A stretch of 64,000 nt of DNA, from contig JAZRDO010000001.1 of the NCBI GenBank assembly GCA_045660325.1, forward strand, positions 2,462 through 66,461, written 5' to 3'. Source of the stretch: Eubacteriales bacterium (GTDB lineage: Bacteria; Bacillota; Clostridia; Oscillospirales; CAG-272). Shown here in pieces: positions 1 to 64,000 of this stretch (position 1 is its first letter; the number at the start of each line of letters is the position of its first letter). The position numbers and the translations under genes are program-made. A model generated the notes under the pieces. The model was not told where the DNA came from. It saw only the letters and a program-made list of their open reading frames with translations, and ran no database searches.

Positions 1-548
1 AGCTCATCCGAAAGTATCTGCCCTATCTCACAAACCCCGTATTTTGACTCGGAGTCAACGTACCTATCACCGGTATAGGTATGCAGTATCAGGACGATTG
101 GACGACGAGAGCCCTTCTCGTAATATTTGGGCAACGTGACCGAAGCGGAATTCACAAACGATATGTCAAATACCGTATTGTTTACAACGCTCGGATACAC
201 CTTTGAAAAATCCTTATAAACTATGGAATTTTTGTCATTTGTAGGAGGAACCACAACACCTTGATCGTCCTCATCCGCCTCACCGTCCTGACTGCCGTTA
301 TCCGTGATCTCCTCGCCTTGCTCTCCGCTATTTTTATCGGGAGCCTCGCCCTCATTTTCATCATCAAGGATAGGGGTATCATTCCCGCCGTTCCCCGCCC
401 TAGCGATAGCGAATCCACTAGCTATCGCCGACGTAAGAACCGCTACACATAAAACGATAACAAGCGCGAGCCGTCTGATCTTCATAAAGTAAATCTCTTT
501 GCCGAACACTATTTTTTCAACCTCTTTTTTTCCGTGGAGTCTTCTCAT
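1..548 (-). CDS. N-terminal part of a membrane-anchored exported protein, possibly SpoIIP-like (3' end outside window)
   Basis: Own minus-strand translation from ATG (546-548, preceded by AAGGAGAAAAGC): MRRLHGKKEVEKIVFGKEIYFMKIRRLALVIVLCVAVLTSAIA..., an acidic linker, then ...RPIVLILHTYTGDRYVDSE.... The frame stays open to position 1, so it is absent from the ORF track. An alternative start is MKIRRL at 485. The HTYT stretch resembles the SpoIIP HTHxxE motif only weakly. Confidence 0.5.
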   Translation of the reverse strand, partial: MRRLHGKKEVEKIVFGKEIYFMKIRRLALVIVLCVAVLTSAIASGFAIARAGNGGNDTPILDDENEGEAPDKNSGEQGEEITDNGSQDGEADEDDQGVVVPPTNDKNSIVYKDFSKVYPSVVNNTVFDISFVNSASVTLPKYYEKGSRRPIVLILHTYTGDRYVDSESKYGVCEIGQILSDE

Positions 549-744
549 GCTTTTCTCCTTCCGTTTGTATTATCACTTCACAATATATTACAAAACAAGG
601 ATTTCTATACCTTACGTCGCCGTAAATTTGAAAATTGCGCATTAATATTTATATATAATAATAAAAAACAAAAGTGATTTTATACAAAGATATATATTCG
701 CAATTGTGCATTTAGACGAATATTATTTTATGTTCCTTAAATCT

Positions 745-773
745 ATTGATTTATTATTTTTTTTGTGTTACAA
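745..773 (+). promoter_or_regulatory. sigma-A type promoter for the family-5 SBP gene
   Basis: TTGATT (745-750), a 17-nt spacer, then TACAAT (768-773) with TGT immediately upstream (extended -10). Confidence 0.5.
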
Positions 774-841
774 TTATGGGAGCAAAAAGTTTATTTTTGA
801 TATATCGCACTACTTTCTTTTACGAGGAGGAAAACTCTATT

Positions 842-2881
842 ATGTTAAAGCGTATTATTGCTTTAGTACTCTGCGCCGCAACCTGTCTTTCGTTGTGCGT
901 AGGACTCGCATCCTGCAACAATAAGAAAAACGAAGACAAGGGACAGTCGGTTATCATGTATCTTCCCGACGTTATCTATGACCTTGATCCCGCTCACGCG
1001 TTCAACAACAAGAACACCGCGAGCATCGTAGGTCTTATGTTCGAGACACTCTTCAAGCTTAACGAAAACGGTAAGGTTAAGAAGGGTCTTGTTAAGGACT
1101 ATAAGATCATAGAGGACGAGTCCATCGGTGAATATAAGCTTGAGCTTGAGCTCCAGCAGACATATTGGTCCGACGGTGTATTGCTCTCCGCAAACGACGT
1201 TCTTTGGGCTTGGCAGCGCCTCCTCGACGTTGAGGCATCCTACGATGCCGCAGCTCTTCTCTTTGACATAAAGAATGCAAGAGCAGTAAAGACAGGTGAT
1301 GCTTCCCCTGACGACCTCGGTGTTACCGCCGACAATAACGTAGTTACAATTACGTTTGAAGGCAAGATCGACTACGATCAGTTTATGTATAACCTCACAA
1401 GCATCGCGCTCGCTCCTCTCCGCGAGGACATTGCGAACAAGGGTGACGACTGGGCAAAGAAACCCTCCACAATGGTTACAAGCGGCCCCTTCAAGCTTGG
1501 TAGAATCACATTTACAGATCCCAGATACGCGGACCGCGACGTAAAGTACGAGGACCCGATCTACTGTCCCGATGACGATCACAACTACAGAGAAAAGATC
1601 ATCTCCAGCTTCATTATAGAAAGAAACCCCTACTACTTCAGAGAAAGCGAAAAGAACCAGCGTCTCGATAAGTCCGTAACTCCTTACAGAATTATCGTTG
1701 ACTGCTCCCTTGACGACGAGGATATCCTCGCAGGCTACAACGAGGGCGCTATCCTTTATATGGGTGATATACCCTACTCTCTCAGAAACGAGTTCAGCAA
1801 GGTAAAGGTAGCCGACGCGCTCTCCACACATACGTTTATGTTCAACCAGAACGCTCTTATCGAAAACAAGAGCACGGGTGAGATGGAAGCCCTCTTCGCA
1901 AACAAGTCTGTAAGACAGGCTCTCTCTCTTGCTCTCGACCGCGAGTGGATAGCTGAAGAGATAGTTTACGGAAAGGTTGCTGAGGGCCTTGTTCCCTACG
2001 GCGCAACAACACATCTCAAGGCAAAGAAGTCGTTCCGTGAAACGTACACAAACAATGCTTATCTTACATACGATCTCGCAGCAGCAAAGAAGCTTCTCAA
2101 GGATGCCGATATTGATGCCTCCGATTACGAATTCTCAATTCAGGTTCCCGCTTACGACGACCGTCAGATCGCTATCGCACAGATCGCCGCAACCTGCTGG
2201 GGAGATCTCGACTTCAAGGTAACGGTTGAAAAGGTTGGTACGATCGAAAACAACGACCACTACCTCTATACAGACCTTTGTCATACTGATATGTGCGACG
2301 ATATTTACGCGGAAAATCTCCGTTACGGAAGATTTGAGGTAATTTCTCTTGACCTCTGCGCTACAAGTGCGGACGTATTCTCTATGCTCGCTCCCTTCGC
2401 AAAGGCATTCTCGGGTCAGGCTATCGACATTTCGGGTGATGACGACGAATACGAGCTTACTCCTCACATTTCGGGCTACGATTCCGAGGAATACAACACT
2501 ATTATGGAAGAGATCTTCGCCGAGAAGACAATAAAGAACAGAGCTGACAAGTATGCTCGCGCTGAGGAGATCCTTATGGAAGACCTTCCCGTTGTTCCTA
2601 CGGTTCACAATGAAAGCGCAACTCTCGTGTCCAAGAGCATCAACTGGCACGATCACTTCCTCTTCTTCCAGACTAAGAGCACGTACTACGACGACCACGT
2701 ATTCAACAAGCTCACAGTTAAGAACTACAAGAAGTACATAAAGAATCTCAAGGGCTTCATGAACGAGGAAAGATATCTTTACTACTCCAGCATTGAGAAC
2801 AAGTACCTCTACTCCTTCAAGGACTTCACTTACGAAGAGTTCCAAGCGGAAGTAACGATCTACGACTTTATATTCAACTAA
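842..2881 (+). CDS. ABC transporter substrate-binding lipoprotein, family 5 (OppA/DppA-like peptide/nickel type)
   Basis: The ORF track gives 746..2881. I prefer ATG 842, which has GAGGAGG upstream. MLKRIIALVLCAATCLSLCVGLASC is a signal peptide with lipobox LASC. The N-terminal region ...YDLDPAHAFNNKNTASIVGLMFETLFKLNENGKV... is typical of SBP family 5. Confidence 0.85.
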   Translation: MLKRIIALVLCAATCLSLCVGLASCNNKKNEDKGQSVIMYLPDVIYDLDPAHAFNNKNTASIVGLMFETLFKLNENGKVKKGLVKDYKIIEDESIGEYKLELELQQTYWSDGVLLSANDVLWAWQRLLDVEASYDAAALLFDIKNARAVKTGDASPDDLGVTADNNVVTITFEGKIDYDQFMYNLTSIALAPLREDIANKGDDWAKKPSTMVTSGPFKLGRITFTDPRYADRDVKYEDPIYCPDDDHNYREKIISSFIIERNPYYFRESEKNQRLDKSVTPYRIIVDCSLDDEDILAGYNEGAILYMGDIPYSLRNEFSKVKVADALSTHTFMFNQNALIENKSTGEMEALFANKSVRQALSLALDREWIAEEIVYGKVAEGLVPYGATTHLKAKKSFRETYTNNAYLTYDLAAAKKLLKDADIDASDYEFSIQVPAYDDRQIAIAQIAATCWGDLDFKVTVEKVGTIENNDHYLYTDLCHTDMCDDIYAENLRYGRFEVISLDLCATSADVFSMLAPFAKAFSGQAIDISGDDDEYELTPHISGYDSEEYNTIMEEIFAEKTIKNRADKYARAEEILMEDLPVVPTVHNESATLVSKSINWHDHFLFFQTKSTYYDDHVFNKLTVKNYKKYIKNLKGFMNEERYLYYSSIENKYLYSFKDFTYEEFQAEVTIYDFIFN

Positions 2882-2969
2882 TTGGACTGTGTTCTTTTGC
2901 GTAGAACAAAAGCCACGATACAATTAGCTTTGAACAACCAAAATTAAAGCTAATATTCTTTTAATGTTG

Positions 2970-3000
2970 AAACCCGCCGATGTCGGCGGGTTTCTTCTTA
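2970..3000 (+). terminator. Rho-independent terminator
   Basis: CCCGCCG-atgt-CGGCGGG hairpin followed by TTTCTTCTT. Confidence 0.7.
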
Positions 3001-3130
3001 TGTGGCTTTTTAGCCGCGCTGAGGCTCTCTGCCGTACCCTCGTACGGCTACGATTGCCCCATCGCGTCTTCTACATCAAAATAACGCAGTCCTGTTCTAT
3101 TGAATTTTATAACTGTGTTCTTTTCAATAT

Positions 3131-3165
3131 CCGCCGAGCAAAACGCTCGGCGGTGCTTTTATTTA
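3131..3165 (+). terminator. Second rho-independent terminator
   Basis: CCGCCGAGC-aaaac-GCTCGGCGG hairpin followed by TGCTTTTATTT. Confidence 0.65.
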
Positions 3166-3199
3166 TATAATAAAAAGGAAATATTTTTTTGAAAAAGCA

Positions 3200-3228
3200 T
3201 AGACAAGGCAAAACTTATGTGATATAAT
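3200..3228 (+). promoter_or_regulatory. sigma-A type promoter
   Basis: TAGACA (3200-3205), 17 nt, TATAAT (3223-3228), about 45 nt upstream of the MBL hydrolase gene. Confidence 0.55.
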
Positions 3229-3273
3229 ATACAATGTATAAATATGTAAAAACATAAGCTTACGGAGGTACAA

Positions 3274-3891
3274 ATGCAGATCACCAACCTCTTGCCAAGC
3301 TCATTTGGCGCAAACTGCTATATTATATCCGATTCCTCACACGCGGCGGTCATCGACCCCTCGGTTTCGGTCAAGGGTATTCTCAATTTTTTAAAGGAAA
3401 ATGACCTGACGCTTGATTATATCATCCTGACTCACGGTCATTTTGACCATATGCTTTCGCTCAACGGTCTCAAGGAGGAAACGGGAGCTCCCGCCTACAT
3501 CCATAAGGACGATGCGGAAAATCTTGCCGACGGAAGAAAAAATGCCTTCGCGCTCTTCTTCGGTCAAAACAGATCCTTCTCTCCCTGCGAGAAGCTTCTC
3601 TCTCACGGAGACAGTCTTCCTCTTGGCGAAATCACACTTGATATAATTCACACCCCGGGACACACAAAGGGCGGAATTTGTATCAAGGCGGGCGACGCGC
3701 TCTTTACGGGAGATACGATATTTGCCGAATCCTACGGCAGATGCGACCTCTACGGAGGCAACTACGCAACCCTGCGTTCTTCTCTTAAATATCTCCGCGA
3801 ATACAACGCGGGCAAGGATCTTACGATCTATCCCGGACACGGCGGCGAGGCGAAGCTTGACGTAGCGCTTGACATAGTAGAATATTTATAA
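3274..3891 (+). CDS. MBL-fold metallo-hydrolase (glyoxalase II-like)
   Basis: HxHxDH motif (THGHFDHM) and a downstream HTPGHT. GGAGG RBS. Confidence 0.85.
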   Translation: MQITNLLPSSFGANCYIISDSSHAAVIDPSVSVKGILNFLKENDLTLDYIILTHGHFDHMLSLNGLKEETGAPAYIHKDDAENLADGRKNAFALFFGQNRSFSPCEKLLSHGDSLPLGEITLDIIHTPGHTKGGICIKAGDALFTGDTIFAESYGRCDLYGGNYATLRSSLKYLREYNAGKDLTIYPGHGGEAKLDVALDIVEYL

Positions 3892-3917
3892 CTTATATAA
3901 ATCGAAAGGACACAAAA

Positions 3918-5606
3918 ATGGATTTCAATTATCTTGCTGAATTACTTTTCCCCAATATAAAGACACTCCCCTCCGATATGGAAGAGAGATATCCTGCGCG
4001 CAATCTTCCCGAGGGCGCAAAGGTAACAAGATTCGCTCCCTCCCCTACGGGCTTCGTTCACTTCGGCGGACTTTTCCCCTCAACAGTAGGCGAGCGTCTC
4101 GCTCATCAGTCTGGCGGCGTTTTCTACCTTCGAATTGAGGACACAGACGCCAAGCGCGAGGTTGCAGGCGCGGCTGAAGGACTTATCAAGACACTTGCAA
4201 AATACGGCATCAACTTCGACGAGGGCGCGATCCTTGACGAAAACGGTCAAGTAAGCGACCACGGCATATACGGCCCCTACAAGCAGAGTCAGAGAGGCGA
4301 GATCTATCAGACGTATGCAAAGCAGCTCGTTCGCGAGGGCAAGGCGTACCCCTGCTTTACGACCGCAGAAGAGCTTGACGAATTACAGGCAGTAAACAAG
4401 AAGGAAGAAATAAAGAACACCGACTGGGCGGCAGAGGCACAGAAAAAGAAGGAAGAAATGCTCCGACAGAGAGAGTTCACTATCGAAGAGGTAGAAGAAC
4501 ACTTGGCGGCAGGCCACCCCTTCGTGCTTCGTATCTTAGCTGACGGCGACATTGAAAAGAAAGTAAAGTTTACCGACCTTGTAAAGGGCAACCTTGAAAT
4601 TCCCGAACACGACGAGGACTTCGTTCTCTTAAAGTCCGACGGAATTCCCACGTACCACTTTGCTCACGCGGTTGACGATCATCTTATGGGCACTACCCAC
4701 GTTATTCGCGGCGAGGAATGGCTCCCCAGCCTTGCTAAGCACATTCAGCTCTTCAGATACCTCGGCTTCAAGCTTCCTAAGTATATGCACATTGCGCAGA
4801 TCATGCGCCTTGATGAGAACGGTAACAAGAAGAAGCTCTCAAAGCGTGATATGGGCGCAAATATGGACGACTACACACGTATGGGATACGCTCCCGAATG
4901 TGTTTGCGAATACGTTATGACACTCCTCAACTCAAACTACGAGGAATGGCACGCGCAGAATGTGGACAAGCCCTACACAGAATTCCCCTTCAATATCAAG
5001 AAAATGTCCACGTCGGGCTGTCTTTTCAACTTTGAAAAGCTCAACGACGTTTCAAAGAATATTATCTCTCGCATGACTGCAAAGGAAGTAACCGAAAAAG
5101 TTACTGCATGGGCTCTTGAATTTGATCCCGAATTCGGCGCAGCACTTTCAAAGAACCCCGCATTCACAGAGAAGATCTTCGCTATCGGTCGCGGTGGCAA
5201 GAAGCCCCGTAAGGACCTTGCAACATGGGCGGATGCGAAGCCCTATATGTCCTTCTTCTTCGACGAATTCTTCAAGATCGAGGAAGAATATCCCGAAAAG
5301 TTCGAAAAGACGGATATTATTACAACACTTGAAAGATTCACCGCTGTATACGACGAGAACGACGATATGAACACCTGGTTTGAAAAGGTAAAGTCGATCG
5401 CAGAGTCTCTCGGATACACCTCCGATATGAAGGCTTATAAGGCTGATCCCACAGCCTTCCGCGGTAACGTTGCAGATATCAGTATGTTTATCCGTGTAGC
5501 CGTTACTGGCAAGACTAACGCCCCCGACCTCTACACAGTTATGCAGATCATCGGCCGTGAAGCGACACTTAATCGCATCGGCGCTATGATCGAAAGACTT
5601 AAATAA
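3918..5606 (+). CDS. gltX: Glutamate--tRNA ligase (long 562-aa form)
   Basis: Class I aaRS signatures: PSPTGFVHFGG (HIGH-type) and KLSKR (KMSKS-type). YLRIEDTD motif. Confidence 0.9.
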   Translation: MDFNYLAELLFPNIKTLPSDMEERYPARNLPEGAKVTRFAPSPTGFVHFGGLFPSTVGERLAHQSGGVFYLRIEDTDAKREVAGAAEGLIKTLAKYGINFDEGAILDENGQVSDHGIYGPYKQSQRGEIYQTYAKQLVREGKAYPCFTTAEELDELQAVNKKEEIKNTDWAAEAQKKKEEMLRQREFTIEEVEEHLAAGHPFVLRILADGDIEKKVKFTDLVKGNLEIPEHDEDFVLLKSDGIPTYHFAHAVDDHLMGTTHVIRGEEWLPSLAKHIQLFRYLGFKLPKYMHIAQIMRLDENGNKKKLSKRDMGANMDDYTRMGYAPECVCEYVMTLLNSNYEEWHAQNVDKPYTEFPFNIKKMSTSGCLFNFEKLNDVSKNIISRMTAKEVTEKVTAWALEFDPEFGAALSKNPAFTEKIFAIGRGGKKPRKDLATWADAKPYMSFFFDEFFKIEEEYPEKFEKTDIITTLERFTAVYDENDDMNTWFEKVKSIAESLGYTSDMKAYKADPTAFRGNVADISMFIRVAVTGKTNAPDLYTVMQIIGREATLNRIGAMIERLK

Positions 5607-5626
5607 TTTAGAAATGGAGTATTAAA

Positions 5627-7288
5627 ATGTCCGAAGAAATTATTGCTGGTAATTTTATACACGATATTATCGACGGGGATTTAAATGAAAATCCCGATCT
5701 CAAAATACACACTCGATTCCCTCCCGAGCCTAACGGATACCTCCATATCGGCTCTGTAAAGGCGATCTGTGTAAATACTGACGTAGCAAACAAGTATAAC
5801 GGCCTTTTCAATCTCCGTTACGATGACACAAATCCCGCAAAGGAATCCGATGAATTCGTTCGTTCCATCCGTGAGGACCTTGAATGGCTCGGCGCAACAC
5901 CCACAGGCGGCGTTTTCTACGGCTCCGACTATTTCGGCAAATGCTACGAATTTGCAGTACAGCTCATCCGTCAGGGCGACGCGTACGTTTGCGATCTCTC
6001 CAAGGATGACCTTGCTGACTACAAGGGTACTGACCGCGCAATTGCAGGTAAGGAATCCCCCTACCGTAACCGCTCCGTAGAGGAAAACCTCGATCTTTTT
6101 GAAAGAATGAAAAACGGCGAATTTGCCGACGGCGCTCGCACGCTCCGCGCTAAGATCGACCCCACAAGCGACAACCCTTATCTCCGCGACCCCGTAATTT
6201 ACAGAATCAAGCACATTCATCATCACCGTCAGGGCGACACGTGGTGCGTATATCCTATGTACGACTTCGCTCATCCCATTCAGGACGCGCTCGAGGGTAT
6301 TACACACTCCCTCTGCTCCAGCGAATTCCGTAACCATCGCCCTCTCTACGACTGGGTAGTAGAAAAGATCGGCTTCGCTCAGAAGCCTCATCAGTGGGAA
6401 TTCGGCAGAATGAATATCACGTACACGGTTATGTCCAAGAGATATCTCCGTCAGCTCGTTGAGGAAAATCACGTTGACGGCTGGGACGACCCCCGTCTCC
6501 CCACTCTCTGCGGTCTCCGTCGCCGTGGCTACACTCCCGCAGCTCTCTTTACGTTCGTTCGTGAGGCGGGTGTTACAAACACAGACCACACAGTTGACGT
6601 TCGTCAGCTTGAGGCTTGCGTGCGCGACGATCTCAACGAAAATGCTTTGCGCAGGGTTGCGATCGCAAATCCCATAAAGGTTATTATCGACAACTATCCC
6701 GAGGACAAGGAGGAGATGATCTCTCTTCCCAACCATCCTCAGAAGGAGGAGCTCGGTCGCCGCGACGTGCCTATGACACGCGAGATCTACATTGATGCGG
6801 ACGACTTTGCTGAGGTTCCGCCTCCCAAGTTCTTCCGTCTTAAGCCCGACGGCGAGGTTCGTCTTATGGGCGGATATATTATCAAGTACGCGGGAATTGA
6901 AAAGAACGAGGACGGCTCTATCAAGTGCATCCACGCGACAGCGGACCTTGAAACAGGTAACGGCAATCCCATCGACGGTAGAAAGATCAAGGGCACTATC
7001 CATTGGCTCTCCGCAAAGTATGCAAAGCCCGCCTCCATTATGCTCTACGACAGACTCTTCAATATTGAAAACACCGCAGAGGTTCCCGAGGGTAAGACAT
7101 ACCTCGACTTCCTCAATCCCGACTCCTTGACAAGAATCGACGGCGCTATGGTTGAGCCCTGCCTTGACACAGCTGCTGCGGGAGAAAGATTCCAGTTCGT
7201 AAGAATGGGTTATTTCTGCAAGGATACAAAGCACGAGGGCGTATTCAACAGAGTCGTTTCCCTCAAGGACAGCTTTCCCAAGAAGTAA
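5627..7288 (+). CDS. glnS: Glutamine--tRNA ligase
   Basis: RFPPEPNGYLHIGS (HIGH) and VMSKR (KMSKS). LRYDDTNP. About 550 aa, typical of GlnRS. Confidence 0.93.
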   Translation: MSEEIIAGNFIHDIIDGDLNENPDLKIHTRFPPEPNGYLHIGSVKAICVNTDVANKYNGLFNLRYDDTNPAKESDEFVRSIREDLEWLGATPTGGVFYGSDYFGKCYEFAVQLIRQGDAYVCDLSKDDLADYKGTDRAIAGKESPYRNRSVEENLDLFERMKNGEFADGARTLRAKIDPTSDNPYLRDPVIYRIKHIHHHRQGDTWCVYPMYDFAHPIQDALEGITHSLCSSEFRNHRPLYDWVVEKIGFAQKPHQWEFGRMNITYTVMSKRYLRQLVEENHVDGWDDPRLPTLCGLRRRGYTPAALFTFVREAGVTNTDHTVDVRQLEACVRDDLNENALRRVAIANPIKVIIDNYPEDKEEMISLPNHPQKEELGRRDVPMTREIYIDADDFAEVPPPKFFRLKPDGEVRLMGGYIIKYAGIEKNEDGSIKCIHATADLETGNGNPIDGRKIKGTIHWLSAKYAKPASIMLYDRLFNIENTAEVPEGKTYLDFLNPDSLTRIDGAMVEPCLDTAAAGERFQFVRMGYFCKDTKHEGVFNRVVSLKDSFPKK

Positions 7289-7297
7289 GGTGACGGT

Positions 7298-7606
7298 ATG
7301 CTGGAATTCATAATTCAACGCCCCATACTTTCCGCGATAATAATATATCTTCTTATAATGTCGGTCGTGGCGATAATCACGTGCGTATACGACAAGAGGA
7401 TATCAAAAAAGAACCGCGTTGAGCTTCGCGTCCCCGAGCGTGGACTTATGATCATTTCCGCTATCGGCGGTAGCGTTGCGATGCTCATCACAATGCTTCT
7501 TATAAGGCACAAGACCAAGCACGTAAAATTTATGCTCGGCATTCCCGTAATTATCGTCGTTCAAGCGGCAATTATCGGTTTGCTTATATATTTCGGTGTA
7601 ATTTGA
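7298..7606 (+). CDS. DUF1294-type small membrane protein
   Basis: 102 aa with three hydrophobic segments. The YDKRxSKKNxxRVPE pattern is one I associate with DUF1294. Confidence 0.7.
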   Translation: MLEFIIQRPILSAIIIYLLIMSVVAIITCVYDKRISKKNRVELRVPERGLMIISAIGGSVAMLITMLLIRHKTKHVKFMLGIPVIIVVQAAIIGLLIYFGVI

Positions 7607-7621
7607 TTGTGAAATTTATAC

Positions 7622-7651
7622 AAAAACCGTCGCCTTGTGCGGCGGTTTTTT
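7622..7651 (+). terminator. Rho-independent terminator
   Basis: AAAAACCGTCGCC-ttgt-GCGGCGGTTTTTT. Confidence 0.75.
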
Positions 7652-7665
7652 GACAAAATTTACAC

Positions 7666-7694
7666 TTGCAAAAAATGAACACGAGTGTTATAAT
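7666..7694 (+). promoter_or_regulatory. sigma-A type promoter of the pheST leader
   Basis: TTGCAA (7666-7671), 17 nt, TATAAT (7689-7694), with TGT upstream. Confidence 0.6.
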
Positions 7695-7700
7695 ATAATA

Positions 7701-7970
7701 GATAAATGAAGAAAAGCTATGATGAAGTTGGCGTCTTCTCAAGGTGTATCACAGAGAGTCTGCGTTCGGTGCGAGCAGATATATACAGAGATGATCGCAT
7801 TTCCCTTCGGAGCTTGTCGGGTCAAATTTCAGTAGCTCGACACGGCGGACACCGTTAGCAGTCAATCAAAGTGTTGGCTTTGAAATACAGGTCAAAATGT
7901 GGGTGGTACCACGGAAAACTATGCTTTTTCGTCCCGTTTCTCAAAAAGAGAGACAGGGGCTTTTTTATTT
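7701..7970 (+). promoter_or_regulatory. T-box leader (tRNA-Phe sensing) with terminator
   Basis: AGAGAG and GGTGCGA stem-I elements (7754-7775). UUC triplets at 7801-7808 in the candidate specifier region. T-box sequence AAATGTGGGTGGTACCACGG (7895-7914). Hairpin plus T-run at 7932-7966. Located directly upstream of pheS. Confidence 0.8.
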
Positions 7971-8010
7971 ATAAAAAATAAATTCACATAAAGCTTGAAA
8001 GGATACGACG

Positions 8011-9033
8011 ATGAAAGAAACATTGATCAAGATCAAAGCGGAGGCGCTTGAGGTAATTAACGCTCCCGAAACAAACGACGCGACTCTCGAGGCCGCAAGA
8101 GTTAAGTATCTCGGTAAGAAGGGCGAGCTTACGAGCGTTCTTCGTATGATGGGTAAGCTTACTCCCGAGGAAAGACCCATTATCGGTCAGCTTGCAAACG
8201 AGGTAAGAGCCGCTATCGAAGAAGCAATTGCGGAAAAGAAGGCAATTCTCGCAGAGAAGGCTCTTGAAGAAAAGCTTGTAAACGAAAAGCTCGACGTAAC
8301 GATGCCCGGCAAGGTGCAGAAGATCGGTCACCGCCATCCTCTCACACTCGTCCAGCGCGACCTTGAAGATATTTTTATCGGTATGGGCTTCTCCATAGTT
8401 GAAGGTCCCGAGGTTGAGTACGACTACTACAACTTCCAGGCGCTCAACATTCCCGAAAATCATCCCGCGCGCGACACACAGGACACATTCTATATTACGG
8501 ACAATATTCTTCTTCGTTCCCAGACCTCTCCCGTTCAGGCGAGAACAATGGAAAAGCAGAAGCCCCCGATCCGCATCATCTCCCCCGGCCGCGTTTACAG
8601 AAGCGACGCTATGGACGCGACACACTCCCCTCTCTTCCATCAGATGGAAGGTCTCGTAGTTGACGAGGGAATCACGATGGGCGACCTTAAGGGCATGCTT
8701 GAAACGTTCGCTAAGACCGAGTTCGGCGAGGATACAAGAATTCGTTTCCGTCCCCACCACTTCCCCTTCACTGAACCCTCCGCAGAGGTTGATATCTCCT
8801 GCTTTATGTGTGGCGGTAAGGGCTGCAGACTTTGTAAGGGCGAGGGCTGGATCGAGATCCTCGGCGCAGGTATGGTTCACCCCAACGTGCTTTCCATGTG
8901 CGGAATCGACCCCGAAAAGTACTCAGGCTTTGCATTCGGTATGGGCGTTGAAAGAATCGCTATGCTCAAGTACCACATCGACGACATCCGTCATTTCTAC
9001 GAGAATGACGTAAGATTCATCGAGCAGTTTTAA
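8011..9033 (+). CDS. pheS: Phenylalanine--tRNA ligase alpha subunit
   Basis: Class II motifs, e.g. [16 protein letters not shown] and [13 protein letters not shown]. Confidence 0.95.
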
Positions 9034-9055
9034 TTTTGAAAGGTAGGTAAATACA

Positions 9056-11455
9056 ATGAATCTTTCAATGAATTGGTTACACGATTTTACAAATACAGAC
9101 GGCTTGACTGCCAAGCAGTTTGCCGACAGAATGACCGACACAGGAAGCAAGGTTGAAGGTTTCGAGGTGCTTGGCGAGGAGATCTCAAACGTCATCGTCG
9201 CAAAGGTTGAATCTATGGAAAGACACCCCGACTCCGACCATCTCTTCATCTGTCAGGTAAACATTGGTAACGGTGTGGTAACACAGATCGTTACAGGCGC
9301 GCAGAACGTAAACGCAGGCGACATCGTGCCCGCGGCTATTCCCGTAGCGCATCTCCCCGGCGGCATCACGATCAAGCCCGGTAAGCTCCGCGGCGTTGAG
9401 TCCAACGGTATGCTCTGCTCCATGGGTGAGCTCGGCCTTACAGCCAACGATATGCCCGGCAAGGCTGAGGACGGCATTCTTATTCTTGATCCCGAGTTTG
9501 AGGAAAAGCTCGGTATGGATATCAAGGAAGCTCTCCTTATGAACGACACGGTGGTTGAGTTCGAGATCACATCCAACCGCCCCGACTGTCTCTCTGTTAT
9601 CGGTCTTGCAAGAGAGAGCGCTATCTCCTTTGACAAGCCCTTCTCCGTTCCTTCTCCCGTAGTAAAGGAAACAGGCGACGGCGACGACATCAAAAACTAT
9701 CTCGCAGTTGAAATAAACGACTCCGACCTCTGCTTCAGATATGCGGCAAAGGTTGTAAAGAACGTAAAAATCGCGCCCTCTCCCCTTTGGATGAGAATGC
9801 GCCTCCGCGCAGCAGGTGTAAGACCTATTAACAACATTGTCGACATTACAAACTACGTAATGCTTGAATACGGTCAGCCCATGCACGCGTTCGACTACTC
9901 CTGCCTCGACGGATCAAAGATCAACGTTCGTCGCGCAGAGGATGGCGAGCTTTTCCGCTCCCTTGACGACAAGGATCACACACTCGACTCCACAATGCTC
10001 GTAATTGCCGACGAAAAGAAGGCTTGCGCGCTTGCAGGTGTTATGGGTGGCGCAAACTCCGAGATCAAGGACGACACAACCACAGTTGTATTTGAATCCG
10101 CATCCTTCCTCGGTACAAGCGTAAGAGTTACCGCAAAGAAGAACGGTATGAGAACGGAATCCTCCTCCCGCTTTGAAAAGGGTCTTGACCCCGAAAACGC
10201 TATGGCAGGACTTCTCCGCGCTTGCGAGCTTATCCAGCTCCTCGGCGCAGGCGACGTGGTTGACGGCACTATTGACGTTTACCCCACAAAGCCCACAGTT
10301 CCCACTCTTCCCCTTGAGGTTGAGAAGATCAATGCCTTCCTCGGCGTTGAGCTTTCAAAGGAATATATGGTTGACATTCTCACTCGCCTTGAATGTAAGG
10401 TTGAAGGCGACACTGTTACTCCTCCCACGTTCCGTCAGGACCTCACTTGCATGAACGACCTCGCTGAAGAGGTTATCAGAATCTACGGCTACAACAACAT
10501 CAAGTCCACCTGCATCAATGCGGAAACAACTCAGGGCGGCAGAACTCCCAAGCAGCAGCACGAGGTCAACACTGAGGCTCTTATGTACGGTATGGGCTTC
10601 GACCAGATACAGACGTTCTCCTTCATCAGCCCCCGCTACTACGACAAGATCAGAATGGCGGCAGACGACACACGTCGCAAGAGTGTTGTTATCACAAATC
10701 CTCTTGGCGAGGACACAAGCGTTATGAGAACTACTGCTCTCCCCTCTCTTCTTGAGGTGCTTGCAAGAAACAACAACCTTTCTAATAATAACGTTCGCGT
10801 ATTTGAAATGGCTTCTATTTATATTCCCGCTGAGGATATCAAGAATCTTCCCGAGGAAAGAAAGATCCTCACACTCGGTATGTACGGCGACGAGGACTTC
10901 TACTCTCTCAAGGGCGCGGTTGTAAACGTGCTTGAGGCGGCAGGAATTGAGAAGGCAAAATTCGTGTCCTGCGCCGATAATAACGCATACCACCCCGGTA
11001 GATGCGCTAAGGTTTACACAAGAGGCGGTGTTGAGCTTGGTGTTATCGGTCAGCTTCATCCCTTGACCGCAAAGAACTACGATCTCGACGTTGACGTATA
11101 CGTTGCTGAGCTTGACTTCGACAGAATCTGGGAATGCGCAGACCTCACGGTTGACTACAAGCCCATGTCCAAGTTCCCCAGCGTTACACGTGACTTCTCC
11201 TTCGTTTGTGACGAATCCCTTGAGGTTGGCACAATTGAAGAGGTTATGACTCGCGCGGCAGGTAAGCTTTGCGTAGGTGTTTCCCTCTTTGATATCTACC
11301 GCGGCGCGCAGATCGGCGAGGGCAAAAAGTCGGTTTCCTTCCGTATAACACTCCATGCCAACGATAGAACACTTACTGTTGAAGAGGCTGACAAGGTATC
11401 AAGCAAGGTGCTGAGTGACCTCAAGTTCAAGCTCGGTATCGGCATCCGCGAATAA
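9056..11455 (+). CDS. pheT: Phenylalanine--tRNA ligase beta subunit
   Basis: 799 aa. N-terminal tRNA-binding domain (MNLSMNWLHDF...), B3/4 and B5 regions, C-terminal FDIYRG motif. Confidence 0.95.
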   Translation: MNLSMNWLHDFTNTDGLTAKQFADRMTDTGSKVEGFEVLGEEISNVIVAKVESMERHPDSDHLFICQVNIGNGVVTQIVTGAQNVNAGDIVPAAIPVAHLPGGITIKPGKLRGVESNGMLCSMGELGLTANDMPGKAEDGILILDPEFEEKLGMDIKEALLMNDTVVEFEITSNRPDCLSVIGLARESAISFDKPFSVPSPVVKETGDGDDIKNYLAVEINDSDLCFRYAAKVVKNVKIAPSPLWMRMRLRAAGVRPINNIVDITNYVMLEYGQPMHAFDYSCLDGSKINVRRAEDGELFRSLDDKDHTLDSTMLVIADEKKACALAGVMGGANSEIKDDTTTVVFESASFLGTSVRVTAKKNGMRTESSSRFEKGLDPENAMAGLLRACELIQLLGAGDVVDGTIDVYPTKPTVPTLPLEVEKINAFLGVELSKEYMVDILTRLECKVEGDTVTPPTFRQDLTCMNDLAEEVIRIYGYNNIKSTCINAETTQGGRTPKQQHEVNTEALMYGMGFDQIQTFSFISPRYYDKIRMAADDTRRKSVVITNPLGEDTSVMRTTALPSLLEVLARNNNLSNNNVRVFEMASIYIPAEDIKNLPEERKILTLGMYGDEDFYSLKGAVVNVLEAAGIEKAKFVSCADNNAYHPGRCAKVYTRGGVELGVIGQLHPLTAKNYDLDVDVYVAELDFDRIWECADLTVDYKPMSKFPSVTRDFSFVCDESLEVGTIEEVMTRAAGKLCVGVSLFDIYRGAQIGEGKKSVSFRITLHANDRTLTVEEADKVSSKVLSDLKFKLGIGIRE

Positions 11456-11463
11456 GGTGTACT

Positions 11464-11682
11464 ATGGATCAGAAAAAGCTTGATAGAATAAACGAGCTCG
11501 GCAGAAAGAAAAAGGCGGGCATCCCACTCACTCCCGAGGAAGCGGCGGAGCGCGAAATTCTCCACAAGGAGTATATCGCCGAATACCGCGCGTACCTTCG
11601 CGGAATTCTCGATAACACAGTTATCGAGCGTCCCGACGGAACTCGTGAGAGAGTAGCGGACAGATATAATAAAAAAGATTAA
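11464..11682 (+). CDS. DUF896 (YnzC/UPF0291-like) small protein
   Basis: 72 aa. INELGRKKKAGIPLTPEEAAEREILHKEYI is the typical DUF896 pattern. Confidence 0.8.
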   Translation: MDQKKLDRINELGRKKKAGIPLTPEEAAEREILHKEYIAEYRAYLRGILDNTVIERPDGTRERVADRYNKKD

Positions 11683-11686
11683 AAGA

Positions 11687-11716
11687 AATCCCCCTCGGCA
11701 ATTCCGAGGGGGATTT
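11687..11716. terminator. Bidirectional rho-independent terminator
   Basis: AAATCCCCCTCGG-caatt-CCGAGGGGGATTT between convergent genes. Confidence 0.75.
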
Positions 11717-11731
11717 TCTATATACAAATCA

Positions 11732-12283
11732 TTAATCAATAGACATATAATAGTTGGGCTCAGCACAATATACGTCCGCTCTTTGCTCAAGTGTTTTTAT
11801 AACGTTCAAAACATTCTCCTTGGAATGAGTACCAAGCTTTAAGCTGAGAATTTTACAAAGCTTGCCTTCTGTTGGGCCAATAGTCAGATCCTTAACCTCA
11901 ATACAACCTACGTACTCAAAATCAGCGACTGTATATTCCACAAAATTGTACTCGGGGAACATGACGAGTAATAATTCATAATCACTGAACAAATCATCCA
12001 GAGTAGCTTGACAATAAATTTTCTCCAAGGGTTCGGATGTGGACTGATTATTGCTTTCGGTAGTATTTGACTCTGTCTTATTGTTGCTTCCCTGAGTTGT
12101 GTTTGATTCAATCGGGTTGTTACTTCCCTGCGTTGTATTTGATTCAGCGGGATCATTATTACCATCCGTCATATTAGACTCGATCGGATTATCGTTATAT
12201 TCTACATAATTACAAGATACAAGATTCAATAATAAAACGGCAGTCAGCAAAACAACGGTCAATAAAAAAAGCTTATTTTTCAT
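11732..12283 (-). CDS. Lipoprotein with Asn/Thr/Ser-rich tandem repeats and a C-terminal subtilase-propeptide (I9)-like domain
   Basis: I prefer the ATG at 12283 (RBS AAAGGAGAG) over the track start at 12355. MKNKLFLLTVVLLTAVLLLNLVSC has the lipobox LVSC. Repeats: NDPAESNTTQGS / NNPIESNTTQGS / NNKTESNTTESN. The C-terminus ...VLNVIKTLEQRADVYCAEPNYY resembles the end of S8 pro-domains. Confidence 0.7.
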   Translation of the reverse strand: MKNKLFLLTVVLLTAVLLLNLVSCNYVEYNDNPIESNMTDGNNDPAESNTTQGSNNPIESNTTQGSNNKTESNTTESNNQSTSEPLEKIYCQATLDDLFSDYELLLVMFPEYNFVEYTVADFEYVGCIEVKDLTIGPTEGKLCKILSLKLGTHSKENVLNVIKTLEQRADVYCAEPNYYMSID

Positions 12284-12334
12284 AAGACAACTCTCCTTTA
12301 TCTGGATTTTGGAAGTATTCCTACCTCTATTTTT

Positions 12335-12363
12335 ATTATAATATAGAAAATGCAAAAAGTCAA
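12335..12363 (-). promoter_or_regulatory. sigma-A type promoter (lipoprotein gene)
   Basis: Minus strand: TTGACT, 17 nt, TATAAT. Confidence 0.6.
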
Positions 12364-12376
12364 GCGCGCTATTCTA

Positions 12377-12405
12377 TTGACTTTTTCCGCAAAAAAGTAT
12401 ATAAT
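12377..12405 (+). promoter_or_regulatory. sigma-A type promoter (deacetylase-RNHCP-ruvX operon)
   Basis: TTGACT (12377-12382), 17 nt, TATAAT (12400-12405). Back-to-back with the divergent promoter. Confidence 0.6.
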
Positions 12406-12439
12406 TTATATATGTTTAAAATAGGAGGTGCTGCGGTTT

Positions 12440-13267
12440 ATGTATATGCTTTTCCCGTACGGCAAGCGTAAGGCGTTGACGTTCAGCTACGACGACGGCG
12501 TTGAGCAAGACGAAAGACTTATTATGCTTTTCAATAAGTATGATCTTAAATGCACCTTCAATCTCAACAGCTTTCATCTTGAAGTTGAGGAGAGGTCCTT
12601 TGAGACAGGAAGAATTCATCGCCCTATGGGCCGCCGCAAGGCGCGCACAGTTTACGGAGAGCTTGGAGCTGATCACGAGATCGCCGTGCATTCCTATTCC
12701 CACCCCCACCTTGAACAGCTGTCAAGAGAAGAATGCAAGCTTCAAATAACGCGCGACCGCGATATGCTTGAAGAAATATTCGGCAAAAGGATCATAGGCA
12801 GCGCGTACCCATTCGGCACGTACAACGACACGGTAGTTGATGTGCTCCGAGAATGCGACATCAAATACGCGAGAACGGTAGAATCCACTCGCGATTTCAA
12901 GATTCCCTCGGATTGGCTCCGAATGCCCGCGACCTGCCACCACGACGATCCCGCCCTCTTCCCTCTTGCGGACAAATTCACAAACGGCGCACCCGACGAG
13001 CCGTGGCTCTTCTATATATGGGGACATTCGTACGAATTTGAATCCCACAATAACTGGGAAAGGATCGAGGAGCTTTGCAATATTCTCGGAGGCCGCGACG
13101 ACGTATGGTATGCGACGAACGGCGAGATATACGAATATATCAAGGCATACGAAAGCCTCGTCTTTTACGATGACGGATCTATTCACAATCCCAGAGGCAT
13201 CCCCGTGTGGATCAACTGCGGACAAGACGTAGTGCTTCTTCCCAACGAAACAAAAACATTGAAATAA
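12440..13267 (+). CDS. Polysaccharide deacetylase (NodB/CE4 family)
   Basis: LTFSYDDG and HSYSHPH NodB motifs. The ATG at 12440 lies 11 nt after GGAGG. The track start 12428 is a GTG that overlaps the RBS. Confidence 0.85.
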   Translation: MYMLFPYGKRKALTFSYDDGVEQDERLIMLFNKYDLKCTFNLNSFHLEVEERSFETGRIHRPMGRRKARTVYGELGADHEIAVHSYSHPHLEQLSREECKLQITRDRDMLEEIFGKRIIGSAYPFGTYNDTVVDVLRECDIKYARTVESTRDFKIPSDWLRMPATCHHDDPALFPLADKFTNGAPDEPWLFYIWGHSYEFESHNNWERIEELCNILGGRDDVWYATNGEIYEYIKAYESLVFYDDGSIHNPRGIPVWINCGQDVVLLPNETKTLK

Positions 13268-13275
13268 AGGTATAT

Positions 13276-13605
13276 ATGGAAACAAAAAGATTTTCAAAGA
13301 ATGACAGCGGATTTATCTGCGCGCACTGTGGCAAACAGGTTGAGCCGTTAAGCTACACCTCGCGCAATCACTGTCCGTTTTGCCTGTGGTCGCTCCACCT
13401 TGACATAAATCCCGGCGACAGGGCGTGCGAGTGCAAAGCACCCATGCAGCCGATCAAGGTCATAACCGATCCCAAAAAGGGCTATATTATAATCCACAAA
13501 TGCACGGGCTGCGGTGAAATTCACAGAAACAAAGCCGCTCACGAGGCAAAGATTCAGCCCGACAATATCAAATTACTTATTAAATTAACGGCGGAAGAAA
13601 TTTAA
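13276..13605 (+). CDS. RNHCP domain protein (Cys-rich, zinc-binding-like)
   Basis: I prefer ATG 13276 (METKRF...). It contains a literal SRNHCPFC plus CAHCG and CTGCG Cys pairs. Confidence 0.75.
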   Translation: METKRFSKNDSGFICAHCGKQVEPLSYTSRNHCPFCLWSLHLDINPGDRACECKAPMQPIKVITDPKKGYIIIHKCTGCGEIHRNKAAHEAKIQPDNIKLLIKLTAEEI

Positions 13606-13608
13606 AAT

Positions 13609-14082
13609 ATGGAAAGATTACTTAAAACAAAGGGTAAAATACTCAGCATCGACTTTGGCGACAAGAGAACTGGGCTTGCTGCTTGCGACGTAACTCGCTT
13701 CCTTGCCTCTGGCATCGGCACAATCTCCCCCGGCGGTATGCAGAAGACCGCAGAGGCGGTAGTCGAAAAGGTACGCGAGCTTAATATCACGGGCGGTATC
13801 GTTATCGGTCTCCCTGTAAACATGAACGGCACCGAGGGTCCTCGCGCCGAACACGCGAGAAAATTTGCGGGAATTGTTGAACGCCTTCTTGACGCGGATG
13901 AAAAATACCGCGGTATCCCCATAGTTATGCTTGACGAGAGAATGACCACTATGGTGGCGGCAAGATATTTGAACGAGACCGACACGCGCGGAAGCAAAAG
14001 AAAGGGCGTTATCGACACCCTCTCGGCGCAGATCATTCTCCAGAATGCGCTCGACCGACTCAAAAATATGAAAGCTGATTGA
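13609..14082 (+). CDS. ruvX: Putative pre-16S rRNA nuclease / Holliday junction resolvase-like YqgF
   Basis: ILSIDFGDKRTGLAACD N-terminus and 157-aa length. Confidence 0.9.
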   Translation: MERLLKTKGKILSIDFGDKRTGLAACDVTRFLASGIGTISPGGMQKTAEAVVEKVRELNITGGIVIGLPVNMNGTEGPRAEHARKFAGIVERLLDADEKYRGIPIVMLDERMTTMVAARYLNETDTRGSKRKGVIDTLSAQIILQNALDRLKNMKAD

Positions 14083-14092
14083 GGATAAATAA

Positions 14093-14791
14093 ATGGCAAA
14101 GAGAAAAATATCTCACTACGTCATAGGCTACGTCTTCAGGATCATTTGCATCCTTATGATCGCAACCGTTGTCGGTATTATCGGCTGGAGAATCCTCTCC
14201 TCGGGAGTTCCTACCGATATGAAGACGCTCATACCGAACGAGAAGCTCTCGGCGGCATACGCTCAGCACGGTGAAGATCTTAATATATTCTATCAGGGCG
14301 ACCTTGATAACCTTACGAGAACTGAATACAATTCGGGATATTTCTCGGTGCATAACGTAGCGTTTATAGACCGTGCCGAGCAGCTTCAGGTGGTCGTGCG
14401 ACACAACAACAGCACATTAAAGAGCCTGCAAAAGGATTTGGGGCTTGCCGAGGCGGACGCGCGCGAGGAGGACGTCTTTGACATTCAGATCACGGTAATG
14501 TATGACCTGACACCCGACAACAAGGACGATAACGACGGAAACACACCCTCAGCAGTAAAGAAGGTTACGTTCCGCCCCGTCGCATCAAAATCAATGCAAA
14601 AGAACCTCTACAATTACAAGAAGTACGTTGTTGACGGCATCAAGATCACGGATGACGTTATCGCGGTGTACGTCGATATCTTCTACGACAAGGACGTAAT
14701 GAGCGAGGGCACGCTTTGTATCTATGATTATAGATATCCTATTGATAATTATAAGCTTACAAAGAAGGATCTCGCGGCAATTACAAAATAA
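14093..14791 (+). CDS. Hypothetical single-pass membrane-anchored protein
   Basis: 232 aa. N-terminal TM (VIGYVFRIICILMIATVVGIIGW) followed by a soluble domain. I recognise no motif. Coding-like codon usage, and tightly linked to ruvX. Confidence 0.6.
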   Translation: MAKRKISHYVIGYVFRIICILMIATVVGIIGWRILSSGVPTDMKTLIPNEKLSAAYAQHGEDLNIFYQGDLDNLTRTEYNSGYFSVHNVAFIDRAEQLQVVVRHNNSTLKSLQKDLGLAEADAREEDVFDIQITVMYDLTPDNKDDNDGNTPSAVKKVTFRPVASKSMQKNLYNYKKYVVDGIKITDDVIAVYVDIFYDKDVMSEGTLCIYDYRYPIDNYKLTKKDLAAITK

Positions 14792-14792
14792 T

Positions 14793-14818
14793 AAAAAAGG
14801 CGGCATAGCCGCCTTTTT
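14793..14818. terminator. Bidirectional rho-independent terminator
   Basis: AAAAAAGGCGG-cata-GCCGCCTTTTT between convergent genes. Confidence 0.75.
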
Positions 14819-14829
14819 GCTTTTTATTT

Positions 14830-15732
14830 TTAATAATATGTCTTGATCTTTTTCGTGTACTTTACGTATTTGTCGTACACCTCAACCTGCTCGGGGAAAT
14901 TCGCAGCGACCCAAGCTCTTCTCTTCTTAATTGTAGGACCTACCTGAACCGCACCGACAATTACCATTACTGCAACAATGATTGCAAGAGTCAGGATAAT
15001 AAACTTTTCCCTATCAAGAAGAGTAAGGACGTATTCAAGAGTTCCATCCACGGGGTTCGACTTGGTAATACTGAAAATATAATTAAAAGCGACGATCAGC
15101 GCTACACAAAGCACGATGCTTATAAGAATATTCATAATAACGGTGAAAACGTTATTTCTCTTATAGCTCTTTCTGAACTTTTCGTAGTTATAATATCTCT
15201 CGGAGTCTATCACGTTCGCGAGCGCTTCCTTCTGCTTTTCAATATAATCGGGAGCCGCATTTGTGTAATCGATATTGAGAGTATTGCCTATTACGTTCAT
15301 TAAGGAAGCTTCCTTGCCTTGAGCCAAGGGGAGAAGATTGTACATTTTCTTCTTTGGAATAAACACACCCATCAAGGTGCCAATTGTCGTTAAAACCAAA
15401 GCTATAACGATCAATGCGTATGTGGCGATCTGCGCCATAACCAAAATTGTGCCTTCAAGGTTAGTTGCGGCAAGCAAGGTAACCATAACTGCGGCTATAA
15501 GGATAAAATAACCTACCTTGTCTATGATTTGCTTTGATTTTGTAATCTTCGAATTCTTAAAAATGTCATCATTTTCAGAGCAAAGATCAATTGCGGTTAT
15601 AGGTCTTACGGTCTCTTCGCCACCCTCATTCTCAGGTGTCTCGGGGGCCTCAAAGTCATATCCGCATTCGGGACAAAGACCGATCTCGTCCGAGAACATT
15701 GCCCCACACTTGGGACAGTTGATAACAGCCAT
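14830..15732 (-). CDS. Zinc-ribbon membrane protein (paralog A)
   Basis: MAVINCPKCGAMFSDEIGLCPECG (CPxC...CPxC zinc ribbon), an acidic linker, about 4 TM segments, and a conserved tail KKRRAWVAANFPEQVEVYDKYVKY. Confidence 0.75.
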   Translation of the reverse strand: MAVINCPKCGAMFSDEIGLCPECGYDFEAPETPENEGGEETVRPITAIDLCSENDDIFKNSKITKSKQIIDKVGYFILIAAVMVTLLAATNLEGTILVMAQIATYALIVIALVLTTIGTLMGVFIPKKKMYNLLPLAQGKEASLMNVIGNTLNIDYTNAAPDYIEKQKEALANVIDSERYYNYEKFRKSYKRNNVFTVIMNILISIVLCVALIVAFNYIFSITKSNPVDGTLEYVLTLLDREKFIILTLAIIVAVMVIVGAVQVGPTIKKRRAWVAANFPEQVEVYDKYVKYTKKIKTYY

Positions 15733-15771
15733 GTTAAGTCCTCCTTAATAGCTATATTTGTTTATAAATTC

Positions 15772-15800
15772 ATTATATCATATATCAAGGAGCTTGTAAA
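15772..15800 (-). promoter_or_regulatory. sigma-A type promoter of paralog A
   Basis: Minus strand: TTTACA, 17 nt, TATAAT. Confidence 0.6.
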
Positions 15801-15826
15801 GGGAATTTTTAAATTATTAACAAGAA

Positions 15827-15847
15827 CGGCGGGAGCAAGCCCCGCCG
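15827..15847 (-). terminator. Hairpin terminator after paralog B
   Basis: CGGCGGG-agcaagc-CCCGCCG 7-bp GC stem. The downstream tract on the minus strand is only moderately T-rich. Confidence 0.5.
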
Positions 15848-15883
15848 CTTATATTCGGGCAATGAAATAAATCGCCCTTTGCT

Positions 15884-16834
15884 TTATTTAACCTTTTTCC
15901 CCGACAAATACTTGTCGTATACCTCTATGTGATTAGGATAATTCTTCACTATCCACTCGCGACGTTTTTTATTTGAATAGCTTGACAGGATAATGTCATA
16001 TATTATTTCTATAATAGAAGGTAGTATCAGCAAAACAAGAAGCACCCACTCATCTTTAACTAACTGCCAACCAGACAGTATCAATCCACTATCAAGTATC
16101 ATAAAAACCTTTGAAAGAGCGGAATAAACAAATATACTCTCAATGTAAGTTAAAATAATTTTAATTATTAACTGCACGTTAATCACTCTACGAAATGAAT
16201 AATCAATATTACTCAATTCGGATTCCAAAACGCCTTGTAATCCTTCGGCTTGCTTCATTATATATTCAGGACTCTTAGTTGAGTATTTGATAATCAACGT
16301 ATTATCAATAATTGTCTTTAAACTTCTCCCTGTACTCTTTGCAATTTTATCACGGTAAATAATTGAATTTCTTGTAAAAACCCAATCGAAAACTCTCATA
16401 GCAACGTAAAAAATAGGGCAAAAGAGCATTCCAATAAACACAAACGACTGAAATGCCAATGCATTCGCAGAAGATTTCGCCATATCCATCACCCACAATA
16501 TAACAAACAAAACTGTAAATACAAAAGAAACGGTCCATAATATGTGAAAAACTTTCCTTATCTTTCTATTCACGGAGATTTTGCCCTTATTTTTACACTC
16601 CTCAAAAAACTGCATCGCGGTAATTTTTCTCGGCTTCTCTTCCTCGTCGGTGGATTTAGTTTTTCCCTCTTCGAGCTTTTTGAAGCTATATCCGCATTTG
16701 GAACAAGCCTTAGTTGTCTCCACTGCCACGCTCTTACATTCGGGGCAAATAATAATAGACGCGCCGCAATGAATACAATTTTTACAGGTGTCGGATATTT
16801 GTCCGTTACACTCGGGACAATTGATAACAGCCAT
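15884..16834 (-). CDS. Zinc-ribbon membrane protein (paralog B, double zinc ribbon)
   Basis: I prefer ATG 16834 (MAVINCPECNGQISDTCKNCIHCG... then CPECKSV...CSKCG). It has multiple TM segments and the tail KKRREWIVKNYPNHIEVYDKYLSG, homologous to paralog A. Confidence 0.75.
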   Translation of the reverse strand: MAVINCPECNGQISDTCKNCIHCGASIIICPECKSVAVETTKACSKCGYSFKKLEEGKTKSTDEEEKPRKITAMQFFEECKNKGKISVNRKIRKVFHILWTVSFVFTVLFVILWVMDMAKSSANALAFQSFVFIGMLFCPIFYVAMRVFDWVFTRNSIIYRDKIAKSTGRSLKTIIDNTLIIKYSTKSPEYIMKQAEGLQGVLESELSNIDYSFRRVINVQLIIKIILTYIESIFVYSALSKVFMILDSGLILSGWQLVKDEWVLLVLLILPSIIEIIYDIILSSYSNKKRREWIVKNYPNHIEVYDKYLSGKKVK

Positions 16835-16869
16835 GTTAAGTCCTCCTAACAAATTTTTATTACAGGTTC

Positions 16870-16898
16870 ATTATATCATACATTTTGTCCGTTGTAAA
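16870..16898 (-). promoter_or_regulatory. sigma-A type promoter of paralog B
   Basis: Minus strand: TTTACA, 17 nt, TATAAT. Same architecture as paralog A, sharing ATGATATAATGAA. Confidence 0.6.
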
Positions 16899-16939
16899 GT
16901 GCGATTCCCTTTTTCTTATAAAAAAATGACAAATTTTAC

Positions 16940-16972
16940 GCAAAAGCAAAAAGAGCGACTGTGTCGCTCTTT
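16940..16972 (-). terminator. Rho-independent terminator after rsfS
   Basis: Minus strand: AAAAGAGCGAC-aca-GTCGCTCTTTTTGCTTTT. Confidence 0.8.
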
Positions 16973-16975
16973 TCC

Positions 16976-17341
16976 TTATTCAAACTCGGTATAAAGTCTG
17001 TCGAGATTGTAGAACTCTCTTGCCTCTCTGTCAAACACGTGAACGATAACGCACGCGTAGTCGAGAGCGATCCAGCTTCTGCCGTCGCCTGCATCTGTGT
17101 GGAGAGGATTAAGACCCGCCTGACCAAGCTTGTATTCAACCTCGTCAGCCAAGCTCTTTACATGAGTAGAGGACGTACCGTTTGCGATTACAAAGTAATC
17201 TGCGATAACAGTCTTGTCTCCAACCTTAATTACCTTAATATCTCTACCCTTCTTGGAATCGAGCGCATCTGCGATCGCCTCAGCGATCTCGGTCGACGTC
17301 GCACCAACAAGGCTCTTAATTTCATTGTTCATGTTTTCCAT
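16976..17341 (-). CDS. rsfS: Ribosome silencing factor
   Basis: ...IADYFVIANGTSSTHVKSLADEV...WIALDYACVIVHVF... is the typical RsfS/IojAP pattern. Confidence 0.9.
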   Translation of the reverse strand: MENMNNEIKSLVGATSTEIAEAIADALDSKKGRDIKVIKVGDKTVIADYFVIANGTSSTHVKSLADEVEYKLGQAGLNPLHTDAGDGRSWIALDYACVIVHVFDREAREFYNLDRLYTEFE

Positions 17342-17342
17342 A

Positions 17343-17981
17343 TTAGTTTTCTCCGTTATTTACTTTTTTTGATATATATTCCTTTGCCGCCAGTGTGTCG
17401 GAATTAATTACTCTGCCGCATTCAACAAGGTCTGCCACCGTCATTTCAAGCGAGCGCAAAACCACGCGATCAAGATGCAAAAGTTTCTCCGCTTCACTCA
17501 TTCTGTCAACGTCGGCTCCCCAGAACATTTCGCGCAGGGTTACACAATCGGGAAAGGTTCTCGTTTCGTCGATATAGTCGGCAATGTAAATTATCTTTTC
17601 CGTAAGAGTCATTCCTTCCCTGCCCGTCGTGTGATAACGAACCGCGGATATTATTTGAGCGTCGTTAAATTCGGGAAATTCCACGGGAATCATTGCCGCT
17701 GCGGTAATCGCATGAAAGGTCTTTGGCGCTGCGACGTTTTCATTTGTGTATTCAGCTCCGTACCGCTCACAAATCGCAATGTGCTCCTCGGTCGTTTTCT
17801 CCTTCGTTATATCGTGAAGCAAAGCCGAAGCGGCTAAAATGTCCGTCATCTCGGGACAGTAAATATTGCCGATGCGTACCGCCATCCTTTCAACGGCAAG
17901 CGTGTGAGCGAGTCTTTTGCCACTCATTCTCTCCGATATTTTCTCTCGGAGCAGGCTCAAGGATTCTTCACTTATTTTCAT
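17343..17981 (-). CDS. yqeK: HD-domain bis(5'-nucleosyl)-tetraphosphatase YqeK
   Basis: HD motif (LLHDITK) and the conserved position between nadD and rsfS. Confidence 0.85.
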   Translation of the reverse strand: MKISEESLSLLREKISERMSGKRLAHTLAVERMAVRIGNIYCPEMTDILAASALLHDITKEKTTEEHIAICERYGAEYTNENVAAPKTFHAITAAAMIPVEFPEFNDAQIISAVRYHTTGREGMTLTEKIIYIADYIDETRTFPDCVTLREMFWGADVDRMSEAEKLLHLDRVVLRSLEMTVADLVECGRVINSDTLAAKEYISKKVNNGEN

Positions 17982-18577
17982 AAATAAAGCCCCTTTTCCT
18001 TTATATACCTTGCAACCGACTCGGGAACAAGCGCGGAAATATCATCACCGTTTTTTATCTTCTCTCTTATCTCGCTTGAGGATACGACAACCGCATCGCC
18101 CACGATTCTCGTCGCGATCCTGCCGTACTTCTCCTTGTATTCCGCGTTCTTCTTAATGATAAGATTAGTTATAACCTCGTCGTTTTCACGGCGCATATAC
18201 ACGGGATAGCAGAGCTTAAAAATCTCGTCGGCATCCTTCCACTTATCAAGGGTAAGCATCATATCCGTTCCGCAAAGCAGGAAAAGTCTGTTTTCGGGAT
18301 CATAAAGCTGACGAAGGGTGTCAACCGTATAGCTCTTGCCCTCGCGCTTTATTTCCATGTCGCTGACGATAACTCCGTCAACACCCGCAAACGCCGCCTC
18401 GCACATACGAAGTCTGTCATAAGAATTCGCGCCGTCGCTCATTTCCTTGTGCGGTGTATTTCCCGTCGGGATAACGAACAAAATGTCAAGCCACATTTGC
18501 TCCATAAAGCTCTTTGCGGCTGCAATATGTCCGTTATGCACGGGAGAGAACGTTCCGCCAAAAATACCAATTCTCAT
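17978..18577 (-). CDS. nadD: Nicotinate-nucleotide adenylyltransferase
   Basis: GGTFSPVHNGH motif. 4-nt overlap with yqeK. Confidence 0.9.
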   Translation of the reverse strand: MRIGIFGGTFSPVHNGHIAAAKSFMEQMWLDILFVIPTGNTPHKEMSDGANSYDRLRMCEAAFAGVDGVIVSDMEIKREGKSYTVDTLRQLYDPENRLFLLCGTDMMLTLDKWKDADEIFKLCYPVYMRRENDEVITNLIIKKNAEYKEKYGRIATRIVGDAVVVSSSEIREKIKNGDDISALVPESVARYIKEKGLYL

Positions 18578-18579
18578 AA

Positions 18580-18876
18580 TTATTTCTTAGGAAGCTCGAT
18601 TGTCTTCTTGTTTTCGGATTCTCTGTAAAGGACGATCTTTCTGCCCACTACGGACACGCCCTCTGCCTCAAGGATCTCGCAGAGCTGATCACACGCCTCG
18701 CGGGGTGTAAGCTCGCAGTTTTCAAGAACTGAAAGCTTGATAAGCTCTCTTGCCTCGAGCGCATCGTAAAGTGTCTTACAAAGATTTTCCGTAATGCCCG
18801 CCTTGCCGATCTGCATAATTGCAGGACAGTCTGCCGCAAGCGAGCGGAGATATGCTCTCTGTTTTGATGTAATCAT
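18580..18876 (-). CDS. yhbY: Ribosome assembly RNA-binding protein YhbY (CRM domain)
   Basis: 98 aa. SKQRAYLRSLA...IMQIGKAGITENL pattern. Confidence 0.85.
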   Translation of the reverse strand: MITSKQRAYLRSLAADCPAIMQIGKAGITENLCKTLYDALEARELIKLSVLENCELTPREACDQLCEILEAEGVSVVGRKIVLYRESENKKTIELPKK

Positions 18877-18896
18877 TTATTTTTCTCCAAATATTT

Positions 18897-19502
18897 TTAC
18901 TGTATGTTTAACTTCTTTAATTCTTCAGCTAAAAGCTTCACCGCCTTGCCTCTGTGGCTGACGGAATTCTTCTCCTCTGCCGTTACGTCGGCAAGAGTCT
19001 TATTGAAGGGAGGATAGAAGAAATAGGGGTCGTAGCCGAAGCCACCGTTACCGCTTCTGTTCTCCGTTATCTCACCGAGAACCTCGCCGCGAACGACGAT
19101 AGGATCGATGCTTCCGTAGCTTTCAGGAAAAACGCACGCGATAGTGCAAACAAATCGAGCGCTCTTATCCTCAAAGGGAGCAAGGTTTTTGAGCACGAGC
19201 TGATTGTTAGCCTCGTCGTCGCCGTGCTCACCCGCATATCTTGCAGAATAAACACCGGGAGCGCCGTCGAGCGCATCAACTGAGAGACCCGAGTCGTCGC
19301 CGACGCCGATATAGCCCGAGGTTGCGGCGCATCTTGCCTTTATTAACGCATTCTCCTCAAAGGTCTCGCCGTCCTCCTCGATTTCATCATAGATTCCTAC
19401 CTCGTCAAGAGAGAGGATCTCGATATTGTCAATATACTGCGAAAGAAGAGTCAAGAGCTCTTTTTTCTTTTTCTGATTTCTTGATGCAAGTACTATTTTC
19501 AT
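18897..19502 (-). CDS. rdgB: dITP/XTP pyrophosphatase (RdgB/HAM1 family)
   Basis: ASRNQKKKKEL N-terminus, FGYDPYF and SHRGKA motifs. Confidence 0.9.
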   Translation of the reverse strand: MKIVLASRNQKKKKELLTLLSQYIDNIEILSLDEVGIYDEIEEDGETFEENALIKARCAATSGYIGVGDDSGLSVDALDGAPGVYSARYAGEHGDDEANNQLVLKNLAPFEDKSARFVCTIACVFPESYGSIDPIVVRGEVLGEITENRSGNGGFGYDPYFFYPPFNKTLADVTAEEKNSVSHRGKAVKLLAEELKKLNIQ

Positions 19503-19511
19503 ATTGTTTCC

Positions 19512-20606
19512 TTATTCAAACAACGCGTCAACGAAGTCCTGCGCGTCAAATTCTCTCATATCGTCGATCTTCTCGCCGACACCGATGAACTTAACGGGAA
19601 TTCCAAGCTCGCGCTTAATAGAAATAACGATACCGCCCTTTGCGGAGCCATCAAGCTTGTTGAGTGTGATACCCGTAATATTTGCCGCCTTGGAAAATTC
19701 CTTTGCCTGAATGATCGCGTTCTGTCCCGTAGTCGCGTCAAGCACGAGAAGATTCTCGCGGGATGCGCCGGGAAGCTCTCTATCAATTACTCTGTTGATC
19801 TTTGCAAGCTCGTTCATAAGGTTTGTCTTATTCTGGAGTCTGCCCGCAGTGTCAACGATAAGAACGTCCGCCTGCTTCTTCTTTGCATAACTGATAGCGT
19901 CGAAAACAACTGCCGCGGGATCACTTCCCTCGTTCTGACGAACCATATCGACCTTTGCTCTCTCGCACCAAACCTCAAGCTGCTCGATAGCCGCAGCTCT
20001 GAACGTATCCGCCGCCGCTACAACTACCTTCTTGCCCGAAAGACGAAGTCTCTTGGATATCTTACCGATAGACGTGGTCTTGCCCGCGCCGTTTACACCG
20101 ATAACGAGAATTACAGAGGGAGTCGTCTCAAGCTTTAATGGCTGATGCTCGCCGATCATCTCGCCGAGTATCTCCTTGAGCGCGCCCATAACCTGATCCT
20201 TTTCCTTGAGTCTGCCGTCCTTGATTCTGTCGCGAAGCTCCTCAATAATGTCCTCAGTCGCGCCGACGCCGATATCCGACATAATAAGAAGCTCCTCAAG
20301 CTCGTCAAGTAAGTCCTCGTCAACACGGACAAAGCTCTTCAAGAGATTGTCGATCTGACCGAAAAGCGCGTTCTTTGTCTTTGAAAGACCGCTCTTGAGC
20401 TTTGACCAGAAGGACTGCTTAGTGGGAATTTCCTCGTTCTCCTCTGTCTCCTCAACCGCTTCCTCGGATACCTCTTGGAGCACCTCTTCTTCTATCTCCT
20501 CGAAGGATTCCTCGGCTGCTACGTCAGCAGCCTCGGTCTCAATCTCGGGAGTGTTGTCTGTATTTTCATTATTCTTTTTACCGAAAAGCTTATTCAAAAA
20601 TGCCAT
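19512..20606 (-). CDS. ftsY: Signal recognition particle receptor FtsY
   Basis: Acidic N-domain and GVNGAGKTTSIGK P-loop, DTAGR and TKLDG-like (LNKLDGSAKGG) motifs. I prefer ATG 20606 (RBS AAGGAGGG), which overlaps the smc 3' end by 17 nt. Confidence 0.9.
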   Translation of the reverse strand: MAFLNKLFGKKNNENTDNTPEIETEAADVAAEESFEEIEEEVLQEVSEEAVEETEENEEIPTKQSFWSKLKSGLSKTKNALFGQIDNLLKSFVRVDEDLLDELEELLIMSDIGVGATEDIIEELRDRIKDGRLKEKDQVMGALKEILGEMIGEHQPLKLETTPSVILVIGVNGAGKTTSIGKISKRLRLSGKKVVVAAADTFRAAAIEQLEVWCERAKVDMVRQNEGSDPAAVVFDAISYAKKKQADVLIVDTAGRLQNKTNLMNELAKINRVIDRELPGASRENLLVLDATTGQNAIIQAKEFSKAANITGITLNKLDGSAKGGIVISIKRELGIPVKFIGVGEKIDDMREFDAQDFVDALFE

Positions 20607-23600
20607 TCCACTCGCCCTCCTTGTTCTTTTCAATATCTCTTATATCAAGAGTAAGGATTCTCGATATACCGTGCTCGGGCATCGTTACGCCGTAAAGACG
20701 TGTTGCAGCCGCCATCGTGCCTCGTCTGTGCGAGATCATGATGAACTGCGTGCCGTCGGAATATCTCTTTATGTACTGTGCAAGTCGTTCTACGTTAACC
20801 TCGTCAAGCGCCGCCTCAATTTCGTCGAGAATGCAGAACGGTGTGGGGTTAACCTTCAAAATTGCAAAGAACAACGCTACGCCTACGAATGCCTGCTCGC
20901 CACCCGACAGCTGCATAAGATTCTTGATGATCTTGCCGGGAGGTGCCGCCTTGATCTCAATACCGCTCTCAAGCACGTTCTCGGGGTCTGTAAGATAAAG
21001 CTCTGCAGAGCCACCACCGAAAAGCTCTCTGAAGGTAATGCCGAAGTTTTCGTTGATCTTATTGAAGGACTCAATAAACGCCGCCTTCATCTCAACCTCA
21101 AGCTTTGAAATAACGCCCGTAAGCTCAACCTTCGACTTATTAAGGTCGTCGATCTGCGCCGACATATAGTCATATCTTTCCTTGACCTCGCGGTACTTAT
21201 TCACGGAATCAAGGTCAACGTGTCCTATACTGCGAAGCTTGTTCTTGCACTCGGTCTGAATACGAACGTACTCCGCGTGATTCTCTCGGGTAACCTCGGG
21301 ATATCCAAGAGATACCGCATCCGCGCGTGTTAATTCGTAGTCGTCCCAGAGCTTGCTTGCAAGCTTGTCGTAAGCTTCGCGAAGATTTGCCAGCTTGGAT
21401 TCGTTTCGGGTATGCTCCTGGAATACGACCTCCTTGTGCGACATCTTCTCACGGATCAGGGCATTTATCTCGTTTGTCTTCTTTTCAAACTCAAGATTGC
21501 CCTCGTCGATCTCAGCGCGCTTCGCGTTAAGCTCGGCAAGATTCTTCTCACCCTCCGCATACGCGCGACGGTTTTCGATCTGCGCTGCCTCAATAGCATT
21601 TATTTGAGATGCATAGTCCGCAATTCTCTGATTGTGAGAAACGATATCGGTCTCAATAATTCTGATTCTCTCAAAGGAGACGTCAAGCATCGTATTTGCG
21701 GATTCAATATCCTTATTCTTTTCACTGTAAGAAATAATAAGCTGTGTCTTATTCTTTTCTATATCCTCAAGGGAGAACTCGCGCTCAACTCTATTGGCGT
21801 TCTTTTCCTCACGGAGAGCTGTGAGCTCCTCGATTCTCTTTGTAATCTCCGCCTCATCCGCAGTAAGAGAGATAATATCATCGTCATACTGCTCTGCCTT
21901 GGAAATAAATTCCTCGTAGTCCGCGCGGAGTCTTGCGATAAGCTGCTCGTTCGCATCAAGCTTCGCGTTGATCTGTTCAAGCGCCGCCGCTTCGGTATTC
22001 TTCAACACCTCGATAAGACTGCGACGGTTGTCAAGGTCTGCAATATCGTCATTCGTGTCGTCGATATTACTCTTGAGCTTCTTGAGCTCGGCATTATCCG
22101 CCTTGATCGCCGCCTCAAGCTCACGCGCCTCAACAGTAAGTCTCTTGATCTCGTCTGCGCGGGAAAGCACACCGCCCGCAGTCTTTACAGAGCCGCCCGT
22201 AAACGAACCGCCCGCATTGATCTGCTGGCCGTCGAGAGTAACCACTCTCACCTTGTATTTCATCGCCTTCGCCATAACGGTCGCGTTATCAATATTATCA
22301 AACACGAGAGTTCTGCCAAGAAGCGAGCTGATTACGTTTGAAAATTTAGCATCATAGGAGCAGAGCTTGTCCGCAGTGGAGATATAGCCGTTAAAGCCGC
22401 AAGCATCTCTCATCTCGGGAGTCTCGCTCTGGGGACGCATTGAGGTCAAGGGGAAGAACGTAGCTCTACCCACCTGTCCTTTTTTGAGTGCGAACATAGC
22501 CGCCTTTGCGGTCTCTTCATCCTCAACCACGATATTCTGCAAATTCGCGCCGAGAGCGGTCTCAATTGCAGTTACGTACTTTGAATCAACCGAAATAACC
22601 TTTGAGAGCGGGCCGTAAATACGCGCGCATCTCGCACCGCTCACGGTTGTAACGCGACCTGCCTCGTATTCCTTCATAATAAAGCGAACGCTGTTGGAGT
22701 AGCCCTCAAACTGCTCCTCCATAGCCTTAATGGTCGCGATTCTGTGGTTTGTGGAATCAAATCTATGTGTCTTTGAATTTACGTTCTCATAAAGCTCGCC
22801 GTACTCGGAATTCATACCGATAAGCGAATTCTTCTTTTCCGTAATCTCGTCGTTTATTCTGTTTATTTCTTCTGAATACTTGCCGACAGTTCTTTCCTTT
22901 ACGCCGCTCTGCTTCTTATAATCCGCGGAAACCGCTTCGTATTCCTCAATGTCGGAGAGAATCTGCGCGTTTCTGTCGCTGCCGCTATCCTTGGCATTTT
23001 CAATTACGGAAATGCGGACTCTGATATCAGTAGCCTCATCCTCAGCCTTCTTTATATCAACAAGAGCGGTGTCAATTTCCTTTGTAAGCGTTGCGATATC
23101 GCACTTAATTGCAAATATCTCGTCCTCAACTGCCTCAAGCCTTGCCTGAATTTCGGACTTTTCACCCTCAAGAGCCTCTATCTTGCTCTTTTGTGTCTCA
23201 ACTCTCACCTGCTCGTCGGAAAGATTTGCCGCGAGTGTATCGCGTGTCATAGCGGATGCCGCGCTCATTTCTCTTGCGTGAGCGAGGTTGCTTTCGTTTA
23301 CCTTAAATTCACCCTCAAGGGAGAAATTCGCATTCGTCTGCTCGCGGATAAGATTAAGCACCTGTGCGGACGCCATTCTGCCGTTCTGCGCCGCCTCAAA
23401 AAGCTTCGCGCTTCTCGTATCAAGCGCCTCGATCGCATCCTCCGCGCTCTTCAAATCAAACGTGGAATGACGAAGACGCTCCTCAGCCGTCGCGATATCC
23501 GTCTTATAGCTCTCCGTGTCATAAAGCCAGAGGGATACGTCCGCCTGCTTCTTGCGGTCAAGAAGCTCGATGGCACGCTTCGCCTTCTCGCTCTCCTTCT

Positions 23601-24243
23601 GGAGAGGTCCTACCTGAGACTCGACCTCGGTAAAAATGTCCATAATTCTGGTCATATTATCCTCGGTCTGGGAGAGCTTTCTCTCCGCCTCACTCTTCTT
23701 ATGTCTGTACTTAGCAATACCCGACGCGTCCTCAAAGATTCCGCGGCGCTCGTCGCTCTTTCTGGATACCATATCGGCAATTCTGCCCTGACCGATAATA
23801 GAATAACCGTCACGGCCGATACCCGTATTCATAAAGAGCTCGTAGATATCACGAAGTCTTACGCTTCTGCGATTGATAAAGTACTCGCTCTCGCCACCTC
23901 TGAAATAACGTCTGGTTACAGTTACCTCATCATAGGGGCAATCAAGCTTTGACTCCTCTGCGGTGTTGTCAAAGGTTACGGAAACCTCGGCATAGCCCAT
24001 GGGTCTGCGGCTGTCCGCACCGCCGAAGATAACGTCCTCCATCTTTGTTCCGCGAAGAGTTTTAGAGGATATCTCACCCAAAACCCAACGCATCGCATCG
24101 GCAATATTCGATTTTCCGCTTCCGTTAGGACCTACGATTACGGTAACGCCATTGGCACTCTCGCCCGCACTCTCATCAAAGATGAGCTTGGTCTTGTCGG
24201 GAAACGATTTAAATCCCTGAAGTTCAATCGACTTTAAATACAC
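20590..24243 (-). CDS. smc: Chromosome segregation protein SMC
   Basis: LKSIELQGFKSF, GPNGSGKSNI Walker A, long coiled coils, hinge, and LSGGEQAF signature. The likely start is GTG 24243 (GGAAAGGA RBS, VYLKSIEL...). The track start at 24273 is a TTG. Confidence 0.93.
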   Translation of the reverse strand: MYLKSIELQGFKSFPDKTKLIFDESAGESANGVTVIVGPNGSGKSNIADAMRWVLGEISSKTLRGTKMEDVIFGGADSRRPMGYAEVSVTFDNTAEESKLDCPYDEVTVTRRYFRGGESEYFINRRSVRLRDIYELFMNTGIGRDGYSIIGQGRIADMVSRKSDERRGIFEDASGIAKYRHKKSEAERKLSQTEDNMTRIMDIFTEVESQVGPLQKESEKAKRAIELLDRKKQADVSLWLYDTESYKTDIATAEERLRHSTFDLKSAEDAIEALDTRSAKLFEAAQNGRMASAQVLNLIREQTNANFSLEGEFKVNESNLAHAREMSAASAMTRDTLAANLSDEQVRVETQKSKIEALEGEKSEIQARLEAVEDEIFAIKCDIATLTKEIDTALVDIKKAEDEATDIRVRISVIENAKDSGSDRNAQILSDIEEYEAVSADYKKQSGVKERTVGKYSEEINRINDEITEKKNSLIGMNSEYGELYENVNSKTHRFDSTNHRIATIKAMEEQFEGYSNSVRFIMKEYEAGRVTTVSGARCARIYGPLSKVISVDSKYVTAIETALGANLQNIVVEDEETAKAAMFALKKGQVGRATFFPLTSMRPQSETPEMRDACGFNGYISTADKLCSYDAKFSNVISSLLGRTLVFDNIDNATVMAKAMKYKVRVVTLDGQQINAGGSFTGGSVKTAGGVLSRADEIKRLTVEARELEAAIKADNAELKKLKSNIDDTNDDIADLDNRRSLIEVLKNTEAAALEQINAKLDANEQLIARLRADYEEFISKAEQYDDDIISLTADEAEITKRIEELTALREEKNANRVEREFSLEDIEKNKTQLIISYSEKNKDIESANTMLDVSFERIRIIETDIVSHNQRIADYASQINAIEAAQIENRRAYAEGEKNLAELNAKRAEIDEGNLEFEKKTNEINALIREKMSHKEVVFQEHTRNESKLANLREAYDKLASKLWDDYELTRADAVSLGYPEVTRENHAEYVRIQTECKNKLRSIGHVDLDSVNKYREVKERYDYMSAQIDDLNKSKVELTGVISKLEVEMKAAFIESFNKINENFGITFRELFGGGSAELYLTDPENVLESGIEIKAAPPGKIIKNLMQLSGGEQAFVGVALFFAILKVNPTPFCILDEIEAALDEVNVERLAQYIKRYSDGTQFIMISHRRGTMAAATRLYGVTMPEHGISRILTLDIRDIEKNKEGEWNGIFE

Positions 24244-24289
24244 GTTTTTTCCTTTCCGCCGAATTCTCGGCAAGATAGCTTAACAAATA

Positions 24290-25330
24290 TTAGGAAAGGC
24301 TTACAAGCCTTATATTTTCTATGTCTCCCCTCTCGCGTATCTTGATTTTCTCGATACCGAAGGTGTCTTTTATTCTCTCGCGGTTACGGCCGCGCTGACC
24401 GAGAAGCTTGGATGTGTGTCCCGAAGGGATCTCAAATTCGGCTTCACTATACTGTTTACCGCACGCCGCGCCCCTTATGCTCTCGCACATAATATCAAAG
24501 TAAAGCTCGCCTATGACAAGCTCTCCCATAGCCGCGTGATTTGCGCCTCCGAGAACGCAGGTGTCGTCTGCGAGGTTGTCCGATGCGCAAAGACCGATTC
24601 TTATGCAATCAACTCCGCGAGCATTGAAAACGCCAAGCGCCGCGGCGCTTCTTTTTATCGCATCTTCAAGCTCAAGAGGAGTATATTCTCCATTCCTTGT
24701 CATGTCCGCAAGCTCGGTGTCGTAGAATACAACTGTGGGATAAATTCTTGCGCCGTCGCATCCCATATCCGAAATTTTATGTGCGGTATATATCTCTTTT
24801 TCCATACTTGAATCAGGCAGGCCTATCATCATCTGACCGACAAGATAATGGCCGCGCTCCTTGATCATTCGGCACGCCGCCTCAGCCTGTGCCGCCGTAT
24901 GACCTCGCTTTGACGATAGGAGCACCCCGTCGTCCATACTCTGAAGCCCTAATTCAATCGCGCTTACGGTGTAATTTGCAAGAATATCAAGTATCTCGCC
25001 GTCTATATAATCAGGACGTGTAGACATTCTCACACCAACGACACGGGCACGTCCGTCGTCATCGCGTCTTACAAACTCCTCTGCAATATCAAGCAAACAG
25101 ATCATCTGCTCGCGATCAATTCCCGTAAACGAGCCGCCGAAATACGCGATCTCGACCTCTGCATCGGGATGAATCGTATCAAGCGCGGTATTAATTTCAT
25201 TTCTCACACCCCGGATATCAAAGCAGCTCTTTCCTGAAATTGATCTTTGGTTGCAGAAAACGCACATATTCGGGCAACCCATGTGAGGAATGAATATCGG
25301 AATATTTTTGTGTTTATTTTTCATTTTCAA
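24290..25330 (-). CDS. Radical SAM protein (ELP3-like family commonly found next to rnc in Clostridia)
   Basis: CPNMCVFC = CxxxCxxC cluster near the N-terminus. 4-nt overlap with rnc. Confidence 0.8.
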   Translation of the reverse strand: MKMKNKHKNIPIFIPHMGCPNMCVFCNQRSISGKSCFDIRGVRNEINTALDTIHPDAEVEIAYFGGSFTGIDREQMICLLDIAEEFVRRDDDGRARVVGVRMSTRPDYIDGEILDILANYTVSAIELGLQSMDDGVLLSSKRGHTAAQAEAACRMIKERGHYLVGQMMIGLPDSSMEKEIYTAHKISDMGCDGARIYPTVVFYDTELADMTRNGEYTPLELEDAIKRSAAALGVFNARGVDCIRIGLCASDNLADDTCVLGGANHAAMGELVIGELYFDIMCESIRGAACGKQYSEAEFEIPSGHTSKLLGQRGRNRERIKDTFGIEKIKIRERGDIENIRLVSLS

Positions 25331-26055
25331 AGGCTCTCAACCGAGAAAAGCTTCAATGCTTCCTTTGCGGCGTTCTGCTCCGCGGCTCTCTTGCTTCTTC
25401 CCTCGCCTCTGCCGATAACGTTGGAATTAAGTCTCGCCTCAACGCAAAAGACCTTCATGTGATCGGGGCCCGACTCACTTACGGTAACGTATTCAAGGAA
25501 GTCGCCCTCTGCCTGCTGAACGAACTGCTGAAGCATGGTTTTCGCATCTGCGGAAAATCCGCTCGTACGAAGGGACGCGATCTCTTCCTTGATAAACGGC
25601 AAAAGAAATCTCTCGCACTCGGCAAAGCCACCCTCTCCCGCGTCTATGTACATTGATGCTAAAAGCGCCTCAAACGCGTCGGCAAGAATCGACTTTCTGT
25701 GTCTGCCCTGATTCTTTTCCTCACCGATACCGAGAAGAAGATATTTGCCAAGACCGAGCTTTTCAGAATAGCCCGAGAGCGCTCTCTCGCAAACGACCTC
25801 CGCTCTCATTCTCGTAAGTTCCCCTTCGGGACAGTCGGGAAATTCACGGTAGAGATATCTGCTCGTGATGAGGGACAGAACGCTGTCGCCGAGGAACTCA
25901 AGTCTCTCGTTGCAAAGAATATGATGATTCTTCGCGCCCGACTCGTTTGAATAAGACGAGTGGGTAAGCGCTCTTTGCAAAAGCATCTTATCGCGGAACT
26001 GATATTTAATTTTTCCTTCAAGCGCATGCTCTCCAAACGGACTTACGTGCGACAC
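25327..26055 (-). CDS. rnc: Ribonuclease III
   Basis: ERLEFLGDSVL signature and a C-terminal dsRBD. Confidence 0.92.
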   Translation of the reverse strand: MSHVSPFGEHALEGKIKYQFRDKMLLQRALTHSSYSNESGAKNHHILCNERLEFLGDSVLSLITSRYLYREFPDCPEGELTRMRAEVVCERALSGYSEKLGLGKYLLLGIGEEKNQGRHRKSILADAFEALLASMYIDAGEGGFAECERFLLPFIKEEIASLRTSGFSADAKTMLQQFVQQAEGDFLEYVTVSESGPDHMKVFCVEARLNSNVIGRGEGRSKRAAEQNAAKEALKLFSVESL

Positions 26056-26069
26056 GGTTAAACCTCCAT

Positions 26070-27428
26070 TTATACGGGCTCATTGCCCTTTATCTCATAT
26101 TTTTCAATAATTTCCGACAAAGCGGTAAGCGCTCTGTCCGCAACCACCTCGTACTTTGCGACCTTGCCGCCGCGCACTCTGTATCCGAGGGGCGCGATAA
26201 TGCCGAAATTCGCGTTCATCGGAACGAAATTTCCGCTCATATTACCTGTGCTGATATAATTTGCCATAGCGCCGATCATTGTCGTATCGGGGAATATAAT
26301 GGGCTCTTCTCCGAGCGCACGTCTTGCCGCATTTACACCTGCGACAAAGCCCGAGCCCGTGGACTCGATATATCCCTCAACGCCCGTCATCTGACCTGCA
26401 AAATAAATATCGGGCTTCTCTATCATAGCGTAATCTCTGCCAAGCACACCGGGAGAAGAAAGATACGTGTTTCTGTGCATAATTCCGTATCTTAAAAATT
26501 CCGCATTTTCAAGACCGGGGATCATTGAGAACACTCTCTTCTGCTCGGGGAATGCAAGATGTGTCTGGAAGCCTACGAGGTTATACATAGTTCCCTCTTT
26601 ATTCTCCTTGCGGAGCTGAACTACGGCGTATGCCTCCTCGCCCGTTCTCTTATCAACGAGACCTACGGGCTTGAGGGGACCGAAAAGAAGAGTATCGTGT
26701 CCGCGACGAGCCATAACCTCAACGGGCATACAGCCCTCGAATACCTTAAGCTCCTTCTGGCTTTCCTTATCAAAATCGTGAAGCTCCGCCTCACGAGCTG
26801 AAATAAGCTCGTTATAAAACGCGTCGTACTGCTCACGGTTCATAGGACAGTTGAGATAGTCCGCATCGCCCTTATCGTATCTTGAAGCAGCGTAAACTAT
26901 GTCGTAGTTAATAGAATCCGCATCAACGATAGGAGCCGCCGCATCAAAGAAATGAAGCGAGCCGATGCCTATCTGCTTTTCAATATAGTCCGCCATTCCC
27001 TCGCTTGTTAGGGGACCTGTGGCAATAATAGTAATTTTTCCGTCCTCAACCGAGGTAGCCTCTTTCTCGATAACCTCAATGTTAGGATGATTTTTTATCT
27101 TATCGGTAATGTAGCCCGAGAAGATATTTCTGTCCACCGCAAGAGCCGAGCCCGCGGGAACACGCGCAAAGTATGCCGCCTGCATAATGAGTGAGCCCAT
27201 TCTGTGAAGCTCCTCCTTAAGAAGACCTGATGCGACGGTAACTCTGTCCGAGCGAAGGGAGTTTGAGCAAACAAGCTCCGCAAAGCTCTCGGAGTGATGA
27301 GCGGGAGTAAACTTATGAGGCTTCATCTCAAAAAGTCGAACGTGAACTCCGCGCTCCGCCGCCTGCCAGGCTGCCTCGCAGCCTGCAAGACCTGCGCCAA
27401 ATATATCAATTGAAATTCTGTTTTCCAT
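26070..27428 (-). CDS. trmFO: Methylenetetrahydrofolate--tRNA-(uracil-5-)-methyltransferase
   Basis: FGAGLAGCEAAWQ FAD-binding N-terminus, ELVCSNSLRS, about 450 aa. Confidence 0.92.
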   Translation of the reverse strand: MENRISIDIFGAGLAGCEAAWQAAERGVHVRLFEMKPHKFTPAHHSESFAELVCSNSLRSDRVTVASGLLKEELHRMGSLIMQAAYFARVPAGSALAVDRNIFSGYITDKIKNHPNIEVIEKEATSVEDGKITIIATGPLTSEGMADYIEKQIGIGSLHFFDAAAPIVDADSINYDIVYAASRYDKGDADYLNCPMNREQYDAFYNELISAREAELHDFDKESQKELKVFEGCMPVEVMARRGHDTLLFGPLKPVGLVDKRTGEEAYAVVQLRKENKEGTMYNLVGFQTHLAFPEQKRVFSMIPGLENAEFLRYGIMHRNTYLSSPGVLGRDYAMIEKPDIYFAGQMTGVEGYIESTGSGFVAGVNAARRALGEEPIIFPDTTMIGAMANYISTGNMSGNFVPMNANFGIIAPLGYRVRGGKVAKYEVVADRALTALSEIIEKYEIKGNEPV

Positions 27429-27450
27429 TAATTTTTCCTTTAAAGCTTAA

Positions 27451-29781
27451 TTAAGCCTCTACGCCGTCATTTTCGGCGGGCTTTGTAAACTTACAGCCGT
27501 TTGTATGACAAACGAGGACGGGCTTACCCTTCTTTCTGAAAAGGATCTTACCGCAATCGGGACATCTTTCGTTCGTGGGCATATCCCATGACGAGAAGCC
27601 GCACTCGGGATACTTTTCACAGCTGTAGAACACGGTCTTGTTCTTACCGTGCTTCATAACTACCTTAGATCCACACTCGGGACAAGAAACGCCGATATCC
27701 TTCTGCTTTGCCTTTGTCGTCTTACAGTTAGGATAATTTATGCAAGCATAGAAGCTGCCGAAGCGTCCTGTACGAAGCACCATATCGCCTCCGCACTTAT
27801 CACACTTGAAGTCCGCCACGATAAGCTTCTTCTCTTCCTTTATTTCCTCAGGCTTTACCTCGGGAGACACGGGGATCTCAACGACATCCTCCTTCTCCGC
27901 TACCTGATCCTCGGTCACAAAGGGCTTTGTGTTGCGGCAACGGGGGTAATTGGGACAAGCCACGAACTTACCGAACTTACCGTTCTTTACTACCATGCGG
28001 GAGCCGCACTTTTCACAAATGATATCGGTCTCCTCAACGGGCACCTCAATGATCTTCTCCTCAAGCTTGCGCTCCGCCTCGGAGAGCTGAACCGAAAAGC
28101 CACCCCAGAAGGAATCGAGAACCTCGAGCATCGTAACGCTGCCCTTTTCGATTTCGTCAAGACGTGTTTCAATATCAGCCGTAAACTTATAGTCAACTAC
28201 GGAATTAAAGTTTTCAAGCATAAGATCGTTTGTGATCTCGCCCAAAGACGTGGGAACGAGGGACTTGCCGTCTCTCTTTACGTAGTTTCTCTGAATAATT
28301 GTCGTGATAATAGAAGAGAAGGTACTGGGTCTGCCGATGCCCTTTTCTTCAAGGAACTTAATAAGAGTTGCTTCAGTATATCTCTTGGGAGCCTCTGTAA
28401 AATGCTTCGCGGGCATTGTCTTTGAAAGAGCAAGAATATCTCCCTCGTTAATTGCGGGGATCTTGCCGTCTCTTACCTCGCGCAGCTCGTCGTGAGTCTT
28501 TGTCTGCTCGTCCTCACTCTCCTCGTAAATAGCCATATAGCCGGGGAACGTAACGGTATAGCTTGCCGCACGGAAGATATAGCCCGAGTTTTCAATGTCA
28601 ACCGAAACGGTCGCAAGAGTTGCGGACTGCATCTGGCTCGCTACGAATCTTTCCCAAATAAGCTTATAGATCTTAAACTGATCGGGTGTAAGATATGCCT
28701 TGATCTTCTGGGGCTCAAGGTTTACGTTAGAGGGACGGATCGCCTCGTGCGCGTCCTGTGCGCCCGACTTTGTCTTATATATTCTGGGCTCGTCAGTATT
28801 GTACTGCTCGCCGTACTTTTCACCGATAAACTTACGTGTAGCCTCCTGAGCCTCAGCGGACACACGGAGAGAGTCGGTACGCATATATGTGATAAGACCC
28901 TGTACGCCGCCGTTCTCTGCGCCTACGTTAATACCTTCGTAAAGCTCCTGAGCCACTCTCATGGTTCTCTGGGACTGGAAGGAAAGCTTCTTAGACGCCT
29001 CCTGCTGAAGCGTGGAGGTAATAAAGGGAGGAGTGGGTGCCTTTGCTCTTTCAGCCTTTGTAACGCCCGCAACCTTAAAATCGCCATTGGAGATCGCTTC
29101 AACGATAGCCATAGCCTGCGCTTCGTTCGTAAGATCCATCTTACCGTTAGCGTCGCCGTAGAATTTAACCGTGAAGGGCTTACCGTCGGAGAGAAGCTCC
29201 GCGTCGATCGTCCAATATTCAACGGGAACGAAATTTCGGATCTCCTCCTCGCGCTCAACGATAATTCTTGTCGCAACCGACTGAACTCGTCCAGCGGAAA
29301 GACCGCTCTTTACGTTTTTCCAAAGCAGCGGAGAAAGCTTATAGCCCACGATTCTGTCAAGAATTCTTCTTGTCTGCTGAGCGTTTACAACGTCCATATC
29401 AATAGTTCTGGGCTGCTTGATCGCACTCTTCACAACGCTCTTTGTGATTTCGTTAAAGGTAACTCTCATCGTCTTTTCAAGCGGAATGCCAAGCACGTTT
29501 GCAACGTGCCAAGCGATCGCCTCACCCTCGCCGTCAGGGTCAGTCGCAAGGTAGATCTTATTCGCCGCCTTGGCTTCCTTCTTGATTTCCTTGATAAGGT
29601 CGCCCTTACCTCTTATGTTGATGTAGTGTGCCTCAAAGTCCTTGTCAATGTCAATACCCATGCTGGACTTGGGAAGGTCGCGCACGTGTCCTACGGTCGC
29701 GATAACCTTATAATTTGAACCAAGATAGCTCTTGACCGTATTACTCTTTGAGGGAGACTCCATTATTACGAGATTTGCCAT
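27451..29781 (-). CDS. topA: DNA topoisomerase I
   Basis: Toprim (VIMESPSKSNTV, DPDGEGEAIAWH), active-site YMRTDS, and four C-terminal Cys4 zinc-ribbon repeats. Confidence 0.95.
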   Translation of the reverse strand: MANLVIMESPSKSNTVKSYLGSNYKVIATVGHVRDLPKSSMGIDIDKDFEAHYINIRGKGDLIKEIKKEAKAANKIYLATDPDGEGEAIAWHVANVLGIPLEKTMRVTFNEITKSVVKSAIKQPRTIDMDVVNAQQTRRILDRIVGYKLSPLLWKNVKSGLSAGRVQSVATRIIVEREEEIRNFVPVEYWTIDAELLSDGKPFTVKFYGDANGKMDLTNEAQAMAIVEAISNGDFKVAGVTKAERAKAPTPPFITSTLQQEASKKLSFQSQRTMRVAQELYEGINVGAENGGVQGLITYMRTDSLRVSAEAQEATRKFIGEKYGEQYNTDEPRIYKTKSGAQDAHEAIRPSNVNLEPQKIKAYLTPDQFKIYKLIWERFVASQMQSATLATVSVDIENSGYIFRAASYTVTFPGYMAIYEESEDEQTKTHDELREVRDGKIPAINEGDILALSKTMPAKHFTEAPKRYTEATLIKFLEEKGIGRPSTFSSIITTIIQRNYVKRDGKSLVPTSLGEITNDLMLENFNSVVDYKFTADIETRLDEIEKGSVTMLEVLDSFWGGFSVQLSEAERKLEEKIIEVPVEETDIICEKCGSRMVVKNGKFGKFVACPNYPRCRNTKPFVTEDQVAEKEDVVEIPVSPEVKPEEIKEEKKLIVADFKCDKCGGDMVLRTGRFGSFYACINYPNCKTTKAKQKDIGVSCPECGSKVVMKHGKNKTVFYSCEKYPECGFSSWDMPTNERCPDCGKILFRKKGKPVLVCHTNGCKFTKPAENDGVEA

Positions 29782-29813
29782 TTTTATTCTGTACTCCGTT
29801 TATATTAATTTTA

Positions 29814-31151
29814 TTATTTTCTTATGTAAAGCGCCCCGGGAAGCGAGGAGATAAGACCCTTGATCTCAAGGATGGTGAGTGATGACATGATCTCTCCCAT
29901 CGTAAAGCCAAGCTTCATAAGTCCGTCTACCGTAATGGGCTTGTCAAGAGGAATTTCGTTGAAGACCGCTCTCTGCTTTTCGTTCAGAGTTTCGATTATC
30001 TTCTGACTCATATCCGACACGTGCGCCTCCTCTTTAGGCTCGGCGGTCGGCTTTGCTTCTTCCTTCGGAGTGTCTGCCTTCGCCTTACTAGTGGCTTTTC
30101 TTGAAGCCTTCTTTTCGGCGCGACGTCGCTCCTCCATATCGGAGATCTCAGCCTTAAGCGGATCGCTCACAGGCTTCTCCGAATAATACCTTACGCTTAC
30201 CTCCATATCTCTTACGGCGCGAAGGTCGATGTCCGAGCACTTCTCCGCCCTTGAGAGCGCTGAGGTATTCAAGGTATCTCTGTAAATATAAGTGTAATTC
30301 TGTATAACATCTCTGCCGCACAAAACTGCCTGCGCTCCGTCGCGGATGAGGGAATTCGTGCCGCTTGTGTTTCTGCCGTCAATGTTACCCGGAACGGCAT
30401 AGATATCCCTGCCCTGAAGGATCGCTTCCTTGGCAGTTATCATAGCGCCGCTTCCGATGTCGGCGTCAACTATAAGTGTGCCCTGAGCAAGACCGCTTAT
30501 AATTCGGTTTCTCACGGGGAAATTTATGCCTTGAGGCTTTGTAGACGGCGGATATTCGGTAATGATCGCGCCGTTGTGCGCGATAATCTTTTCTAAGGTT
30601 GCATGCTCCTTGGGATATACCACGTCAATACCGCAGCCGAGCACCGCGATGGTCTTGCCGCCCGCGGTAATTGCTCCGCAGGATGCGATGCCGTCAATTC
30701 CGAGCGCCATACCGCTGACAATCACAGCACCTGCCGACGCCATCTCGTATGATATTTTATACGCGTGTCGCATTCCGTATTCGCTCATTCTGCGAGTTCC
30801 GACTACCGCGATACAAAGATTGCGGTTAAGGTCGGGCATCTTACCCCACACGTAAAGCAATATAGGGGGATTTTTGAGTGAGCGGAGACTCTTAGGATAT
30901 TCCTCGTCGCCAAAATTCAACGTCTGCACGTTATATCTTGCGCAGTACGACGTAATCTTGGACGCATAAGTAAGGCTCTTGTCGGAGAGGAGCTCTGCAT
31001 ATTTTTCGCCAATACCTGCCTCGGTATAGGTGTCAAAATCCGCGTTATAAATACTTTCAATATCCGAAAGCTTATTGTAGATATCATAAAATACGGGCGA
31101 TGCCGCGCCGAGCTTCAACGATAACCACATCCACAAAAGATCTCTATTCAT
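29814..31151 (-). CDS. dprA: DNA-processing protein DprA (Smf)
   Basis: GMALGIDGIASCGA Rossmann-like core. I prefer ATG 31151 (MNRDLL...) with AAGGTGGGG upstream. Confidence 0.88.
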   Translation of the reverse strand: MNRDLLWMWLSLKLGAASPVFYDIYNKLSDIESIYNADFDTYTEAGIGEKYAELLSDKSLTYASKITSYCARYNVQTLNFGDEEYPKSLRSLKNPPILLYVWGKMPDLNRNLCIAVVGTRRMSEYGMRHAYKISYEMASAGAVIVSGMALGIDGIASCGAITAGGKTIAVLGCGIDVVYPKEHATLEKIIAHNGAIITEYPPSTKPQGINFPVRNRIISGLAQGTLIVDADIGSGAMITAKEAILQGRDIYAVPGNIDGRNTSGTNSLIRDGAQAVLCGRDVIQNYTYIYRDTLNTSALSRAEKCSDIDLRAVRDMEVSVRYYSEKPVSDPLKAEISDMEERRRAEKKASRKATSKAKADTPKEEAKPTAEPKEEAHVSDMSQKIIETLNEKQRAVFNEIPLDKPITVDGLMKLGFTMGEIMSSLTILEIKGLISSLPGALYIRK

Positions 31152-31174
31152 AACTCTCCCCACCTTTTAAAATT

Positions 31175-32008
31175 TTACTTGCCGAAGAACTCCCACATAA
31201 GAACGGATGCCGCTACGCCCGCATTGAGAGATTCAACGCCCTCCGCCATAGGAATGTAGACCGTACCGCTTGCCGCCGAGATCGCCTCCGCGGAAAGTCC
31301 GTGTCCCTCATTGCCTATTACGACAATACTGTTGCTCTCAAAATTATCACATCCGAGCTTCTTGGCGCCACTATCAAGTGCCGCCGCATATACCGCTCTG
31401 CCCTGCGCTCTCAAATGCGAGATCGCATCCGGAATAGAGTCTACAAGATCGATCCTCATACCGAAGATATTGCCCATAGAGGCTCTTACGGTCTTTGCGC
31501 TGTATATGTCCGCACAGTCCGAGCTCATAATGATTTTGTCAACGGAAAACGCCTTTGCGCTTCTTATGATCGCGCCCACGTTCTGCGGGTCGCGAACGGA
31601 TTCAAGCATCAAAATCTTCTCGTTCTCACCTACTGTAATATCGTCCGACACAGGACAATTTCGGTGGATGTCGTCAAGAAAATACGCAGCGGTTACCACT
31701 CCCTCGGGAGATCTCTCGTCGGTAAGACGCTCAAACACCTGAGGAATGGCGTATAAAATTTTAGTTTCAAGCGAGAAAATATCAATGCCGTAAAGGGATA
31801 AAAGCTTCTCCGACACCGACTCCGCAAGAGAGGAATCAAGCACGATACAGTGTATTTTCGCGCCCTTTTTTACCGCCTCGGAAAGCAGCTTTACACCGTC
31901 AAAAACGAATATTTTCTCCTCCTCACGAGCCTTTTTCTTCTGCAAGGATGCGATGAAGGATATGGTTTTATTCTGTCTTGAAGTGATAATTTCCATACTG
32001 TTTGCCAT
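31175..32008 (-). CDS. TrmH/SpoU-family RNA 2'-O-methyltransferase
   Basis: LESVRDPQNVGAIIRSA and VIGNEGHGLS / SLNAGVAASVLM SpoU motifs. Confidence 0.85.
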   Translation of the reverse strand: MANSMEIITSRQNKTISFIASLQKKKAREEEKIFVFDGVKLLSEAVKKGAKIHCIVLDSSLAESVSEKLLSLYGIDIFSLETKILYAIPQVFERLTDERSPEGVVTAAYFLDDIHRNCPVSDDITVGENEKILMLESVRDPQNVGAIIRSAKAFSVDKIIMSSDCADIYSAKTVRASMGNIFGMRIDLVDSIPDAISHLRAQGRAVYAAALDSGAKKLGCDNFESNSIVVIGNEGHGLSAEAISAASGTVYIPMAEGVESLNAGVAASVLMWEFFGK

Positions 32009-32049
32009 AAAAATCCTCGATTTTAAGTGTTTATAATAACCCCTATGTA

Positions 32050-32081
32050 TGACAAAAACCCAGAGAATATCTCCGGGTTTT
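32050..32081 (-). terminator. Rho-independent terminator after rplT
   Basis: Minus strand: AAACCCGGAG-auauu-CUCUGGGUUUUUG. Confidence 0.8.
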
Positions 32082-32092
32082 ATATGTCAAGC

Positions 32093-32446
32093 TCAAAGAG
32101 CAGCCTTTGCCTGTTCTGCGAGTGCTGCGAATGCTTCCTTGTCGGAAACTGCAAGCTCTGCGAGCATCTTTCTGTTGAGTGTGATACCAGCCTTCTTGAG
32201 ACCGTTCATGAATGTAGAGTAGTTCATGCCACAAACCTTTGCCTGAGCAGAGATTCTTGTGATCCAGAGTCTGCGCATGTCTCTCTTCTTCTGCTTGCGT
32301 CCTACGAATGCGTAGTTGCCGCTCTTCATTACTGCCTGCTTAGCCATCTTGAAGTGCTTGGACTTTGCACCCCAGTAGCCCTTAGCAGCCTTTAACATCT
32401 TCTTTCTTCTCTTGCGCGTCATAAGTGCGCCCTTAATTCTAGCCAT
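32093..32446 (-). CDS. rplT: 50S ribosomal protein L20
   Basis: [26 protein letters not shown]. Confidence 0.95.
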
Positions 32447-32557
32447 TTTAATTCCTCCATGCCTCGCGTATCGCGGGTCTAATTGTTAATGTTTGTTTTT
32501 CGTCTTTCGACGAGCCTTTGTGTCCCTACGGGACTTAAATTAGTTTGAAGCTGTAAA

Positions 32558-32752
32558 TTAGCCCTGGATCATCTTTCTGATGTTGGGAGCCATAGCCTCA
32601 CTCACGATACCGCCACCGCGAAGCTGTCTCTTTCTCTTAGCTGTCTTGATGCCGAGCTTATGACGGCGATTTGTGTGGTTAATCTTAACCTTACCTGTTC
32701 CTGTTGTGGAAAATCTCTTAGATGCAGCCTTATGTGTCTTAATCTTTCCCAT
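32558..32752 (-). CDS. rpmI: 50S ribosomal protein L35
   Basis: MGKIKTHKAASKRF.... Confidence 0.95.
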   Translation of the reverse strand: MGKIKTHKAASKRFSTTGTGKVKINHTNRRHKLGIKTAKRKRQLRGGGIVSEAMAPNIRKMIQG

Positions 32753-32820
32753 TTTAATCCTACTTCCTTTCTTGGCGTAAGAATACGCCTGTGCTTTTGC
32801 TTATTTTATCGTAACAAATA

Positions 32821-33357
32821 TTATTTTGCCGACTTTGTATTTATCGGAGAAATAACCATACTCATCATTCTTCCGTCAACCGAGGGCTTCTTGTCAACAG
32901 TACCTACCTCAGAGCAGAACTCGCCGAACTTATCAATGATCTCGCGACCGATTGCCAAGTGGCTCATTTCTCTGTTGCGGAACTTCATAACTACGCGTAC
33001 CTTGTTTCCTGATGTAAGGAACTTGCACGCCTGCTTTGCCTTCGTCTCGAAGTCGTGCGTATCGATTCTGGGCGACAGCTGAATCTCCTTGAGTTCAATT
33101 GTCTGCTGCTTCTTCTTGGCTTCCTTCTCACGCTTTTCACGTTCGAAGCGATACTTGCCAAAATCCATGATCTTACATACGGGCGGATTTGCCTGCGCGG
33201 ACATAAGTACAAGGTCAGAGCCCTGATTGTATGCCAGCTGGAGTGCCTTATCCGAGCTCATCATACCGAGCTGCTCTCCGTCTGTTCCTATAACGCGTAC
33301 CTCGGGGAAATTAATTTCCTCATTAACGAGAGTATCCTTAGAGTTGTTTGCTGCTAT
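32821..33357 (-). CDS. infC: Translation initiation factor IF-3 (non-AUG ATA start)
   Basis: The track ORF (32821..33264) starts inside the N-domain. Reading upstream in frame gives IAANNSKDTLVNEEINFPEVRVIGTDGEQLGMMSSDKALQLAY..., the canonical IF-3 N-terminus. The first codon is ATA (33355-33357), 7 nt after GGAGGTG. Confidence 0.85.
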   Translation of the reverse strand: MAANNSKDTLVNEEINFPEVRVIGTDGEQLGMMSSDKALQLAYNQGSDLVLMSAQANPPVCKIMDFGKYRFEREKREKEAKKKQQTIELKEIQLSPRIDTHDFETKAKQACKFLTSGNKVRVVMKFRNREMSHLAIGREIIDKFGEFCSEVGTVDKKPSVDGRMMSMVISPINTKSAK

Positions 33358-33537
33358 GGTCGTTCACCTCCGAAAAATAATTTTTGCGATAATATTTGTT
33401 CATCAGCGCGTTTTAAAATAAAAAACGCACCGAAGCCAAGACTCCCGTGCACACAATTACCGCTTTTTAGCGATTAAAGTTATTGACCACTGCGCGACCT
33501 TTTCGGCAGGGTGGAAGCATGGGACTTCGCTTTATTC
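33358..33537 (-). promoter_or_regulatory. About 180-nt infC leader, candidate L20-responsive attenuator (L20 leader-like)
   Basis: Lies between a consensus promoter and infC. Contains GC hairpins followed by GGUGCGUUUUUUAUUUU (plus-strand coordinates about 33411-33450). Confidence 0.35.
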
Positions 33538-33543
33538 CCAAGT

Positions 33544-33572
33544 ATTATATCATACTCCTTCCCTTTTGTCAA
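33544..33572 (-). promoter_or_regulatory. Consensus sigma-A promoter of infC-rpmI-rplT
   Basis: Minus strand: TTGACA (33567-33572), exactly 17 nt, TATAAT (33544-33549). Confidence 0.7.
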
Positions 33573-33778
33573 TAGCCGAAATGAAATTTTTTCAGAAAAA
33601 TTATTTACGACATTTCGTCTCAAAAACCGCGATTAAAGAGCAAAAAATTCCGCACAGTGCGATAAAAAGCCCTCCGTCGTCGCAAAATATACAAAAATTA
33701 CCACGACATTTATAGCGAAATTTCTATACGCTATTTAAATTGCCGAAATTTTCAGACAAAAATCGTTGAATTTGGCTA

Positions 33779-33807
33779 TTTACAAAAGTCGCTTTTTGCT
33801 GTATAAT
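33779..33807 (+). promoter_or_regulatory. sigma-A type promoter of a candidate small RNA
   Basis: TTTACA (33779-33784), 17 nt, TATAAT (33802-33807). Confidence 0.55.
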
Positions 33808-33812
33808 AATTA

Positions 33813-33938
33813 AGCAAGGGAAAAATTCCTTGCGAGGAGATAAAAGAGCACTTCCATTGTGCGGTGTCTACGCGGTATCAATCTTATGATACAGAGCAGC
33901 GGCCGTATTTTCGGGGGTGCTTTTTCCTTTTGTCTTTA
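33813..33938 (+). ncRNA. Candidate about 125-nt structured small RNA (unassigned family)
   Basis: 5' hairpin GCAAGG-gaaaaatt-CCTTGC (33813-33832), then single-stranded GAGGAGAUAA. A 13-bp closing helix pairs 33843-33855 with 33913-33925 and encloses a GGTATCA/TGATAC hairpin. A T-rich tail follows. There is no plausible ORF. Confidence 0.35.
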
Positions 33939-33987
33939 AAATATTATATATTTTATATATAAAATGCAAAAAAATCTACAAAACCTA

Positions 33988-34016
33988 TGGAAAAATACAA
34001 AAAAATGTGGTATAAT
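33988..34016 (+). promoter_or_regulatory. Extended -10 promoter for lon
   Basis: TGG-TATAAT (34008-34016) with a weak -35 (TGGAAA). Confidence 0.45.
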
Positions 34017-34122
34017 ATTATAATTGAAGGAATATTTTTATTTTTGGTTCGCCGCACGCGAAGAAAAACGCGTTTTCCTTCATACAAAACAAGAATTTAC
34101 CTATTTTCAGGAGATATATATT

Positions 34123-36528
34123 ATGTCAGACATTATTGAAAAAGTGGAAAAGCTCTCGCTTCCCTTGATAGTTTTAGAGGATATCGTAGCTTTTCCCGCG
34201 GAAATTATAAATTTTCAGGTCAAAAAGGACGACTACGGCTCTCACGTAGCCGCAAGTGAGGCTGCCGACGGCTCTCGCTTTGCCTTCGCGCTCCCGCTCG
34301 TTGACAACGGCGAGGGCGAGATGATCCCCTACGACGTCGGTACTGTCATCAAGATCAAGCAGCTTGTAAAGTCCAACGACGGCACACAAAGAGTAGTAGC
34401 CGAAGGCTTCTCGCGCGCGATTATGATGTCGTATAAGGAATCGGGCAAATACAATACCGCAGAGGTCATCTGCAAGACAATGGTGCTTCCCGAGGACGGA
34501 AGCGTTAAGGGCGAGGCATACAAGCGCCGTATGATCGAGGCGGTCGAGAAGATACATAAGCTCGTGCCCTCAATTCCGAAGGAAATCGTAAGCACCGCGA
34601 AATCCATCAAAAATCCCGCGCTTTTAGCGGATTTCATAGCTTCAAACGTACTTGTAAAGCACGAGGATAAGCTCGAGATCCTCCACATATTCAACCCCTA
34701 TCAGAGAATGGAGACACTTCTCTCCCTTCTCGACAACGAAATTGAGATCTTAAAGATCCAGTCGTCTATCCACAAGAAGACGCAGGAAAGAATAAGCAAG
34801 ACACAGAAGGACTTCTATCTTCGCGAGGAGCTTCGCGCGATTCAGGACGAGCTCGGCGACGGTATGAGCGAGATCGACGAATACAGAATAAAGGTAGAAA
34901 AGCTTGAGGCGGGCGACGAGGTAAAGAAAAAGCTCAGCCGCGAGATCGACCGACTCGCAAAGTCCCCCTTTGGCAGCGCGGAGGCGACCGTGCTCTCAAA
35001 CTATCTTGACACCTGCTTGGAGCTTCCCTGGAGCAAGGCAACGAAGGACAGAGCCGACGTTAAGCGCGCTCGCGCCATACTTGACCGCGACCACGAGGGA
35101 CTTTCGGACGTCAAGGAAAGACTCCTTGAATTTTTGGCAGTTAAGCAGTTAAATCCCGATCTTAAGGGACAAATAATATGCCTTGAGGGCCCTCCCGGCG
35201 TAGGTAAGACCTCGATCGCATCATCTCTTGCGCAGGCAATGAACAGAAAGTACGTTCGCGTGTCTCTCGGCGGCGTTCGCGACGAGGCGGACATCCGCGG
35301 ACATAGAAAGACCTACGTGGGCGCGATGCCGGGCAGAATCATATCCGCAATCATTCAGGCGGGAACAAAGAATCCCCTCGTTCTTCTCGACGAGATCGAC
35401 AAGCTCGCAAACGACGGCCGCGGAGATCCCGCGTCTGCACTTCTCGAGGTGCTTGATCCCGAGCAGAACAAGGCGTTCCGCGATCATTTCGTTGAAATGC
35501 CGTTCGACCTTTCGGACTGTGTTTTCATTGCGACCGCAAACACGCTTGACACAGTTCCCCGCCCCCTTATAGACAGAATGGAAATTATCCACCTTGAAAC
35601 CTACACAAAGAGTGAAAAGATGGGTATTGCAAAGAATCATCTTATTCCCAAGCAGTTAAAGAGACACGGACTTACAAAGAGAAGCTTGAAGCTTACCGAC
35701 GAAGCGCTCGAGGAGATAATTGACTCCTACACCCGCGAGTCAGGTGTCCGCAATCTTGAGCGCGAGCTCAGCTCCCTTTGCAGAAAGGCAGCTCTCCGCA
35801 TAATAAACGAGGAAGTAAAGACGGTTACCGTCGGGGTAGCCGACGTAAAGAAATATCTCGGCCCCGAAAAGATACTTCCCGAGAAAATTTCTACCGAAAG
35901 TCAGGTTGGCGTAGTAAACGGACTTGCATACACGCAGGTCGGCGGCGATCTCTTAAAGATCGAGGTTGCTATCCTTGACGGAACGGGCAAGCTTGAGCTT
36001 ACGGGCACACTCGGTGACGTAATGGAGGAGTCCGCAAAGGCGGCTATAACCTGCGCGCGTCAGCTGTGCGACAAATACAACATTCCTTCTGACTTCTATC
36101 AGAAGAAGGACATACATATTCACGTTCCCGAGGGCGCGATCCCGAAGGACGGTCCCTCCGCAGGCGTTACTATGCTCACCGCTCTTGTGAGCGCGCTCTC
36201 AGGCATTCCCGTAAAGAGCGACGTGGCGATGACGGGCGAGATCACCCTTCGCGGCAACGTGCTCGCGATCGGCGGACTCCGCGAAAAGACAATGGCGGCA
36301 TTCTCCGCGGGCGTCAAGACGGTCATCATTCCCGCCGACAACGTAAAGGACATTGAAAAGACCGATCCCTTAGTACGTGAGAACATCACGTTTATACCCT
36401 GCCGCCGCGCAAGCGAGGTGCTCCTCGCCGCTCTCGATATTAAGAGAAACGAGGCGGCAAGTAACGAGGCGACGACTCCCGCATTCATTGGAGACGCCGC
36501 AAAAGGACATATTCACGTAAACGCGTAA
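34123..36528 (+). CDS. lon: ATP-dependent Lon protease
   Basis: LPLIVLEDIVAFP N-domain, GPPGVGKTS Walker A, and PKDGPSAGV catalytic Ser. I prefer ATG 34123 (MSDIIEK..., RBS CAGGAG) over the track start 34024. Confidence 0.95.
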   Translation: MSDIIEKVEKLSLPLIVLEDIVAFPAEIINFQVKKDDYGSHVAASEAADGSRFAFALPLVDNGEGEMIPYDVGTVIKIKQLVKSNDGTQRVVAEGFSRAIMMSYKESGKYNTAEVICKTMVLPEDGSVKGEAYKRRMIEAVEKIHKLVPSIPKEIVSTAKSIKNPALLADFIASNVLVKHEDKLEILHIFNPYQRMETLLSLLDNEIEILKIQSSIHKKTQERISKTQKDFYLREELRAIQDELGDGMSEIDEYRIKVEKLEAGDEVKKKLSREIDRLAKSPFGSAEATVLSNYLDTCLELPWSKATKDRADVKRARAILDRDHEGLSDVKERLLEFLAVKQLNPDLKGQIICLEGPPGVGKTSIASSLAQAMNRKYVRVSLGGVRDEADIRGHRKTYVGAMPGRIISAIIQAGTKNPLVLLDEIDKLANDGRGDPASALLEVLDPEQNKAFRDHFVEMPFDLSDCVFIATANTLDTVPRPLIDRMEIIHLETYTKSEKMGIAKNHLIPKQLKRHGLTKRSLKLTDEALEEIIDSYTRESGVRNLERELSSLCRKAALRIINEEVKTVTVGVADVKKYLGPEKILPEKISTESQVGVVNGLAYTQVGGDLLKIEVAILDGTGKLELTGTLGDVMEESAKAAITCARQLCDKYNIPSDFYQKKDIHIHVPEGAIPKDGPSAGVTMLTALVSALSGIPVKSDVAMTGEITLRGNVLAIGGLREKTMAAFSAGVKTVIIPADNVKDIEKTDPLVRENITFIPCRRASEVLLAALDIKRNEAASNEATTPAFIGDAAKGHIHVNA

Positions 36529-36550
36529 AAGATTATTTGAGGTTACTTAT

Positions 36551-37156
36551 ATGGCACTTAATACACAGAACGTAAATCTTAAAATGACCGCAGGTCTTGC
36601 GAGTCAGTTCCCCCGCGATCCCATTCCCCAGATGGCTCTCTCGGGCAGATCAAACGTAGGTAAAAGCTCGCTTATAAACACACTTCTCGGCAGAAAATCC
36701 CTCGCAAGAGTGTCTGCTACACCCGGTAAGACCATTACCGTAAACTTCTACGAGGTTGACAAAAAGCTCTTCCTCGTTGACCTTCCGGGCTACGGCTTTG
36801 CGGCAAGAAACCCCGCAGACCGCGAAAAGTGGAGCTCACTTACCGACGGTTACTTTACAAAGAACCCCAATATTGATTTGGTTAAGGGCGTAATTCAGCT
36901 TATCGACTCACGCGCGGGCATCACTAAGGACGATAGAATGATGCTTGAATGGATGAACGCGACGGGAATGTACTACGTTATCGTCATTACCAAAATCGAC
37001 AAGCTCAACAAGACCGACAGAGCCGCATGCATTGAGAAGATCACAAACGACCCTGTAATCAACCCCGACACCAAGATCATTCCCTTCTCTTCGCTCAAGG
37101 GCGAGGGCAAGGCGGAGCTTTGGCGCGAAATTTCCATTTGCACAAACGTTAAATAA
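36551..37156 (+). CDS. engB: Ribosome biogenesis GTPase YsxC/EngB
   Basis: GRSNVGKSSLIN G1 motif, DLPGYG G3, TKIDK G4. Confidence 0.9.
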   Translation: MALNTQNVNLKMTAGLASQFPRDPIPQMALSGRSNVGKSSLINTLLGRKSLARVSATPGKTITVNFYEVDKKLFLVDLPGYGFAARNPADREKWSSLTDGYFTKNPNIDLVKGVIQLIDSRAGITKDDRMMLEWMNATGMYYVIVITKIDKLNKTDRAACIEKITNDPVINPDTKIIPFSSLKGEGKAELWREISICTNVK

Positions 37157-37288
37157 GTGCAAAGTTAAGAGTGCAAAGTTAAGGTGGATTTTCGGACGAG
37201 CCGAAAATCTCCATTTCCAAACGTACTAACTCTGCATTCTGCACTCTGCACTCTGCCCCCTGCACTCTGCCCCCTGCCCTCTGCACTC
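37156..37288. repeat. Composite short-tandem-repeat palindrome in the engB-lysA spacer
   Basis: AGTGCAAAGTTAAG x2 (37156-37183), a central 10-bp hairpin (37186-37210), then TCTGCAC-type heptamer repeats (37231-37288) that are the near reverse complement of the left repeat core (GAGTGCAAAG vs CTCTGCACTC). Confidence 0.75.
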
Positions 37289-37316
37289 ACAAAAAACTAA
37301 AACAAAGGATAAAACA

Positions 37317-38618
37317 ATGATTTTATACCCTCATCTTTCTACTAACGAAAAAGGACACTTGACCATAGGCGGTCTTGACACAGTTGAGCTTGCCGCAAAA
37401 TACGGCACTCCTGCATACATTATGGACGAGAACGTCATTCGCGAAAATATGCGCGAATACAAATCCGCCGCAGAAAAATATTTCGGCGAGGGCGCTCTTC
37501 CGCTTTTCGCGTCGAAGGCTCTCTGCTTTGTTGAAATATACAAGATTGCCGCAGAGGAAGGACTCGGTATCGACTGCGTTTCGGGCGGCGAGCTTTACAC
37601 CGCAAAGGTAGCGGGCTTCCCCGCAGAGCGCATTTATTTCCACGGCAACAACAAGACACAGCGCGACATTTGCGATGCTATGGATATGGGCGTCGGTCAT
37701 TTCGTTGTTGATAACGTAAACGAGCTTTATGCGGTAAATGCCGAGGCGCAGAAGCGTGGCATTACTCAGGATATTCTCCTTCGCATAACTCCCGGTATAG
37801 ACCCCCACACTCACAAGGCAGTCGTTACGGGCAGCGTTGACTCCAAGTTCGGCAACGCTATCGAAACGGGGCAGGCTATGGAAATAGTGAAGCTTGCGCT
37901 CTCTCTTTCAAACATCAAGCTTGACGGCATTCACTGTCATATCGGCTCACAGATCTTTGACGTTTCACCCTTCGCATCCGCGGCGGAGATTATGACAAGC
38001 TTTATTGCCGATATCAAGACAGAATGTAATTTTGAGATCAAGCAGCTCAACCTCGGCGGCGGGCTCGGTGTAAAGTATCTTGACTCCCAGCCCACAGTAA
38101 ATTACACCGAATCCATTCGCGAGATTGCCGAGATCGTGAAGAAAGAATGCGACAAAAACAATATAAATATGCCCGAGGTGCGCCTCGAGCCCGGTCGCTC
38201 CATAGTTGCCAATGCGGGAATTACACTCTACACAGTTGGCGGCATCAAGGAGATCCCCGGATTCTTAAACTACATTTCGGTTGACGGCGGTATGCCCGAC
38301 AACCCCCGCTACGCGCTCTATCAGTCCCCCTACACCTTTGTTATAGCAAACAAGGCCGACAAGGTGCGCGACTATACGGCGACAATTGCGGGCAGATGCT
38401 GTGAATCGGGCGACCTTCTCGGCGAGAGAGTTGAGATTCAGTCCGCAGAGGTTGGAGACATTCTCGCAACACTCACGACAGGCGCGTACAATTTCTCAAT
38501 GGCATCAAACTACAACCGTATTCCCCGTCCCCCTGTTATTTTTGTCAAGAACGGAGAAGCACGCGTGGTAGTCCGTCGCGAAAGCTACGAGGATCTTATT
38601 CGAAACGATATTTTCTAA
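37317..38618 (+). CDS. lysA: Diaminopimelate decarboxylase
   Basis: PLP-dependent fold-III decarboxylase pattern: FASKAL (Lys), GGGLGV, CCESGD. Confidence 0.92.
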   Translation: MILYPHLSTNEKGHLTIGGLDTVELAAKYGTPAYIMDENVIRENMREYKSAAEKYFGEGALPLFASKALCFVEIYKIAAEEGLGIDCVSGGELYTAKVAGFPAERIYFHGNNKTQRDICDAMDMGVGHFVVDNVNELYAVNAEAQKRGITQDILLRITPGIDPHTHKAVVTGSVDSKFGNAIETGQAMEIVKLALSLSNIKLDGIHCHIGSQIFDVSPFASAAEIMTSFIADIKTECNFEIKQLNLGGGLGVKYLDSQPTVNYTESIREIAEIVKKECDKNNINMPEVRLEPGRSIVANAGITLYTVGGIKEIPGFLNYISVDGGMPDNPRYALYQSPYTFVIANKADKVRDYTATIAGRCCESGDLLGERVEIQSAEVGDILATLTTGAYNFSMASNYNRIPRPPVIFVKNGEARVVVRRESYEDLIRNDIF

Positions 38619-38636
38619 TACTCATAAGGAGTAGCT

Positions 38637-39353
38637 ATGATTTTAAACATTCTCCCCGATCTTATGTCGGGAAACTGGCGTGAGGCGCTCATATATCTGC
38701 TCTTTACGCTCGTAATAGTAATCTTTACTCTGTCTGTTCACGAGGCGGCTCACGGCTTTATAGCCAACAAAATGGGCGATCCTACCGCGAAAAATTTAGG
38801 CAGACTTACAATAAACCCCATAAAGCATCTTGATCCCATCGGATTTCTTGCAATGCTCGTATTCGGCTTCGGTTGGGCAAAGCCCGTGCCGATAAACGCG
38901 CGCCACTTCAAAAATCCCAAATGGGGAATGGCGCTCACAGGTATCGCAGGCCCCGTAGCGAATCTTTTAATGGGTCTTATCGGCTCGATTCTCTACGGCT
39001 TCACTCTCCCCATCTGGGCAAGACTTTCAGCTCAAGAGGGATTTGTGGGCAATATTGCAAACGTAATGCCTCTGTTCTTCTTCCTTCTCGGAATGTACAA
39101 CTTTATCTTTATGGCATTCAACTTAATTCCCCTGCCGCCCTTTGACGGCTCGAGATTTTTCTACGCCTTCCTTCCTGCGAAGGTATATTTCGGTATTATG
39201 AAATATGAGCGCTTTATTTTGCTCGGACTTTTCGCAGTTCTTTTCGTGCTTACAAGATTTTTCGGTATTTCTCCGTTTAGTTGGATTGCCGAGAAAATAT
39301 TCTACGGCGTAGCAAATCCATTTTTCCTCTTAGGAAAGCTCTTATTCCTATAA
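38637..39353 (+). CDS. Site-2 protease family (M50) membrane metalloprotease
   Basis: HEAAHG (HExxH) in TM1 and multiple TM segments. Confidence 0.85.
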   Translation: MILNILPDLMSGNWREALIYLLFTLVIVIFTLSVHEAAHGFIANKMGDPTAKNLGRLTINPIKHLDPIGFLAMLVFGFGWAKPVPINARHFKNPKWGMALTGIAGPVANLLMGLIGSILYGFTLPIWARLSAQEGFVGNIANVMPLFFFLLGMYNFIFMAFNLIPLPPFDGSRFFYAFLPAKVYFGIMKYERFILLGLFAVLFVLTRFFGISPFSWIAEKIFYGVANPFFLLGKLLFL

Positions 39354-39374
39354 AAAACACGGAGGTCAGACCCA

Positions 39375-40166
39375 TTGGAAGAAATTAAATATCATATAGG
39401 TGAGTTCGACGGGCCTCTTGACCTTCTGCTTACCTTGATACAAAAGAACAAGGTCGAGATTCAGGACATCCCGATCTCCCTTATCTGCGATCAATATATG
39501 GCGTATCTTAACGAAGCGCAAAAGCTCAATATGGATATCGCAACCGAGTTTCTCGTTATGGCGAGCGAGCTTATGCTTATCAAAAGTAAGATGCTCCTCC
39601 CCAAAATCAAAGAGGACGAGGAAGACCCACGCGCCTCTTTGGCTGACGCGCTTATCAAATACGCGCAGGCGAAGGAAGCGGCAAAGAAAATGGCGCTCCT
39701 CTACCCCAAATACAGTGGCAGACTTGAAAAGGACACCGACGAAATTTCCATTGACAAGAGCTTTGTCGAGGATCAGGAAGTCGAAGCATTAACTCAGGCG
39801 GTGCGCCGCATAATCACCTACAATGAAAACAGACCAAAGCTCGAAAAGAATATTTTCAAGCCTATGATAAGCTCTCCCATAGTTCCCGTCGAGGTAAAGA
39901 TCGTGGGCATTTTAAACAAAATGGGCGAGACTAATGCTCCTACTAAAATAAAATCGCTGCTTGACGAGGCAACTTCTCTGCCCGATATGATCGCGATTTT
40001 CTTAGGTATTCTGGAGCTTATTAAAATACGCAGGATTCTTATCTGCGACAACGACGAATTTTCCACCATTCTCGACGACGAGGCAACCCTTGTAATGAAT
40101 GAAAATTACAGCGAAGAGATGGCAAAGAAGACAGATACGACAAAGGAGGAAGAAACAAATGAATGA
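39375..40166 (+). CDS. scpA: Segregation and condensation protein A
   Basis: FDGPLDLLLTLIQKNKVEIQDIPI. TTG start 9 nt after GGAGG. Confidence 0.88.
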   Translation: MEEIKYHIGEFDGPLDLLLTLIQKNKVEIQDIPISLICDQYMAYLNEAQKLNMDIATEFLVMASELMLIKSKMLLPKIKEDEEDPRASLADALIKYAQAKEAAKKMALLYPKYSGRLEKDTDEISIDKSFVEDQEVEALTQAVRRIITYNENRPKLEKNIFKPMISSPIVPVEVKIVGILNKMGETNAPTKIKSLLDEATSLPDMIAIFLGILELIKIRRILICDNDEFSTILDDEATLVMNENYSEEMAKKTDTTKEEETNE

Positions 40167-40752
40167 TGAGCTCCGTCCTATAGCCGACGTTACCGCCGCA
40201 ATTGAAGCGATACTTTTCGCGGCAGGTCATCCCGTAGAATACGAGTGCCTCGCGGCAGTTCTCGGTCTTTCCGAGGGCGACGTGAAGGTCATCCTGACGG
40301 AAATGGCAAAGGAATACGAGTCCCCCGACTCACGTCGCGGTCTTCTTCTCCTTATGTACCCCACGGGATGCCAGCTCTCCACAAAGGAGCAGTTCCTTCC
40401 CTACATACGTGAGGCCCTCGGTATAAAACGCGGCGGCAACCTCTCCAACTCTACTATGGAGGCACTTGCAATCGTGGCTTATAACCAGCCCGTAACCCGC
40501 TCCGACGTTGACAACATCCGCGGCGTTGACTCATCCTACGCTATGACCTCCTTGATCGACAAGGGACTTATTGAGGTCTGCGGCAGACTCGAAGCGCCCG
40601 GTCGTCCTATGCTTTACGCGACAAGTGACAAGTTCCTGCGCGTGTTCGGCATCTCCTCCCTTGAGGAGCTTCCTGTAACCGAGCTTACCCACATCAACGA
40701 GGATGCGGACACCGACACAGAAAACGGCGAGGAAAACTCAATAACCATCTGA
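40159..40752 (+). CDS. scpB: Segregation and condensation protein B
   Basis: I prefer ATG 40159 (MNDELRP...AIEAILFAAGHPV), RBS AGGAGG. 8-nt overlap with scpA. Confidence 0.9.
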   Translation: MNDELRPIADVTAAIEAILFAAGHPVEYECLAAVLGLSEGDVKVILTEMAKEYESPDSRRGLLLLMYPTGCQLSTKEQFLPYIREALGIKRGGNLSNSTMEALAIVAYNQPVTRSDVDNIRGVDSSYAMTSLIDKGLIEVCGRLEAPGRPMLYATSDKFLRVFGISSLEELPVTELTHINEDADTDTENGEENSITI

Positions 40753-40781
40753 TTTAAGCGTACAAAAATCTTCAGAGAGGA

Positions 40782-41594
40782 GTGATAAATATAACTACAC
40801 CGCAAATTATACTTACGGTGGTATTGAGCCTTCTTGGCTTGATTCTTCTGCTATTTACGTTGGCAATAGTATTAAGAGTCAAGATAACCCTTAAGATCGA
40901 AGAAGAGCTTTCCCTGTTTATCACCTTCCTCGGAGTAAGATTCAAAATTCTTCCCAAGAAAAAGAAAAAATACCGACTTTCACGGTATACGTTAAAGAAG
41001 ATCCGCGCGCGTGAGGAAAAAGCCGAGAGGCGAAAGAAAAAGCGTGCAGAACGTGCCGAGCGCGAAAAAGCAAAGAAGGAGCAAAGAAACAAAAAGAAGA
41101 AAAAGAAGAAGGGTACGGCAAAGAAGACTGAGAAGAAGACCGAGAAAAAGTCCTCTATGTTCTCAAAATCCGATATCCCCGACGCTCTGAATCTTTTTAT
41201 TGACATATTAAAAATAACCCCGAAAACCTTCCTTTCAAGATTCCATTTCCATGTGGCAAAGCTTCACTTAACGATAGGTAGCGACAACGCGGCAAAAACG
41301 GCGATCATATACGGCGCGATCGCGGGCGCGCTCTACCCTACCCTTGAATTCTTCGACAGACATTCAAATCTCCACAAACGGAACGCTGATATTTTTATCG
41401 AAGCGGACTACACTGCGGAAAAAATCACCTTCCGCGGAAACGTCGCATTCTCAATGAGCGTCCTCGGACTCTTACTCGCCTTCCTCAAGCTCGGCATAAA
41501 GCTTCTTGTCGGCGGTATCAAGATCCTTGCAAAATCAAAGGATGATTCAGACGGTGAAAATACGGAGAATAACACTGAAAATAAAGAAAAATAA
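40782..41594 (+). CDS. DUF2953/YtfI-like sporulation-associated membrane protein with Lys/Glu-rich insert
   Basis: N-terminal TM, a K/E/R low-complexity stretch (KKKKKYR...KKEQRNKKKKKKKG...), and a position directly upstream of gerW/ytfJ. The start codon is uncertain (a GTG abutting the RBS). Confidence 0.6.
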   Translation: MINITTPQIILTVVLSLLGLILLLFTLAIVLRVKITLKIEEELSLFITFLGVRFKILPKKKKKYRLSRYTLKKIRAREEKAERRKKKRAERAEREKAKKEQRNKKKKKKKGTAKKTEKKTEKKSSMFSKSDIPDALNLFIDILKITPKTFLSRFHFHVAKLHLTIGSDNAAKTAIIYGAIAGALYPTLEFFDRHSNLHKRNADIFIEADYTAEKITFRGNVAFSMSVLGLLLAFLKLGIKLLVGGIKILAKSKDDSDGENTENNTENKEK

Positions 41595-41629
41595 TTATTA
41601 ATATACAAAGCAAAGAGAGGATTAAAATT

Positions 41630-42049
41630 ATGGCATCCGAAAACAAGCTTCAGGAAGTTGTACAGGTAACCTTGGCTCAGATCCGCAATATGATCGATGC
41701 GGACACAGTTATCGGTACTCCCATTCAGACAGCCCCCGGCACGACTATCATTCCCGTTTCCAAGGTTTGCGTAGGCTTTGCAACAGGCGGTATTGACTAC
41801 AACGACAAGAACGGCGGCGCTCAGGGTAAGCCCCAGAACTTCGGCGCAGGCGGCGGCACAGGCATTACAGTTCAGCCCATTGGTCTTATCTGCATCAACA
41901 AGGAAGGCAGAACGGAATTTATCAATATCGGCGTAAAGGTTCCCGCTGATCCCATTGACCAGCTTATCGACCTTCTTGACCGTTCCCCCGAGATCGTAGC
42001 AAAGTTCAAGGATATCTTCGACAAGAAGAGCGACGAGACAAAGAACTGA
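41630..42049 (+). CDS. gerW: Spore germination protein GerW (YtfJ family)
   Basis: ...VIGTPIQTAPGTTIIPVSKVCVGFATGG...FGAGGGTGITVQPIG.... Confidence 0.85.
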   Translation: MASENKLQEVVQVTLAQIRNMIDADTVIGTPIQTAPGTTIIPVSKVCVGFATGGIDYNDKNGGAQGKPQNFGAGGGTGITVQPIGLICINKEGRTEFINIGVKVPADPIDQLIDLLDRSPEIVAKFKDIFDKKSDETKN

Positions 42050-42067
42050 TCAATTGTAATATATCAC

Positions 42068-42115
42068 CCTCCGATAAAATATAAATTATAATGAAGCCTT
42101 ATATTTTGTCGGGGG
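42068..42115 (+). promoter_or_regulatory. 17-bp hairpin sequestering part of the RBS of the downstream carboxypeptidase gene
   Basis: 42068-42084 pairs with 42099-42115 (17 consecutive pairs including 2 G-U, 14-nt loop). The 3' arm contains GGGGG of the GGGGGTGG SD for ATG 42125. Confidence 0.5.
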
Positions 42116-42124
42116 TGGTATGCT

Positions 42125-43306
42125 ATGCCAAAATACGCGTGCCGATTTAAACGGATCGGCATTTTTCTGATACTTATTATTTTCTCCGTATGTCTTTCAT
42201 CCTGCTCGGACACGGACAATGCCACAGCTATGCCCGAAAAAATAATTATGCGGGTGACCGATGTGGATGCATACGCCCTGCCCGAGGTATCCGCCAAGGC
42301 AGCTATCGGAATAGAGACGTCAAGCGGAGAGATATTCTACTCAAAAAACATCCACACGCGGCTTCCCATGGCATCTACTACAAAAATTATGACCGCCATC
42401 ATTGCGCTCGAAAAGGGAAGGCTTTCCGACACGGTTAAAATTCACAAGAATGCCGTTGGTATCGAGGGCTCGTCAATATATCTCTACGAGGGTGAATGCC
42501 TGACGCTTGAGGACCTTCTCTATGCCCTGATGCTTGAATCCGCAAACGATGCGGCAATAGCGATCGCCATACACGTATCGGGCGACGTAGAGGGCTTTGT
42601 CGGGCTTATGAATGATAAGGCGGAGAAGCTGGGACTTGAGAACACTCATTTTGAAAATCCGCACGGGCTTGATTCAGGCGAGCATTACACTACGGCATAC
42701 GACCTTGGAGTAATTGCCGCGTACGGCATGAAAAATCCCGATTTCCGCAAAATAGTTTCCACCTACAAAAAGGTTATTCCCTTAGCTGACGGCGAGGGCG
42801 CGCGGGTGCTTATCAACCACAACAAGCTTATCCGCAACTACGACGGCGCGATCGGAATCAAAACGGGCTACACCAAGAAAAGCGGTCGTTGTCTTGTCTC
42901 GGCAACCTCACGGGACGGTGTTGAGCTTATTTGCGTAACCATTTCCGCCCCGTCGGATTGGCAGGACCACGAAAACATCCTTGATTTAGGAAATTCGATA
43001 TACGAGCATAAATCTCTTGCCGTTGCGGGAGAAATATCCCTTCCCTTGCCTGTAATTAACGGCAAAGACTCCGAAATTACGCTTAAAAATTCCATTGACG
43101 TTTCCGCGACCGTGCGCCGCGGAACAGAAATTACAACAATCATCGAAGCGCCGAGATTTGTTTTCACTCCCATAAAAGCGGGCGAGACGGTCGGCAGAGT
43201 CATATACGTTTTGAACGGCGATATAATCGGGGAATCCCCTCTCGTTGCCACACACGACGTCCAACAGATAAAACACAAAGGATTTTTTGGTATATTCAAA
43301 AAATAA
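42125..43306 (+). CDS. D-alanyl-D-alanine carboxypeptidase (S11, DacB/DacF-like), lipoprotein-type signal
   Basis: SxxK (ASTTKIM), SxN (ESANDA), KTG (IKTGYT). N-terminal ...FSVCLSSC lipobox. Confidence 0.9.
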   Translation: MPKYACRFKRIGIFLILIIFSVCLSSCSDTDNATAMPEKIIMRVTDVDAYALPEVSAKAAIGIETSSGEIFYSKNIHTRLPMASTTKIMTAIIALEKGRLSDTVKIHKNAVGIEGSSIYLYEGECLTLEDLLYALMLESANDAAIAIAIHVSGDVEGFVGLMNDKAEKLGLENTHFENPHGLDSGEHYTTAYDLGVIAAYGMKNPDFRKIVSTYKKVIPLADGEGARVLINHNKLIRNYDGAIGIKTGYTKKSGRCLVSATSRDGVELICVTISAPSDWQDHENILDLGNSIYEHKSLAVAGEISLPLPVINGKDSEITLKNSIDVSATVRRGTEITTIIEAPRFVFTPIKAGETVGRVIYVLNGDIIGESPLVATHDVQQIKHKGFFGIFKK

Positions 43307-43314
43307 AATTAATT

Positions 43315-44061
43315 ATGGAAAAAATCAGACTTGCTAAATATTTTACCGACTGCGGCATAATGTCAAGACGCGCGGCGGAAATTGAAATACAAAAGGGCTT
43401 TGTCAAGGTAAACGGCATCGTTGCCGAGCTTGGCGAGAAGATAGATCCCGAACATGACGTTGTTGAATACAAGGGTAGACGTATCAAGCCCCAGACTCTT
43501 GATAAGGTATGCATTATGCTCAACAAGCCCCGCGGATTCGTTACGACGACCTCCGACGAAAAGGGACGCTCAAACGTAACCGAGCTTTGCCAGATCAAGG
43601 GCGCAAACGGAAAGCTCCTCCGTCTCTACCCTATCGGAAGACTTGATATGGACTCGGACGGACTCCTCTTGCTCACAAACGACGGCGAGCTCGCAAATAT
43701 GCTTACCCACCCGAAGCATAATATTCCTAAGATCTATCACGTAACTCTTCCTTATATATTTAATGATGAAGAACTACGCGCGCTCGGTCAGTCTATCGTT
43801 ATCGACGGACGAAGAACACAGCCCTGTCGCGTTCGTAAAGTGCGCGAAAACTCGCAGGGGTACAATTCCTATACCGTTGTCGAATTCGAGCTTTACGAGG
43901 GCAGAAATCGCCAGATACGCCGTATGTGCGAGGCAAACGGAAGGAAGATCAAACAGCTGACGAGAGTTGCGATCGGAGATATAAAGCTCAGAGATCTGCC
44001 TCTCGGAAAATGGCGTTATCTTACCGACAAAGAGATCAGATATCTCAAGGCTCAGGCATAA
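43315..44061 (+). CDS. rluB: Pseudouridine synthase, RsuA/RluB family
   Basis: S4 domain N-terminus and the RLDMDSDGLLLLTNDGEL catalytic motif. Confidence 0.88.
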   Translation: MEKIRLAKYFTDCGIMSRRAAEIEIQKGFVKVNGIVAELGEKIDPEHDVVEYKGRRIKPQTLDKVCIMLNKPRGFVTTTSDEKGRSNVTELCQIKGANGKLLRLYPIGRLDMDSDGLLLLTNDGELANMLTHPKHNIPKIYHVTLPYIFNDEELRALGQSIVIDGRRTQPCRVRKVRENSQGYNSYTVVEFELYEGRNRQIRRMCEANGRKIKQLTRVAIGDIKLRDLPLGKWRYLTDKEIRYLKAQA

Positions 44062-44106
44062 AAATATCGCACCTGAAAAATGACTTAATTTTCAAAAATA
44101 AAAGAA

Positions 44107-44141
44107 CACCCGCAAAGGAAATCCTTTGCGGGTGATTTTTT
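44107..44141. terminator. Bidirectional rho-independent terminator
   Basis: CACCCGCAAAGGA-aa-TCCTTTGCGGGTG flanked by A-run and T-run, between convergent rluB and the ABC operon. Confidence 0.8.
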
Positions 44142-44154
44142 GTATATCGGGAAA

Positions 44155-45396
44155 TTACTCAGCAGTAAGACCCGAACGCTCAATACCTTCAACAAGGTAT
44201 CTCTGCAGGAATGTGTAAAGAATTACGAGAGGAGCGATGATCATAAGCAACGAGGTGTTCTTTATCGTCTCGTTATAAAGCTTCTGACCAATGAATCCCT
44301 CCTGGATCAACTCGTGAGGAACGGTGCTGGCAATATCCTTCAAGAGATAGAGGCTATTGTTACCGTTATTCTTCCATACGCCCGACGTGGAGAGGAAGAG
44401 CTTACCTGTATAGAAGGTGTCTGTCCACTGCCAGCAGAACGCAAACAGGAATACCGTGATCATCATAGGAACGGACATCGGCAGAATAATCTGAATGAAT
44501 GTTCTGAAGTCTCCCGAGCCGTCGATATATGCAGATTCCTCAATAGAGTCGGGAATTCCGCGGAAGAACTGACGGAGCATAAAGATATACAAGCCGTTCT
44601 TGAACGCGAGACCCGTTACCGAAAGCAGGATAAACGGAATTCGTGTATTAAGAAGATTGATGGAGTGATCCTTGGATATCATAACGATTTTCTTTGCATT
44701 TTCGTTGAAGATAGGTCCTAACGTACCATTATTCTTAAACATATTTGCGAAGAACATTGCGATATCGTGAAGGACTCCGCCCTCCTTAAAGATGTTGATC
44801 GAGGCGAGAGCATTATCGATTCCCTCAACTCCAACTGACGCGCCGCCACTCAAAAAGCTTACGATGCCGAATATATCGAAGTTCTTAAAGCCCGTATAAA
44901 TAGCATAGTAAAGTGTCTTATGAGGAACTACCATCGTAAATACTACGAGGAGGAATATAAGCTTATTTCCCTTGAACTTGTACTTTGCAAGACCGTACGC
45001 GATAAAGCAGCAAACAAAGGTTTGAAGGATCGCGCAGGTGAAGGAAAGTGTAAACGTATTGAAGAACGCGGTCATATAGTGATTTTCTATAAAGATCGTC
45101 TTATACGTATTAAGTGTAAAGTTACGGGGGATAAGTCTTACCGTTGCGTCAACAAGGTCCTCGGGAGCCATAAATGAGCCCGTGATCTTTGTGAAGAAGG
45201 GGTAAAGTACTATGTACGCGATACCAAGAAGGAAGATAAATCTTACGATCTTGATAACGATACCTGAAAGGAAATAGAAATTTAAGAATTTAGCCTTAAG
45301 TCTGTCCTTGAGAGGTGTTCTGTCGAACTCGACTCTAATTTTATTCTTAGACTCTTTTTTCACTCTCGGAGCAGACGAAGTGTTCTGTGCATCCAT
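44155..45396 (-). CDS. Carbohydrate ABC transporter permease (MalG-like, unusually long at 413 aa)
   Basis: EAA loop EESAYIDGSGDFRTFIQIILPMSVP and C-terminal ...FLQRYLVEGIERSGLTAE. Has an N-terminal extension and a long extracytoplasmic loop. Confidence 0.85.
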   Translation of the reverse strand: MDAQNTSSAPRVKKESKNKIRVEFDRTPLKDRLKAKFLNFYFLSGIVIKIVRFIFLLGIAYIVLYPFFTKITGSFMAPEDLVDATVRLIPRNFTLNTYKTIFIENHYMTAFFNTFTLSFTCAILQTFVCCFIAYGLAKYKFKGNKLIFLLVVFTMVVPHKTLYYAIYTGFKNFDIFGIVSFLSGGASVGVEGIDNALASINIFKEGGVLHDIAMFFANMFKNNGTLGPIFNENAKKIVMISKDHSINLLNTRIPFILLSVTGLAFKNGLYIFMLRQFFRGIPDSIEESAYIDGSGDFRTFIQIILPMSVPMMITVFLFAFCWQWTDTFYTGKLFLSTSGVWKNNGNNSLYLLKDIASTVPHELIQEGFIGQKLYNETIKNTSLLMIIAPLVILYTFLQRYLVEGIERSGLTAE

Positions 45397-45411
45397 GTTT
45401 CTACCTCCTTT

Positions 45412-46359
45412 TTAGTCTTTACGCTGATAGAATACGAACATCGACATAAATGCGGAAACCGCGCCGATAATAAGTATTACCATCAAGAAGTACATCCACG
45501 ACATTGCCGCGCCAACCTCGGGTTCTTTCTTATTGACGTTGTCAATAAACATCATAACCGTGTTGTTTTCGGTAGTAAACGCGTCGATAACAGTATATAC
45601 AGCGTTAACGAGGATCATCGGGCTGATCATCGGGAATGTAATCTTCCAGAAGGTCTCCCAGCCTGTCGCACCGTCAATCTTACAAGCCTCGTAGATTGCA
45701 GGAGAAATGGACTGCAAGCCCGAGAGGAAGATAAGCATCTGTACGCCCGAACGGTTTACAATGTCGTAAATATCGTTGATTATCTTTACTACGTAACCTA
45801 CAAGCTCTTGTCCGACCGCCATATTGGAGAATAGCGCCTCAATATCCAGCGCCGAGACAATGTCCGAGGTCGCGCTTGACTCCGCACCGCTGTCAAAGCC
45901 CATGGAATCCATAGGAGCTGAAGAGGATGCGGGTGTCATAATACCTGTTGCAAGTACAACAGGGAGGAAGAAGATAGCTCTGAAGGCTGCTCTTCCCGCC
46001 ATCTTCTGGTTAAGAAGAATAGCCATGAAAAGTGAGAACAGAAGAATCGCAGGGATATCGAAGATCATCTCACCAAGACCGGGGAGAAGAGTTTCGAGGA
46101 ATGCGTGCTCTGTAAGTGCTGTCTGATAGTTTCTGAATCCTACGAAGCGGGGCTCGGAACGAATCGTCTCCGCAAGGTAGAACGTATCCTTCAAGGAATT
46201 GAAGATAATGGGAAGGTAGATGCATACAAAGCCAAGGATAAAAGGAAGAACGAATACCCAGCCCACACGAGCCTTACGCTTATCCAGAGATGCAATTTTT
46301 CTTTTCTTGGGAGCGGCATTTCTGCCGCTCTTATTATTAAGCTTTACTTCGCTTGTCAT
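45412..46359 (-). CDS. Sugar ABC transporter permease (MalF/LplB-like)
   Basis: EAA loop YEACKIDGATGWETFWKITFPMISP. I prefer ATG 46359 (about 9 nt after GGAGGAG) over the GTG at 46365. Confidence 0.85.
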   Translation of the reverse strand: MTSEVKLNNKSGRNAAPKKRKIASLDKRKARVGWVFVLPFILGFVCIYLPIIFNSLKDTFYLAETIRSEPRFVGFRNYQTALTEHAFLETLLPGLGEMIFDIPAILLFSLFMAILLNQKMAGRAAFRAIFFLPVVLATGIMTPASSSAPMDSMGFDSGAESSATSDIVSALDIEALFSNMAVGQELVGYVVKIINDIYDIVNRSGVQMLIFLSGLQSISPAIYEACKIDGATGWETFWKITFPMISPMILVNAVYTVIDAFTTENNTVMMFIDNVNKKEPEVGAAMSWMYFLMVILIIGAVSAFMSMFVFYQRKD

Positions 46360-46374
46360 ATTCACATCTCCTCC

Positions 46375-49300
46375 TTAGTTTTTGATAACTACAAAACCGT
46401 ATGCGGGAATTGTATAACGAACACCGTTGAATACAAGAGTTACCATATAGTTATTGTAGTTGAGAAGCATTGTCTTATATGCCTCGCCTTCAAGTGTACC
46501 GTAGGTTACCGCAATGATGTTGCCTGTGGAGTAACGGGACTCTTCCTTTTCGTCTCCGTTATCGTCGTCCTTGTCCTCATCATCGATAACTATTCTGTCA
46601 AGAACCTCCTGCTTTGTGATCTTGAGCTCCTCGGGAATATTGCCCTCGTAAATCATAGCGTCGAAATAGCTGTTTACGATCGCCTCAAGAGTCGCGCTGC
46701 TGTCGTTCATTGACTGCATAAGGATATATTCTGCGCGGTTGTCAACATCAGAGCCGGAGCGATACATTCTGTTTCCGTTAGAGTCAAGAATGTATTCACC
46801 CGCTACATCAACAAGCGCGTAAATCGTAATACCGTCAAGTGTTCCCTCTTCCTTATACTTGATAGCGGTGTAATCCGTACCGTCAAAGAAGTAGTAATCC
46901 TTGATAGATCCGTCGGAGTTCTTGGAGTAGTAATAATACTGACCGTTTGCCTTTCTGTCCTTGAAGACACCGTTGCCGAGGTCCTCTTCAACGTAAGGTG
47001 TAACGATTACCTTTCCAAGTCCTTCAACGTTGAACGCGTCAGGGTCGTCGGGTGCGGAAACGATCGTAAAGAACTTATAGTTAGTAAGATTGTCACCGAT
47101 AAACGCAACCTTTTCGCCGTCAATATTTGTAATGTAGTAAAGTGTTGTAGGTCTGCCTACCTTGTTGCCGTCCTCGTCGTACGCGTAGTACATGATAACG
47201 TCGCTACCCTTGGAGGGCTCACGTGTTTCAGTCTTCTTGAACGTGAACTTCTGCGCTGTCATGTTTGCCTTCGCGGATTCGATCTGGGAGATAGCCTGAT
47301 TTGTCAAGGGAAGCGCAGGATTGTCAAGAATTTCCTTGTTACGGATGATCTCAACGGATTCATAAGCAGCGTCGATCTTTGCATTGAGTGTTTCAATGGA
47401 TTTTTCTATCTGCATAAGGTCCTGAGCGAGCTTTGCGATCGCCTTGATGAGAATGCCCCTTGTATTCTTAACAAGATTGTACTGATCGGAATACGTCTTA
47501 TATTCGGGAGTGCCCTCAGCAGCCTTATCGTAGCCCTTCTCAATATACTGAGCGAGAACCGCACAATAATTCTTGTACAATGCGAGCTGAGAAACAACCT
47601 GCTCCTCGTCCGTCTTGGCTGTTACGCTGTAAAGGTTCCAAACGTTTTCATATTCCTTATCAGCCCAGATAAGAAGCTGACGGCACGCCTCTCTTGCAGA
47701 GGATACGGAATTGAGGATCTCCTGCTTTTCGATCTCAGCCGCATTTTCCTGCGCATCCTGGAACTTATCCATAGCATCAAGAATATCGTTCTGAATTTCA
47801 TCAAGGTCGGGAACTCTCAAGCCTGTTTCAATTATCTCATGACCGATAATGAACTTATCCTGTACGTCAAAGAGGGCGGAATTAAGCTCGTTGTAGGTTT
47901 CAACGATGTCTTCCTTCCAAATATCATATCTTACGGAGTAATACTTACTGAAGTATTCGTTCTCCTTAAGATTCTGTGTATTTCTGTAAGAAAGAATGAA
48001 GTAAGGCGACGCGCCGTTTTCAATTGCCTTGAGCATAGCGTATTCCATATTACCCTCCATGTTAAGAGGTGCGCCTGCGAACTGCACGGAGCCGTGGAGA
48101 ACAACGCCAAGGAAAGGAACGGAGGAAGCCGAAATGTTATAACGGGAGGAGTCGAGAGCCACACCGAGAATGTGGTCAACGTACTGCCACGAGTACGCGT
48201 TGCCGCCCTCTGTCATAACCTGATTATAAGTATTATCAAGATACTTGAACGCACCGATAGTATAGCTCTTGGAATCCTCTCTGTTGTAAGGCTCATCCTC
48301 GTCAAAGTCGGAGTTGAGAGCGCTACCGAGGGACGCTGCGGAAATACCTACGATGTTATTGAATTTTTCCGCATAGGTCTTCGTGATCTTCTCATAGAAT
48401 CTCTGGAAGTATGCGGGAGAGATCGCCATTTCGTAGTAGTTTACCATACCCTGAGTTGCAGTGTATGTTCTACGGCTCGCGTAACGGTCGTCGATCGTCT
48501 TAACGATATGCTTGTTAAGGTTAAGACCGTCGAATCCGCCTGTATACTTAACGTAAGCGAAATCAAAGTCGGGGAAAATACCGAGATTTGTGTTTTCACC
48601 CTTGTTTACGTCAGCAGCGTAGTTGAGAAGCTCCTGGAAGCCCTTCTTACCGCCAACTGCCTTTTCGATCTTGAAGCGGTAAGGAACCTTGGATTCAAGA
48701 CCGCCGTTTGCATAGCCCGTGAGCTTGAAATTAACGTTCTTGATACCGTCCTCGCCTGCAGAAATGTCCTCATACATAGTTTTGATATCCTCAAACGTCG
48801 TAAGAGGAGTCATTGTCTTTACGGGAACGCTGAGCACCTTTTCAAGTGTTTCAAGTGCGCCGAAGGTCTCAATATAAAGAGGAATATCCTTAGTAAGCTC
48901 ATCCTTGCCAAGAGGAGTAAGAATGGGTGTTTCACCGGACATAAGGTAGTCACGGTAAGCTACTGCCATACCGAACCAGGAGGTATCGTACGTCTTGTAC
49001 GTCTTGCCCTCGGGCGCCTCGTAATCGGAGAGGAGAACGTACTTGATTCTGTAGCTTCCAACGTACTTCTTGTCACATACTACCGTCCACTCGTTATTCT
49101 CCGCGTTAACCGAAAGAGAATCGGCTACCTTATAGGAGTCAGTAGGTCTGGGAGTTACCTTGATCTGAAGCGCGTTGTACTCACTCTTAGAGCCGTGGTG
49201 AGTTGTGGAAAGCTCGGAGAGAGCGTCACCCTCTTCGATAACAGCCATAAAGCCGCGCTTGTCCTCAATAACCTCAACCTTAGCGGTGGGGCTCTTAAGA

Positions 49301-50718
49301 ATTTCGGAATACTTGAGTCCGCATTCGGCAACTACGTCACCGAGCTTCTTCTTGAGTGCCTCGTTGGCATAATTCTCATCAAGATACTTATCAACGATAG
49401 CCGCGCTGATAACTACCTCGTAATCGCCAACCTTTTCATTAAAGTCTGTGTACTTGTAGAAAACCGTTTCCTCTACCGCGCCAAACACGGGATAGGAGAT
49501 AGTCTTCTGATATTCGCCTGTAACGGCGTGATATGCAAAGTCCTTACCGTAAACCTTGCCGCTTACAGTCTTTGCAGTATTTGTATTGAGGTCCTGATAA
49601 TCAAAGAGTGCGCCTGAGCCGTCGGGGAAGAAGTTGTATCCCTCGTAAGCGTTGTTACCTGCGCCCATATAAGGAAGAACCGTAATGGATTCAAGACGGA
49701 AGAGAGATTCATTGAATCTGATACCGTTTGCAGGAAGACGTACGTTCAAACCGTTTTCGTCAAGCGTGTATTCAAGAGCCATCTTGAAAAGCGGCGGGTT
49801 AGCATCGTCAGAAACGTACTGAGTAAGCTCGTGATCCTCGTCAAGATCCTCGTATGTATAATCGGGAGCAAAGGTCTTGATGATGTTTTCACATCTTGCA
49901 ACCTCGTTTTCATTTACGGTGGGGTCGAATACGTATACCGCCATCGTCTTTGTTGCGGGATACTTTGTCTGAACGTCCTCTGCTTCATCGGGATCCATCG
50001 TGGACGTATCCTTCAAAACGTAATAGGACTTAAGCTTTGTCATCTGGTGCTGGCTGATTCTGTCGTCGGGAGCAATATTCTTTTCCATCGCCTCAACGAG
50101 CGCGTCGAATCTGCTCTTTTCGATGAGCTTAGGAACAAGCATCTTTGCCTGCTCACGTCCCATCGTGTATTCAACACGGATACCGTTTTTAATGTTCTTT
50201 ACTCTGATCTGATTTCTGTAAGCCGCTTCTCTGAAGCTTAAGAACGTATTGGTCGTATTGTCCGTAATGTTTGTAAACTTAACGATGATCTGAGAGAGAA
50301 GCTCTTCCTTAGTGGAATTCTCACTGTCGTCAGCCTTGGACGAGCCAATATCGTAGGGGTTTGAGAATATAATCTCATTTGTAACTGTATTCTTGAGCGC
50401 AACCTCACCGCTGTACGTATCAACGTAGAGCTGATAGTCGCCGCGCTCTCTTTTGAGAGTCATTGCTGCAAGCTTTTCCTCGGGAGTCGCATAAATCGTA
50501 TTCTTGTAGGAATCCGGCTTAGCGTCAGGCCCCTCGGGTTGTTCTGTGCCGGGAGTCTCGCCGCTATCTCCACTGCCCTCTCCATCTCCGTTTGTATCGG
50601 AGCCGTCGCCGTCAGTTACCTCATCGGCGAGCGCGTTAACTGTGAAGACTGCTGTCAAAGAACCGAGCAATAACATAACAGTTAAGAGCAGCGATATTAA
50701 TTTTATGTAATTTTTCAT
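46375..50718 (-). CDS. 1447-aa secreted protein of unknown function (possibly DUF5696-like; TIM-barrel glycosidase-like core, coiled-coil and beta-rich C-terminal regions)
   Basis: Signal peptide MKNYIKLISLLLTVMLLLGSLTAVFTVNALA|DE and an acidic G/D/E linker. The central region IPLYIETFGALE...NFKLTGYANGGL...GIFPDFDFAY...VPFLGVVLHGSVQFAGAPLNMEGN reads like a (beta/alpha)8 glycosidase-like fold. The family name is from memory and was not searched. Confidence 0.75.
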   Translation of the reverse strand: MKNYIKLISLLLTVMLLLGSLTAVFTVNALADEVTDGDGSDTNGDGEGSGDSGETPGTEQPEGPDAKPDSYKNTIYATPEEKLAAMTLKRERGDYQLYVDTYSGEVALKNTVTNEIIFSNPYDIGSSKADDSENSTKEELLSQIIVKFTNITDNTTNTFLSFREAAYRNQIRVKNIKNGIRVEYTMGREQAKMLVPKLIEKSRFDALVEAMEKNIAPDDRISQHQMTKLKSYYVLKDTSTMDPDEAEDVQTKYPATKTMAVYVFDPTVNENEVARCENIIKTFAPDYTYEDLDEDHELTQYVSDDANPPLFKMALEYTLDENGLNVRLPANGIRFNESLFRLESITVLPYMGAGNNAYEGYNFFPDGSGALFDYQDLNTNTAKTVSGKVYGKDFAYHAVTGEYQKTISYPVFGAVEETVFYKYTDFNEKVGDYEVVISAAIVDKYLDENYANEALKKKLGDVVAECGLKYSEILKSPTAKVEVIEDKRGFMAVIEEGDALSELSTTHHGSKSEYNALQIKVTPRPTDSYKVADSLSVNAENNEWTVVCDKKYVGSYRIKYVLLSDYEAPEGKTYKTYDTSWFGMAVAYRDYLMSGETPILTPLGKDELTKDIPLYIETFGALETLEKVLSVPVKTMTPLTTFEDIKTMYEDISAGEDGIKNVNFKLTGYANGGLESKVPYRFKIEKAVGGKKGFQELLNYAADVNKGENTNLGIFPDFDFAYVKYTGGFDGLNLNKHIVKTIDDRYASRRTYTATQGMVNYYEMAISPAYFQRFYEKITKTYAEKFNNIVGISAASLGSALNSDFDEDEPYNREDSKSYTIGAFKYLDNTYNQVMTEGGNAYSWQYVDHILGVALDSSRYNISASSVPFLGVVLHGSVQFAGAPLNMEGNMEYAMLKAIENGASPYFILSYRNTQNLKENEYFSKYYSVRYDIWKEDIVETYNELNSALFDVQDKFIIGHEIIETGLRVPDLDEIQNDILDAMDKFQDAQENAAEIEKQEILNSVSSAREACRQLLIWADKEYENVWNLYSVTAKTDEEQVVSQLALYKNYCAVLAQYIEKGYDKAAEGTPEYKTYSDQYNLVKNTRGILIKAIAKLAQDLMQIEKSIETLNAKIDAAYESVEIIRNKEILDNPALPLTNQAISQIESAKANMTAQKFTFKKTETREPSKGSDVIMYYAYDEDGNKVGRPTTLYYITNIDGEKVAFIGDNLTNYKFFTIVSAPDDPDAFNVEGLGKVIVTPYVEEDLGNGVFKDRKANGQYYYYSKNSDGSIKDYYFFDGTDYTAIKYKEEGTLDGITIYALVDVAGEYILDSNGNRMYRSGSDVDNRAEYILMQSMNDSSATLEAIVNSYFDAMIYEGNIPEELKITKQEVLDRIVIDDEDKDDDNGDEKEESRYSTGNIIAVTYGTLEGEAYKTMLLNYNNYMVTLVFNGVRYTIPAYGFVVIKN

Positions 50719-50741
50719 ACCATCTTTCTCCTATCTGTTAT

Positions 50742-52895
50742 TTAAAGTCGGAATTGAATTTCTGTAACAATGTTAGTAACAAGGCTTACCATCTTCGTAA
50801 CGAGTGTTGAGAAGAGGATCGCGATAAACATAATAAATACCATTGCCACGGCTGTTCCCGCGATAGTGATAATATTCTTGCTCATCGTGTAGTCGTGAGT
50901 TACCTGTGTGCCGAAGAATATAAGCAAACCAAGCCAGATAAACGCGAATGTCGTAATAAGGTTGATAATGCTTACCTCGGTAAGGATACAGAAGTTGGAA
51001 TAGATCGTTACGGGTATAATGAGCAACGGAAGCGGGAGCAAGCTGTAGGAGCATGCAATGAAGATGTCCTTAAAGCTACCTTCACCGTCAAAGAGCGTTG
51101 TCAAACACCAGTTAGCAACCACGAAGAGGAAGAGAGGAACGAGGATAGATAACGCCTGTCCCCAGATCGTACCGTAATTGCCCTCGGGATTCATAAGGTA
51201 ACCCGAGCCAACGGACTGATAGAAAAATGCGAGAATGGTTACTAAAATGTAAACCAGGGACGCTCTTACCGATCCGCGCTTTTCATGCTTAAGGTCCCAG
51301 AATCCGTCAAACGGATGTAGCATCAGGTGGAATCCAAACAAAAGCTCCTCAATGAAGGTCTTCTTTTTGCCCGAAACTGCCGCCTTAGCATTGACCTTGG
51401 TAATATACTTGTTCGCAATTACAACACCTGCGATAACCACGCCGATGATCAAAATAAGAACGAGGAAGTAGTTGGACATCCATTCCTTTCTGATTTCCTT
51501 GTAGGATTCAGACCAGTTCTTGGTGTCGTACGCCGATTCAAAGTACTCAAGGGACTTCTTGTAATCGCCGTTTCTGTACATTGCCTGACCGATACCTACG
51601 TAAGCCGCGTCGAAGTTCGAGTTGGACTTAAGCACGTCGGTCCATTTGTTGATAGCCGTATCAAAATCCTGATTATTCTCGGCTGTAATAGCTTCAATAA
51701 TCGTATTGCCGTAGGGCTCTCTCTTGAATACGGTAAAGTTATTTGTAGAATCCGAGGAGTCAAGGACGAGCATCTTGCTTCCCTGATAGGTAATAGCAGT
51801 GATTCTCGTAATGCTTCCCATCATATTGCCCGATTCACCGAACGCGAAGAGCAAGCTACCGTTCTTATCGTATGTGTAGATACGGCTTCTCTTCTGGTCA
51901 ATGATGGACCATGTTCCCTCTTCGCCCTCAGCTACGTCAACGATCTTGGAAACACCGTTGTCGTCAGCACCGGGAGCCTTAGAGGCGTTATTGAAGTCAA
52001 CTTCACCCGCAGGTGGCCAGAAGCCGTTACGCGCCATGATCTCATCACCGCTGGTGTTGAGCTTCTTAACGGGCATATAGGTACCGTCGGTAACCTTACC
52101 TAAGATCTGGCTCTGAACCGTACCCTCTGCGATAGTAGACGTTGTAACGTAGATGAAGCCGTCCGAGCTGAGAGCAATGTTATTAAACTCGCTCGATACG
52201 TTTTCCATCTGCTGAGACTGCTGCTCCTCAGTACGGAGCTTTCTCCAGATCTTTTCCCACGCGGAGATCTCTGTTGCCTGCGCGCCGATAAATTTCTGGA
52301 ACTGACCGTCGTCGGTCATTACGATAATACCCTGATAGGTGGATGCGGATACAACGAAGAGACGGTTGTAATCGTCAACCGCGAGCGCGATAGGCTCGTA
52401 CTTGGCATCGTCACCGAAGAGGTGAGATTCGGGAGCTTCAAGGATCTTCTTGAAGTTACCCTTCAAGTCAAATGCAACTATTCGGGATTTGCCGGTATCG
52501 CAAACCCAAATCGTATCGTCGCTTACGAAAACGCCCTTGGGACCCTTCAAGGTGTCGGTATTACCAACGCTGTTCTTGAAGGTGGTAATTTCAAATTCAA
52601 GTCCGTAATAACGGTTAAGAACGACGATTCTATCGTTGCCGGTATCCGCAATGTAAACGTTGCCGGCTTTGTCTGTAATAATATCACTGGGCGCCTTCAA
52701 GGGAGTTGTAAGTCCCATCTTTTCGGACGTGATCGTATTCTCAACGTCATACGCGTCAGGAGAAAGAAGCGGATAACCGTCAATGGAATACGTGTACGTC
52801 TGATAAGCGGAGGATGCGTGAATTCCGATTATAGCGCAGGAGGCAATCATAATTACAGCGAAAGCTATGCACAATATCTTTGTGATGTTTTTCAT
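50742..52895 (-). CDS. Fusion protein: signal peptide, NHL-repeat beta-propeller, TPR, and Yip1-type 5-TM membrane domain
   Basis: NHL-like blades (DKAGNVYIADTGNDRIVVLN, DDTIWVCDTGKSRIVAFD, NRLFVVSASTYQGIIVM, DGFIYVTTS, RSRIYTYDKNG, KMLVLDSSD). TPR (AAYVGIGQAMYRNGDYKKSLEYFESAYD). A TM segment, then a Yip1-like FHLMLHPFDGFWDLKHEKRGS followed by 5 TM segments. Confidence 0.75.
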   Translation of the reverse strand: MKNITKILCIAFAVIMIASCAIIGIHASSAYQTYTYSIDGYPLLSPDAYDVENTITSEKMGLTTPLKAPSDIITDKAGNVYIADTGNDRIVVLNRYYGLEFEITTFKNSVGNTDTLKGPKGVFVSDDTIWVCDTGKSRIVAFDLKGNFKKILEAPESHLFGDDAKYEPIALAVDDYNRLFVVSASTYQGIIVMTDDGQFQKFIGAQATEISAWEKIWRKLRTEEQQSQQMENVSSEFNNIALSSDGFIYVTTSTIAEGTVQSQILGKVTDGTYMPVKKLNTSGDEIMARNGFWPPAGEVDFNNASKAPGADDNGVSKIVDVAEGEEGTWSIIDQKRSRIYTYDKNGSLLFAFGESGNMMGSITRITAITYQGSKMLVLDSSDSTNNFTVFKREPYGNTIIEAITAENNQDFDTAINKWTDVLKSNSNFDAAYVGIGQAMYRNGDYKKSLEYFESAYDTKNWSESYKEIRKEWMSNYFLVLILIIGVVIAGVVIANKYITKVNAKAAVSGKKKTFIEELLFGFHLMLHPFDGFWDLKHEKRGSVRASLVYILVTILAFFYQSVGSGYLMNPEGNYGTIWGQALSILVPLFLFVVANWCLTTLFDGEGSFKDIFIACSYSLLPLPLLIIPVTIYSNFCILTEVSIINLITTFAFIWLGLLIFFGTQVTHDYTMSKNIITIAGTAVAMVFIMFIAILFSTLVTKMVSLVTNIVTEIQFRL

Positions 52896-52912
52896 GTGAT
52901 TTCCTCCTTATA

Positions 52913-53785
52913 TTAGTCTTTCATACCACTGGATCCCATTGTTTCAATAATGTTGGACTGAGAAACAACGAATACCAGGATCGGTACCATCATCATAATA
53001 ACCTGTGATGCAGCAGATGCGCCCGCACGCTTGATACCGCCCGCGGTGATCTGACCGATCGCGTAGTTAAAGGACTTGAGCTGCTCGGAGTGAATGTACA
53101 TCGATGCACCCTGATTCCAGAGGCCCTGGAAGGAGTAGATGATAAGTGTAAGCCAAGCAGGCTTAACCATGGGCATTGCGATTACCCAATATGTACGGAG
53201 CTCGCCTGCGCCGTCAAGACGTGCGGACTCGAGAACTGTATCGGGAACGTTGGTATCCATAAACTGCTTCATAAGGTAAAGACCGAGTGTGGATGCCCAT
53301 GCGGGAACGATGATTGCAAGATAAGAGTCAAGCCAACCGAACGTCGACATTATAATAAAGGAAGTAATAGTCGTAACCGTAGAGTTAAACATAAGGGACG
53401 TCTGAACGAGCTGGAACATACCCTTAGCGCCGGGGAACTTTATCTTAGCAAGTGTATATGCTGCAAGAGACGCGATGAACAAGTGTCCAAAGGTACCTGC
53501 AACGGAAGTGAAGATCGTATTGAAGATGTATCTTGAGAAGGGCGCTACGGAGGTATTCATAAGCGCGAAGAGGGATTTAAAGTTATTGAGCGTAGGGCTC
53601 ATAACGATAAACTTGGGGGGATACATCCAAAGCTCGTCAAGAGGCTTCAACGACTGCATTACTACGTAGAACATAGGAAGGAACATAAAGAGTCCCAAGC
53701 CTACGAGAAGTACCGTAATAAACGCGTCGCCGCCTGCCGAACGGGCAAGTACGACTTTATGTTTTCTGGTTCTCAGCTTAGCCAT
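52913..53785 (-). CDS. Carbohydrate ABC transporter permease (MalG-like)
   Basis: EAA loop LESARLDGAGELRTYWVIAMPMVKP. 290 aa, 6 TM. Confidence 0.9.
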   Translation of the reverse strand: MAKLRTRKHKVVLARSAGGDAFITVLLVGLGLFMFLPMFYVVMQSLKPLDELWMYPPKFIVMSPTLNNFKSLFALMNTSVAPFSRYIFNTIFTSVAGTFGHLFIASLAAYTLAKIKFPGAKGMFQLVQTSLMFNSTVTTITSFIIMSTFGWLDSYLAIIVPAWASTLGLYLMKQFMDTNVPDTVLESARLDGAGELRTYWVIAMPMVKPAWLTLIIYSFQGLWNQGASMYIHSEQLKSFNYAIGQITAGGIKRAGASAASQVIMMMVPILVFVVSQSNIIETMGSSGMKD

Positions 53786-53786
53786 A

Positions 53787-54731
53787 TTACGTACCTACCT
53801 TTGACAGAATTTTCTTAACGAGGAAGTTTGCTCCGATCATGATCGCAAAGAGCACAACGGCGATAGCCGATGCGTAACCCGTCTCATAACGCATACCACC
53901 GTAGTCGGAAAGGTGGTGCATAATAGTATGACACGAGTAGTTTACTGACGGGAATCCGCAGAGCGCGTCAACGACGCCACCGAAGCCGAACGCGCCTGTG
54001 ATTGCCATTACGGCACCGAACATAAGCTGAGGCTTCATGGAAGGAAGCGTTATGTAATAAAGCTCCTGCCAACGGTTCTTGATTCCGTCAACCGCGCCCG
54101 CCTCGTAAAGCGAGCGATCTACGCCCTGAAGTCCCGCGATAAAGGACAGGAAGGACGTACCAAGGGATGTCCAGAGGGCAACGACGATACAAAGAGCCAT
54201 CGCGTATTCCTCTCTCTGGAAAAAGTTGATTTCTTCTTCTATGATATTGTATTCGAGAAGCATCGCGTTTACCCAACCGTAGGAGTCACCCGAGAAGAGT
54301 GTACCCCAGATAAGATAAACGTTACCCGAAATAGAGGGAGCGTAGAATATAAGTGTTACTACTGCACGGATCTTGGGAGGAAGCTCATTGATGAACCACG
54401 CTACCAAGAATGACATAAGGTAGGATGCAGGTCCTACTATACAAGCGAAAATAAACGTATTCTTGCATGCCGTTAAGAATATATCATCGTCGAAGAACAA
54501 AGTTATGTAGTTATCCAAAAATACAAAGCCCGGGAACTGGAGCATATTAAAGTCTGTAAAGCTCAAAATAATTGAAAGCAATACAGGGAGCACGGTGAAG
54601 ATAGTGAAAAGAATCATATAGGGCGCAACCATAACGTATGCTATCCAGTTACGCTTCATTTCTTTCCAAACCCACTGAGCCATTGTCATGTCCTTACGGG
54701 CGGCAGCTTGTTTTTCTGCTTTCTTAGGCAT
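53787..54731 (-). CDS. Sugar ABC transporter permease (MalF-like)
   Basis: EAA loop YEAGAVDGIKNRWQELYYITLPSMKP. 314 aa. Confidence 0.9.
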   Translation of the reverse strand: MPKKAEKQAAARKDMTMAQWVWKEMKRNWIAYVMVAPYMILFTIFTVLPVLLSIILSFTDFNMLQFPGFVFLDNYITLFFDDDIFLTACKNTFIFACIVGPASYLMSFLVAWFINELPPKIRAVVTLIFYAPSISGNVYLIWGTLFSGDSYGWVNAMLLEYNIIEEEINFFQREEYAMALCIVVALWTSLGTSFLSFIAGLQGVDRSLYEAGAVDGIKNRWQELYYITLPSMKPQLMFGAVMAITGAFGFGGVVDALCGFPSVNYSCHTIMHHLSDYGGMRYETGYASAIAVVLFAIMIGANFLVKKILSKVGT

Positions 54732-54780
54732 TTGTTCTCTCCTTTACTAGATTTTTACTGTTATTGAATTTAGATCAATA

Positions 54781-57700
54781 TCAATACTTTGACATTGCAT
54801 TTGCCGCATCGCTGAGCGCTACGGAAAGGAAGTAGAGAACATTTTCCTCGCTGAATCTGTTCTTATCAGCGATATCCTTGTTCTGAACCTGCATTGTTCT
54901 GATATTCATTGCATCGCCCTTAAGGTCAGTCTTTGCAGACTCGCCAATGAGCTTTGCAACCTCCTCGGATGCTTCCTTGATCGAGAGCATATCGTCACTC
55001 TTGATAGCCGTTCTTATAAGATCGAGAAGAGCCGTATTGCCATAGCCTCTTTCGCTCAAAAGATCAACTGCCGTCTGTGCCTGAGAGAGACGCTTGGATG
55101 CAAGCGTTTCGCCCTGCTCGAGAGTTTCAAGACCGAACTCAACTCTCTTTCTGGAAATTTCCTTGTTGATAATGTTAATGTAAGAAAGCAATTCCTTTTG
55201 AGGATCCGCCTTCTCGTTGTAAGCCGCGAGGAACGCGAAGTTTACGTAACGGTTGATAATGTATGCACCGGGGTAGTTAGGAATGGAAGCAAGGCCGTCA
55301 AGTCCGCCCTCACCGTCATAACCGTTGATCTGACCCATGATCTGCGTGAATTCCTCGGTTGTCCAAGGCAAGCTCTCGAGAGCCTCGATATTTGCCGTAG
55401 GATGCTTAGCGGAGGGACCCATGATAGCAACCATTTCGTTTGTGTACTCGGTCTGACAATTCTTACCGGTGTACCACTTCATAAATTCCCAAGCATCCTC
55501 ACGTCTCTTCTCTGCGCCCTTAACCATTACAGTTGCGCCGACGCCGGAGATAGACTGATTGTTGATAACGCCGTCCTCGTTTACAATACCGGGCAGCGGA
55601 ACGAACTGCCAGAGGCCTTCAATTTCAGTCGCGAATACCTTGAGCTGATTGTAAAGACCTGTGTAGTCACCGATAAGGATCGGCATCTCGCCCGTTCTGA
55701 AACGGTTAGCAGCATCGTACATATAGGGGAACTTATAGTCCGTGAACATCTTACACATCTTTTCGAAGGCTTCAAGACCCACCTTGGAGTCAAGGTTGAT
55801 TCTCATGCCGTCGTCAGCGAAGAGCTCACCGCCCATCTGGTAAAGGAACATTCTGTATTCAGTCGTAAGACCGATCTCCATTTCTCTTGCCTGAAGCAAG
55901 GGAATGAGAGCCATTACGTCCTCCCAGGTTTCGGGAATAATATTTTCTTCCGTCTTATCGGCATTATCCATCTCGCTATAGAGATCGGCTAAAACGTCAA
56001 GACGAACGTACATCATTGCAAAGGACTGAATTTCGGGAAGACCGTAATAGTGTCTTACACCCTCGGCGTCCTCAATACCGAGAACGAGCATAGCGGCATT
56101 CGTAAAGGACTTTGTAACCTCATCGAAGCCTTCATTCTGCTCAATGGGAAGGATTGCGGAACGGATCGCGTAGTTGATTACGTCATCCTGTCCGAGCGCG
56201 AGGTATACGTCAGGACCCTCACCCGCAAGGATAGAAGGAAGAAGCGTACCGCCCGCTACGAGCTTAAGATCCACCGTTATATTCTTGGAGGGAGTAAAGT
56301 CGTTATTTACAAGAGAACGAACTACCTGGAACTGGTCACGACCGGAAACCATCCATACCTCAACACCGTCAACGTCTTCCTTTGTTGTAGCGCCAACAGC
56401 ATTATAGTCACGTGTAAAGCTTGCGAAGAACGCTCTGATCTCGTGCCAGATTGCTCTGAAGAAGCCCGCCTCAGCCTTGGGCATTGCCTCATCGGGAGAC
56501 TGGATAATAATATAGTCCATCTGAAGAGGCTGAGTCTTTGCATCGGAAAGGAACGTACCGAGCGTACCGATATAGGACTTCAAGCGCGCAAGGTTCTTTG
56601 CGATTTCCTTTTCGTGCTGACCCATCTTGAGAAGAAGGTCCGCGATCTTCTGAAGAGTACCTACGTTTGCCGACTTCTGACCTGCAAGCTCGGTAAGTAT
56701 CTGAGCGACACCGGGCTCGGGGAACTGCTCGTCGGTTGCATAATTGGGGTTATCGAGAACCTTGGACTGAATTACCATATCTATAAGCTGGCTGGGCATG
56801 ATTCTCGAGAAGCCGTAGTCACGGTCGGAGTCGGGAGTCGTACCTGTAAGCTGGATAATGGAAAGGTAGTCACCGTTGATTCTGTCAAGACACTCCTGAA
56901 CTCTGCTTACGATCTCACCCATCTTACCGAGTGTAACCTCAAGCTTGATGGTATAAACGACACCCTCCTTGAAGTAGATGTGGTAGCCGTCCTGACCGTT
57001 GGAGCTCTTAAGATCCGTAACCTGCCAGTTATCATTGTAGTTATATACGAGAGCCTTTGCTTCCTCAAAGGGAATACCGTTGTAATATCCCGCTTCGCCT
57101 TCGCTAACACCCTCGCCGCTATAGATGTAAAGCGCACGGTTTACGTACATACCGTCGAGAAGATTCTGTCTGAATCTTGTAACGATATCGTAAAGGCCGC
57201 TTTCACCCTCGCCGAGCTTGAACTGATACGTTACCGCCTGTCCTGCACTCTGCCACTTGGATTCGCCGATCGTGTTGAGCAACGTTACCGCGGGAGAAGA
57301 GGGGGACGTAGCCGCGCTGGACTTGTCCTCAAGAGCGTATATAGTCTTATCAGTCGTAGTATTTGTAAATTCCGCTTCGATCTTGATAGAACCGTTTCCG
57401 TAAGGAACGTTTCCGAGAGAAGCGATATATTCCTCATAAGTGGGAAGCTTTTCCGCGGGAACAAGAGTAATACTCTTGATCGCAACGGCTTCGTTCTTAC
57501 CCTCAAGAGTAATGGTGTTCACCTTACCCGCCTCGAAAACGAATTCGAAGGGAGAGGAATAGAAGCCCGTGCTGTCCTTAATCTGATAGGTCGTCCACAA
57601 GGGATCCTGCTGCGCGTCGGGACGAAGCTCGTTGCCCCACACGTCGACCTTCATAAATCTTATGGAATATTTTTGACAGAAGTCCGAGATAGCTCCCGTC

Positions 57701-58359
57701 CAAACCTTGGGATACTCAAACGCAAGGTCACCGTTGTCCTTATACTTGGCAACAAGACCCGCCGCGCGTCCCTCAGCCTCAACTGTTCCCTTGTCCTCCT
57801 TACCGGAATAAACGCCGTCCTGGTAAAGATTTATCCAGTTCTTCTGAAGTGTGAGGTAACGAGCCTCCTTAAAGGGAACCTTATCGTTTATTTTAAGGAC
57901 TCTTTCAATGGGTGCGGGCTTACCCTCAACCGCGTAGTATTCAATAATAATTGTGTACTTCGCCGTTTGGGGAACCTCTACCGCCCAGGTTACAGAGCCC
58001 AAGCCCGAAGTGTAAAGAGCTTCAACACCCGCGTAAGTGCGAATGTGACCCGTTCCGTCTTTATCATATTCGGGGTCGGTTGTCAAATCGGGAATAACGC
58101 CGTCAATAGCATCAATGATCACCGTATTTTCAGGTAATGCCGGCTTGTACTGAGACGTTTCCTTCAAGTACTCATCATAAGAAATGGCATTGAGCATTTC
58201 TCTGATTTCCTGAATTTTGCTGGTATTTGCCGTAGAAGCAGAGTTAGCGGATCCGTCGCTGCTCTTTTCCGAAGCAAATGTCGGCAATGAAAAACAACCA
58301 ATAACAAACATTAAACAAAGCAATAATGCCGTCAATCTTTGAAATTTCGTCATTCTCAT
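54781..58359 (-). CDS. Giant (1192-aa) extracellular solute-binding protein with two N-terminal CBM-like beta-sandwich modules
   Basis: I prefer ATG 58359 (MRMTKFQRLTALLLCLMFVIGC..., RBS AGGAGG). Two stretches have the CBM6/35-like signature (TAKYTIIIEYYAVEGKPAPIERVLKINDKVPF; SGLYDIVTRFRQNLLDGMYVNRALYIYSG). An SBP family 1-like region follows from about residue 620 (VEVWMVSGRDQFQVVRSLVNNDFTPSKNITVDLKLV...), then a helical tail. Confidence 0.8.
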   Translation of the reverse strand: MRMTKFQRLTALLLCLMFVIGCFSLPTFASEKSSDGSANSASTANTSKIQEIREMLNAISYDEYLKETSQYKPALPENTVIIDAIDGVIPDLTTDPEYDKDGTGHIRTYAGVEALYTSGLGSVTWAVEVPQTAKYTIIIEYYAVEGKPAPIERVLKINDKVPFKEARYLTLQKNWINLYQDGVYSGKEDKGTVEAEGRAAGLVAKYKDNGDLAFEYPKVWTGAISDFCQKYSIRFMKVDVWGNELRPDAQQDPLWTTYQIKDSTGFYSSPFEFVFEAGKVNTITLEGKNEAVAIKSITLVPAEKLPTYEEYIASLGNVPYGNGSIKIEAEFTNTTTDKTIYALEDKSSAATSPSSPAVTLLNTIGESKWQSAGQAVTYQFKLGEGESGLYDIVTRFRQNLLDGMYVNRALYIYSGEGVSEGEAGYYNGIPFEEAKALVYNYNDNWQVTDLKSSNGQDGYHIYFKEGVVYTIKLEVTLGKMGEIVSRVQECLDRINGDYLSIIQLTGTTPDSDRDYGFSRIMPSQLIDMVIQSKVLDNPNYATDEQFPEPGVAQILTELAGQKSANVGTLQKIADLLLKMGQHEKEIAKNLARLKSYIGTLGTFLSDAKTQPLQMDYIIIQSPDEAMPKAEAGFFRAIWHEIRAFFASFTRDYNAVGATTKEDVDGVEVWMVSGRDQFQVVRSLVNNDFTPSKNITVDLKLVAGGTLLPSILAGEGPDVYLALGQDDVINYAIRSAILPIEQNEGFDEVTKSFTNAAMLVLGIEDAEGVRHYYGLPEIQSFAMMYVRLDVLADLYSEMDNADKTEENIIPETWEDVMALIPLLQAREMEIGLTTEYRMFLYQMGGELFADDGMRINLDSKVGLEAFEKMCKMFTDYKFPYMYDAANRFRTGEMPILIGDYTGLYNQLKVFATEIEGLWQFVPLPGIVNEDGVINNQSISGVGATVMVKGAEKRREDAWEFMKWYTGKNCQTEYTNEMVAIMGPSAKHPTANIEALESLPWTTEEFTQIMGQINGYDGEGGLDGLASIPNYPGAYIINRYVNFAFLAAYNEKADPQKELLSYINIINKEISRKRVEFGLETLEQGETLASKRLSQAQTAVDLLSERGYGNTALLDLIRTAIKSDDMLSIKEASEEVAKLIGESAKTDLKGDAMNIRTMQVQNKDIADKNRFSEENVLYFLSVALSDAANAMSKY

Positions 58360-58704
58360 TAAAGTTTTTCCTCCTGCTGAATTTTTCGGCGGATGTAAAG
58401 CCGCCATTTTAGGTTAAGCTTACGCATAATGCAGTGCGGTACGCGTAAACCGAAGAAATCAATAGCCCCCGCGTTTGGGAGCGATCAATCAAAAACACCT
58501 AAAGGTGTTTCGGACGGCACTGGCAGCACTATGCTATGCAATTGACCGTGAAACAGGATCCGTCCTTCCTATTGTAAAACGGTTTTCCTTTTTCACACAA
58601 AACACGTATTTAAGCCCTCTTCCCATCTGAGACAGCCGACAAAAGCACGTGTTAAACTCAGGTCATTGCATAACAAATACGTTGCGCACTATGCCCTAAA
58701 TTTA
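58360..58704 (-). promoter_or_regulatory. About 345-nt structured 5' leader with an internal terminator-like hairpin
   Basis: Minus strand: helices AACACGT...ACGTGTT and GGACGG...CCGTCC, then AAACACC-uuua-GGUGUUUUUGAUUG (plus coordinates 58484-58510), then about 125 nt more before the RBS. Confidence 0.4.
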
Positions 58705-58711
58705 CTTTAAT

Positions 58712-58741
58712 ATAATAACATAAATAAAGTTCGTTTGTCAA
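58712..58741 (-). promoter_or_regulatory. sigma-A type promoter of the 14-kb ABC operon
   Basis: Minus strand: TTGACA (58736-58741), 18 nt, TATTAT (58712-58717), with TGT upstream. Confidence 0.5.
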
Positions 58742-58907
58742 GATAAAAAAATCCCGCAAAATCCTTATGAACAATAGGATTTCGGGGTTTTTCCCGCTTT
58801 GAATGAACGGGTATCCCGACTTGAAATGAGCAATTTTTGCTCAAAACTGCCATTTTAATTTATTAAAGCGTCAATATGTAAATATAATTTACCCTAAAAG
58901 TGCATAT

Positions 58908-58943
58908 TTTGAATATATTCAAATCGTTTTGTATATATTTTCA
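58908..58943. repeat. Perfect 14-bp palindrome plus an adjacent degenerate copy (operator-like)
   Basis: TTGAATATATTCAA (58908-58921), then 6 nt, then TTGTATATATTTTCAA (58928-58943). Confidence 0.6.
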
Positions 58944-59821
58944 AGCTTTTTTACAAATTGGCGCGTGGAAAGTCAAACAAGGTAAATTCTTTTTACTTTA
59001 CCTATCATCATTTCACTATTGAAACAAGCGTTCTCACACACATATCAAAAATACGTTTTTGTGCAACTTTAACAGTTTTTAAGACTTTTTTTCTACATCC
59101 AAAAAATGTGCTTTTTAGAAAAACTTTTACTGTTTTATCCCCAAATTCAAAGATCGCGTCGAATTTTTGAGGTTTTTCATAAAATCCGCGAAATACCGCA
59201 AAGTTATTTACAGTTATTTCCATTTTTCTTAACAAGTAAACATTTCCCATGCCGCGCCTTCCTTCAATGCCGCAAAGCCCTTCGCTCCGATTGTCTCGGT
59301 GCGCCGCCCCTTAGATTTATCCGACAAGGCACTCATCATAGCAGGCACAAATAAACGCGGAGCTTAACCCACTACTACGCGAAAATGCAATTGGGGATAT
59401 ACACGAGAGATCCATAAAAACGCCTCTTGGTACCTGACGCCTCCTAACAATCGTCTTCTTGTGCGCCGTCCCTTGTGGTGCCTTTTACAATATCACATAA
59501 TGTCAAGTGATGCTTATGTGCTCGCAGCCATATACCGCCGTGCTTCGATCGCAGCCTCCGACGGATGCCAAAAGCTGTTCCGCAAAGCGCCGCCGAGCAG
59601 AAACGTCCCGCCTATCCAAGCAAACCGTATCCCATCACCGACATTATACCAATAAGCACCTCGGTCATCAGCCTCTTATTCCACTCGCAGATCGGAACCG
59701 ACGAACGGCGCATGATCAACGAGCGACGTTATCAAGATCCAAAGCGCACCGAATTCACGGCAACCGCCGCCTCTTCTATAAATCTATCATTGGTTTATTT
59801 TTAAACCTTTTGTTTGATTAA

Positions 59822-59861
59822 AGTATAAAAGACACACCCCCGATACAAGATCAAGGGTGTG
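59822..59861 (-). terminator. Rho-independent terminator after the HAD hydrolase gene
   Basis: Minus strand: CACACCC-15 nt loop-GGGTGTG followed by TCTTTTATACTT. Confidence 0.65.
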
Positions 59862-59870
59862 AAAATCGAA

Positions 59871-60506
59871 TTATTCAATTATTTTCTCAAGCTCGGAGAA
59901 ATCATCAAACACCGCGGCTCGGCAGGAAGAGAGTCGCTCTCTGTCGTGATGACCTCCCGTATATAGCGCGCAATCCGCGCCAAGAATCTCGGCAACCTCA
60001 AAGTCGTGTGTCGTATCTCCTATAAGCAGTGCTCTCGCCTCAGGGTTCCTCTCCCTCCACGCGCGAGCAAGATCCGCCTTACCTGCCGCGTGAATATTGG
60101 AAAGACCAATTATTTCGCCAAAATAGTCCTTTACACCAAGCTGCTCAAGCTGAGTTGTGAGCATCTCGATCTCGCAAGCCGACAAAACAAGCTGATCCAT
60201 TCCCTTCCCTTTGATATATGCGAGAAGCTCTCCGACTCCGTCCATAAGCTTTGGAGTCTTAGTATGCTCAAGATAAAGCTCGACCCACTCAACCGCAAGC
60301 ACCTCATAAGGCACCTTCGAGAAATCAAATCCGATCTTCTCATAATAATCGCGAACGGGAAAGCCGAAAACACGTCTGTACGCATCAACGCTCTCAATTT
60401 CCTTTACTCCGTACTTTCGGAGCATAATATTTACGCTCTCGATCCCCGCCATTACGTCGTCAAGGATCGTTCCGTTAAAATCCCAAATAATATGTGTGTA
60501 CTTCAT
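59871..60506 (-). CDS. HAD-IA family hydrolase (phosphoglycolate/sugar-phosphate phosphatase-like)
   Basis: IIWDFNGTILDD (DxD-type motif I variant), SAC (motif II region), and GDTTHDFEVA (motif IV). Confidence 0.85.
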   Translation of the reverse strand: MKYTHIIWDFNGTILDDVMAGIESVNIMLRKYGVKEIESVDAYRRVFGFPVRDYYEKIGFDFSKVPYEVLAVEWVELYLEHTKTPKLMDGVGELLAYIKGKGMDQLVLSACEIEMLTTQLEQLGVKDYFGEIIGLSNIHAAGKADLARAWRERNPEARALLIGDTTHDFEVAEILGADCALYTGGHHDRERLSSCRAAVFDDFSELEKIIE

Positions 60507-60507
60507 T

Positions 60508-60544
60508 TCCTTAAATTAAACAGCCCCCACGGTGTGCAGGGGCT
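60508..60544 (-). terminator. Hairpin terminator/attenuator between the SBP and HAD genes
   Basis: Minus strand: CAGCCCC-11 nt-GGGGCTG followed by TTTAATTT. Confidence 0.6.
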
Positions 60545-60558
60545 GTATATCATTAAAA

Positions 60559-62586
60559 TTACTTTTGTGTTGCTGCCCACGCGAGATAAAGTGTGGACGC
60601 GTAGTAGATCGTGCTTTCACCCTCGGGTCTTGCAGTTCCGGAGCAATATCTATGGAAGTCGATATTCTTATCGCCGAACTTAACCATAGTGCCTGCATCA
60701 TACTTAAGTCTATCAACCATGGGCTTAATCGCAATGGATCCCGTAGGACCGTTTATGAGATTACGATACTCAGTATAGCTCGTGCATGCCTCAAGCTCCG
60801 CCCAAATAGCCTCGGACATTGCCTTTATGTCAGCGATCTGATTGTTGTCAAGGGATGCGGGAGCATCGGGAGACATGGTGTTTTCCTCAAGGATCGCATT
60901 GATATCAAAGCCAAGAAGGGGATCAATGAGAGCCTCACTGTTCTGAAGACGAACGTTATTCCAGTAAGTAGAGGGCTTACCTTCCTCAGGATGCGCCATA
61001 AAGCAGTTACCTGTAACGTCCATATTCATCATATAGTCCTTGTTAAGACGAACGAGCTTTGTTGTGCCATCCTTGTTGGATTCAATATTGTAATGTGTTC
61101 CAAGAACGCCGTACTGAAGAATATTCTTGAGCTCCTTTGATGTGTTGAGCTCGGTAATAACCTCCATGCACTCCGTAATGTTTCCGGAGAATGCGCTTAC
61201 AGCGAACATATTGCCGTAAATGTCGGAGGAGTCAGCCTGAGGATACTTTACAACAACCGCATAGTATTCCTTGCCGTTCTCGTCCTTATAAACACCGCGA
61301 GAGGAATCTGTCCAGCCCTGCTTTACGGAGTAGTCGCCCTTCATAAAGGAAATAGCGGACTTTTGACCCTCTACAGGCTCGCCGTAGCAGTTATCAAACT
61401 GATACTTCTTGAGCGCGAGAAGTGTATTTCTATAATTCTCATCAGTGAAGAGAGAATTGAACTTCAAGGTAATATCGCCACGGTTTACATTAAGCGCGGA
61501 GCCGTAAAGGCAACCAACAAGATTAAACTTGTTTTCTCTGTTGATCGTGTACTTACTCATATCAACCTTGATAGGTCTGCCGTTTTCGTCGATCATCTCG
61601 AAGCCGTCCTCGTCAATAACGGGAACGCGGGACGTTTCAACGTCAATGTTCCAGTACCAAACGAGCATATCAAGGCACTCGTCGAAGCTGGACGCGATGG
61701 GAAGCACGTAGCCCTCATCACCTGCTGCAAGGCCCTTGTTTTCGTGTGTCATAATATCTTCAACAAGGCTCTGGCAGTCAATTATAGAATTTACGTTGCT
61801 ATAATTGAAGTAATACTTATCGCATATCTCCTTATCGAGAAGCATATAGGTGTATTCGCCGATCTCGTTGTTGTTCGGGATAGCATACGTTACGTCGCCA
61901 ACCTTTGTGCCCTGAAGCAAGGGAGTGGAAACGTACGTTGTAAGCTTTGCCGCAACACCTGCAAGCTCTTCATCAAGAGGAGCAAGCCATTCCGCATCAA
62001 TATAGCTTATGTATCTGTCGTAGCCGGAAATATAGATAATATCAACCTGATTCTTGCCCGCTGCGGGATACTTGATCTCGGGAATACCGTAATCATTGAT
62101 GATCGTCTCCTGCTCTACGGGTGCATCGGAGCCTGCAGCGCCGCCATAGGTGTGTCTGTAAGGCTCATATTCGGGATACTCCTGGAAGAATCTCTCAATG
62201 ATCTCCTCCTCGGTAAGCTTACCCTCCTTCTTGCCCTCGCTGATAGCATCGTCAAGAAGCTCCTTGAGCTCCTCGCCCATCTTATATTCATCTTCAAGCT
62301 GAACGAGCTTAGACTCAAGCTTGGTAAAGTATTCTTCCTCGGTATAGAAAACGAGGTCAACGTTTACCTTATATTTAGATTTAGTAATTGCCGAAAACGC
62401 GCCTTCAACCAATTCCTCGGTCTCCTTGGATATTTCGTTCTCGGAAACTATCCACATAGTAATAGTCTTTGCGCCGTCAACGCTTGCGACACCTGTATAA
62501 CCGTCCTTATCGGAGCAGCTCGCAAGAGCGATGGCAGACAGCAGCATAACGATAACAAGCGCTATGCTTATAAGTCTTTTCTGCAT
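60559..62586 (-). CDS. Large (675-aa) extracellular solute-binding lipoprotein (SBP family 1, LplA-like) with coiled-coil insert
   Basis: I prefer ATG 62586 (MQKRLISIALVIVMLLSAIALASC, lipobox LASC, RBS AGGAGG) over the track start 62700. The body is SBP-like (TITMWIVSENE...). The insert is EEYFTKLESKLVQLEDEYKMGEELKELLDD.... Confidence 0.8.
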   Translation of the reverse strand: MQKRLISIALVIVMLLSAIALASCSDKDGYTGVASVDGAKTITMWIVSENEISKETEELVEGAFSAITKSKYKVNVDLVFYTEEEYFTKLESKLVQLEDEYKMGEELKELLDDAISEGKKEGKLTEEEIIERFFQEYPEYEPYRHTYGGAAGSDAPVEQETIINDYGIPEIKYPAAGKNQVDIIYISGYDRYISYIDAEWLAPLDEELAGVAAKLTTYVSTPLLQGTKVGDVTYAIPNNNEIGEYTYMLLDKEICDKYYFNYSNVNSIIDCQSLVEDIMTHENKGLAAGDEGYVLPIASSFDECLDMLVWYWNIDVETSRVPVIDEDGFEMIDENGRPIKVDMSKYTINRENKFNLVGCLYGSALNVNRGDITLKFNSLFTDENYRNTLLALKKYQFDNCYGEPVEGQKSAISFMKGDYSVKQGWTDSSRGVYKDENGKEYYAVVVKYPQADSSDIYGNMFAVSAFSGNITECMEVITELNTSKELKNILQYGVLGTHYNIESNKDGTTKLVRLNKDYMMNMDVTGNCFMAHPEEGKPSTYWNNVRLQNSEALIDPLLGFDINAILEENTMSPDAPASLDNNQIADIKAMSEAIWAELEACTSYTEYRNLINGPTGSIAIKPMVDRLKYDAGTMVKFGDKNIDFHRYCSGTARPEGESTIYYASTLYLAWAATQK

Positions 62587-62678
62587 AAAGTTCCTCCTTT
62601 TACTCTCATCCCGATATATGTCAAGCACGTAAAAATAAGCATATTTTCGTATCGGAGCGAGAGAATACATACATATTA

Positions 62679-62707
62679 ATTTTACAATAAAAACAGTCAT
62701 TTGTCAA
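62679..62707 (-). promoter_or_regulatory. sigma-A type promoter of the SBP-HAD unit
   Basis: Minus strand: TTGACA (62702-62707), 17 nt, TAAAAT (62679-62684). Confidence 0.6.
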
Positions 62708-62908
62708 TACAAGAATAATACTTTAATTATATATATTATATAAAGAAAATCCACTATTGAAGGCCTTGCCGTTTTTTGTTCGTTGTTTTACACAACGACC
62801 CGTACAGGCTTTTGTGCAAAATGATATCTTTATTGTTTGTTATTAACATTTTTGCAATGATTTTTTTGTAATATGAAAATATAAATATTTACAAATTAAA
62901 TGTAAAAA

Positions 62909-64000
62909 TCAGTCAAGGAAGCCCTTGAGATGACGCGCGCGGCTGGGATGACGGAGCTTACGGAGAGCCTTAGCCTCGATCTGACGAATTCTCTCACGGG
63001 TAATGTCAAATTCCTTACCAACCTCTTCAAGAGTTCTTGTTCTGCCGTCGTAAAGACCGAAACGAAGCTTAATTACGTGCTCCTCACGGGGAGTAAGCGT
63101 ATGAAGCTCGCGCTCGATAACCTCGCGCAAGATTGTGGATGCAGCCGCATCTGCGGGAGCGGGTGTATCGTCATCGGGGATGAAGTCGCCGAGATGGCTG
63201 TCCTCCTCCTCGCCGATAGGAGTTTCAAGGGATACGGGGTCCTGAGAAATCTTGAGTATCTCTTTTACCTTTTCAGCACTCATACCGATCTTCTCGCCGA
63301 TCTCCTCAGCAGTAGGCTCACGGCCAAGCTCCTGAAGCATCTGACGGGAATATCTTGTAACTCTGTGAATTGTCTCAACCATGTGAACGGGGATACGAAT
63401 AGTTCTCGCCTGATCGGCAATAGCTCTTGTGATCGCCTGACGGATCCACCAAGTCGCGTACGTGGAGAACTTATAGCCCTTCTGATAGTCGAACTTATCA
63501 ACCGCCTTCATAAGACCGAGGTTACCCTCCTGAATAAGATCAAGGAAGAACATACCACGACCGAGATATCTCTTCGCGATACTTACAACGAGACGAAGGT
63601 TGGACTCAACGAGTCTCATCTGAGCCTCTTCGTCACCCTGCGCCATTCTCTCTGCGAGAATCTTTTCCTCCTCGGAATCAAGAAGCGGAATGCGTCCGAT
63701 CTCCTTTAAGTACTGACGAACGGGGTCGTCAATAGCAAAGCCCTCCTGCTCGAGAATCTTCTCCATATTCTCGCCCGTGCCGAACTTGGAAACCTCGTTC
63801 TGGATCTCCTCCATCTCGGCGTTGGAAATATCGCCGGGAAGCGGAACGTTATTGTCCTCAAGGGACTCGTAGAGCTTGTCAAGGCTATCAATATCGTAGC
63901 CCATCTCCTCGAGTGCTTCGTCGAGGTCATTGTCAGTAAGACCGCTCTTCTTACCCTTTGCTATAAGGTCGTCGATCTTACTACTCTTATTGTTTTCCGT
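62909..64000 (-). CDS. rpoD: RNA polymerase sigma factor RpoD/SigA (5' end outside window)
   Basis: Region 2 ([27 protein letters not shown]) and region 4.2 ([29 protein letters not shown]). The frame stays open upstream of the track ATG (63904) to position 64000: ...[28 protein letters not shown]. Confidence 0.93.

Follow-up and report, generated by a model that had tools for sequence, protein, structure and literature searches.

The minus strand of the window (the whole 64-kb stretch of DNA that was analysed) carries, between positions 58359 and 44155, seven co-directional genes that, judged from their sequence and order, are one real and tightly conserved operon, present in hundreds of gut Clostridia as well as in Butyrivibrio and Paenibacillus. 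We consider it rather probable that the seven proteins work together at the cell surface, as an elaborated CUT1-type ABC importer that captures a glycan, hydrolyses it and takes it up. In such a machine, a lipid-anchored giant solute-binding protein (SBP) would hold the glycan by its two beta-sandwich modules at the N terminus, which are CBM35-like in orthologues, and a secreted DUF5696 protein would act as a glycoside hydrolase with a fold distantly related to GH129/GH101 (alpha-galactosidase superfamily), most likely cutting an alpha-linked residue of galacto- or similar configuration. The C-terminal MBP-like lobes of the SBP would bind the oligosaccharide once released. Two separate MalF/MalG-type dimers, P1P2 and P3P4, would then move the products through the membrane, with energy from a shared ATPase of the MsmX/UgpC type whose gene lies elsewhere in the genome, and an NHL-TPR-Yip1 membrane protein may serve as an accessory subunit that arranges the extracellular parts or anchors them to the permeases, like YknW for YknXYZ. 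Expression would be set by a factor encoded elsewhere, acting at paired GTAAA-N5-TTTAC sites, and/or by a structured leader. We found no literature on the module and no published experiment for any component, and it appears to be unstudied.

Operon anatomy and control signals

The open reading frames lie where the earlier note had placed them, in the order SBP-P-P-(NHL)Yip1-DUF5696-P-P. Intergenic gaps computed from their coordinates are 49, 1, 17, 23, 9 and 15 nt, in agreement with the proposed spacing of 1-49 nt. Downstream, the expected bidirectional intrinsic terminator was found at 44107-44134 (assigned to neither strand); its 12-bp stem has 8 G-C pairs, and each strand carries a T-run. 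It is common to the operon and the convergent pseudouridine synthase gene.

Both proposed upstream elements were also recovered. The TTGACA-N18-TATTAT promoter (58712..58741, minus strand) is the best sigma-70-type match of the region, at 11/12 positions and with an extended -10 TG, and its -35 and -10 elements are kept in all aligned related loci. The leader of about 345 nt (58360..58705, minus strand), the 3' end of which is the AGGAGG ribosome-binding site, is structured, with a minimum free energy of -119.7 kcal/mol (z = -4.55) that none of 100 shuffles equalled. Sequence blocks of the leader are kept across related loci, a related leader element from 18 loci displays covariation, and a comparison of the leader with Rfam gave no family match.

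Further upstream, two copies of the palindrome GTAAA-N5-TTTAC, candidate operators without strand assignment, lie 104 nt apart at 58878..58892 (proximal) and 58982..58996 (distal). The 64-kb window has these two matches and no other, against 0.09 expected from shuffles. About 45 related loci have the motif at the corresponding place upstream, frequently in two copies separated by 102-115 nt, and the block around the proximal copy is also kept in a seven-locus alignment. The earlier statement that the operon has no regulator was incomplete, as the conserved paired palindromes and leader suggest regulation through RNA, through a factor whose gene lies elsewhere, or through both.

Importer components and the Yip1 fusion

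The SBP gene (54781-58359, minus strand; 1192 aa) begins at the ATG at 58359, which AGGAGG precedes; a longer open reading frame reaching 58407 is unlikely. With FVIGC at aa 18-22, the product is probably a lipoprotein. In its AF2 model (pLDDT 71.5), two beta-sandwich modules precede a helical bundle, which is followed by an SBP fold and then by C-terminal helices; the modelled SBP fold matches the oligosaccharide-binding proteins 5ysf, 4r9g and MBP, and the Pfam family SBP_bac_8 was matched in the C-terminal half only. The suggestion that the SBP is fused to CBM-like modules has no significant support in the window copy, whose N-terminal modules gave no significant CBM match in Pfam (Golvesin_C, E 0.11); in the orthologue P0144, CBM_35 scores above the Pfam cut-off at the equivalent position. 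The window SBP is 31% identical to that of the Butyrivibrio module over aa 1-1077.

As proposed, the four permeases form two complete membrane-domain pairs, each with a canonical MalF/UgpA-type member, P1 (53787-54731; 314 aa) or P3 (45412-46365; 317 aa), and a MalG/UgpE-type member, P2 (52913-53785; 290 aa) or P4 (44155-45396; 413 aa), all on the minus strand. The predicted EAA loops were found in all four translations (P1, YEAGAVDG; P2, ESARLDGAG; P3, YEACKIDGATG; P4, EESAYIDGSG). P2, P3 and P4 match BPD_transp_1 at 36.6-39 bits against a Pfam gathering cut-off of 26.4, which P1 narrowly misses at 23.2 bits; NCBIfam identifies P1 as a UgpA/MalF-type permease (E 2.8e-19). P1 is 73-97% identical across the 87 related loci described below and 56% identical to its Butyrivibrio orthologue, and no gene of the operon is better conserved than P2 (73-99%). 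Between predicted membrane segments, P3 carries an additional hydrophilic loop (about aa 148-241); its orthologue sits in the same slot of distant loci (34-40% identity). P4 contains two long hydrophilic loop insertions. That a single SBP accompanies two permease pairs counts against the main reading, as we only infer that the second pair uses it.

In line with the earlier count of one SBP and no ABC ATPase, the 64-kb window contains no ABC ATPase signature, its sole LSGG motif being that of SMC. The accompanying argument that such a subunit may be borrowed is reasonable: a shared ATPase plausibly serves these permeases, because in Paenibacillus cellulosilyticus the gene immediately upstream of the module encodes an ATPase of the ugpC (UgpC/MsmX) type.

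The gene between the first permease pair and the DUF5696 gene (50742-52895, minus strand) encodes a 717-aa protein with a signal peptide, an extracytoplasmic NHL beta-propeller (about aa 60-390), a TPR region (about aa 400-465), one transmembrane segment and a five-transmembrane Yip1 domain, a membrane layout that rests on the hydropathy profile. In Pfam, Yip1 is above the cut-off (E 2e-14), NHL has an E-value of 1e-8 and the TPR matches are under the cut-offs; sequence matches in the PDB are Pizza/PknD-type NHL propellers (E 3e-19). The earlier note regarded the modules in this operon as unusually elaborate, a view that did not survive: a giant SBP (965-1196 aa) is present in the module everywhere, as are NHL and Yip1, either fused or as two adjacent overlapping genes (they are separate in the Butyrivibrio, Acetatifactor-like, P. 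alkalitolerans and Cohnella loci), an arrangement which suggests that the two are functionally linked. A role for the fusion as scaffold or sensor is a conjecture by analogy, its sole precedent being YknW, a Yip1-family accessory subunit of an ABC transporter that is needed for assembly (PMC4887032).

The DUF5696 protein as a candidate enzyme

The 1447-aa secreted protein (46375-50718, minus strand) matches PF18952 (DUF5696) with an E-value of 9e-128 and belongs to a family of >4000 clusters at 50% identity. A signal peptide and a G/D/S-rich linker are followed by a GH129/GH101-like core (about aa 70-1000), a stretch of helices and Tyr/Asp-rich repeats (about aa 1000-1390) that is inserted in this clade and that Butyrivibrio and Paenibacillus homologues lack, and conserved terminal beta strands (aa 1391-1447). 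The AF2 model is of medium confidence (pLDDT 69.5, and <50 around D804). Foldseek searches with the modelled core returned GH129 (5opq, E 3.6e-15; 5wzp, E 1.8e-11), then GH101 (about 1e-8 to 1e-7) and then GH13, with about 10% identity in the structural alignments with GH129/GH101. Sequence searches linked the protein to no GH family, even at permissive thresholds. The previous assertion that the operon has no recognisable CAZyme stands for sequence methods only.

Across 99 diverse DUF5696 members, reaching down to 23% identity, three carboxylates (D366, D393 and E900) never vary and a fourth, D804, is kept at 96%; R813, N840, H875 and N886 are also conserved. The depolymerase role suggested for the protein is credible, because the modelled core is GH129/GH101-like and carries these four (nearly) invariant carboxylates, and we predict that it is an unrecognised glycoside hydrolase. 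The searches placed DUF5696 in no characterised family.

There is a small but real chance that the protein is instead a non-catalytic, glycan-binding or structural surface protein with a glycosidase-like fold, in a module that imports oligosaccharides released by other enzymes or works mainly as a surface sensor through the NHL propeller. The missing sequence similarity to GH families and the low confidence of the modelled active-site region would fit this alternative, as would the use of PknD-type NHL propellers as extracellular sensor domains and a window locus with no other CAZyme needing a partner. However, three invariant carboxylates, a fourth at 96% and conserved Arg, Asn and His residues are typical of a conserved active site, and the top structural matches are all active glycosidases.

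Gene neighbourhoods and known systems

Seven-gene order and strand are kept in 87/87 related loci of uncultured gut Clostridia, with at least four different flanks among them. The same order is found, position for position, in Butyrivibrio, an Acetatifactor-like contig, P. cellulosilyticus, P. alkalitolerans and Cohnella, where the DUF5696 protein is merely 24-26% identical. The association of Yip1 and DUF5696 proteins with CUT1 transporters in Paenibacillus and Clostridia, as given in the earlier note, was correct, and the genes did not come apart in homologous clusters.

Within the window, the flanks encode ScpA/B, YtfJ, a D-Ala-D-Ala carboxypeptidase, pseudouridine synthase, sigma-70, SMC and FtsY; no other CAZyme, regulator or ATPase was found around the operon in the window and its clade. 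Such housekeeping and sporulation surroundings are unusual for a nutrient-foraging locus and count against the main reading. They, and the lack of a nearby regulator gene, would be explained if the core gene set served not in foraging but in turnover or recycling of an envelope glycan of the cell itself (wall polysaccharide, capsule or a spore-associated glycan), which it would trim and whose units it would take back up, a possibility that we regard as unlikely overall. Sigma-E/SpoIIGA-type genes flanking some related loci are in keeping with it, as are the spread of the module through the clade, where at least 486 species representatives have it, the very high conservation of the permeases (P2 up to 99%) and the clade's helical, Tyr/Asp-rich DUF5696 insertion, which could bind the wall. 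Yet the Lachnospiraceae and Paenibacillaceae copies lie in ordinary carbohydrate-utilisation loci, with GH43, GH26, GH113, GH2, LacI and histidine-kinase/response-regulator genes near the module; flanks vary between loci, so that the housekeeping context is itself not conserved; and the promoter and leader signals, which are strong, conserved and apparently regulated, fit an inducible catabolic operon. Chance adjacency of two unrelated ABC transporters and two unrelated surface proteins is highly improbable and effectively refuted by synteny: the permease pairs are only about 23-27% identical to each other and there is one SBP, but order and strand hold across Clostridia and Bacilli, and tight gaps, a single promoter and a single terminator unite the genes.

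The favoured capture, hydrolysis and import machine can be compared with several known systems. Gram-positive polysaccharide utilisation loci (for example in Roseburia, Eubacterium and Bifidobacterium), which join an ABC importer, surface glycoside hydrolases and a regulator, likewise combine a surface enzyme with binding modules and an SBP-dependent ABC importer, and the distant copies of the module lie inside such loci, whereas the window copy has no regulator gene, classified CAZyme or ATPase nearby; we know of no described counterpart of the Yip1/NHL component or the second permease pair in these loci. CUT1 importers (MalEFGK2 and the MsmX-sharing systems of Bacillus subtilis, in which MsmX is an ATPase shared among transport systems) have the same MalF/UgpA and MalG/UgpE pairs, likewise with EAA loops, use a binding protein of the SBP_bac_1/8 fold (here probably lipid-anchored) and have operons lacking an ATPase gene. 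The present operon differs in its two permease pairs with one SBP, in an SBP about three times the usual size (with two beta-sandwiches, a helical bundle and helices that extend the C terminus), in the long extra loops of P3/P4 and in the obligatory co-conservation of Yip1/NHL and DUF5696.

With GH129 (Bifidobacterium bifidum NagBb, 5wzp; Zobellia 3,6-anhydro-D-galactosidase, 5opq) and the GH101 endo-alpha-N-acetylgalactosaminidases (3ecq, 2zxq), the DUF5696 protein shares a predicted N-terminal beta-sandwich followed by a TIM-type barrel, and its (nearly) invariant carboxylates are candidate catalytic residues; unlike them, it has no detectable sequence similarity to these families and carries a roughly 400-residue helical/repeat insertion ahead of its last beta strands. 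Finally, in YknWXYZ of Bacillus a Yip1-domain membrane protein is also encoded with an ABC transporter (PMC4887032), but YknYZ is a MacB-type exporter with a membrane-fusion protein, whereas the present operon combines Yip1 with permeases of a type I importer and fuses it to TPR and an NHL propeller outside the cell.

Gene order and control region of the operon

We favour, on balance, a reading in which the seven minus-strand genes between 58359 and 44155 encode a system for surface glycan capture, hydrolysis and import, built on a CUT1 ABC chassis that relies on a shared ATPase. Within such a system, the 1447-aa DUF5696 protein would act as a hydrolase whose fold belongs to the GH129/GH101 class, with the 717-aa NHL-TPR-Yip1 protein as an accessory subunit, the latter assignment being held with much less confidence than the reading as a whole. 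When ORFs and translations were rechecked, the seven ORFs described in an earlier note were found at the same positions. From the solute-binding protein (SBP) through the permeases P1 and P2, the Yip1 protein, the DUF5696 protein and the permeases P3 and P4, they are separated by 49, 1, 17, 23, 9 and 15 nt. The SBP most likely begins with the ATG at 58359, nine bases past an AGGAGG, and the upstream ATG of the mechanically called ORF is disfavoured by comparison. A terminator working in both directions, with a 12-bp stem and T-runs each way, is located at 44107-44134.

On the minus strand at 58741-58712, a TG-extended TTGACA-N18-TATTAT promoter ranks first among the sigma-70 matches of the 16-kb region (11/12); its -35 and -10, like the initial transcribed bases (AGTAAATTTAGGGCAT), are conserved among related loci. 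The structured 5' leader (58360-58705, minus strand; z = -4.55 vs shuffles) shares sequence blocks with related loci and has no Rfam match at gathering scores or at E values of up to 1-10; a Thr_leader match (E 0.15) was dismissed, as it is located upstream of the promoter. The leader is accordingly divergent in sequence within the clade, as a strict regular expression for the promoter and leader start matched just 15 of 88 loci. Eighteen more distant loci (the related locus L013, at 2090-2301, and 17 others) contain a covarying leader element, B3/B4, whose two helices show compensatory changes, with 93% of cells paired and both sides changed in 6 of the 12 pairs. None of 500 shuffles reached the covariation score, and slid controls paired at no more than 61%. 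The subclade to which the window belongs lacks this covarying part. A CCUCC stretch in the 18-locus element could pair with the ribosome-binding site. The window leader includes a terminator-like hairpin (58465-58482, minus strand; GCUCCC...GGGGGC, then a weak U-rich tail) that could serve as an attenuator; the loci most distant from the window do not conserve it.

The motif GTAAA-N5-TTTAC occurs in exactly two copies in the window, as against 0.09 expected, at 58878-58892 and 58982-58996, 104 nt apart and both upstream of the promoter. It recurs at the equivalent site in about 45 related loci, often as a pair spaced by 102-115 nt. The two copies look like a candidate operator pair, and the conservation of palindromes upstream of the operon suggests that a regulator encoded elsewhere is likely to act on them.

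Between the operon promoter and the terminator of the HAD gene (59861-59833) lies an AT-rich, gene-free spacer of ~1.1 kb (58760-59870), and a gap of 1-1.4 kb is also present at this position in related loci. The small ORFs of the spacer are not conserved, and an 80-aa ORF (59008-59250) was dropped as a gene, having no convincing homologue in related loci. Upstream of the operon, a 713-aa protein encoded on the minus strand (60559-62700) adjoins the HAD hydrolase gene (59871-60506) and has no Pfam match; its homologues (35-75% identity) occupy the equivalent upstream site in several related loci, though not all. A terminator divides these two genes from the operon. Two antisense ORFs on the plus strand, at 47839-49617 in the DUF5696 gene (592 aa) and at 56050-58137 in the SBP gene (695 aa), are most likely not genes but a consequence of codon composition.

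The operon is surrounded in the window by genes of housekeeping or sporulation, namely ScpA/B, YtfJ, D-Ala-D-Ala carboxypeptidase, pseudouridine synthase, HAD, sigma-70, SMC, FtsY, RNase III, TopA, DprA and Lon. Elsewhere in the window, a T-box leader (7710-7939, plus strand; Rfam RF00230, 111 bits) precedes ORFs of 340 and 799 aa, sizes that would suit pheS and pheT.

The DUF5696 protein

The 1447-aa protein belongs to the Pfam family DUF5696 (PF18952), which it matches in two stretches (E 9e-128; 427.8 bits, against a gathering cut-off of 25.6). The profile match ends at position 580 of 612, probably because a clade-specific insertion parts the last strands from the rest. Made up of long helices and then Tyr/Asp/Gly-rich repeats, this insertion of ~400 residues (aa ~1000-1390) matches nothing in Pfam and explains why protein sizes within the clade vary over 1317-1997 aa; together with the last strands (aa ~1000-1447) it is encoded at 46375-47700. 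In the Butyrivibrio and Paenibacillus homologues, the barrel leads directly to the terminal strands, which align with aa ~1391-1447 of the window protein. The latter also carries a signal peptide and a G/D/S/E/P-rich linker, and a search of it for an LPXTG sortase signal returned none.

We compared an AlphaFold2 model of residues 65-1010, derived from a 47-sequence alignment, with the PDB using Foldseek. The top match was the GH129 3,6-anhydro-D-galactosidase 5opq (E 3.6e-15; TM 0.53 by target length) and the second the GH129 alpha-N-acetylgalactosaminidase NagBb (5wzp; E 1.8e-11), followed by GH101 endo-alpha-N-acetylgalactosaminidases at ~1e-8 to 1e-7, a Flavonifractor galactosaminidase (9ayu) and then GH13 enzymes. 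At a mean pLDDT of 69.5 (pTM 0.62), the model has the architecture of the GH129/GH101 fold, an N-terminal beta-sandwich with a (beta/alpha)8-type catalytic barrel. Sequence searches did not place the protein in GH129 or GH101: phmmer and the 47-sequence family profile, run against all PDB sequences, retrieved nothing relevant, the matches to PDB chains being just coiled-coil noise from the insertion for both the single sequence and the profile. Nor did any GH Pfam family match nine family members (the window copy plus eight distant relatives) at permissive E values of up to 5-10.

Across 99 aligned sequences, which are 23-80% identical to the window protein, D366 (PDGxG), D393 (YGxD) and E900 (IExGA) are invariant, D804 (SD[FY]) is 96% conserved, and R813, N840, Y842, H875, N886 and W934 are likewise conserved, a pattern that fits a conserved active site. 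D804 and E900 lie in the modelled barrel region, and D366 and D393 in the N-terminal domain. D804 and E900 may correspond to the Asp nucleophile and the Glu acid/base of the GH129/GH101 barrel; the model is weak around D804, where pLDDT is below 50. A non-catalytic DUF5696 protein is an alternative that we consider unlikely. D653 (FPDFDF), E773 and D792 were rejected as catalytic candidates because the homologues from Butyrivibrio and Paenibacillus do not keep them.

Components of the proposed importer

Three of the four permeases exceed the Pfam cut-off for BPD_transp_1, and P1 falls just under it (23.2 vs 26.4 bits). The best NCBIfam matches are UgpA for P1 and P3, UgpE for P2 and MalG/GlcU/UgpE for P4, placing P1 and P3 with the UgpA/MalF type and P2 and P4 with the UgpE/MalG type. 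All four EAA loops pointed out in the earlier note are present in the translations. The membrane subunit set of a CUT1 ABC carbohydrate importer, MalF/UgpA plus MalG/UgpE subunits with an EAA coupling loop, is thus encoded twice, by two pairs that are just ~23-27% identical to one another. The same note had reported no ABC ATPase, and this holds not only for the operon but for the whole 64-kb window, where the MalK/MsmX/UgpC-type ATPase of a CUT1 importer is absent and the sole LSGG motif is that of SMC. In Paenibacillus cellulosilyticus, the homologous module is immediately preceded by a ugpC gene.

With a Pfam SBP_bac_8 match in its C-terminal half (E 2.4e-15), the 1192-aa SBP supplies the extracytoplasmic binding protein of SBP_bac_1/8 (MBP-like) fold that characterises CUT1 importers. 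Its model (pLDDT 71.5) comprises beta-sandwich modules at aa ~75-305 and 320-478, a helical bundle at aa 480-608 and the binding-protein fold at aa 612-1075, followed by C-terminal helices. In Foldseek searches, the modelled binding fold matches sophoro-oligosaccharide and manno-oligosaccharide binding proteins and MBP; the N-terminal modules were left unclassified by the full-model search because MBP-fold matches dominated. At its N-terminus, the window copy gives only a Golvesin_C match (E 0.11), and its first beta-sandwich stays below the CBM_35 cut-off. In two SBP orthologues, CBM_35 (cut-off 28 bits) is matched in the first beta-sandwich at 30.5 bits (P0144) and at the equivalent position at 26.8 bits (P0137). 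Furthermore, residues 18-22, FVIGC, fit a lipobox. The CBM_35 match in orthologues and the GH26, GH113 and GH43 neighbours of the distant loci point, indirectly, to a carbohydrate as the substrate of the importer.

The 717-aa protein has, in order, an N-terminal signal sequence, an NHL propeller, TPR, one membrane segment and a Yip1 domain. In Pfam, Yip1 (PF04893) is matched over the full-length profile above the cut-off (E 2.2e-14) and NHL at E 1e-8, with TPR matches below threshold. Hydrophobic stretches across aa 541-710 are consistent with ~five transmembrane segments, in line with the five-segment Yip1 domain that defines the Yip1 family, and the propeller matches PknD-derived Pizza proteins (E 3e-19). 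Given the order of signal sequence and membrane segment, the propeller and TPR should face outward. The single bacterial role described for a Yip1 protein is that of YknW, a modulator of YknXYZ ABC transporter assembly (PMC4887032); this precedent and the strict co-occurrence of the genes are the two grounds for suggesting that the 717-aa protein might associate with, and modulate, an ABC transporter. A single gene encodes NHL and Yip1 both in P. cellulosilyticus and in the window clade, as against two genes with a ~20-nt overlap in Butyrivibrio (locus L088, 9729-11824), the Acetatifactor-like contig (L090, 7891-9986), Paenibacillus alkalitolerans (L091, 7915-9985) and Cohnella (L092, 7913-9986).

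These components could also be arranged as a multi-component ABC importer of a novel type, where P1P2 would work with the giant SBP, and P3P4 would dock the GH129-like DUF5696 protein, rather than a free binding protein, by way of the NHL-Yip1 protein. The DUF5696 enzyme would then replace an SBP at a P3P4 pair with enlarged outer loops, physically joining hydrolysis to translocation, and DUF5696 would found a new GH family. We give this arrangement only a small chance of being correct.

Distant copies, conservation and comparison with known systems

A tblastn search of PLSDB plasmids with the DUF5696 core gave two matches (26% and 24% identity). Plasmid pNP243 of Butyrivibrio fibrisolvens D1 carries genes for a response regulator, a histidine kinase, a GH43, an SBP (977 aa) and two permeases, continuing with an NHL protein, a YIP1 protein, DUF5696, two further permeases and two SBPs. 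The P. cellulosilyticus plasmid encodes a ugpC ATPase, an SBP (986 aa), two permeases, a YIP1 family protein (719 aa), DUF5696 and two permeases. For every window protein, the best match in the distant modules is the gene at the corresponding position; the SBP is 31% identical to its positional counterpart over residues 1-1077 (E 9e-161), and the Butyrivibrio counterparts are 56-57% identical for P1/P2 and 37-44% for P3/P4. A search seeded with a Butyrivibrio protein added three further contexts: the Acetatifactor-like contig, with a histidine kinase, a GH43 and two extra SBPs; P. alkalitolerans, with two LacI genes, an extra SBP, a GH113 and a GH2; and Cohnella nanjingensis, with a LacI, an extra SBP, a GH26 and an AraC-type gene. 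Since the distant loci share the giant SBP, a second pair of permeases and NHL-plus-Yip1, these parts define an ancient Bacillota module, far older than the window clade. The giant SBP and the NHL-Yip1 fusion were accordingly rejected as specialities of the window locus, both being present in distant loci.

The GH26/GH113 beta-mannanase and GH43 neighbours in cultivable hosts offer a lead towards plant glycans with alpha-linked side groups, among which galactomannan, needing an alpha-galactosidase-like debranching activity, is one candidate example. The housekeeping gene context in the window clade leaves room for a module that recycles envelope glycan, a role that we consider unlikely.

Among the scored candidates, homologues of the 1447-aa protein made up 1713 clusters (90% identity), and a phmmer search of 1.84 billion representatives gave 4180 clusters for DUF5696 with E <= 1e-3, or 1432 when E <= 1e-30 was required. 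In six neighbourhoods, ranging from 79% down to 43% identity, the same seven genes stand in the same order within at least four different flanking sets. When one genome was scanned for each GTDB species, 486 species representatives had a relative; the 80 loci kept belong without exception to assemblies that are uncultured or metagenome-derived, and nearly all bear the label Clostridia, Eubacteriales or Oscillospiraceae and come from human, ruminant, horse and other guts. When the seven window proteins were searched by tblastn, the order SBP-P1-P2-Yip-DUF-P3-P4 was found on one strand in 87 of 87 loci, as far as the contigs reach. P2 (73-99% identity) and P1 (73-97%) are the most conserved across these loci, and the SBP (46-85%) and the DUF5696 protein (43-79%) the least. 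That the seven genes are adjacent by chance is effectively excluded.

The glycan capture, hydrolysis and import system is the preferred reading. A full-text search found no papers on DUF5696/PF18952; the components carry database labels, and no description of the complete module was found in the literature searched. The module is a candidate Gram-positive ABC-based glycan utilisation system, including, on the strength of the structural model, a candidate new glycoside hydrolase family. It is widespread: close relatives of the DUF5696 protein are present in the 486 species representatives of uncultured gut Clostridia, and Butyrivibrio, Paenibacillus and Cohnella, which are cultivable, have the module too. 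Should DUF5696 prove to be a hydrolase, it would constitute a new CAZyme family, one left uncounted when glycan degradation in gut and rumen is surveyed with current dbCAN- or Pfam-based methods. The question is directly testable, as there are cultivable hosts and short (858-aa) orthologues beside GH26/GH113 mannanases, and the module could reveal how Gram-positive bacteria link surface glycan processing with uptake. The textbook model of an ABC importer fails to explain its fixed set of two permease dimers, a giant multi-module SBP and an NHL-Yip1 protein. Compared with a Gram-positive polysaccharide utilisation locus, in which a transporter, a classified CAZyme and a regulator occur together, the window locus has neither a classified CAZyme nor a regulator gene, whereas the distant homologous loci combine all three.
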